Shown here: piece after piece, positions 1 through 32,000 of the stretch
How positions within the stretch are numbered: the first letter of the stretch is position 1
Layout: every line of letters begins with the position of its first letter
NCBI GenBank assembly: GCA_049511795.1
Contig: JBEKXS010000001.1
Span: forward strand, 358,288-390,287
Length of the DNA stretch: 32,000 nt
Source: Candidatus Saccharimonadota bacterium
GTDB lineage: Archaea; Nanobdellota; Nanobdellia; Pacearchaeales; GW2011-AR1
Reading direction: 5' to 3'
Notes under the pieces: generated by a model
Database searches by the model: none
Told to the model about the DNA's origin: nothing
The model's input: the letters and a program-made list of their open reading frames with translations, nothing else
Program-made: the position numbers and the translations under genes

Positions 1-1
1 A

Positions 2-790
2 TACGGCTGTCAAGATTGCGGTAGGCGTTTTGTAGTTGATGATGGTTTTTGGAAAATGAAAAACGCTCCGCAGAAAGTAACCTTATGCCTTGACTTGTTT
101 TATAGAGGAATTTCAACAAGAAAAGTGCAGGAGCACCTTCAGGCTTTCTATCCGCATAATAGCTCTAATGTTTCTATCTATAAATGGATTGTAAAATATT
201 CAAAGATGATTTCAAGATTTACAGATAATCTTAAATTGAAAGTTGGAAAAGAGCTTCAGGTTGATGAAATGGAATTTAAGACTTCAGGAAGAAGGGCTTG
301 GTTTATTGACAGCATAGATACTGAAACAAGATTTATGGTTTCTTCTGAATTTTCAAAAAGAAGAGGCAGAAAAGAAATAATAAAAGTAATTGCAAGAGCA
401 AAGAATAATACAGAAAATCAAATTAAGATATGCACAACTGACGGCTATACTGCATACGATAATGTTGTAAAAAAGATTTTTGGATATTGCCTTAAAACAC
501 ATACTTGGAATGTTGTTCATAACAAAGTAACACAGCTTAGAGGACAGGGCTTTAATCACAAAGTTGAAAGAATGCACAGCAATATAAGAGCAAGAACAAA
601 AACTTTCAGAAGTTTTCACGGCTCTGTTAATTCTGCAAATGCAGTTATGAAAGGGCTTTCAGTTTATTACAACTTCATAAGAGAACATCAAGCCATAGGA
701 AAATGTCCTTATGAATTAGCTGTTCCAGAATTGAAACTTGGAATTAACAAATGGCACGATTTAATTAAACTTTCAAAGCAAAATAATTAA
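2..790 (+). CDS. IS6-family DDE transposase, 5' end cut by window edge
   Basis: Frame is open from position 2, in frame with the ATG at 56. The upstream residues YGCQDCGRRFVVDDGFWK look like part of a Zn finger, so the gene starts before the window. Layout matches IS26-type transposases: HTH-like RGISTRKVQEHL..IYKWIVKY, and DDE contexts QVDEMEFK / ICTTDGYTAY / NHKVERMHSNIRARTK. Confidence 0.8.
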   Translation, partial: YGCQDCGRRFVVDDGFWKMKNAPQKVTLCLDLFYRGISTRKVQEHLQAFYPHNSSNVSIYKWIVKYSKMISRFTDNLKLKVGKELQVDEMEFKTSGRRAWFIDSIDTETRFMVSSEFSKRRGRKEIIKVIARAKNNTENQIKICTTDGYTAYDNVVKKIFGYCLKTHTWNVVHNKVTQLRGQGFNHKVERMHSNIRARTKTFRSFHGSVNSANAVMKGLSVYYNFIREHQAIGKCPYELAVPELKLGINKWHDLIKLSKQNN

Positions 791-793
791 AAG

Positions 794-1759
794 ATGGTAA
801 GATATAGGGCTGGTATGGAACGAGGATTAAGGACATTAGATTTATTTGCAGGTGTTGGTGGAATAAGACTGGGTTTTGAAAATGCAGGATTTAATACTAT
901 TTTTGCAAATGATTTTGATAAGACCTGCAAAGATACTTATGACTTGAATTTTTCAGAGCCTAAGCTTAATACAGAAGATATATGGAAATTAAATATAAGC
1001 AAAATTCCAGACTTTGATATATTGCTCGGTGGCTTTCCTTGTCAGGCTTTTTCTATTGCAGGATACAGAAAAGGGTTTAATGAAGAAAGAGGGAATTTAT
1101 TTTTTAGAATTGCAGAGATTTTAGAAGAAAGAAGACCAGAAGCTTTTTTATTAGAGAATGTAAAAAATCTTAAAGGACACGATAAAGGAAACACTTTCAA
1201 AGTTATTGAAAAGACTTTAAGAGAATTAGGCTATCACATTAAATCAAAGGTGCTTAATAGTATGGAATATGGGAATGTTCCACAGAACAGAGAAAGAATA
1301 TTTATTGTTGGATTTTTAGATAAAAAGAAAGAAGAAGCTTTTGAGTTTCCAGAGCCCATCAAATTAACAAAATCCTTTAAAGAGTTTACAGCAAAGGAAG
1401 CAGAAGATAAATATTATTACAACGATAAGCCTCTTTATGAAAGAATAAAGAATGATATTAACTCTGAAGAAACAGTTTATCAGTGGCGTAGAAAATATGT
1501 AAGAGCAAATAAGAAAGGCGTTGTTCCAACATTAACAGCAAATATGGGATTAGGCGGTCATAATGTTCCTATAATCAAAAATCATAAAGGAATAAGAAAG
1601 CTAACACCAAAAGAAACCTTTATGCTCCAAGGTTTTCCAAAAGAGTTTAAGCTCCCTGAAAATCTTGCAGACAGCAAATTATATCATCAAGCAGGGAATA
1701 GCGTAACCGTTCCAGTAATTCAAAGGATAGCGGAAAATATGATTAAAGTATTATCTTAA
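794..1759 (+). CDS. DNA (cytosine-5)-methyltransferase
   Basis: All canonical C5-MTase motifs in order: I DLFAGVGGIRLGF, IV GGFPCQAFSIAG, VI LLENVKNL, VIII QNRERIFIVGF, X AGNSVTVPV. ATG lies 3 nt after the transposase stop. Confidence 0.93.
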   Translation: MVRYRAGMERGLRTLDLFAGVGGIRLGFENAGFNTIFANDFDKTCKDTYDLNFSEPKLNTEDIWKLNISKIPDFDILLGGFPCQAFSIAGYRKGFNEERGNLFFRIAEILEERRPEAFLLENVKNLKGHDKGNTFKVIEKTLRELGYHIKSKVLNSMEYGNVPQNRERIFIVGFLDKKKEEAFEFPEPIKLTKSFKEFTAKEAEDKYYYNDKPLYERIKNDINSEETVYQWRRKYVRANKKGVVPTLTANMGLGGHNVPIIKNHKGIRKLTPKETFMLQGFPKEFKLPENLADSKLYHQAGNSVTVPVIQRIAENMIKVLS

Positions 1760-1766
1760 TTTTTTT
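1760..1766 (+). terminator. oligo-T tract (T7) right after the C5-MTase stop, possible archaeal intrinsic terminator
   Basis: taa(1757-1759) followed by ttttttt. Archaeal termination commonly uses oligo-T runs. Confidence 0.3.
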
Positions 1767-1799
1767 GGGAGATTAAGTCCCGAAGAATTAACAATACAT

Positions 1800-1869
1800 G
1801 ATTAATCAGACTTTGCACGACAAAGTAATTCTGCACGAGAATAAAGGTTTCTGCACGGAAATGCAAATG
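1800..1869. repeat. Left terminal repeat block: GATTAATCAG, inverted terminus CTTTGCACGA, and three TGCACG-core direct repeats at ~20-bp spacing
   Basis: GATTAATCAG 1800-1809; CTTTGCACGA 1811-1820; TGCACG at 1814, 1832, 1852 within CTTTGCACGACAAAG / TTCTGCACGAGAATAAAG / TTCTGCACGGAAATG. Matching partner sequences sit at 6527-6571. Confidence 0.6.
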
Positions 1870-1898
1870 GTTAAAAGTTAAGGAATCTTTCTTGATTT

Positions 1899-2614
1899 AT
1901 GAATTTTAAAAGCATCGAAAACCTTAAGGTTAATCTTAAAGAAATATCTGAAAAAGGGTTTATTGAGAATCATAGAGAAGGAGATAATGGAGGAGTTGGA
2001 AGGACTTTAGAAGATGAAATGGGTATTATAGAGAATAATCTAAAAACAGGAGATTTTAAGGTTGGAGATGAATGGGTGGAATTAAAAACACAAAGAAGAA
2101 AGGCCGCAAATAGGATTACTCTATCAACAAAAGAACCTCAATGGATTATTAATAAGTTTGAAGCAGTTAAGAAAACTGGTTATAAAGATCATAAAGGAGA
2201 ATTGGATTAAAAATTACTTTGAGTGCTTTATCTTTTAATGCTAAAGGATATAAATTAGAAATTAAGGGAAATAAAATATCTATAATAAATAAAGTGTTAG
2301 GAGAAGTTTGTTTCTTTGATAAGAAGAAGTTAATTGAAATAATTAAAGAGAAATTAGGAGAAAATATGTTGTTTGTAATTGCGGATGCGAAAAAGAAGAA
2401 TGATAAAGAATATTTCCACTTTGTTGAAGCAGAATATTTTTCCCAATTTGATGAAGATGCATTTGAAGAAATGATAAAAGATGGAAAGATAATTTGGGAA
2501 TTTAGATTACATCTAAAGTCAGATACTGCATTTAGAGATCATGGTTCTGGTTTTAGAGTTAATAGGAAATATTTGCATGAGATGTATAAAAAGAAAATTA
2601 TTCTTCTTTCTTAG
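1899..2614 (+). pseudogene. Type II restriction endonuclease of the MutH/Sau3AI/MvaI-BcnI fold, interrupted by a frameshift
   Basis: N-terminal ORF (1899-2210) has the MutH-like catalytic region DNGGVGRTLEDEMGIIENNLKTGDFKVGDEWVELKT (D..ExK). Compare MutH DKGWIGVLLEIWLG..DFAALGVELKT. The C-terminal part continues in another frame, open from 2195 and read to 2614, ending RDHGSGFRVNRKYL (compare MutH RGFYLKKNF). The frame switch must lie within 2195-2207. Confidence 0.7.
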
Positions 2615-3476
2615 CTGGTCTCCAGAAATCCAATATATATTCGAAGGTTGTTCCCATTGTAATATAATTATTGGGCCAACCAAAGATACCAGCTTTATTC
2701 ACAAGATTCCTTCTATCCCATATTATTATATTTCTTAATTCATAACCAACTTTTTCCATTTCTTCTATTACATAAAGATGCATTGGAATTCTTTTATTTT
2801 CCCACCATAAATCAGTTATATTAATTACACAATGAGCTTTATGTTTTAATAAAGGAAGAATTTTTTCATATATTTTTGCTAACTCTTGCGAATACTGCTT
2901 AGGTTCCATTGTTCCTAAATCTCTTGGATTATTAGAATATTGTTGAACTTTTTTAAAATGAACATTTTGTCTATCTTTTCCCCTCATGCTTTTATTTAAT
3001 CTTGGTCTATTCAGCATATTTGCATATGGAGGAGAAGTAACACATAAAGAAACAGATTCTTTTTCTAAATATTCTGGAATATTTAATGCATCATCATTTA
3101 TTACAATCTGTTTAGAATTTCCAACAGAAGGTGTTTCTTCCAGTCTTTTTAATGCAAAATCAGTATATTGTTTGCTTAAATCTACTCCAACAGCATTTCT
3201 GTCTAAATCCCTTGCGGCAATGAGGGTGGTCCCTATTCCTACAAAAGGATCAAGAACCAATTCTCCTTTATGTGTAAATAGTTCAATACATCTTTGTGGG
3301 AGTTCAATAGGGAAAACAGCAGGATGTATGCTTTTGTCTCTTATGTCTCTTTTCCTGTAATAAAGTTCCCATAGAGCAACTTGAGCTTTCATCCATTCTT
3401 TTGCAGTTAAACAATTAATATGATTATCTTGACAATCACAAGTTTTTTTGTATTTTATATCTAATTTCTTATTCAT
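2598..3476 (-). CDS. N4-cytosine/N6-adenine DNA methyltransferase (N6_N4_Mtase type) with SPPY motif and permuted motif order
   Basis: AdoMet motif block HPAVFPIELPQRCIELFTHKGELVLDPFVGIGTT lies N-terminal. Catalytic motif IV CVTSPPYANM lies C-terminal of it. SPPY is typical of N4-cytosine enzymes. The 3' end overlaps the endonuclease 3' end convergently (2598-2614). Confidence 0.88.
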   Translation of the reverse strand: MNKKLDIKYKKTCDCQDNHINCLTAKEWMKAQVALWELYYRKRDIRDKSIHPAVFPIELPQRCIELFTHKGELVLDPFVGIGTTLIAARDLDRNAVGVDLSKQYTDFALKRLEETPSVGNSKQIVINDDALNIPEYLEKESVSLCVTSPPYANMLNRPRLNKSMRGKDRQNVHFKKVQQYSNNPRDLGTMEPKQYSQELAKIYEKILPLLKHKAHCVINITDLWWENKRIPMHLYVIEEMEKVGYELRNIIIWDRRNLVNKAGIFGWPNNYITMGTTFEYILDFWRPAKKEE

Positions 3477-3733
3477 TTTTTATTCAATTCATTTATCTCT
3501 TCTAATATTGCTTGTTTTGGGTTTTTCAATTTATAGATTGTTTTACGGGCATCTTTTTCAGACATTCTCATTTCAAGCCAGTCTGCTTTTCTTAATTCAG
3601 AAAGAAGGACTGCTATAGCATTATCATTATTAAGAATTTTTAAAGCTTGATCTTTAGTGAACTCTTTATCTTTTAATTTACTCCAGAGTTTAGCATAACG
3701 TTTCATTATCCATTCAGGAAGATGTTGGGCCAT
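3473..3733 (-). CDS. Small (86 aa) basic protein, possibly a winged-helix/HTH regulator coupled to the methyltransferase
   Basis: Stop overlaps the MTase start (ATGA at 3473-3476). K/R-rich helical sequence. A palindrome lies just upstream. The function is a guess. Confidence 0.5.
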   Translation of the reverse strand: MAQHLPEWIMKRYAKLWSKLKDKEFTKDQALKILNNDNAIAVLLSELRKADWLEMRMSEKDARKTIYKLKNPKQAILEEINELNKK

Positions 3734-3736
3734 TTT

Positions 3737-3753
3737 ATAAGTTATTAACTTAT
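3737..3753. promoter_or_regulatory. Perfect palindrome ATAAGTTA-T-TAACTTAT next to a TATA-like TTATATAA, upstream of the small gene/MTase operon
   Basis: Read directly from sequence, 4-20 nt upstream of the ATG at 3733 (minus strand). The 13-mer ACTTATATAATAA (3748-3760) recurs at 5499-5511 upstream of the DDE transposase. Confidence 0.35.
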
Positions 3754-3958
3754 ATAATAATCTATCATTTATAAAATTTTGTTATTACTGTTTTTCTCAG
3801 AAAGAAATTTAAACATCAATTGTGTTTGTATAATAAGGGATGAATTGAAAAAGAGGGTGGAGTGGCTTTAGCTTGATTTTTCTGTCGCTTCAAATTTGAT
3901 AGTGTAAACTGAATTTTGACAAGATTCTTTAGTATAGAAGTATTTATAAAGATAATCG

Positions 3959-3975
3959 TATAGTAAGATACTATA
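3959..3975. promoter_or_regulatory. Palindrome TATAGTA-AGA-TACTATA just upstream of the PRTase-like gene, downstream of a TATA-like TTTATAAA (3943-3950)
   Basis: Perfect 7-bp inverted repeat ending 6 nt before the ATG at 3981. The position fits an operator overlapping the start site. Confidence 0.3.
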
Positions 3976-3980
3976 GTAAA

Positions 3981-4553
3981 ATGGTCGATTATAAATGTGA
4001 AGATGTAACTCATCCTGAGACTGATCTCAAAATAGAAGTCTATGCTCCACAATGGTACAAAAGAGGGCACCATGATGATGTTTACTCTCAAAAAGTTATA
4101 GACTCAAAATTAACAGATGAATCTGACTATTTCAAACCTTACATTGAACATTTGATACAAGAGCTTTTAGCTGAACATAAAATAAAAAAAGCAGATCTTA
4201 TAATTATAATCCCAAGAAGTGGAGGAACTTTTTCTCCAACACTGGAAAAGCTTGGCAATTTTCTCGCATCAAAATTTGGAGGAACCTTTGACAAAATTAT
4301 AAGGAAAAAACCATCTGACAGAAAAAATATAAGCAGCAGCACATTTTCTGAAAGGTTGAAAAAATCAGAAGAAGAGTTCGCTCTAATCAGAAGAGTTGGG
4401 CCAGATGAGAAGACTATATGGATTTTAGATGATCAAAAAACGACTGGGAGCACATTATTAGTCTGTACACAACTTTTAAAAAAATCAAGAGATTGTGAAG
4501 TTTATTGTTTTGCTCTAAGCATAAATAGAAATGTAGAACTGTTTGGAGAATAA
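3981..4553 (+). CDS. ComF/ComFC-like phosphoribosyltransferase-fold protein
   Basis: PRTase PRPP-loop signature TIWILDDQKTTGSTLL near the C-terminus, preceded by DLIIIIPRSGG. This matches the ComFC arrangement (D.i..VP...R ... vlLvDDv.TTGaT). It lacks the N-terminal Cys4 finger of bacterial ComFC. Confidence 0.65.
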   Translation: MVDYKCEDVTHPETDLKIEVYAPQWYKRGHHDDVYSQKVIDSKLTDESDYFKPYIEHLIQELLAEHKIKKADLIIIIPRSGGTFSPTLEKLGNFLASKFGGTFDKIIRKKPSDRKNISSSTFSERLKKSEEEFALIRRVGPDEKTIWILDDQKTTGSTLLVCTQLLKKSRDCEVYCFALSINRNVELFGE

Positions 4554-4567
4554 AGAGGGGAGGGTTT

Positions 4568-5488
4568 ATGGAGAAACAAGAATTAATTGACTGGCTTAAA
4601 TTTTGTAAAGTAAGAAAAATAGGATCAAGTAAAGTATTAAAGTTGTTTGGTATTTTTGGAACTTTTGATAAACTGTTTAATGCAAAAGATGAAGAACTGT
4701 ATAGGACCAGAGTTTTCGATGAAGAGATGATTAAACAATTTTCTGAAGTTAAATCTGAAGATGGATTAATTGAAAATTTTACTTTAGACATCTGCGAAAG
4801 AGAAAAAATAAAAGTAATCCCTATCTATTCTGAAGATTATCCTTCTAACCTAAAGAACTTGCCTGATGCTCCATTAACATTATATATGCAAGGAAATACA
4901 AATCTTCTCAAAGTAAGAAAAATAGCAATAGTTGGAAGCAGAAAATCAGATGAAAATGCTTTAAGGTGGGCCTTAAATGCCTCTAAGGGGTTAGTTAAAG
5001 AAGGAATTGTAATTGTAAGTGGTGGAGCAAAAGGAATTGATTATCAGGCTCATCAAGGAGCATTAAAACTTGGAGGAAAAACAATATGTGTTTTTGGTTC
5101 TGGTCTTTTAAAATTATATCCCCCAGAAAATAGAGAAATGTTTGCTGAAATAAAAAATAATGGTGGTCTTTTCATAAGTGAACATTCTCCAGCAGATAAG
5201 GGGAGCAGATTATCTTTATTAAGAAGAAATAGAATCATCTCTGGAATTTCTGATAGTATTATTATAGTTACAAGTGCAAAAGAGGGAGGATCTCGAACTC
5301 AAATAGAAATAGCTAATAAACAAAGAATCCCAATTTTTGTTCCAAAAATATCTTTAAACTTTACACCAAATGAGGGAATTAGCGATGCCATAAAACAACA
5401 TAGAATTAAAGATATAGAAAATTATGAAGAAGTTTTTATGGAAACCTATTCTAATAAGAAAAAGTTCTCAATACAGAAAACTTTATAA
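4568..5488 (+). CDS. dprA: DprA/Smf DNA-processing protein (Rossmann-like SLOG-type fold)
   Basis: IAIVGSRKSDENALRWALNASKGLVKEGIVIVSGGAKGIDYQAHQGAL...RLSLLRRNRIISGISDSIIIVTSAKEGGSRTQIE is the DprA core. N-terminal HhH/SAM-like part: VRKIGSSKVLKLFGIFGTFDKLFNA. Strong SD GGGGAGGG at 4555-4562. Confidence 0.85.
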   Translation: MEKQELIDWLKFCKVRKIGSSKVLKLFGIFGTFDKLFNAKDEELYRTRVFDEEMIKQFSEVKSEDGLIENFTLDICEREKIKVIPIYSEDYPSNLKNLPDAPLTLYMQGNTNLLKVRKIAIVGSRKSDENALRWALNASKGLVKEGIVIVSGGAKGIDYQAHQGALKLGGKTICVFGSGLLKLYPPENREMFAEIKNNGGLFISEHSPADKGSRLSLLRRNRIISGISDSIIIVTSAKEGGSRTQIEIANKQRIPIFVPKISLNFTPNEGISDAIKQHRIKDIENYEEVFMETYSNKKKFSIQKTL

Positions 5489-5541
5489 ATAGCTATATAC
5501 TTATATAATAAGTAAATAACTTATGTTATTTTATATAGAAT

Positions 5542-6540
5542 ATGGAAAACCAAAAAATACTTGCAGATTATGATAGACAGTTTAGTTGGCACAATTATAA
5601 TATAAGTCAAACAAATGAGAAAGCATTATTTGTTAATATCCTTGCTGATTTATGCTCTTTAATAGAAGAACCAACTCATTCTAAGGGAAGAAAGCCAACA
5701 AAAACAAGAGATGTTATCTTTTCCATAGTAATGCAGCAATATCTTAATACTTCTTCAAGAAGAGTTCAAAGCGACTTAAAGCTGTTTAAGGAAGCAAATT
5801 TCATTGACTCTGAAATTCCATTTAATACATTACTTGATCATTTGGAAAGACCTGAATTAAAGTACATCTTAAAAGAACTTATAGAGATTTCTTCATTGCC
5901 TTTAAAACAGATAGAGCTTGATTTTGCTATTGATTCAACGGGATTTGGAACTTCAAGATATAAGACTTTCTTTAATATGAAACATATGGGAGAGGGAAAA
6001 TGGAAGCAGTATAGAAAATGTCATGCTGTCTGCGGTATCAAGAGCAATATTATAACTTCAGTGGATATAACAGAAGGTTATGTTAATGATCAAACACAAT
6101 TTATTCCTCTTGCAGAAGATACAGCAAGAAATTTCAAAATAAGAGACTTCTGTGCTGATAAGGGGTATTTATCTTCACATAATTTTAGATTGATAAAAGA
6201 GCTTGGAGGACAAGCATTCATTCCATTCAAGAAAAACACAAGTGGAAATTCTTCTGATAATGAAAGAAGTTATTTTAGATCAGCATTCAGGTTTTTTAAA
6301 CAAAACAAAGAAAGTTATATGAAACATTATCATAAAAGAAGTAATATAGAAAGTGCATTTTCAATGATTAAAAGAAGATTCGGAAACAATGTAAAATGCA
6401 AGAAAGAAACCTCTCAAGATAATGAAATTTTAGCTAAGGTTCTTGCTCATAATCTTTGTGTTTTAGCTCAAGAATTGTTTCTAAATAATATAAGTTTAGA
6501 TTTTAATTTTCATACAAAGAGATATATTGCACGGAATTAG
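5542..6540 (+). CDS. DDE transposase (IS4/IS5-superfamily, DDE_Tnp_1-like)
   Basis: DDE contexts DFAIDSTGFGT, FCADKGYLSSHN, and HYHKRSNIESAFSMIKRRFG (the typical ...E..FS.IKR.FG signature). The last codons contain a TGCACG repeat unit. Confidence 0.85.
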   Translation: MENQKILADYDRQFSWHNYNISQTNEKALFVNILADLCSLIEEPTHSKGRKPTKTRDVIFSIVMQQYLNTSSRRVQSDLKLFKEANFIDSEIPFNTLLDHLERPELKYILKELIEISSLPLKQIELDFAIDSTGFGTSRYKTFFNMKHMGEGKWKQYRKCHAVCGIKSNIITSVDITEGYVNDQTQFIPLAEDTARNFKIRDFCADKGYLSSHNFRLIKELGGQAFIPFKKNTSGNSSDNERSYFRSAFRFFKQNKESYMKHYHKRSNIESAFSMIKRRFGNNVKCKKETSQDNEILAKVLAHNLCVLAQELFLNNISLDFNFHTKRYIARN

Positions 6541-6571
6541 GTTTAGTTCTCGTGCAAAGCCGATTAATCAG
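6527..6571. repeat. Right terminal repeat block: TTGCACGG (plus), TCGTGCAAAG (inverted) and GATTAATCAG
   Basis: 6528-6533 TGCACG; 6550-6559 TCGTGCAAAG; 6562-6571 GATTAATCAG. Also, 6541-6559 GTTTAGTTCTCGTGCAAAG matches the reverse complement of 1827-1846 (CTTTATTCTCGTGCAGAATT) with one indel. Confidence 0.6.
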
Positions 6572-7182
6572 TAAGAATCCTTGTACCTTCCGCGGGCTTC
6601 AACTTTCTTGAACTGTTCCAAAACACTTTTGGTATTTTTTGAAGAAGAATAACCTTTTTCAACTTCATGGAAAAGGATTTGCCAGTGTATGAAATGTTTT
6701 GCCTCCAAAGCTTGCTTAAGAAGATGCAAATCAACTGCCTTGTCTTCTGTTTTGTGGCTGTGAAATCCAAGACCAAAATCAATGAAAAAAACTTCATTGT
6801 CTTTCAAAATCATATTGCTTGTCGTCAAATCTCCATGAATTATGTCCGCATCATGGAGTTTTGCAATATTTTCCCCTATTTGTCTGCAGATTTCTTTTTG
6901 CTTTTTAAGAGAAAAAGAATCAAGATTGTCTGAAAGTTTTTTTCCATTGATGAATTCCATTGTTATCTCTTTTGTTTTTTCATCAACTTTCTTAACATGA
7001 GGAACACTTGCAACTTTTCCAGCTTTTTCAATTAGTTTTGCTTCTGATCTTGTTCTTAACTTTCTTATTTCCTCATCAATTTCAGGAAGCCTGTAAGATT
7101 TTTTTATTCTTTTTTTTATAACAGAATTATCATCTAACAAAATTACAGCTTCTGCACCTTGCTGAATTACTTTTTCTGCCAT
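6568..7182 (-). CDS. bud32: Bud32/PRPK-type small protein kinase (KEOPS subunit)
   Basis: Short atypical kinase: GAEAVI, IKKRI.K.YR, EAKLI, ITMEFI.G, IIHGDLTTSNMIL, FFIDFGLG, EDKAVDLHLL. Size of 204 aa is typical of archaeal Bud32. Confidence 0.85.
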   Translation of the reverse strand: MAEKVIQQGAEAVILLDDNSVIKKRIKKSYRLPEIDEEIRKLRTRSEAKLIEKAGKVASVPHVKKVDEKTKEITMEFINGKKLSDNLDSFSLKKQKEICRQIGENIAKLHDADIIHGDLTTSNMILKDNEVFFIDFGLGFHSHKTEDKAVDLHLLKQALEAKHFIHWQILFHEVEKGYSSSKNTKSVLEQFKKVEARGRYKDSY

Positions 7183-7193
7183 TTTTGTTTAAT

Positions 7194-7586
7194 TTAATGG
7201 TCCCAAAGATAAATAAGAAAGACTAAGCCAACAAGTAAACCAAAATCTACTAACAGACAGAATTCACAAATAGCTTTTATAACAAAAATCTGGATGAATA
7301 AAAAATAAAGTGAGATCAGGGAACCAATTATGACTGCCGCATGAATAATATTTCTTGTATGCCTACTTGGATTATTTATATGAAACAAAGTCAATAAAAT
7401 CATGAAAGAGAAAATGAAAATGCCGTAAACCGAATTTTTTATCCCAAATAAAGAAGCATAAGGAGAGCTGTTGACTATTGAGCATCCCTGGCCTGGAGCA
7501 CATATTCCTGTAGAAGGATTTGTTGTAATTATTATAGAGCTTATCAAACCAATAACAAAAACAAAAAGGAAGACTTTGTATTTCAT
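7194..7586 (-). CDS. VKOR-family membrane thiol oxidoreductase
   Basis: Polytopic membrane protein with loop Cys pair and motif GICAPGQGCSIVNSSPYASLFGIKNSVYG, plus a CxxC in the last helix (AICEFCLL). This is the VKOR arrangement. Confidence 0.6.
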   Translation of the reverse strand: MKYKVFLFVFVIGLISSIIITTNPSTGICAPGQGCSIVNSSPYASLFGIKNSVYGIFIFSFMILLTLFHINNPSRHTRNIIHAAVIIGSLISLYFLFIQIFVIKAICEFCLLVDFGLLVGLVFLIYLWDH

Positions 7587-8134
7587 CTTATAAATTGAAG
7601 AATCTCTGGGATTTTTTCAGTTTTATTAAAATGTTCTTCATCCTTTTTAATTATTACTTTTGCTCCTAAATTTTTTCTAAATTTTTTAACTTCATCAAGA
7701 TGAACAAAAGGGTCATTGTCTGAAAAAATAGCTAAAAATTCATTGCAATGGCTAAGAACTCTTGAAAAATCAATTTCAGTGCTTGTCCAGGGATGAGCAA
7801 TTTTCATTTCTTCCTCACCTTGATTAATCAAATCAAACCACGGAGCAATAAAAGCACATTTTCCAATTTTTACATGTTTAGGCAGTTTTTCAAGATATCT
7901 TAAAATTGTCTGGCAACCTATGCTATGACCAATAAAATAAGTCTGTTCATCAACATCTTTGATATTTTCCTTCATATAATTAACCCATTCTTCTATTTTT
8001 GGCTTATCTGTATTGGGCATATCAAAAATAATTAATTTTATATCTATTTTATCAAATTCCTCTTTAAGCCAGGAAAACCAAGGCTCACTTGAAGAGTTTC
8101 CACCCCATCCATGAATTAAATATACTTTTTTCAT
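7583..8134 (-). CDS. Alpha/beta serine hydrolase, YdeN/RBBP9-like
   Basis: VYLIHGWGGNSSSEPWFSWL, nucleophile elbow FIGHSIGC, C-terminal D..H region (SDNDPFV ... EEHF). Confidence 0.6.
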   Translation of the reverse strand: MKKVYLIHGWGGNSSSEPWFSWLKEEFDKIDIKLIIFDMPNTDKPKIEEWVNYMKENIKDVDEQTYFIGHSIGCQTILRYLEKLPKHVKIGKCAFIAPWFDLINQGEEEMKIAHPWTSTEIDFSRVLSHCNEFLAIFSDNDPFVHLDEVKKFRKNLGAKVIIKKDEEHFNKTEKIPEILQFIR

Positions 8135-8583
8135 TTTTTGATAAATCTTACCTTTAAAGTTTCAAAGTCTTCTTCTTTATTTGGTCCTGTGAAATGAAAG
8201 ACTTCAAAATGTAAATGTGGAGCAAATGTGAACCCAGTATTTCCAGAATAACCTATTAATTGCCCTCTTTTTACTCTTTCTCCTACTTTTACCAAAACTC
8301 CTTTATATTTTAGATGCTCATAACCAGTAAATTCTTCATTTATGTGCCTTATTACAATTCTATTGCCATCATTCCAATATTTTTTATCTGGACCACCAAT
8401 ATTTGAGTTATTTTTAACCCATACTACCTCTCCATCTAAAGCAGCAAAAACAGGTGTCCCTTCTTTACACAAAAAATCAACAGCATTTTCTAATTTTCCT
8501 GTATGTGCAGGAGGTTCTTTACTTAATATTTTGCTGACGTCTTTTTTTTTGATAGGAAAGCTATATTGATTTTTACTTTTCAT
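8131..8583 (-). CDS. M23 (LytM-type) metallopeptidase domain protein
   Basis: VFAALDGEVVWV..GNRIVIRH..GYEHL..VKVGERVKRGQLIGYSGNTGFTFAPHLHFEV. No obvious signal peptide. Confidence 0.8.
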   Translation of the reverse strand: MKSKNQYSFPIKKKDVSKILSKEPPAHTGKLENAVDFLCKEGTPVFAALDGEVVWVKNNSNIGGPDKKYWNDGNRIVIRHINEEFTGYEHLKYKGVLVKVGERVKRGQLIGYSGNTGFTFAPHLHFEVFHFTGPNKEEDFETLKVRFIKK

Positions 8584-8584
8584 G

Positions 8585-9952
8585 TTAAAACCTTATTTTT
8601 TTGATTTTGCCGAATTTCTTTGCGAGCTTTTGCATTTGTCTTTGATCAAGTCCTTTTGACATATCCATTCCACTGCCTGATTTAACCATTTCATTAAGGA
8701 GCTTGTACTGTTTGAGAAGAGAACGAACATCACTTCCATGAACACCTGCACCCTGGGCAACACGAGAAATTCTGCTTGTCTGCTTTTCCAGCAATTCTGG
8801 ATTTTCTTTTTCCTCTTTTGTCATTGACTTGAGAATATGTTCCCATTTTGCAAGTTTTGCTTCTTGGCTTTCAAGAACATTTTCTGGAATTTTTGCTGAA
8901 CCAAAGCCTGGAATCATTGATTTTATTTTTTCAAATCCACCCATTGAATTCATTGAACGAACCTGTTCTATAACATCTTCAAGACTGAGTTTTCCTTCTG
9001 CAATCTGTGCCTGCATTTTTTTCTGCTTTTTTTCATCTGTTACAGAGCGTATTTTTTCCATTAAAGCTTCCAAGTCCCCCATACCAAGAAGTCTTGAAAG
9101 GAAAGATGATGGATTGAATTCTTCAATATCATTTATTTTTTCACCTGTTGTTATAAAATAAACAGGAGCTTTTGTTTCAGCGCAGGCAGTTAATGCTCCG
9201 CCTCCTTTAGCTGTTGAGTCCATTCTTGTTATGATAACTCCGGTAATTTTCAATGCTGCAAGAAATTCTTGAGCTTGCTTTTTAGCAGCCTGTCCAATAT
9301 CGGCAGGCATTACAAGTATTGTTTCTGTAGGCTTGATTTCCTTGTCAAGCGCTTTTATTTCTTCGATTAAATCTTTGTCTAGAGTATGCCTTCCTGCTGT
9401 ATCAATAACAACAACATTGTAATCTTTCAGCTGTTTTTCAAAACTTTTCCAAAGCTTCACAGCATTTTTTTCTTTTAAATCCACAAAACAATTCAGGTGA
9501 TTTCTTTCTGCAAGTTGCTGCAATTGTTCTGGGGCTGCTGGCCTGTAAACATCAAGACCAACAAGTGCTGACTTGTTTCCACGTTTTGCATAATAATTTC
9601 CTAATTTTGCTATAGTTGTTGTTTTACCTGCTCCATACAAACCAAGAAGCATAATTCTGTTCTGTGTTTTTTTCAATTCAAGAGGCTTGTATTCACCAAG
9701 AATTTTTGTAAGCTCGTCATGAAGAAGCTTGATTATGTGCTCTTTTTTTTCTATGCCCTTAATTCTTTCATCGAGAGCTGCTTTTCTTATCTTTTCGCTG
9801 AGCTCTTTTACAAGAAGAACATTAACGTCTGCTTCAATAAGCGCACGCTGCAGGTCTTTTATTATAGAATCAACCATATCTTTGTCAAGAAATATGGCAT
9901 TTGCTATCTTGTTTGTTGTTCTTCTTAACAAGTCTCCTAATTTTTCTAGCAT
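8585..9952 (-). CDS. srp54: Signal recognition particle protein SRP54
   Basis: N domain, then G domain GLYGAGKTTT, DTAGR, TRMD, and a Met-rich M domain (MNSMGG..IKSMIPG..MQKL). Confidence 0.95.
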   Translation of the reverse strand: MLEKLGDLLRRTTNKIANAIFLDKDMVDSIIKDLQRALIEADVNVLLVKELSEKIRKAALDERIKGIEKKEHIIKLLHDELTKILGEYKPLELKKTQNRIMLLGLYGAGKTTTIAKLGNYYAKRGNKSALVGLDVYRPAAPEQLQQLAERNHLNCFVDLKEKNAVKLWKSFEKQLKDYNVVVIDTAGRHTLDKDLIEEIKALDKEIKPTETILVMPADIGQAAKKQAQEFLAALKITGVIITRMDSTAKGGGALTACAETKAPVYFITTGEKINDIEEFNPSSFLSRLLGMGDLEALMEKIRSVTDEKKQKKMQAQIAEGKLSLEDVIEQVRSMNSMGGFEKIKSMIPGFGSAKIPENVLESQEAKLAKWEHILKSMTKEEKENPELLEKQTSRISRVAQGAGVHGSDVRSLLKQYKLLNEMVKSGSGMDMSKGLDQRQMQKLAKKFGKIKKIRF

Positions 9953-10017
9953 GTTTTAGCAACGCTGGGAAGAGTTATTAAAGTTTTGGTTAATTTATGT
10001 TTGTACCATTCATAAGC

Positions 10018-10025
10018 TTTTTATA
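10018..10025 (+). promoter_or_regulatory. TATA box TTTTTATA with upstream AAGC, ~26 nt before the ATG at 10048 (leaderless-type promoter)
   Basis: ATAAGCTTTTTATAGC. The same AAAGC-TTTT(T/A)A(T/A)A pattern precedes tRNA-Leu and tRNA-Arg. Confidence 0.35.
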
Positions 10026-10047
10026 GCGAAAACTACCTGAAAATCTT

Positions 10048-10314
10048 ATGAATAAAGAAAGCCAAGTAGAAAGATTAGAATTAGTTAAAAGAGCTCTAAC
10101 TATTTTATCTAGTGATAACGAAAAATATTTTTCTGTTGGTAAAATATACAGGCATGGAAAGAGAAAAATGTGGAAACATGGAGATAACTCTCCTGGAACA
10201 ATTTCTGGTCTAGAACAATGTCTTGATGAATTAGTTGGAACTGGTTTTGCACAAAGAGTAACCGCAGACTTAGGTGATACTACTAATCATTTAAAACTTT
10301 ATAGAGTATATTAA
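10048..10314 (+). CDS. Hypothetical protein (88 aa)
   Basis: ORF with a promoter-like element at the right distance. No recognisable motif. Confidence 0.45.
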   Translation: MNKESQVERLELVKRALTILSSDNEKYFSVGKIYRHGKRKMWKHGDNSPGTISGLEQCLDELVGTGFAQRVTADLGDTTNHLKLYRVY

Positions 10315-10324
10315 TTTTACAACT

Positions 10325-10726
10325 CTAAACTTTGTAGATAATCCACTGAGCCTTTCCAGGAAGTTTCTTTTCAAAACCAGCATTTACAGGGTTTAAATTA
10401 GGATAATTAACCCAAGGATTCATCCAACCTTTGTTTGTTTTCAGAACATAATGCCCAATATCATATTTTTTAGAACGCTCGACAAAAACAATTGTTCCTG
10501 GTTTTTGTAAAAACTTTTTCGTTTTATTATTTACTTTAACATACTGATAGTTTAGTCCATTTTTATTAAGAGCCTTTACTATCTCATTACAATAATAACC
10601 TCTTCTTGAAACATATTTTTTATTAAAAAATTTCAATGCTTTTTTATAATTAATATTTAAAATACTTGCAGTACAAGCAATACCGCAACCAGCAGTATGT
10701 TCCTGCATTATTGGTTTTAAATTCAT
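10325..10726 (-). CDS. Stand-alone papain-like Cys peptidase domain, C39-like
   Basis: N-terminal QEHTAGCGIACTASIL (Q..CG nucleophile context of C39 peptidases) and downstream DIGHYVL (His). Only 133 aa. Confidence 0.45.
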   Translation of the reverse strand: MNLKPIMQEHTAGCGIACTASILNINYKKALKFFNKKYVSRRGYYCNEIVKALNKNGLNYQYVKVNNKTKKFLQKPGTIVFVERSKKYDIGHYVLKTNKGWMNPWVNYPNLNPVNAGFEKKLPGKAQWIIYKV

Positions 10727-10727
10727 T

Positions 10728-11798
10728 TTATAGTCCTAGCTTTTCAGTGAACTTTCTCTTGTCAAAAGGCTCTAGGTCCTGGTAGTTTTGACCTGTTCCA
10801 AGGAAAAGAATAGGTCTTCGTGTTACATAGCTTACAGAAACAGCTGTTCCGCCTTTTTCATCGACATCTACCTTTGTGAGAATTATTCCGTCAATTCCAA
10901 CAGCTTCATTGAAACTTTTTGCTTGCTCAACTGAATCATTTCCTGTTATACTTTCTCCTATGAAGAGCTTTAGGTCAGGCTTGCAGACATTTGAAATTTT
11001 CTCAATTTCTTTCATGAGATTTTTTGCAGTGTGCATTCTTCCTGCTGTATCGATAAGGACAACAGGAATATGATTTTTCTTTGCATAGCTTATTGCATCA
11101 AAACCAACTGCAGCAGGATCAGAGCCATATTGCTGGCTGATGATTTTTATATTGAGCTTTTCCCCGTGTTTTTTCAGCTGTTCAATGCTTGCTGCACGAA
11201 AAGTATCTGCAGCTGCAATAACACTTTGCAATTTTTTGCCTTTAAGATATTCTGCAATTTTGGCGATTGTTGTTGTTTTTCCTGTTCCGTTTATTCCGAC
11301 AAAAAGGATTACAAACGGATCTTTTGAATTTGCCTGCTTTTCTGCTACTTTAACCACGATGTCAAAAGGATTCATCATCATTTCTTCAATTGTGTCTCTG
11401 AGCGTGTTTTTTATCTCAGATTCTATTTCTTTTTTAATAAGCTCTTTTCCCAAAACATGCCTTTTCAGCTCCCAAATTATTTTTTCAACAGCAGTATAAG
11501 CAACATTATTTTCAAGAAGAAGATTTTGAAGGTCTTCACTGTATTTATTGAAATCCTGCTCTGAAATTTCTGTTTTTGATATTTTTGACTTTATTCTTTC
11601 AAAAAACCCTTCCTTTTTTTCAGTCACTTCTATCTTTTTTTGCTGTTTTTCTGATTTTTCTCTGATTTCTTCTCTTGGTTCTGGCTTTTTTGCTTCTTCT
11701 TTTGAGAACTTTTTAGCCCAGCTGCTTATTTTTTCCTTTAAAAACTTAAACATACTTTTCACATGTTTTGCACGTTTATAACTTTTTTTAGTGAACAT
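10728..11798 (-). CDS. ftsY: SRP receptor FtsY
   Basis: Charged K/E-rich N-terminus, then NG domain GINGTGKTTT, DTAGR, TKVD, and C-terminal LGTGQ. Confidence 0.93.
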   Translation of the reverse strand: MFTKKSYKRAKHVKSMFKFLKEKISSWAKKFSKEEAKKPEPREEIREKSEKQQKKIEVTEKKEGFFERIKSKISKTEISEQDFNKYSEDLQNLLLENNVAYTAVEKIIWELKRHVLGKELIKKEIESEIKNTLRDTIEEMMMNPFDIVVKVAEKQANSKDPFVILFVGINGTGKTTTIAKIAEYLKGKKLQSVIAAADTFRAASIEQLKKHGEKLNIKIISQQYGSDPAAVGFDAISYAKKNHIPVVLIDTAGRMHTAKNLMKEIEKISNVCKPDLKLFIGESITGNDSVEQAKSFNEAVGIDGIILTKVDVDEKGGTAVSVSYVTRRPILFLGTGQNYQDLEPFDKRKFTEKLGL

Positions 11799-11832
11799 AA
11801 ATTTTTATAAATAAAGTAAGCTGTCTTAGTGA

Positions 11833-13140
11833 ATGAAAGGGATTTTGGTCATTCTTGACGGTCTGGGAGACCTTGATTGCAAACAACTCGACGGAAAAAC
11901 TCCACTTGAAGCAGCTGAAATGCCAAACCTAGATTTCTTGGCAAATCGGGGACATATGGGATTTATGTACCCCGTAAGACCTGGCTTTGTGCCTGAATCA
12001 GATGAAGCTGTTGTTTCTATTTTTGGAAATGATATTATGGATAGTTCAAGAGGGCAGCTTGAGGCAAGAGGAGCAGGCATTAATTTAACACGAGGAGATT
12101 TTGCAATAAGGGTCAATTTTGCAACAATAGACAATATTGAATCAGGAAAAATTATTGACCGAAGAGCTGGAAGAACACTTACAACAAATGAAGCAGAGAT
12201 TCTTGCTAAGGCGCTTAACAAAATAAAACTTCCTTGCGAGTTTGAATTCAAATCAACAGTACAACACAGAGCTGTTCTTGTTTTGAAGGGAGGCTTTTCA
12301 GACAATGTTTCTGGAAATGATTACACTTACACAGGAGGATCTGCAATAGCTGCTGAAAAAATAGGCGTTTTCAAGCCACTTGATGAAGAAGACAATTCAA
12401 CATACACTGCAAACGTATTAAAGGAATTTGTTGATAAGGCATATGAAGTTCTTGACAAGCATCCTGTGAATGAAGAAAGGAGAAGGCGCGGATTGCTACC
12501 TGCAAACTTCTTGCTTATGAGAGATCCTGGTATTGAGCCTCCAAAACTTAAATTCTACAAAAGATGGATGGCTGTTGCCTATATGCCTCTTGAAAAAGGA
12601 TTTTCAAAAATTTGTGGTATGACAAATTTTTCATTTGATTATCCAAAACTGAAAAATCTTGATGCATATTCTAATTTGTGGGACGGATTGAAGAAAGCAT
12701 GCGAGTTCTCTGAAAAATCATTAAGAAAAAATTTCAAGGATTTTGATTATGCCTATATTCATTTTAAGGAAACAGATTTTCCAGGGCATGATAATAAACC
12801 ATTTGAGAAGAAACATATGTTGGAATATATTGACAAAACATTCTTCAAGTTTTTGGTTTCTTTTGCGCCACCGAATAAAATAAAGGTGATTGTTACAGGG
12901 GATCATTCAACACCTTGCAGACTGAAGGCGCACAGCGCAGATCCTGTCCCTATAATGTTTTACAACCAGTCCTTACCAAAAACAAGAAGCTTTGGTTTTG
13001 GAAGATTTTTTAGGAAACAAATTTCTGAAGAGGGAGAAAAAGAACAGAATAAAGTAAAGTTCTCTGAAAGAGAGGCAAGAAAAGGCACTTTGGGAAGAAT
13101 TCTTGGGAAGGATCTTTTGGAAAGGTTAGGATTTATTTGA
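11833..13140 (+). CDS. apgM: Archaeal-type cofactor-independent phosphoglycerate mutase (ApgM)
   Basis: ILVILDGLGD N-terminal metal site and TGDHSTP near the C-terminus. Length and layout fit ApgM. Confidence 0.8.
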   Translation: MKGILVILDGLGDLDCKQLDGKTPLEAAEMPNLDFLANRGHMGFMYPVRPGFVPESDEAVVSIFGNDIMDSSRGQLEARGAGINLTRGDFAIRVNFATIDNIESGKIIDRRAGRTLTTNEAEILAKALNKIKLPCEFEFKSTVQHRAVLVLKGGFSDNVSGNDYTYTGGSAIAAEKIGVFKPLDEEDNSTYTANVLKEFVDKAYEVLDKHPVNEERRRRGLLPANFLLMRDPGIEPPKLKFYKRWMAVAYMPLEKGFSKICGMTNFSFDYPKLKNLDAYSNLWDGLKKACEFSEKSLRKNFKDFDYAYIHFKETDFPGHDNKPFEKKHMLEYIDKTFFKFLVSFAPPNKIKVIVTGDHSTPCRLKAHSADPVPIMFYNQSLPKTRSFGFGRFFRKQISEEGEKEQNKVKFSEREARKGTLGRILGKDLLERLGFI

Positions 13141-13205
13141 ATGCTTCTTAATTATGATTTTTTAATACAGTAATCATTAAAAACGCCATGTGTTTTTGAG
13201 GCTTA

Positions 13206-13760
13206 ATGATAACTTACAACGATATTTATGAAGCTGCAAGGAAAGAGCGATATTCAGAGCAATTGCAGCAAATTTCCAAGAATTTTGTAGAGGAAGTTGC
13301 AGAGTATTTGAAAGACAAGAAGGAAATGGCTTCCAAGGAAGATGATGTTTTTTCAGAGGCAATTGCAAAGACAAAAAAACAGCTGGAAAATGCCATAACT
13401 CTTTTCAAAGAACTTTTGCTTAGAAGAAGGAAAAAAATACTTGCCCTTGTTCTGATTGCAACTGAAACAGGCATTTCAAAACAAGATTTTGAGAACATGC
13501 TTGGATTTGAAAAAGAGCTTTTTGAAGCATTAATGAAAAACATAGACCTGACTGATAAAAGCATCCAGGAAATATTAAACGGCAGAAAGAAGGAAGAAAC
13601 AAATAACGATCTTATCATATTTAAGACAAATGTTGATGAGTTTATGGATATGGAAGGCGGAAAACTTGGACCGTTTGAAAAAGGCCAGATGGCGAACATT
13701 CCAAAAAGCATTGCTAAAATTCTAATTGATGACGGGAAAGCAGAAATCGTGCAGAGATAG
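13206..13760 (+). CDS. GINS-like replication factor subunit (Gins51-like)
   Basis: N-terminal ITYNDIYEAARKERYSEQLQQISKNF and C-terminal GPFEKGQMANIPKSIAKILIDDGKAEIV. These resemble the archaeal Gins51 pattern (..yGPf..GD...lP...a..L...G.Ae) as I remember it. Confidence 0.5.
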   Translation: MITYNDIYEAARKERYSEQLQQISKNFVEEVAEYLKDKKEMASKEDDVFSEAIAKTKKQLENAITLFKELLLRRRKKILALVLIATETGISKQDFENMLGFEKELFEALMKNIDLTDKSIQEILNGRKKEETNNDLIIFKTNVDEFMDMEGGKLGPFEKGQMANIPKSIAKILIDDGKAEIVQR

Positions 13761-13763
13761 ACA

Positions 13764-13860
13764 AGCCTGTGGAGGGAGTTGAACCCTCGACCCCCGGTTA
13801 TTTTGGATTTTTATTGAAAAATCATACAAAACCGATGCTCTGCCACTGAGCTACACAGGC
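13764..13860 (-). tRNA. tRNA-Thr(UGU) with 25-nt intron at canonical position 37/38 (intron 13800-13824)
   Basis: Reverse complement folds as GCCTGTG/TA/GCTC-AGTGGCA-GAGC/A/TCGGT-TTTGTA|intron|A-ACCGG/GGGTC/GAGGG-TTCAACT-CCCTC/CACAGGC/T. The intron forms a bulge-helix-bulge motif (see findings). Confidence 0.9.
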
Positions 13861-13906
13861 GTTATTTTTAGTAAAATCAACTGCTTTAAAATGTTTTCCT
13901 TTGGTA

Positions 13907-14314
13907 TTAAAAATATTCATATTTATCCGCTAACCTTACCCCTTTAGTTTGATTATTTTTTGTTTTTTCTAATCTTAATATTGCTTCAGTCATTCCCTCC
14001 ATATCTTCTATAGGAATAAAATACCCCTTTTTATTCAAGTAGTCATAAATAGCAAAATAATCTATTTCTTTTTTAGTATACCTTTTAACTTGCCAATTAT
14101 TAGAAGATTTAATTCTGCAGTGAATTGCCCCTTTAATTGGAGAAGTTGATTTTACTTGAACTCTCTTAAAATTTCCTTCTTTTTCTATCAACAAATCTAT
14201 TGGACTATCTTCACCATAAGGTAAGAAAATTTGCCACCCGTTTCTTAAAAACTCAGCAGCGAAACGCATTTCACCTTCTTTTGCAAGCTGTTTTTTTGTT
14301 GTCATACCTATCAC
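13907..14314 (-). CDS. PD-(D/E)xK-fold nuclease-like protein (Hjc/archaeal endonuclease-like)
   Basis: GEMRFAAEFLRNGWQIFLPYGEDSPIDLLIEKEGNFKRVQVKS follows the E...D...(E/Q)xK spacing of Hjc-like nucleases, but with Q in place of E. Confidence 0.4.
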   Translation of the reverse strand: MIGMTTKKQLAKEGEMRFAAEFLRNGWQIFLPYGEDSPIDLLIEKEGNFKRVQVKSTSPIKGAIHCRIKSSNNWQVKRYTKKEIDYFAIYDYLNKKGYFIPIEDMEGMTEAILRLEKTKNNQTKGVRLADKYEYF

Positions 14315-14370
14315 TAACTATGTGACTGGTCTTTATATAATTTATGTTATCAATTTAAAAGATTTAGTAT

Positions 14371-14862
14371 TTACAGCTTCTTTTTCCACTCTTCTAACTT
14401 TTGGCCCTTAAGGTGTTTGTCCAAAATCTCTAATTCCTCATAAATACCCTCTATTAAATCATAATTTTTTGCTTCTTCTAAAGAGACCCATGCATAATCT
14501 GTTAATGAATTACAAAGTTTTACATCACCGTCGTCATAATCAGCAAATAAACTTACTATTATTGTTGGGATATTATCTGGGCGTATATAAGATAAGCTAG
14601 TTACATACCCTATATTTTTTACTTTTAATGCTGTTTCTTCCTCAACTTCTCTTTTAAGGAGATTCTCAAAAATATTATACCAATGAGAAGACGTGTCTTT
14701 TGGGCGAGAAGAATAATCTTTTAATTCAAGCTTTCCGCCAGGAACAGTCCATTGGTTTGGGAAAGCTTTCTCAGTCGGCGCTCTTTTTGTAATAAGATAT
14801 TTCCCATCTTTGATAATAATTCCAGTCACAACAAGATAATGGGCTTTATTCTCGTCATACAT
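14371..14862 (-). CDS. NUDIX hydrolase
   Basis: Nudix box GGKLELKD...LLKREVEEETAL. Confidence 0.8.
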   Translation of the reverse strand: MYDENKAHYLVVTGIIIKDGKYLITKRAPTEKAFPNQWTVPGGKLELKDYSSRPKDTSSHWYNIFENLLKREVEEETALKVKNIGYVTSLSYIRPDNIPTIIVSLFADYDDGDVKLCNSLTDYAWVSLEEAKNYDLIEGIYEELEILDKHLKGQKLEEWKKKL

Positions 14863-14903
14863 TAAAATAAAGAATTTAGCAATTATATAAAATTAATTGT
14901 TGT

Positions 14904-15440
14904 CTACAGCTTTTTTACAACCCTGAAAATTCTGATTTCACAGAGTGCAAGAGGGTAAATCTTCTTAAGTTTAAGGCTTAAGGGCCTTTGCATTCTGCCC
15001 TGTATTAATTCTTCAAACAAAGATTCTGCTGTCTTATCTTTTACATAATTTATTATTTCTTCTTTTGCTTTTTCCCTCAAGGCTTTCCTGATTTCTCTTG
15101 AGACTTTTTTTCTTGTAAGCAAAAAAGGCTTTATTTCAACTATAGCATCCTTTGTTTCTGCAGTGAAAGAATCTTCAACATAATTTGCTCCCTTTCTTAT
15201 CATTCTTCTTATGAAATATGGAAGAATTACAAACTCCTTTGGATATGCCTTTGCCTTATTATCCTCGACTTTGACGTCCATTGTAAGAAGAACACTCTTT
15301 CCTCTCAACATTCTTGTCAAATCATATTGTATTGTCCTTCCATTAAGTTCTGGAAGCTCAAAAGCATAAAGCTGTGTTTCCCTGCCTAGTATCGGCATAT
15401 CTACATCAAAAAATTTCTGTTTTTTCTTTGCCTGTGCCAT
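14904..15440 (-). CDS. rps3ae: 30S ribosomal protein S3Ae (eS1)
   Basis: N-terminal KKKQKFFDVDMPILG... and overall S3Ae pattern and length. Confidence 0.88.
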   Translation of the reverse strand: MAQAKKKQKFFDVDMPILGRETQLYAFELPELNGRTIQYDLTRMLRGKSVLLTMDVKVEDNKAKAYPKEFVILPYFIRRMIRKGANYVEDSFTAETKDAIVEIKPFLLTRKKVSREIRKALREKAKEEIINYVKDKTAESLFEELIQGRMQRPLSLKLKKIYPLALCEIRIFRVVKKL

Positions 15441-15452
15441 TTTTATTTATTT

Positions 15453-15767
15453 TTACTCCTGTTGTATTTTTCCTGCCCTTTTGTTTCTTCTGCCTTGCCT
15501 GTATTTTGATTTACCGCATTTTTCACATGTGTACATTATGTTTGTCTTTTTTGTTGTTTTGGATTTTCTTTTGAATTTTGAAACAGCTGGTTTTGAATAT
15601 TTTCCTTTGTTTCCAATGCCCCTGTTCTGTCCTCTTAACCTTGCCCTATCTTTTGAACCTCTTGTTAAAGCTCCCCTTTTTCCTCCTGTTCCTACTAATT
15701 TTATTTTCTGCTTTGTTTTTTCATTGCAGTAAGGGCAATACCTATTCACTGTTTTTGGTATCTTCAT
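15453..15767 (-). CDS. rpl44e: 50S ribosomal protein L44e (eL42)
   Basis: MKIPKTVNRYCPYCNEKTKQKI ... YTCEKCGKS zinc-ribbon Cys pairs and a highly basic body. Confidence 0.88.
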   Translation of the reverse strand: MKIPKTVNRYCPYCNEKTKQKIKLVGTGGKRGALTRGSKDRARLRGQNRGIGNKGKYSKPAVSKFKRKSKTTKKTNIMYTCEKCGKSKYRQGRRNKRAGKIQQE

Positions 15768-15819
15768 GATTTGAAAAGAAAAAATGTCTTTTTAAAGGTT
15801 ATCAAGAGATGGAAACAAA

Positions 15820-15890
15820 TGGCCCTGCCCAGGATCGAACTGGGGCCTTGTCCACGTCAAGGACATGTTCTACCATTAGACTACAAGGCC
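15820..15890 (-). tRNA. tRNA-Val(GAC)
   Basis: Reverse complement GGCCTTG TA GTCT..GAAC A TGTCC-TTGACGT-GGACA AGGC CCCAG-TTCGATC-CTGGG CAGGGCC A. One D-stem mismatch. Confidence 0.88.
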
Positions 15891-15994
15891 TGTAATCTGC
15901 AATTCTAAACCAATCAGGGCATTACAGCTTATATAAATTTTGTTGGTTAATAATGATAAGTTAAATTTAAATAGAATATTAATTAAATTAACTT

Positions 15995-16219
15995 ATGGCA
16001 TCGTATCCAGGAACATATCCCAAAAAAAGTGGTTCAGGATTTTTAGTTGTGATTTATCTATTGTTTGGTATATATTTCATCAATTATGCAATCCAGTTTG
16101 TTATTATACCTACAGTAGTTACTCAATTTGATAAGTGGATAATTCTTGTTGGAGGAGTTCTTCTTATTATAGGCGCAATAAACCAACTGCGATTAAACAG
16201 ATACACGAGAGGATATTAA
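15995..16219 (+). CDS. Small membrane protein (74 aa, two predicted TM helices)
   Basis: Hydrophobic stretches FLVVIYLLFGIYFINYAIQFVII and WIILVGGVLLIIGAI. TTTAAATA at 15966-15973 lies ~25 nt before the ATG. Confidence 0.5.
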   Translation: MASYPGTYPKKSGSGFLVVIYLLFGIYFINYAIQFVIIPTVVTQFDKWIILVGGVLLIIGAINQLRLNRYTRGY

Positions 16220-16309
16220 TTTTTCAGTCTTATTTGAAAATTTATTTCTATTTTAAGATATTTTATTCTAAGTAACTAACTTAGTAAATAACTAATTTAT
16301 TAAGAAACA

Positions 16310-16317
16310 TTTAAATA
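16310..16317 (+). promoter_or_regulatory. TATA box TTTAAATA (context GAAACATTTAAATA) for the 16354-25070 operon
   Basis: About 37 nt before the ATG at 16354, followed by SD AGGTGG (16344-16349). A similar AAACATTT(T)AAA context sits upstream of tfb and tRNA-Thr. Confidence 0.3.
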
Positions 16318-16353
16318 TGAGAAACCTTTTTTAGATTAAAATTAGGTGGAGCT

Positions 16354-16491
16354 ATGAAAAAATATTTACTTCTTGTAGAAGATGAAAAACTCTGGGAAAA
16401 ATTTAAGCAGAATATAAAAAAAGACCTTAATACAGAAATAATAGAACTTATCAGAAAAAAAATTGAAGAGGTGAAGAAGCATGAGAAATAA
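16354..16491 (+). CDS. 45-aa ribbon-helix-helix-like small protein (not in the supplied ORF track)
   Basis: MKKYLLLVEDEKLWEKFKQNIKKDLNTEIIELIRKKIEEVKKHEK: a beta-strand (YLLLV) followed by two helices, CopG/Arc-like size and pattern. SD AGGTGG 4 nt upstream. Overlaps the next gene's start by 11 nt. Confidence 0.45.
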   Translation: MKKYLLLVEDEKLWEKFKQNIKKDLNTEIIELIRKKIEEVKKHEK

Positions 16492-18310
16492 AAAGGGTCA
16501 GGTTACTATATTCATAATCATTGCAGTTGTCATTGTTGCTCTGGTTTTGGGTTATCTTTTGCTAAGAAACTCTATTGCACCACAGAGCATTCCAGGCGAC
16601 ATACAGCCAGTTTATGACAGTTTTGTTTCCTGTCTGCAAGACAACACCCAAACAGGAATTAGTGTTCTTGAAAGTCAAGGAGGTTACATAAACCTCCCTG
16701 CATTTGAGCCAGGAAATACATACATGCCATTTTCTTCACAGCTTAATTTTGCAGGAACTCAGATACCTTACTGGTATTATGTATCTGGGAATAACATACC
16801 AAAAACACAAATACCCTCTCTTAATGATATGCAAATCGCATTAAGTAGCTTTGTTTCCCAGAAAATAAGAAGCTGCGACTTGAGCTCTTACTATGACCAA
16901 GGTTTTGTTGTCAAAATGGGAAATCCAAGCAGCTCTGTCAATATAAAAAACAGCGAAGTTGATGTTAGTTTGTCAATGCCTCTTACAATACAAAAAGGAA
17001 ATGAGACAGCTGTTGTAAACACGCATAAAATTGTAGTTACATCTTCTTTAGGAGAATTATATAATTCTGCGCAAACTGTTTATAATGATGAACAAAAAAA
17101 TATGTTTTTGGAAAATTATACAATTGATGAGTTGAGAACTTATGCGCCCGTTGATGGAGTCCAAGTTACATGCGGACCTTTAATTTGGAATGCAAATGAT
17201 ATTTTTGACACATTGCAAAATGCAATAACAGCAAACACTCTTGAATTAAAATCAAATGGGGCTACAAATGACTACTTTGCATTGCATCTTCCTATAAATG
17301 ATAATGTTAGATTTTTGACTTCGCAAAACTGGTCAAATAGCTTTGAAGTTTCTCCAGCAGATGGACCAATATTAACTGCTTTGCCCGTAGGAAATCAACA
17401 AGGATTAGGCATTCTTGGATTCTGTTATGTCCCTTACCATTTTGTTTACAATATAAAATACCCTGTTTTGATACAAGTATACAACCAAAATGAAATTTTC
17501 CAGTTCCCATTTGCAGTTGTTATACAAGGAAACAATCCAAGACAGCCATTGCCAGGAACAGCAACATCTGAAACTCCTAATGATCTTTGCCAATATAATA
17601 ATACACAAATACAAGTTACGACAGTTGATAAAAATCTGAATCCAATAATAAACGCAACAGTTTCATATGAATGCATTCAGCAGGAATGTTCAATTGGTTC
17701 AACAGATATCTCTGGAAGCTTAAGTGCAAATTTCCCACAATGCGCTAATGGATATGTAATTGCAACAGCACCAGGATTTAAAGATACAAAATATCTTTTC
17801 TCAACAGTGCAGCAAGGTTCTTTAGAAATTATTATGGATAAAGTTTACCAAACAAACATCCAATTACTTGTTGATGGACAGCAATATACAGGCATAGCAA
17901 TGATAACATTTAGTTCAGACTCTTCAACACAAACACTTGCATGGCCTGACCAGAGAACAGTAAACTTAAGTGAAGGTAATGAAAATATAACTGTCCAAGT
18001 ATATAAGAACAGTTCAATAACAATACCTGCAACAACAACACAACAATGTGTGACTGTTCCAAATGGAATTTTGGGAATAATTGGATTGACAAGACAAGAT
18101 TGTTTTGAGGTAAAAGTCCCCCAGCAAATAATTTCAAATGCTCTTGCTGGAGGAGGAAATATAGAACAATATTTCCTTGAGACCGATTTGGCGCAAGGAA
18201 AAACTTTGCAGATAAATGCGCCAGGCTTGCCGACACCAACAACAATAGATGATGTTCAAAATAATTATAATTTATTTGACCAAAATCAATTAACTGTTAA
18301 TTTAGTATAA
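16481..18310 (+). CDS. Secreted/surface protein (609 aa) with archaeal class III (type IV pilin-like) signal peptide
   Basis: MRNKKG|QVTIFIIIAVVIVALVLGYLLL matches the [KR]G|Q + hydrophobic helix prepilin pattern (compare KKGQ in methanococcal pilins). Q/N/S/T-rich body with 10 Cys. A carboxypeptidase-regulatory-like beta-sandwich stretch: VTTVDKNLNPIINATVSYEC...GYVIATAPGFKD. SD GAGGTGA at 16468-16474. Confidence 0.75.
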   Translation: MRNKKGQVTIFIIIAVVIVALVLGYLLLRNSIAPQSIPGDIQPVYDSFVSCLQDNTQTGISVLESQGGYINLPAFEPGNTYMPFSSQLNFAGTQIPYWYYVSGNNIPKTQIPSLNDMQIALSSFVSQKIRSCDLSSYYDQGFVVKMGNPSSSVNIKNSEVDVSLSMPLTIQKGNETAVVNTHKIVVTSSLGELYNSAQTVYNDEQKNMFLENYTIDELRTYAPVDGVQVTCGPLIWNANDIFDTLQNAITANTLELKSNGATNDYFALHLPINDNVRFLTSQNWSNSFEVSPADGPILTALPVGNQQGLGILGFCYVPYHFVYNIKYPVLIQVYNQNEIFQFPFAVVIQGNNPRQPLPGTATSETPNDLCQYNNTQIQVTTVDKNLNPIINATVSYECIQQECSIGSTDISGSLSANFPQCANGYVIATAPGFKDTKYLFSTVQQGSLEIIMDKVYQTNIQLLVDGQQYTGIAMITFSSDSSTQTLAWPDQRTVNLSEGNENITVQVYKNSSITIPATTTQQCVTVPNGILGIIGLTRQDCFEVKVPQQIISNALAGGGNIEQYFLETDLAQGKTLQINAPGLPTPTTIDDVQNNYNLFDQNQLTVNLV

Positions 18311-18311
18311 A

Positions 18312-21300
18312 ATGAAGAAAAAAATGTCAAAGAAAGAGAGAATTTTAACTAGGAAGAACTTTAGCGCTATTCCAATAATTGGGCTATTTTTAATATTAAC
18401 ATTATTTTTTGTATCATTTGTTTCTGCACAAGGCTCTTATGTAAGGGCAGCACCTGCATACACTTATGGTCAGCAGACAAGCTCGTTCTTTGGATTGCAA
18501 AATTATCCGCAGATTGATCCTAACATGTGCAATAATAGACAAGATTTTATTTTACAAGTAGATCCTCTTGGCTGCACACCAAGTGTTGTTACAAGTGACC
18601 TTCTGGGACAGCAAAATGTTCCTGTATTTTGCCCTATTGTTGCAACACAATTAAATCCGCTTATGAGCGTAAATGCGATAAATAATATGATATTAACACA
18701 GCAGCCTGGAACAAGCTTTTCAAATAATATTGCTGGTGTAAATTATTTTCCTGCACAAGCTGCACTTGGTCAATATAACCCATCGATAACTTCTCAATAT
18801 CTGGGGAATATAGGATATGCAACAATAGTTTTAAGACAGCAGCCAAATGAATCTGCAATGCCTAGTTTTGTCCAAGGAAATATTACAGCGCAAATAAGCT
18901 ATAATATACAGAATGCATTTGGCGTGGGAAATGCAGCATATTATTTGCAAACATTAAATGACAGTGATTTTAATAATAATATAAATGCTTACAGTTTCTG
19001 GAACGGAAAAGGGTTTGTAAGACTGGATAGCGCTGATAATACAGGTGCAACTGTTTCTATTTATTCAGGAGTAAGCGGTGCTGCAAGCCAAAGTACTGCC
19101 AAACAAAAAATTGCTACACTAAATCTAAAACCAGGCGAAACCTCTTCTGATGTTTATCTTCCTGGATTTGGATTATGCATGGGAGGCTTGAAAGTGCAGT
19201 TAAACGACCTTGAAAATCCAGATACAGTTGCAAAAATTGTTGTTGATTCAAATGTTGTTGATTTGAAAGCAGGAGATTCATTCCTTGATGGAAAATGTAC
19301 TGTTAATACTATTACCAAATACGGAATTAATCAGAATGTGCAGATTTCTTGCAGTGAGGATCAACAACATAGTAGCTTTGCACTTGGCATAAATCCTAAA
19401 ATAAACCTTACAATTTCAAACCCAACTATGGGAACAGTAACAAGACCATACAGTGTAGGCGACCATTTATTTGATTTCCAGGACGGGTCAAAAACATATG
19501 GGGTTTATCTTGGGTTCATAGGCAACAACGGGAAAACTGGCTCAATAAATGATGCTTACCTTTGGCTTCTTACAGTTCCTTCTGATGTGAGCACTGAAAC
19601 ATCTTTGTCAAATGATGAAGTTGCTTCTATAGCTAGTCTTGACAGTCATTTAGTTACTCCAACTGTAGGACAGGGATTTTGGGGTGCAGCAATAACTATT
19701 GGAAGTGACCTTCTTAGAGGCGCAGGCCAGGGCATAAAAACAATTGTTACTGGAAAGGGCCTTACTCCTATTTCTTATTCAAGTTCTGGAACAAGTGTTG
19801 GTGGGACAAATATACAGATTCTTGGTTATGCAGGAGCTTATAATGCTGATATTTCCAAATTGCCAGGAAATGTATTTACGTCTTACACAAATGCAATGAA
19901 TGATTATCAGACAATTGTCCAAAATTATGGAGGAGAAACAAGTGCTACGGGTTCATCACAGACTACTTATGGAGAACAGGCACTTGAACAAGAAATAAAT
20001 CTTGCAGGAAGTTTCAACCAGAAAAAAACTGCGCTGCAACTTTGTCAGCAATATTCACAAAGTTATGGACCTGCTCCTGATAATATATGCAACGACCCTG
20101 TTCTTTTGTCAAGCACGTCTACATCTGAGCAGAGTGTTATTATTAATGGACAGACACATACAATTTCATTTGAAGGAATAACAGCACCAAGTTTTGATCA
20201 GTTTGGAGTAAAACTCACTATAGGATACCCAAATAATGGGGTTCCTATAACTGTTACGTTACAGAAAAATCAGATATATTATGTTAATGAAACAACAGGA
20301 GAATATATACAGCTTACTGATTTAACTCCTACATCTGCAACTTTTACTACAAACTTAGTGCTTGCAGGAACAACATTGCAGAACATAAAGAATTTTGCAT
20401 CAAGCACAGGAAGCCATACACTTAAAGTTGGAACTCAGGATAATTTCGGAGGTGCTTATACATTTGCAATTCAACAGATAAATTTGCAACAGGTAGCAAA
20501 AGTTTCAATACAATCTGATATAAATTATGCACACTCAAATGCGAGCTTCAGTTTTAAGATTGGAATTGAAAAGAGCGCAATACAACTAACCCCAAACCAG
20601 ACAAAACAAAGAATTAGTGATTTAAACAAAACAATTAATCAATGGCAAAGTCTTCAGAACGATCTTAATACTGTTGTTAAGGTAGGAAAAACAGCATGCC
20701 TTATTACAGAAGTTGGACTACTTGCAAAAAACTTTGTTGCAAACCTCGGCGGTGCAGGAGTTGCAAGACAAGCTGTTATGAGAAATTCTGGAGGATGGGA
20801 TGACAAGTGTGCAGCTATGGTTAAGGCAGGGCAGTATACAAGTGTTGAAAATTGCCTTCAAGCAAATTCTGCTGCTGTCGATGCATCTGTAAATACATAT
20901 GATGCACAGGTTCAAGCTCAAAACCAAAATATACAGACTCTTAGCCAGGGACTTCCAACAACTACTGTTGCAGGAGAGAAAGTTGCAGATAGTGGGCAGC
21001 TTTTCAATAAGATAAATTCTTCTGTAATAACAGGCCTTTCAAACAACGCCAATGCAATATCTTCTAATGGACAGATAAAAGTTGGTAACCAAAATGTGAA
21101 TATTGCAGATGCAGCCCAAAGAATAAACTCTAACACAGCTACACTTTCACAGGTGGAACAGCTTCAATTAAACTTAGGATTAATAAATTCAAATGATCCT
21201 ACTGTAAAAGCTGTTGCGCAAAACCAAGTTCAAAACATTCTTGGGCAGATTTACAGCAATTCAAATCTTTATACTCAGCAAAATGATTTGACAAAACAAT

Positions 21301-24300
21301 ATGGTGCACAATTTGTCATAAGCAGTAATGAAAAACTTATAAACATCCCATTAAGCGGAGAAACATTCTCTCAATTACAAAATGTTAAAGGACTTTCTCT
21401 TCCTGGAACCACACCTGTTCAGCTTTATAGAGATCAAGTTACTGGCCAAAATTATCTTTTAGTTTTGAATAGCGCCAATGTTATAACACAAACATATCAA
21501 ATAGCAGGTGATGGAACATTGAGCATAGTTAATCAAAATATTGCAAATCCATTAAAGCTTAATCCTGTTACAGCTAATTCATTTAATAACAAATACTTGA
21601 ATCCAACCGTTCAATATTTTGAAACAGGACAGTATGCTGGATTGCCTGCAATTGTTCCATTTGATATCCAAAATGGTTGGTATGCCGCAATAAAATCAAA
21701 TCTTCCAAATATTCCAGTAGTTGGCACTACAGGTAATATAAATTCTTACGAATCTTCCACAAGAGTTTCAAGTTTTTTTATCTGCAATGTTGGTCAAAAT
21801 GGCAAAGAGGATAATATGGGTGTAGATGACAATTGTGAACAGTTCACTCCAGGTTCAAGCCAGCAGCCACCTCTTTTCTCAGGCGCTTTGACAGCAACAC
21901 AGTCCCAGGCATTAGAAACAAAAGCCATAAATGCAATCCAGCAGGCAACATCACAGAAAAAATCAGGCATTACTCAGATAGCAATAAATGGTGTAGGAAA
22001 GATAAATGTAGGCCAACCATCTGCAGGCACACCTGCTATACAATGTGAAGACTTTGAGTCTCCAAGTGATTGCAACATTTTGTTCAATGTTTGTGACCCT
22101 GTCATATGCCCTTCGAGCAGATGCAATTTAGGGGGTGCATATACTGTTCAGGACGTGATACAGTCAGGAATAATTGGGAGCCTTGCACTTTGCTATCCAA
22201 ATTTCCCACAAATAAAAATTCCAATTTGTTTGTCAGGAGTTAATGCTGGATTGCAAGGTTATATCAGTGTTTTAAAATCCTATCAACAATGCCTGCAAAC
22301 TAACCTAAATACAGGTCAACAAGTAGGAATCTGTGATGAAGTCAATAGTGTTTATCAATGCCAATTCTTTTGGAAGCAACTTATACCTGTTGTGAATTAT
22401 GCTCTTCCAAAAATAGCTGGAAATGTTTTAGGACAAAATTCAGGGACGGGTGGCGGAGAATATTTAGCAGGTACAGATGCTCTGACAAATGCACAGAAAT
22501 CAGTTGATTACTTCAGCCAATATTATGCTGCAAATTCATACAAAGCTTTCCAGGAAAGGTCAACAGAAAGTGTTGGAGATTCTGTTTGCCAGAACTTTAT
22601 GTCTCTTTCAACACCAAATGGAGGAAATCTTTTTGATGCGTTAATCACGCCTGATTCGCCTGTGCAATTCTATGGACAATTTAATGAAGCTCCTTATACA
22701 ACTGCAACAAATCCACCAACATCACAATACAATGTTTTCTATCATATTTATGCAGGAACAGATTTCCCTGCTTACTATCAGGTTTATCTGAAGGGTTCTG
22801 CAAGTTCATTTTATCAAGATACCGGAGTGAGCAGAGTTGTTGCAACAGGTGTAGTTCCTGTTGGGCAATTTATGACTAACACAAGTGTATTCACAGCCCC
22901 TTCTGGTTATCAGCAATTGTGCATTGTAGTTAATGGGCAAGAACAATGCGGCTTCAAACAGGTAACAACTGATTTTGGAGTTAATTATGTGCAGCAGCAA
23001 TATCTTTCTTCCCAAGCATCGCAGACAAATATAACCTCTCAAGCAAACTGTAACTCTGGAACACCAAGTCTTTATAGTTTATTAAATCCAAATGCACAAG
23101 CAGGTGTTACAAATGCTGCAAATCCTGCAATTTACAACCAGGGAATAATAAGAATATGTTCTACAAATAATCCAGCACAGGGAACAGACCCAAACTGGAA
23201 TACACCAAATGCAAGATGGCAGAAAGTTGGTTATTGTGATACACAAAATATTGGATGCTGGCTTGATACACAAAGCGTTTCAAATGTAATACAAAACCAA
23301 AATATTCTGAATGCAACATTACAACCAGTAACTTCACAATTTGTAAATGCTTTGCAGGCTCAAAATGGATTCTTTGATAATCAAGGATTCTCTTCTTATT
23401 TATTGTCTTTGGATACGTTGAGAGATCAACATCAGGATTCTCAGATAATATCATCAATAACACAAAATCTTTCAAAAGCTTCATTGAGTATTCAGAAAGC
23501 AGAGTTATATTTGAGAAGAGGGAATGCTTATGGTGATATATCACTTGCAGGAAATCCAAATGCGCCTTCTCCTCCTGTAAACCCAAATGCTAAACCAGAT
23601 GGTGCTAGCTGTGCTCAAGCCTCAGATTGTCAGTCAAATTATTGTGATCAGACTGCAAGTCCACCTACATGTTCTTCGCCAACTCTTCCAACAATAAATG
23701 TAAATTCTGGAACGAGTTTTGAATCACCAGTATTCCAATTCCATGATGGTACAGTATACATTAAATATGTAAGTGGGTCTTCTAACCTTTATTATAAATT
23801 CACAAATGGGCAATGGTACTGGTCTTCTGACCAAAATAATTGGTTTAATACTGTTGCAAGTCCAACAGAACAATCACAATCTGGTTTACCTGGCGCAACA
23901 CTTTCATCAACAAATCAATATTTCATTACAAATTTATTAAATAATTACGGAACTTCATATTCTGGAGGATTATCTCAGTTATTAAAAAGAACTACTGATA
24001 ATAAAGAGGGAGTTTTTGGCACTTCACTTACTACAGATAATGTACAATTTTCTAATGATGGAACTTTTACAGTTAATGGAATTCATATGTCACCTGGATC
24101 TTTCCCATTACAAACAAAATTCAGATTTTCATACACACAAAATCAATGGCAATGGTCCCCTGCGAGCGCTAATGACTGGACATCTGTATCTCAGTATGCA
24201 ATACAGGGAACAAGTGGGGATACATTTTCAGGCCAGTTAGCGAAAGGAGATGTTAATACTTTATTAAATGCTTTAAATGCTATGCAGGGCAGTGATGCTT

Positions 24301-25070
24301 ATGCACAAGGAGCCGCAGTAATTTTTAGTATAGATGCACCAAACTCAATAATCTCTTCTGGAACACAAACTGGAACAGGAAATACTGGAGGAAGTTCAAG
24401 TGGGACTACAGGAACAACTGGAACAGGAAATATTATTTCATGCACAGATCAGCAAAGTTGTCAAACTGCATTGCAACAAAGAGTTGGTTCAACTTCTATT
24501 ACATGTGTGAATACACTCGATTGCCAAAATAAATTATCAGAAAGAATACAAGGAGAAAAAATCCTTCAATTAGCAGAGCAAATTAAACAAAACTTTCCTG
24601 GCATTTCTGATTCAGATGTGCAAAGCCAGACTGGCGCACAATCATTTGAATGCCTTGCCTTGCAAATTTCAATGACAGAAAGCGGGATGCACCAATGTGC
24701 TTTATATTTTGACTCAAATGGAAACCCCCTGTATTGTGAAGGAAATCCGGATGAAGTTATTTTCAATGGGAATGGTAATGAAGGCAGTTTTGGAATAATG
24801 CAAATAAATTCAAAAGTTCATACAGATATATCAACTAGTGATTTAAGCTACTTGGATAAAGATGTAAACTATGGATTAAATCTTTTAATAAGTGGATATA
24901 ATGCACAATCAACAAACTTATACTCAACATGTATCCCAGGCCAAACTTATATAGGATGGAACAGGGCAATTAGAAATTATAATGGTTGGGGTTGCCAAAA
25001 TCCAGGGTATGTAGATTCTGTTGAGGGTGCAAGAAGTAAAGTTGGTTTGTTATTCCCTCAATGCGCTTAG
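18312..25070 (+). CDS. Giant (2252 aa) Cys-rich secreted protein with C-terminal lytic transglycosylase (SLT/lysozyme-like) domain
   Basis: Uninterrupted 6.76-kb ORF starting 1 nt after the previous stop. Sec-type signal FSAIPIIGLFLILTLFFVSFVSA|QG. About 44 Cys by my count. C-terminal SLT motifs TESGMHQC / GSFGIMQINSKVH / NYGLNLL / AIRNYNG. Confidence 0.9.
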   Translation: MKKKMSKKERILTRKNFSAIPIIGLFLILTLFFVSFVSAQGSYVRAAPAYTYGQQTSSFFGLQNYPQIDPNMCNNRQDFILQVDPLGCTPSVVTSDLLGQQNVPVFCPIVATQLNPLMSVNAINNMILTQQPGTSFSNNIAGVNYFPAQAALGQYNPSITSQYLGNIGYATIVLRQQPNESAMPSFVQGNITAQISYNIQNAFGVGNAAYYLQTLNDSDFNNNINAYSFWNGKGFVRLDSADNTGATVSIYSGVSGAASQSTAKQKIATLNLKPGETSSDVYLPGFGLCMGGLKVQLNDLENPDTVAKIVVDSNVVDLKAGDSFLDGKCTVNTITKYGINQNVQISCSEDQQHSSFALGINPKINLTISNPTMGTVTRPYSVGDHLFDFQDGSKTYGVYLGFIGNNGKTGSINDAYLWLLTVPSDVSTETSLSNDEVASIASLDSHLVTPTVGQGFWGAAITIGSDLLRGAGQGIKTIVTGKGLTPISYSSSGTSVGGTNIQILGYAGAYNADISKLPGNVFTSYTNAMNDYQTIVQNYGGETSATGSSQTTYGEQALEQEINLAGSFNQKKTALQLCQQYSQSYGPAPDNICNDPVLLSSTSTSEQSVIINGQTHTISFEGITAPSFDQFGVKLTIGYPNNGVPITVTLQKNQIYYVNETTGEYIQLTDLTPTSATFTTNLVLAGTTLQNIKNFASSTGSHTLKVGTQDNFGGAYTFAIQQINLQQVAKVSIQSDINYAHSNASFSFKIGIEKSAIQLTPNQTKQRISDLNKTINQWQSLQNDLNTVVKVGKTACLITEVGLLAKNFVANLGGAGVARQAVMRNSGGWDDKCAAMVKAGQYTSVENCLQANSAAVDASVNTYDAQVQAQNQNIQTLSQGLPTTTVAGEKVADSGQLFNKINSSVITGLSNNANAISSNGQIKVGNQNVNIADAAQRINSNTATLSQVEQLQLNLGLINSNDPTVKAVAQNQVQNILGQIYSNSNLYTQQNDLTKQYGAQFVISSNEKLINIPLSGETFSQLQNVKGLSLPGTTPVQLYRDQVTGQNYLLVLNSANVITQTYQIAGDGTLSIVNQNIANPLKLNPVTANSFNNKYLNPTVQYFETGQYAGLPAIVPFDIQNGWYAAIKSNLPNIPVVGTTGNINSYESSTRVSSFFICNVGQNGKEDNMGVDDNCEQFTPGSSQQPPLFSGALTATQSQALETKAINAIQQATSQKKSGITQIAINGVGKINVGQPSAGTPAIQCEDFESPSDCNILFNVCDPVICPSSRCNLGGAYTVQDVIQSGIIGSLALCYPNFPQIKIPICLSGVNAGLQGYISVLKSYQQCLQTNLNTGQQVGICDEVNSVYQCQFFWKQLIPVVNYALPKIAGNVLGQNSGTGGGEYLAGTDALTNAQKSVDYFSQYYAANSYKAFQERSTESVGDSVCQNFMSLSTPNGGNLFDALITPDSPVQFYGQFNEAPYTTATNPPTSQYNVFYHIYAGTDFPAYYQVYLKGSASSFYQDTGVSRVVATGVVPVGQFMTNTSVFTAPSGYQQLCIVVNGQEQCGFKQVTTDFGVNYVQQQYLSSQASQTNITSQANCNSGTPSLYSLLNPNAQAGVTNAANPAIYNQGIIRICSTNNPAQGTDPNWNTPNARWQKVGYCDTQNIGCWLDTQSVSNVIQNQNILNATLQPVTSQFVNALQAQNGFFDNQGFSSYLLSLDTLRDQHQDSQIISSITQNLSKASLSIQKAELYLRRGNAYGDISLAGNPNAPSPPVNPNAKPDGASCAQASDCQSNYCDQTASPPTCSSPTLPTINVNSGTSFESPVFQFHDGTVYIKYVSGSSNLYYKFTNGQWYWSSDQNNWFNTVASPTEQSQSGLPGATLSSTNQYFITNLLNNYGTSYSGGLSQLLKRTTDNKEGVFGTSLTTDNVQFSNDGTFTVNGIHMSPGSFPLQTKFRFSYTQNQWQWSPASANDWTSVSQYAIQGTSGDTFSGQLAKGDVNTLLNALNAMQGSDAYAQGAAVIFSIDAPNSIISSGTQTGTGNTGGSSSGTTGTTGTGNIISCTDQQSCQTALQQRVGSTSITCVNTLDCQNKLSERIQGEKILQLAEQIKQNFPGISDSDVQSQTGAQSFECLALQISMTESGMHQCALYFDSNGNPLYCEGNPDEVIFNGNGNEGSFGIMQINSKVHTDISTSDLSYLDKDVNYGLNLLISGYNAQSTNLYSTCIPGQTYIGWNRAIRNYNGWGCQNPGYVDSVEGARSKVGLLFPQCA
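24640..25067 (+). other. SLT (goose-type-lysozyme-like lytic transglycosylase) domain of the giant protein
   Basis: Catalytic-Glu context ISMTESG (gaa at 24678-24680, residue 2123), GIMQIN, NYGLNLLISGY, WNRAIRNYNGWG. Confidence 0.75.
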
Positions 25071-25098
25071 ATTAATTCTTGATTTAAATTTCTAAAGC

Positions 25099-25106
25099 TT
25101 TTTATA
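25099..25106 (+). promoter_or_regulatory. TATA box TTTTTATA with AAAGC upstream element, ~27 nt before tRNA-Leu
   Basis: CTAAAGCTTTTTATACA. The distance to the mature 5' end at 25130 fits archaeal -26/-27 TATA placement. Confidence 0.4.
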
Positions 25107-25129
25107 CAGACAGAAAGTTGTAAATCCAA

Positions 25130-25213
25130 GCGGAGATGCCGGAGTGGTCAAACGGGTCAGGCTTAGGACCTGATAGCTTAGTGCTTACCTAGGTTCGAAT
25201 CCTAGTCTCCGCA
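25130..25213 (+). tRNA. tRNA-Leu(UAG), long variable arm
   Basis: GCGGAGA..TCAGG-CTTAGGA-CCTGA, variable arm TAGCTTAGTGCTTAC, CTAGG-TTCGAAT-CCTAG, TCTCCGC, discriminator A. Confidence 0.92.
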
Positions 25214-25219
25214 TTTTTT
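25214..25219 (+). terminator. T6 tract immediately after tRNA-Leu
   Basis: gca|tttttt. Typical archaeal oligo-T terminator position. Confidence 0.4.
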
Positions 25220-25223
25220 AGAA

Positions 25224-26162
25224 TTATTTTGTCTTTACTCTTATCTCGTTTTCTTTTTGCTTTATCTTTTCCTCTAAATCAAGCTTTTCTATTAGCTCTT
25301 TGTAACGGTTTCTTATTGTGACTTCTGTTATTCCTGCAATGTCTGCAACTTCTCTTTGCGTCTTTTTCTCGTCGTTAATGAGGGCTGCGACATACAAAGC
25401 AGCAGCAGCAATTCCTGCAGGCCCACGGCCAGAAGTCAATTCAACATCTTCTGCACGCTTCAAAACCTTTAAAGCATCATTCTGTGTTTTTGGAGAAAGT
25501 TTTAGAACAGATGAGAATCTTGAGATGTAGTCTTTTGGAGAACTCTGATTTACCTTTATTCCAAGCTTTCTTATGATGAACCTGTATGTTCTTCCGATTT
25601 CTTTTCTTTCAACATCAGAAGCTGTTGCCATTTCATCAAGTGTTCTTGGAATGTTGTATGACCTGCAAGCTGCATAAAGACAAGCTGCTATAACTGATTC
25701 CATAGATCTTCCACGAACAAGACCACGCTGAAGAACATAATTGTAGATTCTTGCTGCATCATCTCTTATTACATTTGGCAGATTCAAGTAAGATGAAATA
25801 ACCCTAAGCTCTGCCATTGCAAGCCTAAGATTTCTTTCAATGCTTGTTGAAACACGCTCTTGCCATTTTTTAAGCCTAAGGAATTTTCTTGTTTGCTTTG
25901 GTTCAAGCCTATAGATATCTGAAATTTCTCCAACGTTTGTTGTAAGACCTTTGTCAAATTTCTGGATGCTTGTTGGAGCTCCACCACGTCCTTTTTTCTC
26001 GCTTTTATCAAACTTTCCCTGCAGATCAACACCTGTGTCCACCATCTTTTCTTCGACGACAAGACCACAGTCATTGCAGATAACTTCTCCCAAATGAGAA
26101 TCATAAGTAAGATTAATGCTTCCACATTCAGGACATTTTCTTATAGAAGATGATGCTGGCAT
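25224..26162 (-). CDS. tfb: Transcription initiation factor IIB (TFB)
   Basis: N-terminal Zn ribbon CPECGS...CNDCGLV, two cyclin-fold repeats, and C-terminal HTH QREVADIAGITEVTIRNRYKEL. Confidence 0.95.
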   Translation of the reverse strand: MPASSSIRKCPECGSINLTYDSHLGEVICNDCGLVVEEKMVDTGVDLQGKFDKSEKKGRGGAPTSIQKFDKGLTTNVGEISDIYRLEPKQTRKFLRLKKWQERVSTSIERNLRLAMAELRVISSYLNLPNVIRDDAARIYNYVLQRGLVRGRSMESVIAACLYAACRSYNIPRTLDEMATASDVERKEIGRTYRFIIRKLGIKVNQSSPKDYISRFSSVLKLSPKTQNDALKVLKRAEDVELTSGRGPAGIAAAALYVAALINDEKKTQREVADIAGITEVTIRNRYKELIEKLDLEEKIKQKENEIRVKTK

Positions 26163-26292
26163 TTTTTGATGATTTTTTAGATTTTAGTTTAATAGAACAT
26201 GCATTTAGACAAATATTTTTAAATGTTTTGGTTATATAAACCTTTTGATTTTTTCCGACGAGGCTGGTTTCTGCCTTTTTAAGAATTACGGT

Positions 26293-26652
26293 TTATTCAA
26301 CTAAAACACCATTAACCATTCCTTCCTGTGAAGGTCGGTTTGTTATTCTGACTTTGCCTTTGTCTGTCTGGACAATGTTTCCTTTGCTCAGTATGTTTTG
26401 TCTTGCCAAGAATCTGTTTGATGGAGTTTCAAGAACATTTTTTATCTCAAGCTTTTCTGTTTTTTTTCCTATTTTTACATTAACCATATTTCCTTTCAGT
26501 AAAAATGTTTTAAGGTTTCCACCAAGAACTTTCTGGGTTTTTCTTTTTTCTGTTCCAAGCTTAACATCTCTTTTTTGGCCTTTCAGCTCGTAAAGTCTTT
26601 TCTTTCTGCCTTTCTTGTACTTACCACCAGATATTTTTCTTCCGTGCTTCAT
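26293..26652 (-). CDS. rps8e: 30S ribosomal protein S8e
   Basis: MKHGRKISGGKYKKGRKKRLYELKG... is the typical S8e N-terminus, and the length fits. Confidence 0.88.
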   Translation of the reverse strand: MKHGRKISGGKYKKGRKKRLYELKGQKRDVKLGTEKRKTQKVLGGNLKTFLLKGNMVNVKIGKKTEKLEIKNVLETPSNRFLARQNILSKGNIVQTDKGKVRITNRPSQEGMVNGVLVE

Positions 26653-26770
26653 ATGAGAAAGTCAGGTTTTTCGTTTAAATATGTTTCTGTCAATGTTTTA
26701 GTGCGTCGATATGATTAAACAGAAAAATTTTTAACGAAATATTTATAAACAATTTTTGTAAAGATAGTTT

Positions 26771-27022
26771 ATGGTTAATGGAATTGAAAGACCTTTGGAT
26801 TTGCTTAACAACTCCAAGGGGAAAGAAGTGTTAGTCCATTTGAAAGGAGATAAACAGTTTGTCGGAACTTTGTTGGCATTTGATATACATATCAACCTTG
26901 TTCTTGACAACATAAAGGAAATGGAAAACAATGAGATAAAAAGAAATCTCGGTTTGACATTCCTTAGGGGAGATACGATAATCTTCATTTCTCCTGCTTC
27001 TACTGCTTTAAAAAAAGAATAG
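26771..27022 (+). CDS. Sm-like archaeal protein (SmAP/LSm)
   Basis: Sm1 RPLDLLNNSKGKEVLVHLKGDKQFVGTLLAFDIHINLVLDN and Sm2 FLRGDTIIFISP. Confidence 0.9.
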   Translation: MVNGIERPLDLLNNSKGKEVLVHLKGDKQFVGTLLAFDIHINLVLDNIKEMENNEIKRNLGLTFLRGDTIIFISPASTALKKE

Positions 27023-27118
27023 GCGTTTTTAATTTAATTTTCGCAAATTAATTGCGGATTAAACATAGTCAGCGCTTTCTTAAGTTACCTTTATTAATTA
27101 TAATTCCTTAATAAAAAT

Positions 27119-28015
27119 ATGACAGAAAAAATAAAAATTACATTTTTAGGAACAAGTGACGCAATTCCTACAGCAGAAAGAAACCATACATCTATTTGGC
27201 TGAATTTTGCAGGAGAAAACATTTTGATAGACTGCGGAGAAGGAACACAAAGACAGATAAGAAAGGCAGGATTGAATCCCTGCAAGCTGACAAGAATTTT
27301 GATAACTCATTGGCACGCAGATCATATACTTGGATTGCCTGGTTTACTGAAAACAATGGCAATGAGTGGCTACAACAAAACACTTCACATTTATGGTCCC
27401 AAAGGAACAAAATTCCTTATGGCTGCACTTTCAAAATTATTTGCAATTCATGATGGGTTTAAAATAGAAATCAAAGAAATTTCTGGAAAATTTTTTGAAA
27501 CAAAAGATTTCTATCTTTCTGCAGAGAAAATGGCTCATGGAGTATCATGCAATGCATATTCTTTTGTGAAAAAGGGTCAGATAAGGATAGATAAATCAAA
27601 ATTAAAAAAACTTAAGATAAAAGAAGGAGTGCATTTAAAAGATTTGAAGAAAGGGAAAAGCATAAAGTATAACGGGAAAACTTACAAGGCAAAAAATTTA
27701 ACCTACAAAGAAGGCGAGAAGAAAATAACTTTTGTTTTTGATACTAAGATTAATGATAAGATTGTTCCTTTTGCCAAGAATTCAGATATATTTGTTTGTG
27801 AAGCTTCTTCTGTTAATGAAGATACCGCAAAAAAACATCAGCATATGATGGCAGAGCAGGCTGCAGAAATAGCAAAAAGAGCAAAAGTGAAAAAACTTAT
27901 ACTTTCTCATATAAGCCAAAGGGTTGAAAGAGACATTAATGGAAATTTGTCAAGAGCTAAAAAAAAGTTTAGCAATACTTTTGTCGCAAAAGACCTTTAT
28001 TCTGTTGAAATTTAG
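27119..28015 (+). CDS. rnz: Ribonuclease Z (tRNA 3' endonuclease, metallo-beta-lactamase fold)
   Basis: ITFLGTS..P, ILIDCGEGTQRQ, ITHWHADHILGLPGLL (HxHxDH), and C-terminal LSHIS. Confidence 0.88.
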   Translation: MTEKIKITFLGTSDAIPTAERNHTSIWLNFAGENILIDCGEGTQRQIRKAGLNPCKLTRILITHWHADHILGLPGLLKTMAMSGYNKTLHIYGPKGTKFLMAALSKLFAIHDGFKIEIKEISGKFFETKDFYLSAEKMAHGVSCNAYSFVKKGQIRIDKSKLKKLKIKEGVHLKDLKKGKSIKYNGKTYKAKNLTYKEGEKKITFVFDTKINDKIVPFAKNSDIFVCEASSVNEDTAKKHQHMMAEQAAEIAKRAKVKKLILSHISQRVERDINGNLSRAKKKFSNTFVAKDLYSVEI

Positions 28016-28030
28016 TTTGTAATAGAAAGC

Positions 28031-28039
28031 TTTTAAATA
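28031..28039 (+). promoter_or_regulatory. TATA box TTTTAAATA with AAAGC upstream element, ~29 nt before tRNA-Arg
   Basis: AGAAAGCTTTTAAATAG. Same architecture as the tRNA-Leu promoter. Confidence 0.4.
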
Positions 28040-28063
28040 GATTTCTCACATTAAAACTATAAT

Positions 28064-28138
28064 GCCCTTGTAGCTCAGCCTGGATAGAGCGCCTGCCTTC
28101 TAAGCAGGAGGTCGCAGGTTCAAATCCTGTCGAGGGCG
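28064..28138 (+). tRNA. tRNA-Arg(UCU)
   Basis: GCCCTTG TA GCTC-AGCCTGGATA-GAGC G CCTGC-CTTCTAA-GCAGG AGGTC GCAGG-TTCAAAT-CCTGT CGAGGGC G. Confidence 0.92.
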
Positions 28139-28147
28139 TGAAACAAT

Positions 28148-28220
28148 GCGGAGATGGCACAGTGGCTACTGCATTCGGCTGCAGCCCGAATTTTCGTGGG
28201 TTCGATTCCCACTCTCCGCT
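28148..28220 (+). tRNA. tRNA-Cys(GCA)
   Basis: GCGGAGA..TTCGG-CTGCAGC-CCGAA TTTTC GTGGG-TTCGATT-CCCAC TCTCCGC with discriminator U, the known Cys identity element. Lies 9 nt after tRNA-Arg. Confidence 0.9.
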
Positions 28221-28306
28221 CTATTTCATAGTCATATCCTTGTAGATATGGCAGGCCGGTCTTGTCACGGCAGGGCTGGCCAACATATTTACAGAAAAAT
28301 TTTGAT

Positions 28307-28705
28307 TTATTGAGTAAGGTCAAGGTAACCATTCACAAAAGATTTTTTAGGCTTTGATTCACTTAATCCTTTTGATGCAGATTTTTGTCTAAAATTTCTA
28401 AACTTATTTTCTATGTGTACTTTCCTAACTGCTTTGTAAAAATACCAAACTGCCAGGAATAGAAATATAGCAAGTATTAAAGTTAATGCATCTTCAATGT
28501 AAGGGACACTATCAATTATTTCAGTTGTAACAAAAATAATCACTATCCTTCTTATTATAAGAAACAAAATAGCAAGAATAATATAATTAAATGACATTGA
28601 GGCATCATCTTTAAGTTTTCTCTTTACCTCTAATGCCATGAGAATTATCAAAACATAAATGGAAAGAATGACTATATCTAAACCAATCAATAAATAATCT
28701 ATCAT
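28307..28705 (-). CDS. Polytopic membrane protein (132 aa, ~4 TM), last gene of the surface-protein operon
   Basis: Four hydrophobic segments and a basic C-terminal tail. Start lies 1 nt after the upstream gene's stop. Confidence 0.6.
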   Translation of the reverse strand: MIDYLLIGLDIVILSIYVLIILMALEVKRKLKDDASMSFNYIILAILFLIIRRIVIIFVTTEIIDSVPYIEDALTLILAIFLFLAVWYFYKAVRKVHIENKFRNFRQKSASKGLSESKPKKSFVNGYLDLTQ

Positions 28706-28706
28706 C

Positions 28707-30533
28707 TTATTTTCTTAAAAAGCTTTCCAAGCCTATTTTCTCCTCTTTTTTATACCCTTTTTTATGAGCTTTATTATGTCGTATAATATAATAAATTACT
28801 GCACCTAATATTATAATCAAAATAATTATAATTACTATATATATCTTTTCAGTATTTGTTACAATGCTTGATACAACTTGGAATGAATCTGTTGCGCTCG
28901 CAACTTTTCCAGCATAAGTTGTTTTTACATAAACCAGATAATTTCCGTAGTTTATATCACTTGGAGTCGTTATATCTTTGATAAAACTTGCCTGGGTTTC
29001 TAAAGCAACTGTTTCATTTTGGTCATATACATAATTTCCATTTGAATCTTTTATTATATACTCTACATTTATGTCTGTCCTCCCAGAAATACCAAGATTA
29101 AACATTGTTACCTGAACAAGGACATCATTCCCAGGTTCAATTATCTTGTATTTTGGTTGGATTACTGCTTTCACATCAAGTAATGCCCCTCTTGATTGAA
29201 TATTTAATCCTACCATAACATCTTTTTCAGTGCCGCCCGAGACTATTTTTATTTTACCCAGATACAAATCAGGATTTGTGTCATCTCTTGCAATAAAATC
29301 TATTAAAATTGTTTTGGATTCGCCAGGATTAAGAGAAAAGTTAGTTTCATTAATAATAGCTAAGTTATCAAGCTGATCAGAGCTTATCTGGAAGTATAAT
29401 GGTTTTGTATCTTGATTGTTTATTGTTATCTCTTCGGTATCTATGCTTCCCTGAACAATTGAGACTAATAATTGGCTTTTATCAATGCTAAATAAGTTTG
29501 ATGGAATAATTCCGCCACCCCCACCGCCACCTCCACCTCCTGAAACTACGATTGTTGTGCCACCTGATGGGGCTGTTAAATTTTCCTGTGTACTGTATAC
29601 ACTTAACCCTGTAACATTGAAAACAAGAGTCCCGTTATAATATGTCCCATTGCCGTTTGAAGTAACTGTGTAACTTATCTTAGTACATATTGAAGGAGGA
29701 CATATAGAACCATCTTTTAAAATTTGTGGATTTGAGAAATTTAAATTGTATAATGAAAGAGTTGCCGGTACATTTAAGTTGGGAAGTGCTGTTGAATTTA
29801 CATAAATACTATTTGAAGAAATGTTTGTGTAAGAATCCAAATCTACTTGGTTATCAGATGGAACCAAATCATTTGTCATATTTATAGGAGGACTGAAAGC
29901 AATTTTTCCAAAGTTAGTATTTTCCAAGATAACATTACTTAAATTCTGCAATTCCTCATAAGATGATTTGTTGAAATCTGTTGAGCTTCCTCTTGTTGAG
30001 CCAGAATAATTACTGTAATAAACTGTGAACTTGCTTGCATTGACAGTGAATGTTCTACTTATTAAAGAATTCCCGTTGCTGTTATTTGCGTATAAATAAA
30101 TTGTGTGCTGTCCAGATATAGTGTTAAACGTTGTGTTTCCTGCTAATGTTGTGTTTGAACCACTATCTAACTGATACCATACAAAATTTTGATTATTTAC
30201 TGCAAAATTTAAGGGTAGATTTGTCCCTGTAATGTATGTTCCATTAGTTGGTTTTATTATTAATAATGATGGCGGAAAACCAGCAGAGCTTGCAACTTGG
30301 AAAGAAAAACCATGAATTCCTTGATATAAGGTGTCAGAGAGGTAACCTATTGCTTGCTGATAAAAAGAAGCTGTGTTTCCACTATAATTATTGGTTGCTA
30401 TAATGTTTCCATCTGCACTTCCTTGAGTAAAATAACCAGAATAATCAGGAGAATTTATTTCTGTAGCAGAAACAAAAAAAATGAATATTATAAAAAACAG
30501 TCCTAAAATTATTGAAATAATTTTTTTTTTCAT
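28707..30533 (-). CDS. Surface-anchored N/S/T-rich protein (608 aa): signal peptide, Gly10 linker, C-terminal TM anchor
   Basis: N-terminal IISIILGLFFIIFIFFVSA. Many N-x-S/T sequons. GGGGGGGGGG linker. The C-terminal half has beta-sandwich-like repeats. The protein ends with IYIVIIIILIIILGAVIYYII followed by a basic tail. Confidence 0.8.
   Translation of the reverse strand: MKKKIISIILGLFFIIFIFFVSATEINSPDYSGYFTQGSADGNIIATNNYSGNTASFYQQAIGYLSDTLYQGIHGFSFQVASSAGFPPSLLIIKPTNGTYITGTNLPLNFAVNNQNFVWYQLDSGSNTTLAGNTTFNTISGQHTIYLYANNSNGNSLISRTFTVNASKFTVYYSNYSGSTRGSSTDFNKSSYEELQNLSNVILENTNFGKIAFSPPINMTNDLVPSDNQVDLDSYTNISSNSIYVNSTALPNLNVPATLSLYNLNFSNPQILKDGSICPPSICTKISYTVTSNGNGTYYNGTLVFNVTGLSVYSTQENLTAPSGGTTIVVSGGGGGGGGGGIIPSNLFSIDKSQLLVSIVQGSIDTEEITINNQDTKPLYFQISSDQLDNLAIINETNFSLNPGESKTILIDFIARDDTNPDLYLGKIKIVSGGTEKDVMVGLNIQSRGALLDVKAVIQPKYKIIEPGNDVLVQVTMFNLGISGRTDINVEYIIKDSNGNYVYDQNETVALETQASFIKDITTPSDINYGNYLVYVKTTYAGKVASATDSFQVVSSIVTNTEKIYIVIIIILIIILGAVIYYIIRHNKAHKKGYKKEEKIGLESFLRK
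29511..29540 (-). repeat. (GGN)10 simple repeat encoding Gly10
   Basis: Plus strand tccgccacccccaccgccacctccacctcc, a GC-rich island inside an AT-rich gene. Confidence 0.8.
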
Positions 30534-30534
30534 T

Positions 30535-31578
30535 TTATGATGAACTTATTGTTCCTGCAGATTGATGATATAGACATCCTTTTGGAATGATTAATAGTTT
30601 TCCTGATATAGTCCAGCAATTTCCTGCAGCCATTCTTATCGCATCTCCTATGATTACATAATTAGTAGTTGTAGCACTGCTTCCTGTTTCATTAACAGGC
30701 AAATTAAGTTGTGTGGCTGATACAATTTTGTATTCAGTATCTATAGTTCCACATGTAGTACCTGCACTTTGATTTGTACCAATTTCAGTATATGAAGCAC
30801 CTACTGTAAATGTACGGCAAGTTGAAGATGAAGTTCTGGCAGCTATTGAACCACCAATAATGATGTCATTTGCATTACTTGAATTTATATTTGTAGTAAG
30901 AGCAGTAGTTGCTGTTGAACCATTACTTGGAATAGAAGTGTTTGTATCAAATGGTGCTGCAGTATTAGCACCGCTTATTCCATAAGCTATAAAAGTATTT
31001 GAACCAGTGCCATTCCAGGTGACATTAATTTTGTCATTAGTCAAAGGTGAAGCAGCAATAGCATACCATTCTTCTATATAACCAGTACTAAGAAAATTTA
31101 CAGGATCTCTTTTTGTCCAACTCAAAAGAGAACCATCTGAAATTGAGCTAACCCTATTAATATTTGCATTAGCACCACCTGCAAAGACTATTATGACATC
31201 ATTAGCTTGAGTAGTTGATAAAGTTGAATTCACAGAAGCTCCAGTAGTAGTAAAATTTCCAGTTATACCATCTATAGCTAGAGGGTCAACAATATAATTT
31301 AATTGCAAACTTCCTCCTGAAACCCTTAAATCAAATGTATCTTGACTATCTTGAAGGTTTGTTAAAAAAACTTCATTGGGTTGATTTGAAACAATATTTG
31401 AAAATTGTGCAATCTTGTTTGTTCCATTTTTATCATAAATTTCAATTATTGGATTTCCTGAAATGATTCTTGGATAAATAGTAATACCACTTGTGCTTGT
31501 CAGTTTTTGTTGAAAAGTAACTTTCACATAATCCTCTGAAGAAATTGTCTCACTCCAAACATTATCTAATTCTTTCAC
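30535..31578 (-). CDS. N/S/T-rich secreted-protein body (347 aa as called); the frame stays open upstream to 31680 and appears frameshifted from its signal peptide
   Basis: ORF as in the track. Upstream in the same frame it reads LSFFSGNTLSNEIKITGAQHLDSNRNFISDIYKQVKELDNVW with no ATG. The body has no signal peptide of its own. Confidence 0.7.
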   Translation of the reverse strand: MKELDNVWSETISSEDYVKVTFQQKLTSTSGITIYPRIISGNPIIEIYDKNGTNKIAQFSNIVSNQPNEVFLTNLQDSQDTFDLRVSGGSLQLNYIVDPLAIDGITGNFTTTGASVNSTLSTTQANDVIIVFAGGANANINRVSSISDGSLLSWTKRDPVNFLSTGYIEEWYAIAASPLTNDKINVTWNGTGSNTFIAYGISGANTAAPFDTNTSIPSNGSTATTALTTNINSSNANDIIIGGSIAARTSSSTCRTFTVGASYTEIGTNQSAGTTCGTIDTEYKIVSATQLNLPVNETGSSATTTNYVIIGDAIRMAAGNCWTISGKLLIIPKGCLYHQSAGTISSS

Positions 31579-31640
31579 TTGTTTATAAATATCCGAAATG
31601 AAATTTCTATTTGAATCAAGATGTTGTGCCCCTGTAATTT

Positions 31641-31751
31641 TTATTTCATTAGAAAGAGTATTTCCAGAAAAAAATGAGAGTTAAATACTATTAAAAATAA
31701 TCCAATAATTCCCAACATAATTAAGGTTATTATTTTTTTCTTTATTTTCAT
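31641..31751 (-). pseudogene. 36-codon ORF encoding only a signal peptide, the likely detached 5' end of the 30535-31680 gene
   Basis: MKIKKKIITLIMLGIIGLFLIVFNSHFF then LEILFLMK*. It joins the downstream frame if the T7 run (plus-strand A7, 31668-31674) were T8. Confidence 0.5.
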
Positions 31752-31752
31752 T

Positions 31753-31965
31753 TTAACCTTGTATAAATACCCCTGTTGTATTTGCTAACATCCATTGAGA
31801 GCAATTACCCCAACAAACTTTTTGACCTAAAGTCAAGACGACATTACCTGTTGTTGAATTAAATGTTGTAGCGTTTACTCCACTACTAAATGCAGCTCCT
31901 GAAAGCTGTGCAAACGTATTGTTTGTTGCCAATGTTTGCGCTAATACATTTTGAATATGTTCCAT
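31753..31965 (-). CDS. Small N/T-rich protein (70 aa), first visible gene of the operon; may be part of a longer gene beyond the window
   Basis: ORF ends 1 nt before the next ATG. Has no signal peptide. The motif NNTFAQL recurs in another frame at the window edge. Confidence 0.4.
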   Translation of the reverse strand: MEHIQNVLAQTLATNNTFAQLSGAAFSSGVNATTFNSTTGNVVLTLGQKVCWGNCSQWMLANTTGVFIQG

Positions 31966-32000
31966 TGTTTAATGTAGTTAGCTGTGCAAATGTATTATTG

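Follow-up and report, generated by a model that had tools for sequence, protein, structure and literature searches.

The window analysed here, a 32-kb stretch of DNA, includes a 4753-bp segment (positions 1809-6561) that contains a transposase gene and five passenger genes. The leftmost of these, an MvaI/BcnI-type restriction endonuclease gene (1899-2614, plus strand), is frameshifted: its 103-aa and 131-aa open reading frames (1899-2210 and 2219-2614) lie in different frames and match positions 3-86 and 101-227 of Pfam MvaI_BcnI, and the split is identical in all population copies. On the minus strand, there follow an N4/N6 DNA methyltransferase with an SPPY motif (2598-3476; Pfam N6_N4_Mtase 1.7e-28; PADLOC MTase_II 3.6e-119), now effectively an orphan methylase, and an 86-aa winged-helix regulator-like protein (3473-3733) with weak SarA/Rot and MsvR matches; its homologues are encoded inside 7 other elements, and in no case in the DNA on either side of one. 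The plus strand then encodes a ShosT-like phosphoribosyltransferase (PRTase) of 190 aa (3981-4553), a ShosA-like, DprA-like protein of 306 aa (4568-5488) and a DDE transposase of 332 aa (5542-6540). The domain matches agree with the gene content listed in a preliminary description of the locus (nuclease, methyltransferase, regulator-like, PRTase, DprA-like and transposase genes). Two palindromes are candidate operators, TAAGTTATTAACTTA (3738-3752), directly upstream of the regulator gene, and TAAGTAAATAACTTA (5509-5523), 19 nt upstream of the transposase start. For this palindrome, 0.03 matches are expected in the window and 3 are observed; it also precedes the regulator and transposase genes in the related elements L181, L010 and L015.

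The segment is bracketed by a short direct repeat. There are exactly two copies of the 10-mer GATTAATCAG in the window (1800-1809 and 6562-6571), compared to 0.17 expected from shuffles (two or more copies in 1 of 100 shuffles). The preliminary description took all ten bases as the direct repeat; the repeat is real and present at both positions, but the register set from 52 ends of related elements and the conserved tip GGCTTTGC gives a perfect target duplication of 9 bp, GATTAATCA, with identical copies at 1800-1808 and 6562-6570, and the tenth base, G1809, belongs to the left end as its base 1, outside the duplication. The terminal sequences are GACTTTGCACGA on the left and GGCTTTGCACGA on the right. 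The left terminal inverted repeat, which includes the first repeated site (L1), reads GACTTTGCACGACAAA (1809-1824, plus strand), and the right one, read on the minus strand, GGCTTTGCACGAGAAC (6546-6561); the inverted termini described earlier just inside the repeats, CTTTGCACGA at 1811-1820 and TCGTGCAAAG at 6550-6559, were both found as reported. Position 2 of the left end is A, as opposed to G in 52 of 52 other ends. With up to 2 mismatches, GGCTTTGCACGA has 4 matches in the window, namely, the two ends (1809-1820 and 6550-6561) and isolated matches at 10243 and 24616 that lack the repeat architecture. No end-like sequence was found just upstream of the transposase gene (5489-5541), as had been noted before. 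The right copy of the duplication includes, again as noted, the TGA stop (6568-6570) of a Bud32-like kinase gene on the minus strand (6568-7182); the insertion is exactly at this stop codon and leaves the protein unchanged.

The transposase (Pfam DDE_Tnp_1 3.8e-24) retains the catalytic residues D131, D206 and E270 as well as the signature Y263-R266-E270-K277, and the DDE and YREK residues are invariant among its relatives. The best NCBIfam model is IS5_2, at 124.8 bits, which is below the cutoff of 140, and hhalign matches the protein to the transposase of ISAba10, an element with ends GGCTTTGTTG and a 9-bp duplication, with 97.6% probability. By its 9-bp duplication, GGCTTTG tip, and DDE and YREK residues, the transposase is assigned to the IS5 family, as an IS903-like member. 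The IS4-type classification given in the preliminary description was rejected, IS5_2 being the best model and IS4_1 scoring only 50 bits, short of its cutoff of 115.

Relatives of this transposase, archaeal and bacterial, belong to elements that keep the tip GGCTTTGC, in which positions 2, 3 and 5-7 are invariant in 52 of 52 ends. In dozens of relatives, GTGCAAAGCC lies 1-20 nt past the transposase stop, with the partner end, GGCTTTGCAC, located 1.4-5.7 kb upstream of the transposase gene (median 3.5 kb). Perfect 9-bp duplications flank 26 related elements, and five further elements were delimited. Both ends are present without a matching duplication in L009, L090, L091, L044 and L046, which implies recombination between copies or chimeric assembly. 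Ends could not be defined in about half of the distant relatives (~40% identity, mostly bacterial). Among the 77 loci whose right end could be recognised, to which this statement applies, passenger genes are always aboard, with no cargo-free member found, and the left end is in no case within 300 bp of the transposase gene. The elements form a large family, IS903-like and apparently new to the literature.

This layout bears on the possibility that the transposase gene and the right end are an ordinary short IS whose left end has been lost, in which case the motif 3.7 kb to the left and the repeat around the segment would be a coincidence or a stray solo end. No left end adjoins the transposase gene, GATTAATC is palindromic and AT-rich, which renders short repeats less improbable, and shuffles occasionally yield the 10-mer twice. 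However, the 9-bp repeat lies exactly where the conserved tips of the family independently predict it, the left end has all three conserved subterminal sites at the family positions, and a distant left end combined with perfect duplications recurs in at least 26 other elements, an adjacent one in none; we regard a truncated short IS as extremely improbable. The earlier concern that ends of close homologues might hug the transposase gene is answered in the same way: their left ends lie kilobases upstream, with perfect 9-bp duplications.

Close relatives also move together with their cargo. A 4091-bp element whose transposase is 80% identical to that in the window occurs in at least 3 different contexts with its cargo intact, and is flanked at one of these sites by the duplication TACTTCGTA. 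The elements L089 (6666 bp), L101 (6714 bp) and L183 (7217 bp), of 80-82% identity, each have a perfect duplication. A short ancestral element could have landed first and acquired its cargo in situ, such that the 4.75 kb were never mobile as a unit. Cargo exchange and the single, fixed state of the window copy fit such a history: the DprA-like proteins of the window element and L181 are 80% identical compared to 32% for the transposases, which indicates that cargo modules have been swapped between elements. Nonetheless, none of the 77 loci is free of cargo, in close relatives several kilobases of it demonstrably travel with the element, and the wHTH-PRTase-DprA module is already linked to transposases of this kind elsewhere, so that we consider in situ assembly unlikely.

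Very probably, the segment 1809-6561 is one unit transposon (a passenger-carrying IS) that moved its restriction-modification module and toxin-antitoxin-like defence pair together; the large family to which it belongs is a distant relative of the IS903 group of IS5. The observations behind this reading are the boundaries, the duplication, the family-wide architecture and the close relative at multiple sites. The original proposal of one transposon inserted at the end of bud32, with ends that bracket the transposase and five passenger genes, is thereby supported by the layout and 9-bp duplications of the relatives, and by the cargo-bearing relative at several sites.

The ends share repeated sites. 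The window has 9 copies of TGCACG, where 2.8 are expected, and 5 of the 9 lie within the two ends (1814, 1832, 1852, 6528 and 6551), the sites being at element positions 6, 24 and 44 on the left, and at 6 and, inverted, 28 on the right. Apart from those in the terminal repeats, these are L2, TTCTGCACGAGAATA (1829-1843, plus strand; TGCACG at 1832), with its core at position 24, where nearly all related elements have a core repeat; L3, TTCTGCACGGAAATG (1849-1863, plus strand; core at position 44); and the right-end internal site ATTGCACGGAATTAG (6524-6538, plus strand; position 28 from the right), which is inverted relative to the right tip and overlaps the last transposase codons. Across related elements, the cores are found at 6, 24 and 44-45 on the left, and at 6, 28 (inverted) and 46 on the right; the core sequence is uniform inside each element and varies with the transposase lineage. 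TGCACG is not the genome-wide regulatory motif that the preliminary description had considered as an alternative, but marks subterminal sites at family-conserved positions.

These sites could, in principle, be operators through which the winged-helix regulator or a host factor controls cargo expression, rather than transposase-binding sites, given that the first cargo gene begins (at 1899) just after the three left sites and the regulator is confined to these elements. We find this highly doubtful: the sites recur at either end, each at a set distance from the tip, occur also in elements without the regulator (L014, L016, L023, L034, L040 and L049), and co-vary in their core with the transposase lineage. 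For the regulator, the palindrome TAAGT-N5-ACTTA, which is distinct from these sites, is a better candidate operator. From these sequence patterns, transposase binding appears to be the likely role of the repeated sites. By analogy with IS903 and from the conserved anatomy, the one DDE transposase (332 aa), whose gene is at the right end, would recognise sites of the form TTYTGCACGRAAAT, arranged as three direct copies on the left and, on the right, one copy at the terminus and one, inverted, further in, would cut at the GGC tips, and would insert the whole segment by a 9-bp staggered cut, yielding the duplication GATTAATCA. Riding along would be the MvaI/BcnI-type restriction-modification pair, with the nuclease since frameshifted, the winged-helix regulator, with its candidate operator before its own gene and the transposase gene, and the PRTase and DprA-like pair.

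This pair is most likely a Shosta-type toxin-antitoxin defence module, a better reading than the "ComF-like PRTase and DprA" of the preliminary description, although the genes themselves are present as stated. The PADLOC ShosA model is matched by the DprA-like protein from end to end, the N-terminal SAM-like region included (8.8e-57), and the protein also matches Pfam DNA_processg_A (1.4e-59); the PRTase matches PADLOC ShosT (5.4e-8), PsyrT (5.8e-6) and Pfam Pribosyltran (0.0017). The ShosA match is strong, one that a canonical DprA would also give, and the ShosT match is weak. Genuine archaeal competence or recombination genes (ComFC and DprA) that lie inside the element by chance are possible, but we doubt it. 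The DprA-like protein scores 188 bits against TIGR00732 dprA, just short of the cutoff of 191, and its top PDB match is Streptococcus pneumoniae DprA (105 bits, compared to 91.5 bits for ShosA), the comF match of the PRTase is equally weak (28 bits, far under the TIGR cutoff), and the 190-aa PRTase lacks the N-terminal hydrolase domain of Escherichia coli ShosT (PMC11961720). Conversely, a PRTase gene followed by an adjacent DprA-like gene is the defining layout of Shosta (ShosTA) and PsyrTA, the DprA-like gene having SAM-like and Rossmann domains (PMC11961720), the pair lies inside the transposon boundaries adjoining the restriction-modification module, and it recurs in a second transposon with unrelated ends, beside GmrSD-HNH, an EcoRI methylase and a PD-(D/E)XK nuclease. 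In contrast to the known Shosta and PsyrTA systems, the putative Shosta pair of the window comes from an archaeal host.

The structure of the element suggests that the window copy was mobile in the past. It is single-copy in its Pacearchaeota host and fixed, being identical in all sampled populations. The empty insertion site, a check proposed earlier, was not found in the data searched: in 23 of 23 contigs read with the identical kinase gene, either the transposon is present or the contig ends inside it. No excision product was found either. Probably, the window copy is no longer mobile because position 2 of its left end is mutated and only a single copy exists.

Features that the window family shares with the IS903 group (IS903 and ISAba10), as checked on ISAba10, are a DDE_Tnp_1 transposase (~310-330 aa) that bears the Y-2-R-3-E-6-K signature, terminal repeats beginning with GGCTTTG, a 9-bp target duplication and an internal end copy in opposite orientation that overlaps the end of the transposase gene. 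Unlike in that group, every delimited member of the window family has 1.4-5.7 kb of passenger genes between the left end and the transposase gene, for a total size of 2.4-7.2 kb compared to ~1 kb, and three direct repeated sites at the left end instead of a single 18-bp repeat; the window transposase has only ~24% identity to those of the IS903 group, and is under the IS5_2 cutoff. According to curated sources (ISfinder and TnCentral), passenger-carrying IS (transporter IS, tIS) are limited to IS1595 and IS66. The window family resembles tIS in combining one transposase, terminal inverted repeats, a target duplication and internal passenger genes, but is IS5/IS903-like, and cargo is apparently the rule in it rather than an occasional variant. 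Tn7-like transposons (PMC8649781) likewise have variable cargo rich in defence systems and several repeated transposase-binding sites per end (putative in the window element) in an asymmetric arrangement; the window element, however, lacks TnsA, TnsB, TnsC, a target selector and attachment-site targeting, and has a single small DDE_Tnp_1 transposase and a 9-bp rather than a 5-bp duplication. Finally, putative mobile forms of restriction-modification systems (PMC2853133) also combine such genes with transposases and bounding repeats, whereas here mobility is explained by a defined transposase family, ends and duplication length, and the cargo of the family goes beyond restriction-modification genes.

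The direct repeat GATTAATCAG occurs in the window only at 1800-1809 and 6562-6571, and the inverted termini CTTTGCACGA (1811-1820) and TCGTGCAAAG (6550-6559) lie immediately inside the two copies, which confirms the positions proposed in the preliminary description. Its interpretation of this region as a transposable element is essentially right, given that the repeat pair agrees with the ends and duplications of the transposase relatives. The repeat itself stands, but not its length of 10 bp: the target duplication is GATTAATCA, 9 bp, and G1809 is the first base of the left end. In the register set by the tips of the relatives, the element is the segment 1809-6561 (4753 bp), with the left end GACTTTGCACGA, which begins with GAC, and the right end GGCTTTGCACGA, which begins with GGC. 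The ambiguity between a target duplication and an inverted-repeat tip that had been seen in the palindromic GATTAATC is removed by the relatives, because the flanks vary in every element and the tips are constant. The hexamer TGCACG is found 9 times in the 32 kb, compared with 2.8 expected, and 5 of these 9 occurrences fall within the two ends. Two other matches to the end sequence in the window, at 10243 and 24616, have no subterminal repeats beside them and are attributed to chance.

Domain and ORF searches identify five passenger genes in the element. The first encodes an MvaI_BcnI nuclease that is split by a frameshift in every copy (1899-2210 and 2219-2614; ORFs of 103 aa and 131 aa), and, with the nuclease split, the element holds no intact MvaI/BcnI-type restriction-modification pair; the adjacent N6_N4 methyltransferase with SPPY (2598-3476, minus strand) is intact. 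These are followed by the genes for an 86-aa regulator-like protein (3473-3733, minus strand), a 190-aa phosphoribosyltransferase (PRTase; 3981-4553) and a 306-aa DprA-like protein (4568-5488), and by the gene of the 332-aa DDE_Tnp_1 transposase (5542-6540) at the right end. Judged by the NCBI name of the identical transposase, the host genome belongs to Pacearchaeota (DPANN). On the right flank, the gene for a Bud32/RIO-type kinase (6568-7182, minus strand) has its TGA stop inside the right repeat copy, as already noted in the preliminary description; because the insertion duplicated this stop codon, the kinase protein is unchanged. To the left of the transposon, an IS6-family transposase gene (56-790), located outside the element's duplication, is followed by a C5 cytosine methyltransferase gene (794-1759), and a longer contig (L001, 2834-6218) has a Bsp6I-type nuclease gene just past these two. 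The transposon thus lies next to a second restriction-modification system, one seemingly interrupted by another IS, and the two make up a small defence island. A compound transposon was considered and rejected, the transposase being the single one of its type and the left boundary being an end of about 55 bp, not an IS.

An exhaustive search for relatives of the transposase (E <= 1e-30) yields at least 558 clusters at 50% identity. Loci of relatives were retrieved from both species genomes and metagenomes, and in dozens of them, archaeal as well as bacterial, GTGCAAAGCC is located 1-20 nt past the transposase stop codon; this is the conserved right tip. The reverse complement, GGCTTTGCAC, was not found adjoining the transposase gene in the relatives but several kilobases upstream of it, with identical 9-bp stretches just outside both tips. 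A plain inverted-repeat search near the relatives' transposase genes returned nothing meaningful, so a motif-based approach was adopted. A systematic pass recovered 79 loci with a recognizable right end, 77 of them with at least 200 bp of upstream sequence, and in none of these 77 does a left end lie within 300 bp of the transposase start. Both ends are present in 45 loci of this pass, and 26 relatives show a perfect 9-bp duplication; in these, the transposase gene is separated from the left end by 1.4-5.7 kb (median, 3.5 kb). Five further elements were delimited beyond the systematic pass. Among 80 relatives with a right end unlike the first search pattern, a generic search for duplications and inverted repeats delimited 5 and left 75 without boundaries. 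Across 52 related ends, there is no variation at positions 2, 3 and 5-7 of the tip, which reads GGCTTTGC in 43 of these ends and AGC in 9. Most of the bacterial transposase relatives (P0125-P0271) are proteins of 380-480 aa and, compared with the 332-aa proteins of archaea, are extended at the N terminus by about 90-100 residues. A 72%-identical relative in a Nanoarchaeota genome (L009, 1409-7029) retains both ends, 5.6 kb apart, without a matching 9-bp duplication (GAGAAAGAT vs GATTCAGCT), which suggests the product of a rearrangement between two copies.

The ends share a characteristic architecture, whereby a core of 7-12 nt recurs at fixed positions in nearly all delimited elements. At the left end, the cores are at positions 6, 24 and 44-45, in direct orientation, and at the right end, they are at position 6, inverted at position 28 (37 in some bacterial members) and often direct at position 46 (55). 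The core differs among lineages (TGCACGA, TGCACAT, TGCACAA, TGCCCGA or TGCCTCA) but is uniform inside each element, as expected of predicted binding sites for the element's own transposase. The window element fits the family pattern exactly, with left cores at 1814, 1832 and 1852 and right cores at 6551 (minus strand) and 6528; its third right site is degenerate. The alternative raised in the preliminary description, that TGCACG is a general regulatory motif, does not hold given the conserved subterminal positions, the lineage specificity and the uniformity of the cores within each element. In another element of the family (L186, about 1600-9030), the right tip is degenerate, reading GCAAAATC.

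Close relatives of the window element have moved with their cargo. One of them, a 4091-bp element, holds five genes in addition to that of its transposase, which is 80% identical to the window transposase; this element is found in at least 3 different genomic contexts, one of which (L092) has the perfect duplication TACTTCGTA. In other contigs with the 4091-bp element (among L090, L091, L092 and L100), the left and right flanks come from different sites. Such mixed flanks indicate several copies per population and point to either homologous recombination between the copies or chimeric assembly across a repeat. Three more close relatives, each with different cargo, are bracketed by perfect duplications, namely, elements of 6666 bp (L089; TATCCATGA), 6714 bp (L101; GTTTTAGAG) and 7217 bp (L183, 1807-9023; AAGCTATTG).

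The copy in the window itself is probably immobilized and decaying, a conclusion that draws on several lines of evidence: the frameshifted nuclease, a mutated left end, fixation of the copy, the failure to find an empty site, and the requirements of IS903 ends. Position 2 of the left end is A in the window and G in 52 of the 52 other ends; in IS903, the outermost end bases are needed for the chemical steps. Six contigs, each from a different sample, carry the element without a single difference, and every copy of the identical transposase is at the same locus. In all 23 contigs examined that contain an identical kinase gene, the element is present or the contig breaks inside it, with no presence/absence polymorphism seen among them. 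The search for an empty site, suggested in the preliminary description, gave no match to the exact 22-mer CATGATTAATCAGTAAGAATCC in metagenome contigs; the predicted empty or excision junction is ...CATGATTAATCAGTAAG....

The cargo is highly variable across the 26 distinct delimited elements. The recognizable genes mostly encode DNA methyltransferases (C5, D12, N6, Eco57I-type and EcoRI), restriction nucleases and GmrSD type IV enzymes, along with HNH and PD-(D/E)XK nucleases and STAND-like NTPases. Restriction or modification genes are present in 11 of the 26 delimited elements, and in 10 of the 16 that are of archaeal or unknown metagenome origin; several bacterial elements contain only unknown genes, and one carries a gene for a secreted protease. 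Unusual cargoes in close relatives include a proteasome-subunit-like gene, a MazE antitoxin, a PD-(D/E)XK nuclease and an Eco57I-type enzyme in the 7217-bp element, and DruA with NurA-like and HerA/DUF87-like genes in L186.

The PRTase and DprA-like genes, previously described as ComF-like and DprA, are confirmed as gene content, but a different reading is more likely than competence. In Shosta (ShosTA), a toxin-antitoxin defence system, a PRTase gene is followed directly by one for a DprA-like protein (PMC11961720), and the window pair, with the PRTase gene 14 nt upstream, is arranged in this way. The DprA-like protein matches the PADLOC model of ShosA with an E-value of 8.8e-57 (model positions 20-294 of 303), although canonical DprA models score it equally well, so that sequence alone cannot part ShosA from DprA; a PDB sequence search likewise did not separate the two and found nothing for the PRTase. 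The PRTase matches the PADLOC models of ShosT (5.4e-8, 31 bits, in the PRTase part only) and PsyrT (5.8e-6). Escherichia coli ShosT has an N-terminal hydrolase domain (PMC11961720) that is missing in the 190-aa window PRTase. On balance, we consider it fairly probable that the pair is a Shosta-type toxin-antitoxin defence system. The context of the only PRTase homolog found, 60% identical and located in another transposon (L181), supports the Shosta reading. This transposon holds the same regulator-PRTase-DprA module, with 60-80% protein identity to the window, adjoining a GmrSD-HNH nuclease, an EcoRI methylase and a PD-(D/E)XK nuclease. Its transposase is only 32% identical to that of the window and its ends carry GTCCG/CGGAC repeats, not TGCACG; the same module next to an unlike transposase and unlike ends implies that modules are exchanged between transposon lineages. 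L181 (1-7038) represents a sister transposon lineage and has an extra 180-aa ORF after the transposase gene. The local annotation changes, the 'competence' genes of the window being most likely a mobile toxin-antitoxin defence pair and, as such, unsuitable for inferring natural transformation in this archaeon.

Homologs of the small regulator are encoded in seven other elements and were not detected outside the elements, in the flanks of the loci retrieved. A role as a universal backbone gene can be dismissed, given that the regulator is present only in a subset of the DPANN elements and many family members are without it. The palindrome TAAGT-N5-ACTTA occurs 3 times in the window, compared with 0.03 expected, with one copy at 3738, directly upstream of the regulator gene, and another at 5509, 19 nt upstream of the transposase start. 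The pairing of such palindromes at the regulator and transposase genes recurs in L181 and in two other loci of relatives (L010 and L015). Tentatively, the regulator may act on its own gene as well as on that of the transposase via this candidate operator, a proposal that we hold with some doubt. The third copy (16269-16283) is outside the element, in an intergenic region upstream of a 45-aa ORF and of two very long ORFs of 609 aa and 2252 aa (16481-25070).

With regard to classification, the window transposase matches Pfam DDE_Tnp_1 (3.8e-24), and its best NCBIfam model is IS5_2, aligned end to end with 124.8 bits against a cutoff of 140. The suggestion of an IS4-type element in the preliminary description is not borne out, as the IS4_1 model reaches 50.5 bits (cutoff, 115), far less than IS5_2. 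In all 29 sequences aligned, D131, D206, E270, Y263, R266 and K277 are conserved without exception; they make up the DDE triad and the Y-(2)-R-(3)-E-(6)-K signature. Among annotated plasmid sequences, the closest relatives belong to the IS5 family, for example ISAba10 (24% identity), and hhalign to the ISAba10 transposase gives a probability of homology of 97.6% with 24% identity. The ends of ISAba10 are GGCTTTGTTG (read directly as GGCTTTGTTGCATAAATA) and its target duplication is TCTTGAAAA, 9 bp. Because IS5_2 is the best model, the ends, duplication and profile of ISAba10 match and the catalytic signature is invariant, we infer that the family is a distant branch of the IS903 type. In the ISAba10 locus (L180, 1197-1262), an internal copy of the end, GTTGCATAAATA, overlaps the transposase stop codon, opposite to the right tip, much like the inverted internal core found at position 28 in the window family.

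According to a 2019 survey of integrated elements in archaea (PMC6563490), passenger-carrying DNA transposons were as yet undetected in this domain, and the ISfinder and TnCentral curators recognize passenger-carrying IS in just two families, IS1595 and IS66. Our literature searches on end sequences and on IS5-family passenger-carrying elements found no description of the window family, for which ISfinder may hold an entry; judged by this literature, the lineage appears to be new and its host range unreported, with the IS903-like chemistry and the transporter IS (tIS) layout already known. Taken together, the observations are compatible with a broader scenario to which we assign slightly less than an even chance: an unrecognized, widespread, IS903-derived transposon lineage (558 or more transposase clusters at the 50% identity level) with obligatory cargo, multi-site asymmetric ends and a wHTH regulator controlling the transposase via a shared palindromic operator would be a main vehicle by which restriction-modification, GmrSD, Shosta-like, Druantia-like and STAND modules are shuffled, both within the DPANN archaea and across the divide between archaea and bacteria. 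If so, this would be the first well-defined cargo-carrying DDE transposon family in archaea. Beyond IS1595 and IS66, the family would be a third, and large, passenger-carrying lineage. The main value of the finding is that a whole family is exposed. The clear ends and duplication length make the elements delimitable automatically and would hence allow direct cataloguing of mobile defence genes in DPANN archaea and several bacterial phyla.

Among the known systems, Tn7-like and Tn3-family transposons are excluded, none of the element ORFs having TnsABC-type domains or those of a TnpA of about 1000 aa with a resolvase. With the IS903 group of the IS5 family, the window family shares inverted repeats beginning with GGC and the 9-bp duplication, whereas the compact, transposase-only layout of about 1 kb is not that of the window element, and the family differs from the IS903 type in size, cargo and the triple left-end sites. 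With the tIS, it shares the layout of a single transposase gene enclosed together with passenger genes by inverted repeats and bracketed by a target duplication.

What the first reader, a model, noticed from the sequence alone, without database searches (positions are those of the whole stretch)
16354..25070. Three-gene operon: RHH-like micro-ORF, pilin-signal protein and a 2252-aa Cys-rich giant with a murein-lytic C-terminus (candidate host-envelope attack/attachment system)
The three ORFs are physically coupled: an 11-nt overlap at 16481-16491 and a 1-nt gap at 18310/18312. They sit behind one TATA-like element. The two large products are compositionally foreign to the K/E/I-rich housekeeping proteins here: they are Q/N/S/T/G-rich with few charged residues. 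Both are exported, one by a class III (prepilin-type) signal and one by a Sec-type signal. The giant protein ends in a lytic-transglycosylase domain, an enzyme class that cleaves bacterial peptidoglycan glycan strands, which archaea do not make. A pilin-like adhesin plus a giant glycan-strand-cleaving exoprotein would fit an apparatus used by a small episymbiotic archaeon to attach to and locally open a partner's cell wall. Apart from the SLT domain and one beta-sandwich stretch, I recognise no known domain in roughly 2600 residues.
Basis: partly seen in the sequence, partly recalled or inferred. Interest (0 to 1): 0.8.

Follow-up and report, generated by a model that had tools for sequence, protein, structure and literature searches.

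The report
Archaeal giant surface protein, swappable wall-cutter
This is a real three-gene operon of a tiny Pacearchaeota/Woesearchaeota-type archaeon whose giant exported protein ends in an enzyme that cuts bacterial cell walls; the protein family and the idea that it attacks bacterial hosts are already published, but its universal partner gene, its small regulator cassette and the free swapping of its enzyme tip appear not to have been described.

Summary
The three ORFs (45, 609 and 2252 aa), the 11-nt overlap, the 1-nt gap, the signal sequences and the Q/N/S/T/G-rich composition are all present.

The C-terminal "SLT" domain fails Pfam and PDB sequence searches on the window's own sequence. 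A subfamily profile, a confident AlphaFold model and fold searches show it is a divergent GH23 (SLT/goose-lysozyme) domain.

[quoted passage not shown] The headline is therefore not new.

I did not find the following in the searchable literature:
- The 609-aa gene sits directly upstream of the giant in 80/80 loci, in a fixed housekeeping neighbourhood, and at least 561 species encode the giant.
- A ~1700-aa core is universal. The post-core tail is shuffled almost independently of core phylogeny (GH23, canonical SLT, VanY, amidases, M23, PT-HINT, an unknown Cys/His module).
- The micro-ORF travels with a conserved operator-plus-BRE/TATA cassette.

The RHH label has no profile support, and the core fold remains unidentified. 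Best reading: a surface complex that presents exchangeable peptidoglycan-hydrolase warheads to bacteria.

The parts
16269..16301 (+). Operator-like array of TTACT/AGTAA half-sites. In the window it forms two 16-nt tandem units, TAAGTAACTAACTTAG and TAAATAACTAATTTAT, and directly abuts the promoter.
   Evidence: Direct repeat D1. The array is conserved in p1-containing loci. Half-sites average 3.5 per 50 nt against 0.13 in background. Consensus: ttacTtAcTtAcTaAcTaAcTaA.TAA.TaA.TTATT.
16302..16317 (+). Archaeal promoter: a BRE-like AAGAAACA followed by the TATA box TTTAAATA, 37 nt upstream of the p1 ATG.
   Evidence: The sequence was read. The element AAGAAACATTTAWATA is present in 27/29 p1+ loci and in only 4/44 p1- loci, where the matches are weak. 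Promoter function is inferred from the archaeal BRE/TATA consensus (established knowledge).
16344..16349 (+). Shine-Dalgarno-like AGGTGG, 4 nt upstream of the p1 start codon.
   Evidence: Read directly from the sequence. Similar GGTG/GAGG motifs precede p1 in other loci.
16354..16491 (+). p1: a 45-aa, K/E-rich cytoplasmic micro-protein (MKKYLLLVEDEKLWEKFKQNIKKDLNTEIIELIRKKIEEVKKHEK). It is a candidate small DNA-binding regulator of the operon.
   Evidence: Homologs occur in 30/83 loci at 64-87% identity, always directly upstream of p2, with 18 invariant residues. The same 11-nt overlap with p2 occurs in 15 of the 30 p1+ loci. p1 co-occurs with the operator/promoter cassette. There is no RHH or other family hit.
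16468..16474 (+). Shine-Dalgarno-like GAGGTGA for p2, embedded in the 3' end of p1 and 6 nt before the p2 ATG.
   Evidence: Read directly from the sequence. It is consistent with translational coupling across the conserved overlap.
16481..18310 (+). p2: a 609-aa exported protein with a class III (prepilin-type) signal/anchor. The predicted cleavage is KKG|Q after residue 6, and residues 7-28 are hydrophobic. It has 10 Cys and a beta-sandwich-like region at about aa 374-460. It is the universal partner of the giant.
   Evidence: The family gave more than 2265 hits among the 8000 candidates scored, 606-636 aa long and 52-67% identical over most of the list, with no Pfam domain. It lies directly upstream of p3 in 80/80 loci that have upstream sequence. 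A FlaFind-type motif is present in 90/120 members, and G-Q is near-invariant. It has a weak Big_1 hit only. The profile finds nothing in PDB.
18312..18428 (+). p3 Sec-type signal peptide (aa 1-39, predicted cleavage VSA|QG). Database entry P0001 starts at the second ATG (18324).
   Evidence: It is the only hydrophobic segment of p3. P0001 is 2248 aa and 100% identical. The cleavage site is inferred from the AXA rule.
18459..23546 (+). p3 conserved core (aa ~50-1745): a Cys-rich extracellular scaffold of unknown fold. Its most conserved part is aa ~1100-1660 (window 21609-23291).
   Evidence: The core is aligned in all 120 listed homologs. A search of 1.84 billion representatives found 1114 clusters at 50% identity, and all 150 listed hits have the same architecture or are fragments. 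There are no Pfam, NCBIfam, PDB or PHROG matches. The AF2 model is poor (pLDDT 58.8) and only a generic Ig-like sandwich is recognisable.
23679..24416 (+). p3 W-rich middle domain (aa ~1790-2035; two YYKF..QW.WS..W-type repeats). It is an optional tail module and a possible binding module.
   Evidence: It is found in 86/190 tails and 36/71 species-level tails, combined with either the GH23 or the Cys/His enzyme module. It has no Pfam hit. A binding role is inference only.
24495..25067 (+). p3 C-terminal divergent GH23 (SLT / goose-type-lysozyme-like) peptidoglycan glycan-strand-cleaving domain (aa ~2062-2252). The predicted catalytic residue is E2123 (24678-24680). Motifs are E2123-S2124, G2161-I-M-Q-I-N2166 and Y2223-N-G2225.
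   Evidence: E, GxMQIN and YNG are invariant in a 36-member subfamily. The profile hits g-type lysozymes in PDB at E=7.5e-4. 14/36 members weakly hit PF01464. The profile hits Pfam-SLT-positive tails at 1e-11 to 1e-16. The AF2 model has pLDDT 91.9. Foldseek top hits are all lysozyme-superfamily or SLT proteins in PDB and BFVD.
25097..25105 (+). Oligo-T tract (GCTTTTTAT) downstream of the p3 stop. It is a candidate archaeal terminator and precedes tRNA-Leu (25130-25213).
   Evidence: Sequence and tRNA. Terminator function is inferred.

Best explanation
The locus is a vertically inherited operon that was found in every related Pacearchaeota/Woesearchaeota-type DPANN locus examined. It encodes a cell-surface complex directed at bacterial peptidoglycan.

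Shown:
- One conserved BRE/TATA promoter precedes p1. p1, p2 and p3 are translationally coupled.
- p2 has a class III-type signal and a single N-terminal hydrophobic helix.
- p3 has a Sec-type signal, no membrane anchor, a ~1700-aa Cys-rich conserved core and a modular tail.
- In this genome the tail is a W-rich domain plus a divergent GH23 (SLT/goose-lysozyme) domain.
- In orthologs at the same chromosomal position the tail is replaced by canonical SLT, VanY, Amidase_2/3, M23, M10, PT-HINT or an unknown Cys/His module. Tail type is almost uncoupled from core phylogeny.

Inferred:
- p3 is secreted and held at the surface by p2, which stays in the membrane through its N-terminal helix after prepilin-peptidase processing, or is built into a pilus-like fibre.
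- The long disulfide-stabilised core projects the warhead. The warhead locally cleaves the MurNAc-GlcNAc strands of a bacterial partner's wall, allowing attachment, penetration or lysis.
- Recombination at the core/tail junction retargets the system to different wall chemotypes.
- p1, where present, binds the half-site array next to the promoter and regulates the operon.
For: Operon: the overlap, the gap and the SD-like sites are read from the sequence. The 11-nt overlap is conserved. The promoter/operator cassette is present in 27/29 p1+ loci against 4/44 p1- loci.

Universality and vertical descent: p2 lies directly upstream of p3 in 80/80 loci. The S3Ae-L44e and TFB-S8e-RNase Z flanks are conserved. 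At least 561 species-representative genomes encode the giant, and the family forms 1114 clusters at 50% identity.

Export. The composition is that of this genome's exported proteins.

GH23 warhead.

Murein specificity of the system: alternative tails include VanY (E=9e-31), Amidase_2 (5e-24), canonical SLT (7e-20), and M23 and Amidase_3 from precomputed annotations.

Swapping: Fitch parsimony gives 60 changes, against a minimum of 21 and a shuffled mean of 67.5. P0027 and P0049 are 76% identical over aa 1-1766 and then carry unrelated tails.

Fast, mosaic evolution of p3: relative to p2 and the housekeeping genes in the nearest relative.

The published hypothesis for the same family agrees (PMC8204110, PMC9723730).
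Against: - There is no experimental or expression evidence. Surface retention and a p2-p3 interaction are pure inference.
- The core fold is unidentified, so a scaffold role is assumed.
- The window's own GH23 sequence fails Pfam, and fold-search E-values and TM-scores are modest (0.08 and 0.42-0.55 against PDB; 1.2e-3 against BFVD).
- About 28% of species-level tails (20/71) match none of my three tail profiles (W-rich, divergent GH23, Cys/His). Pfam types some of these (for example L083 SLT, L079 Amidase_2 by clustering, L044 M10), and the rest have no assignable enzyme.
- M10 and PT-HINT tails are not murein-specific.
- No pilus-assembly ATPase or prepilin peptidase is in the window.
- No host of these archaea is known.
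- The extreme universality and housekeeping context would fit a structural envelope role equally well.
- p1 is absent from about 60% of loci, so regulation by p1 is not essential.
Confidence: 0.55

Rival explanations
1. Envelope reading. p2 (membrane anchor) and p3 (canopy) are the main cell-envelope or S-layer-like proteins of this clade, analogous in logic to SlaB/SlaA of Sulfolobales. The C-terminal hydrolase is a decoration on a primarily structural protein. This can coexist with the best explanation as an 'armed envelope'.
For: The pair was present at one fixed locus among ribosomal and transcription genes in all 80 loci that could be checked. The products are large, exported and Q/N/S/T-rich with N-glycosylation sequons. 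p2 is highly conserved and uniform in length. p3 has no anchor of its own.
Against: Profiles of p2 and p3 have no sequence similarity to any solved S-layer protein. The one core segment that was modelled (aa 1085-1745, low confidence) gave no such fold match. High Cys content and a strongly conserved core are, to my knowledge, atypical of S-layer proteins. Rampant swapping of catalytic tails points to a function directed at other organisms. No abundance data are available.
Confidence: 0.2
2. Diffusible weapon or scavenger. p3 is released into the medium as a bacteriolytic exoenzyme, an archaeal peptidoglycan hydrolase used to kill competitors or to harvest wall-derived sugars and amino acids. 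It does not serve contact-dependent attachment to a host. p2 is a secretion or processing helper.
For: p3 has a cleavable Sec-type signal and no anchor. Secreted archaeal PG hydrolases that kill bacteria are documented experimentally in Halogranum (PMC12352652). Peptidoglycan scavenging has been proposed for Pacearchaeota (PMC11537232). The polymorphic-toxin-like layout, including PT-HINT variants, fits antagonism.
Against: A 1700-aa conserved, disulfide-rich core is expensive and unnecessary for a diffusible enzyme. Strict pairing with a membrane-anchored partner suggests cell association. Genomes of this clade are thought to be host-dependent (PMC8204110).
Confidence: 0.17
3. Self-directed remodelling. 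The hydrolase cuts the archaeon's own murein- or pseudomurein-like wall to make room for a pilus or other trans-envelope machine, as specialised lytic transglycosylases (VirB1, FlgJ-type) do in bacteria.
For: The GH23 module is paired with a protein carrying a prepilin-type signal. In bacteria, dedicated lytic transglycosylases accompany type IV secretion and flagellar systems (established knowledge).
Against: Archaea normally lack murein (PMC8204110, PMC12352652). Alternative tails include VanY (D-Ala-D-Ala) and MurNAc-L-Ala amidases, whose substrates do not exist in pseudomurein (established knowledge). Swapping between unrelated hydrolase classes among close relatives makes no sense for a fixed self wall. 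No wall-synthesis genes are in the window.
Confidence: 0.04
4. Mobile-element origin. The giant is a phage or provirus tape-measure protein or virion-associated lysin, or belongs to another mobile element. Such proteins often carry C-terminal SLT or M23 domains.
For: BFVD fold hits include tape-measure and tail-lysin transglycosylase domains. Transposases and DNA methylases lie elsewhere in the window. The warhead modules themselves were probably acquired horizontally from bacteria or phages.
Against: p1, p2 and p3 have no PHROG hits. The locus is fixed between S3Ae/L44e and TFB/S8e across the 80 related loci examined. There are no phage structural genes nearby. p3 has a signal peptide and a Cys-rich core that is partly beta-structured in the (low-confidence) model, unlike helical tape measures.
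Confidence: 0.02

Closest known systems
[quoted passage not shown] 2021, PMC8204110, which cites earlier reports in Rinke 2013 and Castelle 2015; also PMC9723730, PMC10936187, PMC11537232)
   Same: It has the same lineage, the same size class (up to ~3000 aa), the same extracellular prediction, the same C-terminal GH23/SLT domain, and the same proposed role in binding or degrading bacterial walls. 22 of the 120 listed homologs carry a precomputed Pfam SLT hit, and some are named 'transglycosylase SLT domain-containing protein [Candidatus Pacearchaeota archaeon]'.
   Different: The papers describe the family by its SLT domain. Here the defining feature is the ~1700-aa core, which is present whether or not an SLT domain is there. 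The window's copy is a divergent GH23 subtype that Pfam misses. I did not find the p2 partner, the p1/operator cassette or the tail shuffling in the papers I could search. I could not access the fam00969 sequences to prove identity.
Bacterial polymorphic toxin systems (Rhs, CdiA, MafB and similar; PT-HINT pre-toxin domains)
   Same: A conserved N-terminal delivery or scaffold part carries a hypervariable, recombination-swapped C-terminal effector. A minority of orthologs carry a PT-HINT domain before the terminal module.
   Different: There is no sequence or fold relationship between the core and Rhs/YD, filamentous haemagglutinin or any known trafficking domain. The host is archaeal. Most typed effectors are wall hydrolases rather than nucleases or deaminases. 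No immunity gene follows the window's copy (tRNA-Leu follows). None would be needed if the producer lacks murein.
GH23 enzymes: family-1 lytic transglycosylases (Slt70, MltE) and goose-type lysozymes; phage SLT/LT_GEWL virion transglycosylases
   Same: The ES, GxMQ and YNG motifs, the lysozyme-like fold and the profile hit to g-type lysozymes are shared.
   Different: The domain scores below Pfam detection. It has a long N-terminal helix, eight Cys and insertions. TM-scores reach only 0.42-0.55. Whether it is a lytic transglycosylase (anhydro-MurNAc product) or a hydrolase cannot be told from sequence.
Secreted archaeal peptidoglycan hydrolases (Woldo and Danwoldo of Halogranum salarium; Strock et al. 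2025, PMC12352652)
   Same: These are archaeal, exported enzymes that target bacterial murein. That survey found PG-hydrolase homologs especially prominent and diverse in Nanoarchaeota.
   Different: Those are small modular enzymes (a catalytic domain plus known PG-binding domains, with Tat or Sec signals) acquired from bacteria. They are not giant lineage-specific scaffolds with a dedicated partner. That survey required a recognised wall-binding domain, which p3 lacks.
Archaeal class III signal-peptide proteins that are not pilins (for example the Sulfolobus bindosome sugar-binding proteins)
   Same: p2 has a short charged n-region, [KR]-G|Q and a hydrophobic helix, and is a large globular exported protein rather than a ~150-aa pilin. 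The comparison with the bindosome is from my own knowledge.
   Different: There is no sequence similarity to any known family. No assembly genes are nearby. Processing is untested.

Membership tests
GH23 / SLT (PF01464) lytic transglycosylase - goose-type lysozyme superfamily (p3 C-terminus) | Catalytic Glu in an E-S motif at the end of a helix | tested here: met
   E2123-S2124. E is invariant and S is at least 90% conserved in the 36-member subfamily alignment A1. It lies at the end of helix 55-67 of the model.
GH23 / SLT (PF01464) lytic transglycosylase - goose-type lysozyme superfamily (p3 C-terminus) | G-L/I-M-Q and A/x-Y-N-x-G signature motifs (motif definitions recalled from memory) | tested here: met
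   G2161-I-M-Q-I-N and Y2223-N-G2225. G, Y, N and G are invariant, and M, I and N are at least 90% conserved.
GH23 / SLT (PF01464) lytic transglycosylase - goose-type lysozyme superfamily (p3 C-terminus) | Significant match to the curated family profile | tested here: inconclusive
   The window's own sequence has no PF01464 hit, either whole or as an isolated domain at E<=10, and no PDB phmmer hit. 14/36 subfamily members hit PF01464 weakly (best 1.4e-4). The subfamily profile hits g-type lysozymes at 7.5e-4 and Pfam-SLT-positive paralogous tails at 1e-11 to 1e-16. Homology is therefore established transitively.
GH23 / SLT (PF01464) lytic transglycosylase - goose-type lysozyme superfamily (p3 C-terminus) | Lysozyme-like alpha/beta fold | tested here: met
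   The AF2 model has pLDDT 91.9 and pTM 0.90. PDB top hits are muramidases, g-type lysozymes, MltE and Slt70 (prob up to 0.98, TM 0.42-0.55). BFVD top hits are phage SLT/LT_GEWL proteins (prob 1.00, E 1.2e-3).
GH23 / SLT (PF01464) lytic transglycosylase - goose-type lysozyme superfamily (p3 C-terminus) | Cleaves the MurNAc-beta-1,4-GlcNAc bond of peptidoglycan | not testable with these tools
   This needs a biochemical assay.
fam00969 (Castelle 2021): large Pace-/Woesearchaeota murein-like LT proteins | A protein of up to ~3000 aa, specific to Pacearchaeota/Woesearchaeota, carrying a murein-like LT domain and predicted to be extracellular | tested here: met
   p3 is 2252 aa. Homologs are 1774-3779 aa and come from MAGs labelled Pacearchaeota, Woesearchaeota or Nanoarchaeota. 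The signal peptide is and the LT domain as above.
fam00969 (Castelle 2021): large Pace-/Woesearchaeota murein-like LT proteins | Sequence clusters with the published family members | not testable with these tools
Identity is inferred from the matching description.
Archaeal class III signal peptide / type IV pilin-like proteins (p2) | Short charged n-region, [KRDE][GA] cleavage motif, then a hydrophobic stretch (FlaFind-type pattern, recalled from memory) | tested here: met
   The N-terminus is MRNKKG|QVTIFIIIAVVIVALVL. 90/120 family members match the strict pattern with RGQ or KGQ, and the mean hydropathy of the next 22 residues is 2.74. In alignment A2, G6 is at least 90% conserved and Q7 is invariant.
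Archaeal class III signal peptide / type IV pilin-like proteins (p2) | Linked pilus-assembly genes (PilB/PilC-like ATPase and platform, prepilin peptidase) | tested here: not met
   None is among the annotated ORFs of the 32-kb window or the flanks of three relatives. The rest of the genome was not available.
Archaeal class III signal peptide / type IV pilin-like proteins (p2) | Small pilin-sized globular domain that assembles into a filament | tested here: not met
   p2 is 609 aa, and the family is uniformly 606-636 aa. Filament formation is not testable. It is better compared with non-pilin class III substrates.
Ribbon-helix-helix (CopG/Arc/MetJ) DNA-binding proteins (p1) | Profile or structural match to an RHH family | tested here: not met
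   None of the 24 family members hits any RHH Pfam family at E<=10. The profile against PDB gives only a de novo designed protein at E=0.029 and uL29.
Ribbon-helix-helix (CopG/Arc/MetJ) DNA-binding proteins (p1) | About 45 aa with a strand-helix-helix pattern and a cognate repeated or palindromic operator at its own promoter | tested here: inconclusive
   The size and residue pattern (YLLLV / EDEKLWEKFKQ / LNTEIIELIRKKI) resemble CopG and Arc from memory only. An operator-like half-site array co-occurs with p1 (27/29 against 4/44 loci). That supports DNA binding but not the fold.
Polymorphic toxin systems | Conserved N-terminal part with C-terminal effector domains exchanged between close relatives | tested here: met
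   60 Fitch changes against a minimum of 21 and a shuffled mean of 67.5; 76%-identical cores with unrelated tails.
Polymorphic toxin systems | Cognate immunity gene immediately downstream | tested here: not met
   In the window, p3 is followed by tRNA-Leu and then TFB. Small ORFs follow some variants (138 aa after the VanY type in L002; Fic after the PT-HINT type in L003), but these were not analysed.
S-layer proteins (e.g. SlaA/SlaB) | Sequence or fold similarity to a known S-layer family | tested here: not met
   Pfam, NCBIfam and PDB profile searches of p2 and p3 give nothing. The fold search of the one core segment modelled (aa 1085-1745, low confidence) finds only a generic Ig-like sandwich. 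Lattice formation is not testable.
Phage tape-measure proteins / virion-associated lysins | Phage protein family membership and phage gene context | tested here: not met
   There are no PHROG hits. The chromosomal housekeeping context is conserved across the 80 related loci examined.

The most novel reading that the evidence does not exclude
The p2-p3 pair is the universal host-contact machine of the Pacearchaeota/Woesearchaeota radiation. It is an archaeal-specific surface scaffold whose enzymatic tip is exchanged by recombination at a fixed junction (about aa 1745-1790). The tail type (GH23, VanY, amidase, M23, Cys/His module and others) then reports the cell-wall chemotype of each lineage's bacterial host. 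This would be an archaeal counterpart of polymorphic toxins or phage receptor-binding/lysin cassettes. It would give the first sequence-based handle for predicting the unknown hosts of this very large uncultured clade. The p1/operator cassette would be an add-on switch.
Probability: 0.3. Interest if true: 0.75.

Novelty: new member of a known kind. Interest (0 to 1): 0.45.

Why it matters
Pacearchaeota and Woesearchaeota are among the most widespread uncultured archaea, and their hosts are unknown. An archaeon has no use for a murein-specific enzyme on itself, so such an enzyme is some of the best genomic evidence that these archaea live on or off bacteria. That argument is already in the literature.

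This analysis adds that the enzyme sits on a scaffold-plus-partner system found in all 80 related loci examined, with the giant encoded in at least 561 species. The enzymatic tip is a freely exchanged cassette, and most of the typed tips are wall-directed.

If that holds, three things follow. Tail types could be used to predict host wall chemistry. p2/p3 become the obvious targets for localisation and pull-down experiments in enrichment cultures. The unannotated tail modules, for example the Cys/His module, are candidate new cell-wall hydrolases.

Tried and rejected
1. Direct Pfam, NCBIfam and PDB sequence searches of p1, p2, p3 and the isolated C-terminus gave no significant hits. A subfamily profile was needed.
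2. The 608-aa ORF at 28707-30533 (-) is not a paralog of p2.
3. Profiles of the whole p2 and p3 families found nothing in PDB.
4. AlphaFold of the most conserved core segment (aa 1085-1745, 23 sequences) gave low confidence (pLDDT 58.8). The fold search returned only generic Ig/Fn3-like sandwiches, so the core fold is unresolved.
5. An exhaustive profile search of 1.84 billion representatives for remote relatives of the core found only the same family.
6. RHH tests for p1 by Pfam on 24 members and by PDB profile were negative. I did not build an RHH reference alignment from memory for hhalign, because it would not be a verifiable test.
7. The Cys/His tail module looked like an NlpC/P60- or CHAP-type peptidase by eye, but it has no Pfam or PDB support. 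I report it as unknown.
8. My first single-linkage 'R0' tail cluster turned out to be heterogeneous. I re-split it around P0049.
9. Bacterial sigma-70 promoter and intrinsic-terminator scans were at chance level and are irrelevant for an archaeon.
10. A phage origin has no PHROG hits.
11. Makarova 2019 on archaeal polymorphic toxins could not be read because it is not held in the library.
12. I left the last homologous-protein search unused, judging that a search with the 45-aa p1 was unlikely to return annotation.

Full report
OBSERVATION

All are on the + strand, with an 11-nt overlap and a 1-nt gap. The window is archaeal. Its flanks encode SRP54, FtsY, GINS51, ribosomal proteins S3Ae and L44e, TFB and RNase Z, and S8e was identified through the syntenic loci. 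GC content is 28-39%.

The compositional contrast is real. p2 and p3 have 11-12% charged and 40-45% Q/N/S/T/G residues, against 31% and 24% for ten housekeeping proteins. p3 has 44 cysteines. A second cluster of exported proteins at 28307-31578 (- strand) has the same composition. It is therefore the signature of this organism's extracellular proteins, not of foreign DNA.

THE C-TERMINAL DOMAIN

Pfam and NCBIfam find nothing significant in any of the three proteins. The isolated C-terminal 176 aa hits neither PF01464 (E<=10) nor any PDB sequence. The domain is nevertheless real.

- The window's module belongs to a subfamily. In a 36-member alignment (A1), the columns E66, G104 and Y166-N167-G168 are invariant, and S67, M106, I108 and N109 are at least 90% conserved. 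These correspond to p3 E2123-S2124, G2161-x-M-Q-I-N and Y2223-N-G2225.
- The A1 profile hits goose-type lysozymes in PDB at E=7.5e-4.
- 14 of the 36 members hit PF01464 weakly.
- The profile hits the Pfam-SLT-positive tails of other family members at 1e-11 to 1e-16.
- An AlphaFold model built on A1 is confident (pLDDT 91.9, pTM 0.90).
- All its top Foldseek matches are lysozyme-superfamily enzymes. In PDB these are muramidases, g-type lysozymes, MltE and Slt70, with probability up to 0.98 and TM 0.42-0.55. In BFVD they are phage SLT/LT_GEWL transglycosylases, with probability 1.00 and best E of 1.2e-3.

I conclude that p3 ends in a divergent GH23 domain. Sequence cannot tell whether it acts as a lytic transglycosylase or as a hydrolase.

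THE FAMILY AND ITS ANATOMY

p3 has 212 significant homologs among the candidates scored. All 120 listed are 1774-3621 aa, and the taxonomic names that some sources give are mostly Pacearchaeota or Nanoarchaeota. P0001 is 100% identical but starts at the second ATG.

Residues ~50-1740 are aligned in essentially all 120 listed homologs, while everything after ~1750 is shared by only about 40%. The most conserved part is a Cys-rich region at ~1100-1660, which contains many invariant cysteines.

A profile of aa 1085-1745 was searched against 1.84 billion cluster representatives. It finds 1114 clusters (976 at E<=1e-30). In all 150 listed hits the domain sits at the same position in proteins of ~2000-3800 aa, or in fragments. 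The family is closed, with no relatives in other architectures visible.

A scan of GTDB species representatives finds at least 561 genomes that encode a relative. Almost all are labelled Pacearchaeota, Woesearchaeota or Nanoarchaeota.

The core has no match in Pfam, NCBIfam, PDB sequences or PHROGs. The AlphaFold model of aa 1085-1745 is poor (pLDDT 58.8). Only a generic Ig/Fn3-like sandwich is recognisable. The fold and function of the core are unresolved.

THE TAIL IS A SHUFFLED CASSETTE

I cut the tails after the core from 190 proteins (120 database proteins and 70 loci, with some overlap between the two sets).

- 93 carry the window-type divergent GH23 module. In 32 of these it is internal and followed by another module.
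- Pfam typing of 71 species-level tails gives canonical SLT in 16, VanY in 2, DUF1615 in 2, PT-HINT in 2, Amidase_2 in 1 and M10 in 1.
- Precomputed annotations add M23, Amidase_3 and others.
- A further module with an invariant Cys and His (alignment A7) occurs in 32 of 190 tails by BLAST with the P0049 module. It has no Pfam or PDB relative.
- A W-rich middle domain (p3 aa ~1790-2035) occurs in 36 of 71 species-level tails and combines with either enzyme.
- 20 of 71 tails match none of my three tail profiles. Pfam types a few of these, and the rest stay unannotated.

Tail class is nearly independent of core phylogeny. On a neighbour-joining tree of the core, Fitch parsimony needs 60 changes. 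The minimum is 21, and label shuffling gives a mean of 67.5 and a minimum of 62. P0027 and P0049 are 76% identical over aa 1-1766 and then carry unrelated tails.

Against the nearest relative (L018; TFB 99%, p2 85% identical), p3 is a rate mosaic. The N-terminal and Cys-rich core segments are 74-88% identical, interspersed segments are 42-56%, and the post-core region is 24-56%.

This is the logic of polymorphic toxins and of phage lysin or receptor cassettes. Most of the typed tips are enzymes that act on bacterial murein.

THE PARTNER AND THE OPERON

The p2 family gave more than 2265 hits among the 8000 candidates scored. It is uniform in length (606-636 aa) and more conserved than p3 (52-67% identity over most of the list). 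It has no Pfam domain, and its profile finds nothing in PDB.

Its N-terminus is a class III-type signal: a short charged n-region, a near-invariant [KR]-G-Q, then about 22 strongly hydrophobic residues. There is no other TM segment.

In all 80 loci that include upstream sequence, the p2 homolog lies directly upstream of the giant. The pair sits between S3Ae-L44e on one side and TFB-S8e-(LSm)-RNase Z on the other across the loci examined. This is a vertically inherited core locus, not an island.

No pilus-assembly genes are in the window.

THE MICRO-ORF

p1 is a real gene. Homologs occur in 30 of 83 loci, always directly upstream of p2. They are 64-87% identical, far more than the giant, and have 18 invariant residues. 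The same 11-nt overlap is present in 15 of the 30 p1+ loci, and an SD-like GAGGTGA for p2 is embedded in the 3' end of p1.

p1 is absent from the other loci, including the nearest relative.

Profile methods do not support the RHH label. None of 24 members hits an RHH Pfam family at E<=10, and a profile finds no RHH structure in PDB.

What does support a DNA-binding role is a cis-element that travels with p1. An array of TTACT/AGTAA half-sites averages 3.5 per 50 nt, against 0.13 in background. It directly abuts TTATT-AAGAAACATTTAWATA, which looks like BRE plus TATA, 34-65 nt upstream of the p1 start. This element is found in 27 of 29 p1+ loci and in 4 of 44 p1- loci, where the matches are weak. 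In the window the array is 16269-16301 and the promoter element is 16302-16317.

Non-coding DNA conserved across lineages whose giants are ~35-45% identical implies selection. I infer that p1 is a small regulator acting at this operator.

MECHANISM (BEST READING, CONFIDENCE 0.55)

Shown:
- One promoter and three coupled genes.
- A class III-signal partner.
- A Sec-exported, anchorless, Cys-rich giant.
- A GH23 tip in this genome, and exchangeable tips in orthologs, most of the typed ones murein-directed.

Inferred:
- p3 is held at the surface by p2.
- The core projects the tip.
- The tip cleaves the wall of a bacterial partner, for attachment, penetration or lysis.
- Recombination at the junction retargets the system.
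- p1 regulates the operon where it is present.

Rivals:
- An envelope or S-layer-like structural role (0.20). This is compatible with an 'armed envelope'.
- A diffusible bacteriolytic or scavenging exoenzyme (0.17).
- Self-wall remodelling (0.04). VanY and amidase tails and the absence of murein in archaea argue against it.
- A phage or mobile-element origin (0.02).

COMPARISON WITH WHAT IS KNOWN

The family is already described. Castelle et al. [quoted passage not shown] They propose that it attaches to or degrades bacterial walls, and they cite earlier sightings in Rinke 2013 and Castelle 2015. Vigneron 2022 (PMC9723730), PMC10936187 and PMC11537232 repeat the idea. Strock 2025 (PMC12352652) shows experimentally that other archaeal PG hydrolases kill bacteria, and notes that PG-hydrolase homologs are prominent in Nanoarchaeota.

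In the papers I could search, I did not find the universal core independent of SLT, the obligate p2 partner, the tail shuffling or the p1/operator cassette. I could not read Makarova 2019.

VERDICT

This is a real and correctly delimited operon. It is a new member, with a Pfam-invisible GH23 subtype, of a known and still uncharacterised family. Interest is moderate (0.45). The headline is published, but the system-level anatomy found here makes the question of these archaea's hosts more directly testable.

Noticed in passing
window 15995-16219 (+): A 74-aa small hydrophobic protein, probably a membrane protein, lies just upstream of the operon's promoter. It has homologs at the same position in 51/83 related loci (33-70% identity). 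It may be a fourth conserved neighbour of the p2-p3 pair, but it lies outside the p1 promoter.
   Followed up: partly
tails of P0049, P0028, L037, L012, L047 and others (alignment A7); not present in the window: A ~160-aa C-terminal module with an invariant Cys and His (C[FW]xS..VY ... GHxxIF ... HPVY) replaces the GH23 domain in 32/190 tails. It has no Pfam or PDB relative. It is a candidate new papain-like cell-wall amidase or peptidase.
   Followed up: partly
window 23679-24416 (p3 aa ~1790-2035): A W-rich two-repeat domain (YYKF..QW.WS..W) is present in about half of all tails and combines freely with different enzyme modules. It has no known family and may be a wall-binding module.
   Followed up: partly
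L003 14451-15446; L002 12914-13330; L001 12944-13660: The genes inserted between the giant and TFB differ by lineage. A Fic-domain gene follows the PT-HINT variant. A 138-aa ORF follows the VanY variant. LAGLIDADG homing-endonuclease-like genes are in L001. These could be immunity or accessory genes, or mobile insertions.
   Followed up: no
window 28307-31578 (-): A second cluster of three coupled ORFs (347, 608 and 132 aa) has the same low-charge, S/T/N/Q-rich composition as p2 and p3. The 608-aa protein has only a weak MG2 hit. It is not homologous to p2. It is probably another surface-protein operon.
   Followed up: partly
window 13764-13860 (-): Rfam calls a 97-nt tRNA here (58.5 bits) that ARAGORN does not report. 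It is probably an intron-containing archaeal tRNA.
   Followed up: no
window 56-6540: The 5' end of the window is a mobile and DNA-modification patch. It has two DDE transposases (56-790, 5542-6540), a C5 cytosine methylase (794-1759), an N4/N6 methylase (2598-3476, - strand) and DprA (4568-5488).
   Followed up: no
P0062, P0213, L073, L066 (database labels): Some family members are labelled 'Patescibacteria group bacterium', 'Bacillota bacterium', 'bacterium' or 'Diapherotrites'. L073 carries archaeal TFB and S8e next to the giant (TFB 92% identical to the window's), so at least that label is probably a binning or taxonomy error.
   Followed up: partly
window 18312 vs 18324: The public entry P0001 (100% identical) starts at the second ATG (M5), giving 2248 aa and a 13-nt gap after p2 instead of 1 nt. 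The true start is undetermined, and either keeps tight coupling.
   Followed up: no

Follow-up and report, generated by a model that had tools for sequence, protein, structure and literature searches.

The window analysed here, meaning the whole stretch of 32,000 nucleotides, carries on its forward strand a unit of two protein-coding genes, followed by a tRNA gene. The first gene (16481..18310, + strand in the ORF list) encodes a protein of 609 aa (~610) with a prepilin-type (class III) N-terminus, in which MRNKKGQ is followed by a hydrophobic helix, and with a single transmembrane segment. Its stop codon lies 1 nt ahead of the ATG of a giant gene (18312..25070, + strand), which, according to the ORF list and its translation, is open without interruption and yields a product of 2252 aa. 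Directly 3' of the giant gene, a tRNA-Leu(TAG) gene (25130..25213, + strand) marks the end of the unit, and a TFB (TFIIB) gene on the reverse strand (25224..26162; Pfam TFIIB, 1.2e-47) is the convergent neighbour. All 16 of the related loci examined encode, immediately upstream of their giant, a homologue (28-85% identity) of the prepilin-type protein, which is referred to below as the partner; the TFB gene adjoins the giant locus in 10 of these 16. The partner matched no family in Pfam or NCBIfam; a prepilin peptidase (Peptidase_A24) is encoded in the genome, as are T2SSE ATPases. The TFB neighbour indicates that the locus belongs to an ordinary archaeal chromosome, the archaeal markers of which include TFB, GINS and S3Ae. 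The genome measures 0.53 Mb, is 92.5% complete and has an unremarkable GC content.

The giant protein is predicted from its sequence to be secreted. It starts with a Sec-type signal peptide (18312..18428, + strand) that has a basic n-region, a hydrophobic stretch at residues 19-38 and a putative cleavage site between VSA and QG, and a similar N-terminal signal was found on 12 of 12 further giant orthologues. Homologues of the giant, ~2000-2500 aa long, come from related DPANN genomes, and the homology extends over the whole length of the scaffold. In a full-length alignment with 33 related giants, identity was 29-43%. Pfam detected no domain in the giant or in 4 of its full-length homologues. 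Conservation peaks in a Cys-rich core that includes a hydrophobic stretch (residues 1250-1650; 22059..23261, + strand), where identity per 50 aa reaches 0.43-0.72, the highest of the whole giant, and invariant Cys are numerous. Nothing in the ESM Atlas matched scaffold residues 1100-1760, and a profile built from 22 giants found no match in the PDB. Between the scaffold core and the C-terminal tip lies a variable region with two Trp-rich modules (residues 1751-2015; 23562..24356, + strand), for which the alignment of giants shows an occupancy of 0.4-0.5 and an identity of 0.05-0.14. An ESM Atlas search with residues 1790-2015 returned no match, and a role of the Trp-rich modules as glycan binders is only conjecture.

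The first-pass annotation, made from the sequence alone, had placed a lytic transglycosylase (SLT) domain at the extreme C-terminus of this archaeal giant, preceded by a G/T/S linker and a four-Cys module. Both preceding elements are present. The flexible G/T/S-rich linker spans residues 2017-2040 (24360..24431, + strand), and the module consists of a duplicated C-x5-C-Q motif (C2044/C2050 and C2065/C2071; 24438..24530, + strand) that leads into the domain's first helix; most relatives of the tail have a single C-x5-C-Q ahead of the domain. The GH23/SLT-type lysozyme-like domain itself comprises residues 2068-2252, that is, the last ~185-190 (24513..25067, + strand). It contains the motifs E2123-S2124, G-I-M-Q-I-N (2161-2166), N-Y-G..L-I (2186-2193), R-N-Y-N-G-W (2221-2226) and Y-V (2233-2234). 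The string SMTESGMHQC quoted earlier is in frame, with its Glu at residue 2123 (codon 24678..24680, + strand), and the other quoted strings, GSFGIMQINSKVH, VNYGLNLLISGY and WNRAIRNYNGWG, were all found in the frame of the ORF. The Cys count needs correction: 7 had been given, and the span 24640-25067 (residues 2110-2252) has 6 (C2114, C2129, C2142, C2207, C2228 and C2251). For the entire domain, the total is 6-8, depending on whether the second C-x5-C motif is included (8 with the motif). Two Cys belong to an insert, about 18-20 residues long, that lies between E-S and GxMQ, and the Cys of the domain are probably disulfide-bonded.

Standard profile searches do not recognize this domain. PF01464 had no match at E<=1 in the whole protein or in the 193-aa tail, the gathering cut-off of 21.3 bits remaining unreached, and no match at E<=10 in a six-frame search of the whole genome; the 4 full-length giant homologues likewise had no PF01464 match. 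NCBIfam and PDB phmmer searches with the tail or the whole protein returned nothing, and PHROGs gave only faint transglycosylase matches (E 0.09-0.3). A word-indexed homologue search returned one fragment, and a search for related loci from the single protein reached a same-genus genome only. Among 1.84 billion representatives, however, the tail had 109 matches at E<=1e-3, 80 of them at E<=1e-10, nearly all located at or near the C-terminus of proteins of 2000-3000 aa; as a sequence pattern, the tail is thus beyond chance. One of the domain's relatives occurs in a fusion with VanY. Four matched proteins (P0068, P0100, P0104 and P0106) were rejected as relatives: they are tandem-repeat proteins without lysozyme-like domains and were matched through repetition.

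The link to canonical SLT domains was recovered in two ways. First, phmmer from the tail reaches the Pfam-positive proteins P0094, P0098, P0099, P0105 and P0110 with E-values of 5.6e-8 to 5.4e-4. Second, hhalign of 80 family sequences with 5 DPANN SLT domains gave a probability of 98.8% (E 5.1e-17, columns 96-182); the two sets were disjoint and domain-trimmed, with no canonical SLT among the 80 and all 5 passing the Pfam cut-off. Only about 90 columns can be aligned with canonical SLT. Judging from these comparisons, the domain is homologous to SLT, yet very divergent.

The predicted structure agrees with this relationship. The alignment-based AlphaFold model of the domain has a pLDDT of 92.8 and a pTM of 0.90; a single-sequence prediction was unusable (pLDDT 36.8). 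VIA-align matched the model over about residues 9-193, with almost all of the top matches being GH23 or lysozyme-like: MltF (Z 10.8; 136 aligned residues, 4.2 A), MltC (Z 9.9; 124 residues, 3.2 A), Slt (Z 9.9), MltE (9.1), g-type lysozyme (8.6) and MltD (8.1). A cellulase of family GH124 (Z 10.2) and the GH23 chitinase of Ralstonia A-471 (Z 8.2) also matched, so that the fold alone leaves the substrate unfixed. The Foldseek lists for PDB and viral structures have low scores and are uniformly lysozyme/SLT, with TM-scores of about 0.4-0.45; Foldseek gave no match at E<=1e-3, and the viral list starts at E>=1.4e-3. According to the model, the domain is an intact GH23/SLT-type lysozyme-like fold.

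The residues expected of a lytic enzyme are retained. In the model, helix 53-65 has E2123-S2124 at its C-terminal end, and in a global profile alignment this pair falls on the E-S of canonical SLT. All 95 true family sequences have Glu in the catalytic column, and this Glu is invariant across 22 giants; 9 Gln in this column come from P0100 and P0104, which, as noted above, are tandem-repeat false positives and not family members. In motif II, G2161 is conserved in 112/113 sequences, M2163 in 104/116 and Q2164 in 105/115. Motif III is the variant R-x-Y-N-G-W, with Y2223 and N2224 in 105/105 and G2225 in 102/105, and the Tyr of motif IV, Y2233, is kept in 101/104. The first-pass annotation had named two observations that would speak against its proposal, lack of a significant match to GH23/SLT profiles and loss of the catalytic Glu. 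The former is, literally, what the Pfam searches returned, and the latter did not occur. We nevertheless retain the SLT-type assignment, because the fold match, the profile-profile link and the conserved E-S pair are stronger tests than the negative Pfam result.

Comparison with characterized enzymes refines this assignment. The GH23 family-1 lytic transglycosylases (E. coli Slt70, MltC and MltE; P. aeruginosa MltF and MltD; PF01464) share with the domain the helical fold (Z 8-11), a catalytic Glu at a helix end followed by Ser, G-x-M-Q, and Y-N-G in place of A-Y-N-x-G, followed by a conserved Tyr. Unlike them, the domain described here has no significant Pfam match, contains 6-8 Cys and the two-Cys insert, and ends an archaeal protein of 2000 residues that would not serve turnover of its own wall. 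Goose-type lysozyme (GEWL, PDB 153l; GH23) is the best, albeit weak, PDB match of the family profile (E 0.011), sharing the stretch G-x-G-[LI]-M-Q-[VI]-x-K-x-x-H and the E-S catalytic motif. However, in the HMMER alignment, Asp97 of GEWL (MQVD) is replaced by Asn2166 (MQIN), and Asn is found here in 101 of 116 sequences; this position thus lacks the second carboxylate that g-type lysozymes have. E2123 is accordingly the predicted single catalytic Glu of this divergent domain, and N2166 would tilt the mechanism towards the single-Glu, lytic-transglycosylase type. Cleavage could give 1,6-anhydro products, as with a lytic transglycosylase, or hydrolysed ones, as with a lysozyme.

Of 41 related genomes, 37 contain the scaffold core, with one or two matching places in each, whereas the present GH23 tip type occurs in only 15 of the 41. 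Such a non-universal tip implies that the main function of the scaffold is not glycan cleavage. Other C-terminal tips on the same scaffold core are a canonical SLT, an SLT combined with Amidase_3 (4.8e-56), and Peptidase_M23 (2e-23); in the orthologue L021, the tip is a pretoxin-HINT module (PF07591).

The Amidase_3, M23 and canonical SLT tips on orthologues point to bacterial peptidoglycan, rather than pseudomurein, as the substrate. Neither of the murein-synthesis markers Mur_ligase_M and Transgly was found in the genome (92.5% complete), and this result together with the Amidase_3 and M23 tips favours a bacterial target. We therefore consider it probable, at roughly 70%, that the secreted giant with its GH23 tip cuts bacterial peptidoglycan, allowing attachment or feeding. 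In the mechanism that we infer, the scaffold would be exported by Sec and displayed at the surface, where it would act together with the co-transcribed prepilin-type partner. The G/T/S linker would hold the GH23 domain at the far end of the ~2000-residue scaffold, which would present it to a neighbouring bacterium. The domain would then cleave the MurNAc-beta-1,4-GlcNAc bond of peptidoglycan, and through the local breach of the wall the archaeon could attach to a bacterial host or prey, or feed on it. A bacterial target, a pseudomurein-like target and horizontal acquisition had all been offered in the first-pass annotation; the first is favoured here, the second disfavoured, and a horizontal origin from bacteria is plausible as an ancient event, for which no donor can be named: close relatives of the domain are lacking among bacteria and phages, and with only about 90 columns alignable to canonical SLT, a phylogeny would not single one out.

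The tip could instead act on a non-murein glycan, such as chitin or chito-oligomers, another beta-1,4-HexNAc polymer or an exopolysaccharide, or serve mainly as an adhesin with little turnover. The chitinase and cellulase among the structural matches are compatible with this, as are the distance of the domain from characterized enzymes and the 18-20-residue insert beside the catalytic Glu. However, strict conservation of E-S, GxMQ and YNG argues for catalysis and not binding alone, and the murein-specific tips of orthologues (Amidase_3, M23, canonical SLT) argue for murein, so that we regard such a target or role as unlikely.

In pseudomurein, beta-1,3 bonds lead to N-acetyltalosaminuronic acid, and the polymer is lysozyme-resistant. 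The pseudomurein lysins so far known are peptidases. That the tip attacks the wall of an archaeal (methanogen) host, be it pseudomurein or a different glycan, might be suggested by a passage in PMC8204110, according to which the hosts of known cultured DPANN archaea are archaeal. Nevertheless, Amidase_3, a MurNAc-L-Ala amidase found at the same position in orthologues, has no substrate in pseudomurein, and an archaeal wall target is, in our assessment, quite improbable.

It is very unlikely that the gene belongs to a provirus or mobile element and encodes a protein of the tape-measure or tail-like kind whose SLT tip was recently acquired from a phage or bacterium. SLT-bearing phage tape-measure and internal-core proteins do appear among the weak structural matches, and tips are swapped between orthologues. 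However, the breadth of the scaffold (37/41 genomes), the constant partner, the frequent TFB neighbour (10/16) and the unremarkable GC content all run counter to recent mobility, as does the lack of a close phage or bacterial relative, given viral Foldseek matches at E>=1.4e-3 only and 109 tail matches in 1.84 billion representatives. Finally, a fortuitous resemblance of motifs in a region that is not lysozyme-like, to which the empty Pfam, NCBIfam and PDB sequence searches and the meaningless single-sequence AlphaFold model might point, is barely credible against a confident alignment-based model that matches GH23 enzymes across the whole domain and a profile-profile probability of 98.8%.

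Proteins of this kind have been described before. Castelle 2021 described, as fam00969, murein-like lytic transglycosylases of large size (up to 3,000 aa) from Pacearchaeota and Woesearchaeota, and Vigneron et al. 2022 (PMC9723730) reported a 'large lytic murein transglycosylase' (GH23) from Woesearchaeota; a role in binding or degradation of bacterial walls has already been published for such DPANN proteins (PMC8204110, PMC9723730). The giant resembles fam00969 in being a very large secreted DPANN protein from a tiny genome with a murein-lytic-transglycosylase-like domain and the same proposed role. [quoted passage not shown] The giant with its GH23 tip is thus a further member of an already published DPANN protein class. 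The present copy adds a lytic-domain subtype wholly missed by the Pfam SLT model, and a domain that is one of several exchangeable tips of a scaffold which is close to universal and has a constant partner gene. Neither the fixed prepilin-type partner nor the exchange of tips is mentioned in the published accounts (Castelle 2021; PMC9723730).

The exchange of tips recalls bacterial polymorphic toxins (Zhang et al. 2012, PMC3482391), which similarly combine a long conserved N-terminal delivery part with exchangeable C-terminal effectors; the pretoxin-HINT module of L021 is named in Pfam for its position before toxin domains. In contrast to those systems, the scaffold is archaeal and unrelated in sequence, and its tips are mostly murein hydrolases, not nucleases or deaminases. 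We tentatively raise the possibility, which we hold to be less than even, that the scaffold and the prepilin-type partner constitute an order-wide contact-dependent delivery device with exchangeable polymorphic effector tips, aimed at bacteria. The tips of such a device would comprise two GH23 subtypes, a MurNAc-L-Ala amidase, M23, a pretoxin-HINT with a putative toxin, and several unrecognised domains. If this were the case, the device would be the archaeal equivalent of the polymorphic toxin systems of bacteria, and surveys with standard profiles would undercount the murein-degrading capacity of Pacearchaeota-type archaea, the GH23 subtype being invisible to Pfam.

Because this subtype escapes Pfam, profile-based absences of GH23 may be false negatives, including that of a Pacearchaeota genome stated, on the basis of profiles, to lack GH23 (PMC11537232). 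Half-megabase DPANN archaea must live off other cells, and a conserved, predicted surface giant with mostly murein-cutting tips is among the clearest genomic hints of bacterial partners. Rinke and colleagues are reported to have tested an archaeal murein transglycosylase experimentally in 2013. The giant offers a concrete protein for assay.

The giant protein (2252 aa) is encoded by an uninterrupted ORF (18312-25070, +) and starts with a Sec-type signal, with no further hydrophobic segment detected. The first-pass annotation had placed a lytic transglycosylase (SLT) domain at its extreme C-terminus, and all strings quoted in support were found in the giant's frame, including the predicted catalytic Glu2123 of S-M-T-E-S (codon 24678-24680, +) and the linker (residues 2017-2040). 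The four spaced Cys reported ahead of the domain are likewise present and form a duplicated C-x5-C-Q motif (C2044/C2050 and C2065/C2071; 24438-24530, +), which is single in most relatives; the span flagged as the domain contains 6 Cys rather than the claimed seven.

Pfam gave no SLT match to the giant or to its last 193 aa (the tail), even at E<=1, and the SLT model found nothing at E<=10 in the six-frame translated genome. Neither NCBIfam nor PDB sequences matched the tail or the giant, and transglycosylases in PHROGs matched the tail only faintly. Taken alone, the missing Pfam match, which the annotation had itself named first among the grounds for refutation, would speak against an SLT domain. 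Nevertheless, the tail belongs to a genuine protein family: a search of 1.84 billion representatives returned 109 matches, of which 80 reached E<=1e-10. Most of the 109 lie at or close to the C-terminus of 2000-3000-aa proteins; four were discarded as repeat artefacts. The Pfam SLT cut-off is passed by five more distant matches, P0094 (from a Nanoarchaeota archaeon, and given an SLT-domain annotation by NCBI), P0098, P0099, P0105 and P0110. When a profile of 80 family sequences, from which these five had been left out, was compared with five Pfam-passing DPANN SLT domains, the probability was 98.8% (E 5e-17). In the global-mode alignment, the helix ending in E2123-S2124 lands on the canonical catalytic E-S, which in the tail family is followed by an insert of ~18 residues relative to canonical SLT. 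Glu2123, far from being lost, is kept in 95/95 true relatives and shows no variation across 22 full-length giants, and the G-x-M-Q and Y-N-G motifs are near-invariant among the relatives.

An AlphaFold model of the tail, built on 37 sequences, was confident (pLDDT 92.8, pTM 0.90), and its best structural matches among 48,161 PDB chains were nearly all GH23 or lysozyme-like: MltF (Z 10.8), MltC and Slt (both 9.9), MltE (9.1), g-type lysozyme (8.6) and MltD (8.1), with a GH124 cellulase also near the top (10.2). Foldseek matches in the PDB and among viral proteins had low scores, yet were as uniformly GH23/lysozyme-like. Profile comparison, fold and conserved Glu together bear out the proposed SLT-type domain, and we regard the tail as a divergent GH23/SLT-type domain with its predicted catalytic residue intact, one that the current Pfam model fails to detect. 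The family profile also matched goose-type lysozymes weakly (E 0.011), with an Asn opposite Asp97 of the goose enzyme (PDB 153l); because this replacement leaves a single carboxylate, we lean towards lytic-transglycosylase chemistry.

The giants are homologous end to end (29-43% identity), and their conservation peaks not in the lytic tail but in a Cys-rich core (residues 1250-1650; 22059-23261, +), which includes a hydrophobic stretch, shows as much as 72% identity in 50-aa blocks and has no assigned function; residues 1751-2050, ahead of the tail, are variable. In a draw of 40 relatives plus the window's genome, the core was present in 37/41 genomes and the window-type tail in only 15/41. 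We examined the C-termini of 12 orthologous giants lacking a match to the tail. Two loci, L012 and L018, carry a canonical Pfam SLT domain. In two representatives of other genera of the order, the tip is SLT plus Amidase_3 (4.8e-56; L023:2142-3821, -) or Peptidase_M23 (2e-23; L015:6872-8551, +), the murein hydrolase at the tip being exchangeable. A weaker M23/endolysin match lies at the tip of L017, and L020 ends in an even more divergent copy of the window's tail. Within L021:7253-8932 (+), the 2624-aa giant of a same-genus genome, G003, ends in a pretoxin-HINT module (PF07591, 8.6e-12) and ~300 unrecognised residues after it, in place of a murein hydrolase, a polymorphic-toxin-like architecture on the same scaffold. 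No tip domain was recognisable in L013, L014, L016, L019 and L022. L013 (6861-8540, +) and L019 (2406-4085, -) share with the C-terminus of P0110, where it follows the SLT domain, an unannotated domain (H-x-V/I-I-F-I-x-W ... I-F-D-W-I) that neither Pfam nor PHROGs recognised and that, by eye, looks like NlpC/P60.

The substrates of Amidase_3, M23 and VanY are bacterial murein peptides. In P0033 (431 aa; MEK9207188.1), a VanY D-Ala-D-Ala carboxypeptidase forms a fusion with a domain of the window's subtype; the contig is labelled Patescibacteria, a label that is doubtful at a length of 1.7 kb. Profile searches of the window's genome (530,569 bp in 3 contigs, 92.5% complete) matched neither Mur ligases nor murein glycosyltransferases. 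Given these associations and the lack of murein-synthesis matches, bacterial peptidoglycan, one of the targets originally suggested, is the favoured substrate; the archaeon's own wall and pseudomurein, the latter also raised by the annotation, are disfavoured.

The annotation had further considered horizontal acquisition from bacteria or phage. No close bacterial or phage relative of the tail subtype was found among the 1.84 billion representatives, and thus neither a recent transfer nor a named donor lineage can be supported. The surroundings of the giant mark a chromosomal module rather than a provirus: in 16/16 loci examined, the gene immediately before the giant is a homologue of the 609-aa partner (16481-18310, +), regardless of the tip, and TFB is the downstream neighbour in 10/16. 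The window is ordinary archaeal chromosome (GC ~33%), encoding TFB, GINS51, ribosomal protein S3Ae, SRP54/FtsY, RNase Z and four tRNAs. It also contains a second pair of exported proteins without assigned function (28707-30533, -; 30535-31578, -), of which the 608-aa member combines a signal peptide with a C-terminal TM segment and matches the MG2 domain weakly (E 4e-4).

The partner gene stops 1 nt ahead of the giant's ATG. Its product, in which no known domain was found, has a prepilin-type N-terminus (M-R-N-K-K-G-Q, then a hydrophobic helix); the genome encodes a prepilin peptidase and T2SSE-type ATPases. We propose that the giant would be exported via Sec and remain on the cell surface, possibly through the pilin-like partner, while the GH23 tip, distal on its flexible linker, would cut glycan strands in the wall of a neighbouring bacterium.

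Castelle et al. (2021, PMC8204110), citing sightings from 2013 and 2015, described large murein-like lytic transglycosylase proteins of Pacearchaeota and Woesearchaeota (fam00969) and proposed that they attach to bacterial walls or degrade them, and Vigneron et al. (2022, PMC9723730) described Woesearchaeota with 'large lytic murein transglycosylase' (GH23) genes and proposed predation on bacteria; the giant is a further member of this published class. When 400 good genomes were drawn evenly from the phylum, the Pfam SLT model matched 193/401 (a tally that includes one unpublished genome, G284) and the window's tail subtype 11/401, mostly in the window's own family. Thus, SLT-type domains are commonplace in the phylum, and the subtype is a lineage-restricted, Pfam-invisible variant. 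Because it escapes the Pfam model, reported absences of GH23, such as that of murein transglycosylase from vent-chimney Pacearchaeota genomes (PMC11537232), may be false negatives. The most interesting aspect of the giant is its exchangeable-tip architecture, which includes the pretoxin-HINT variant; were this architecture general, the scaffold would amount to an archaeal counterpart of polymorphic toxin delivery.
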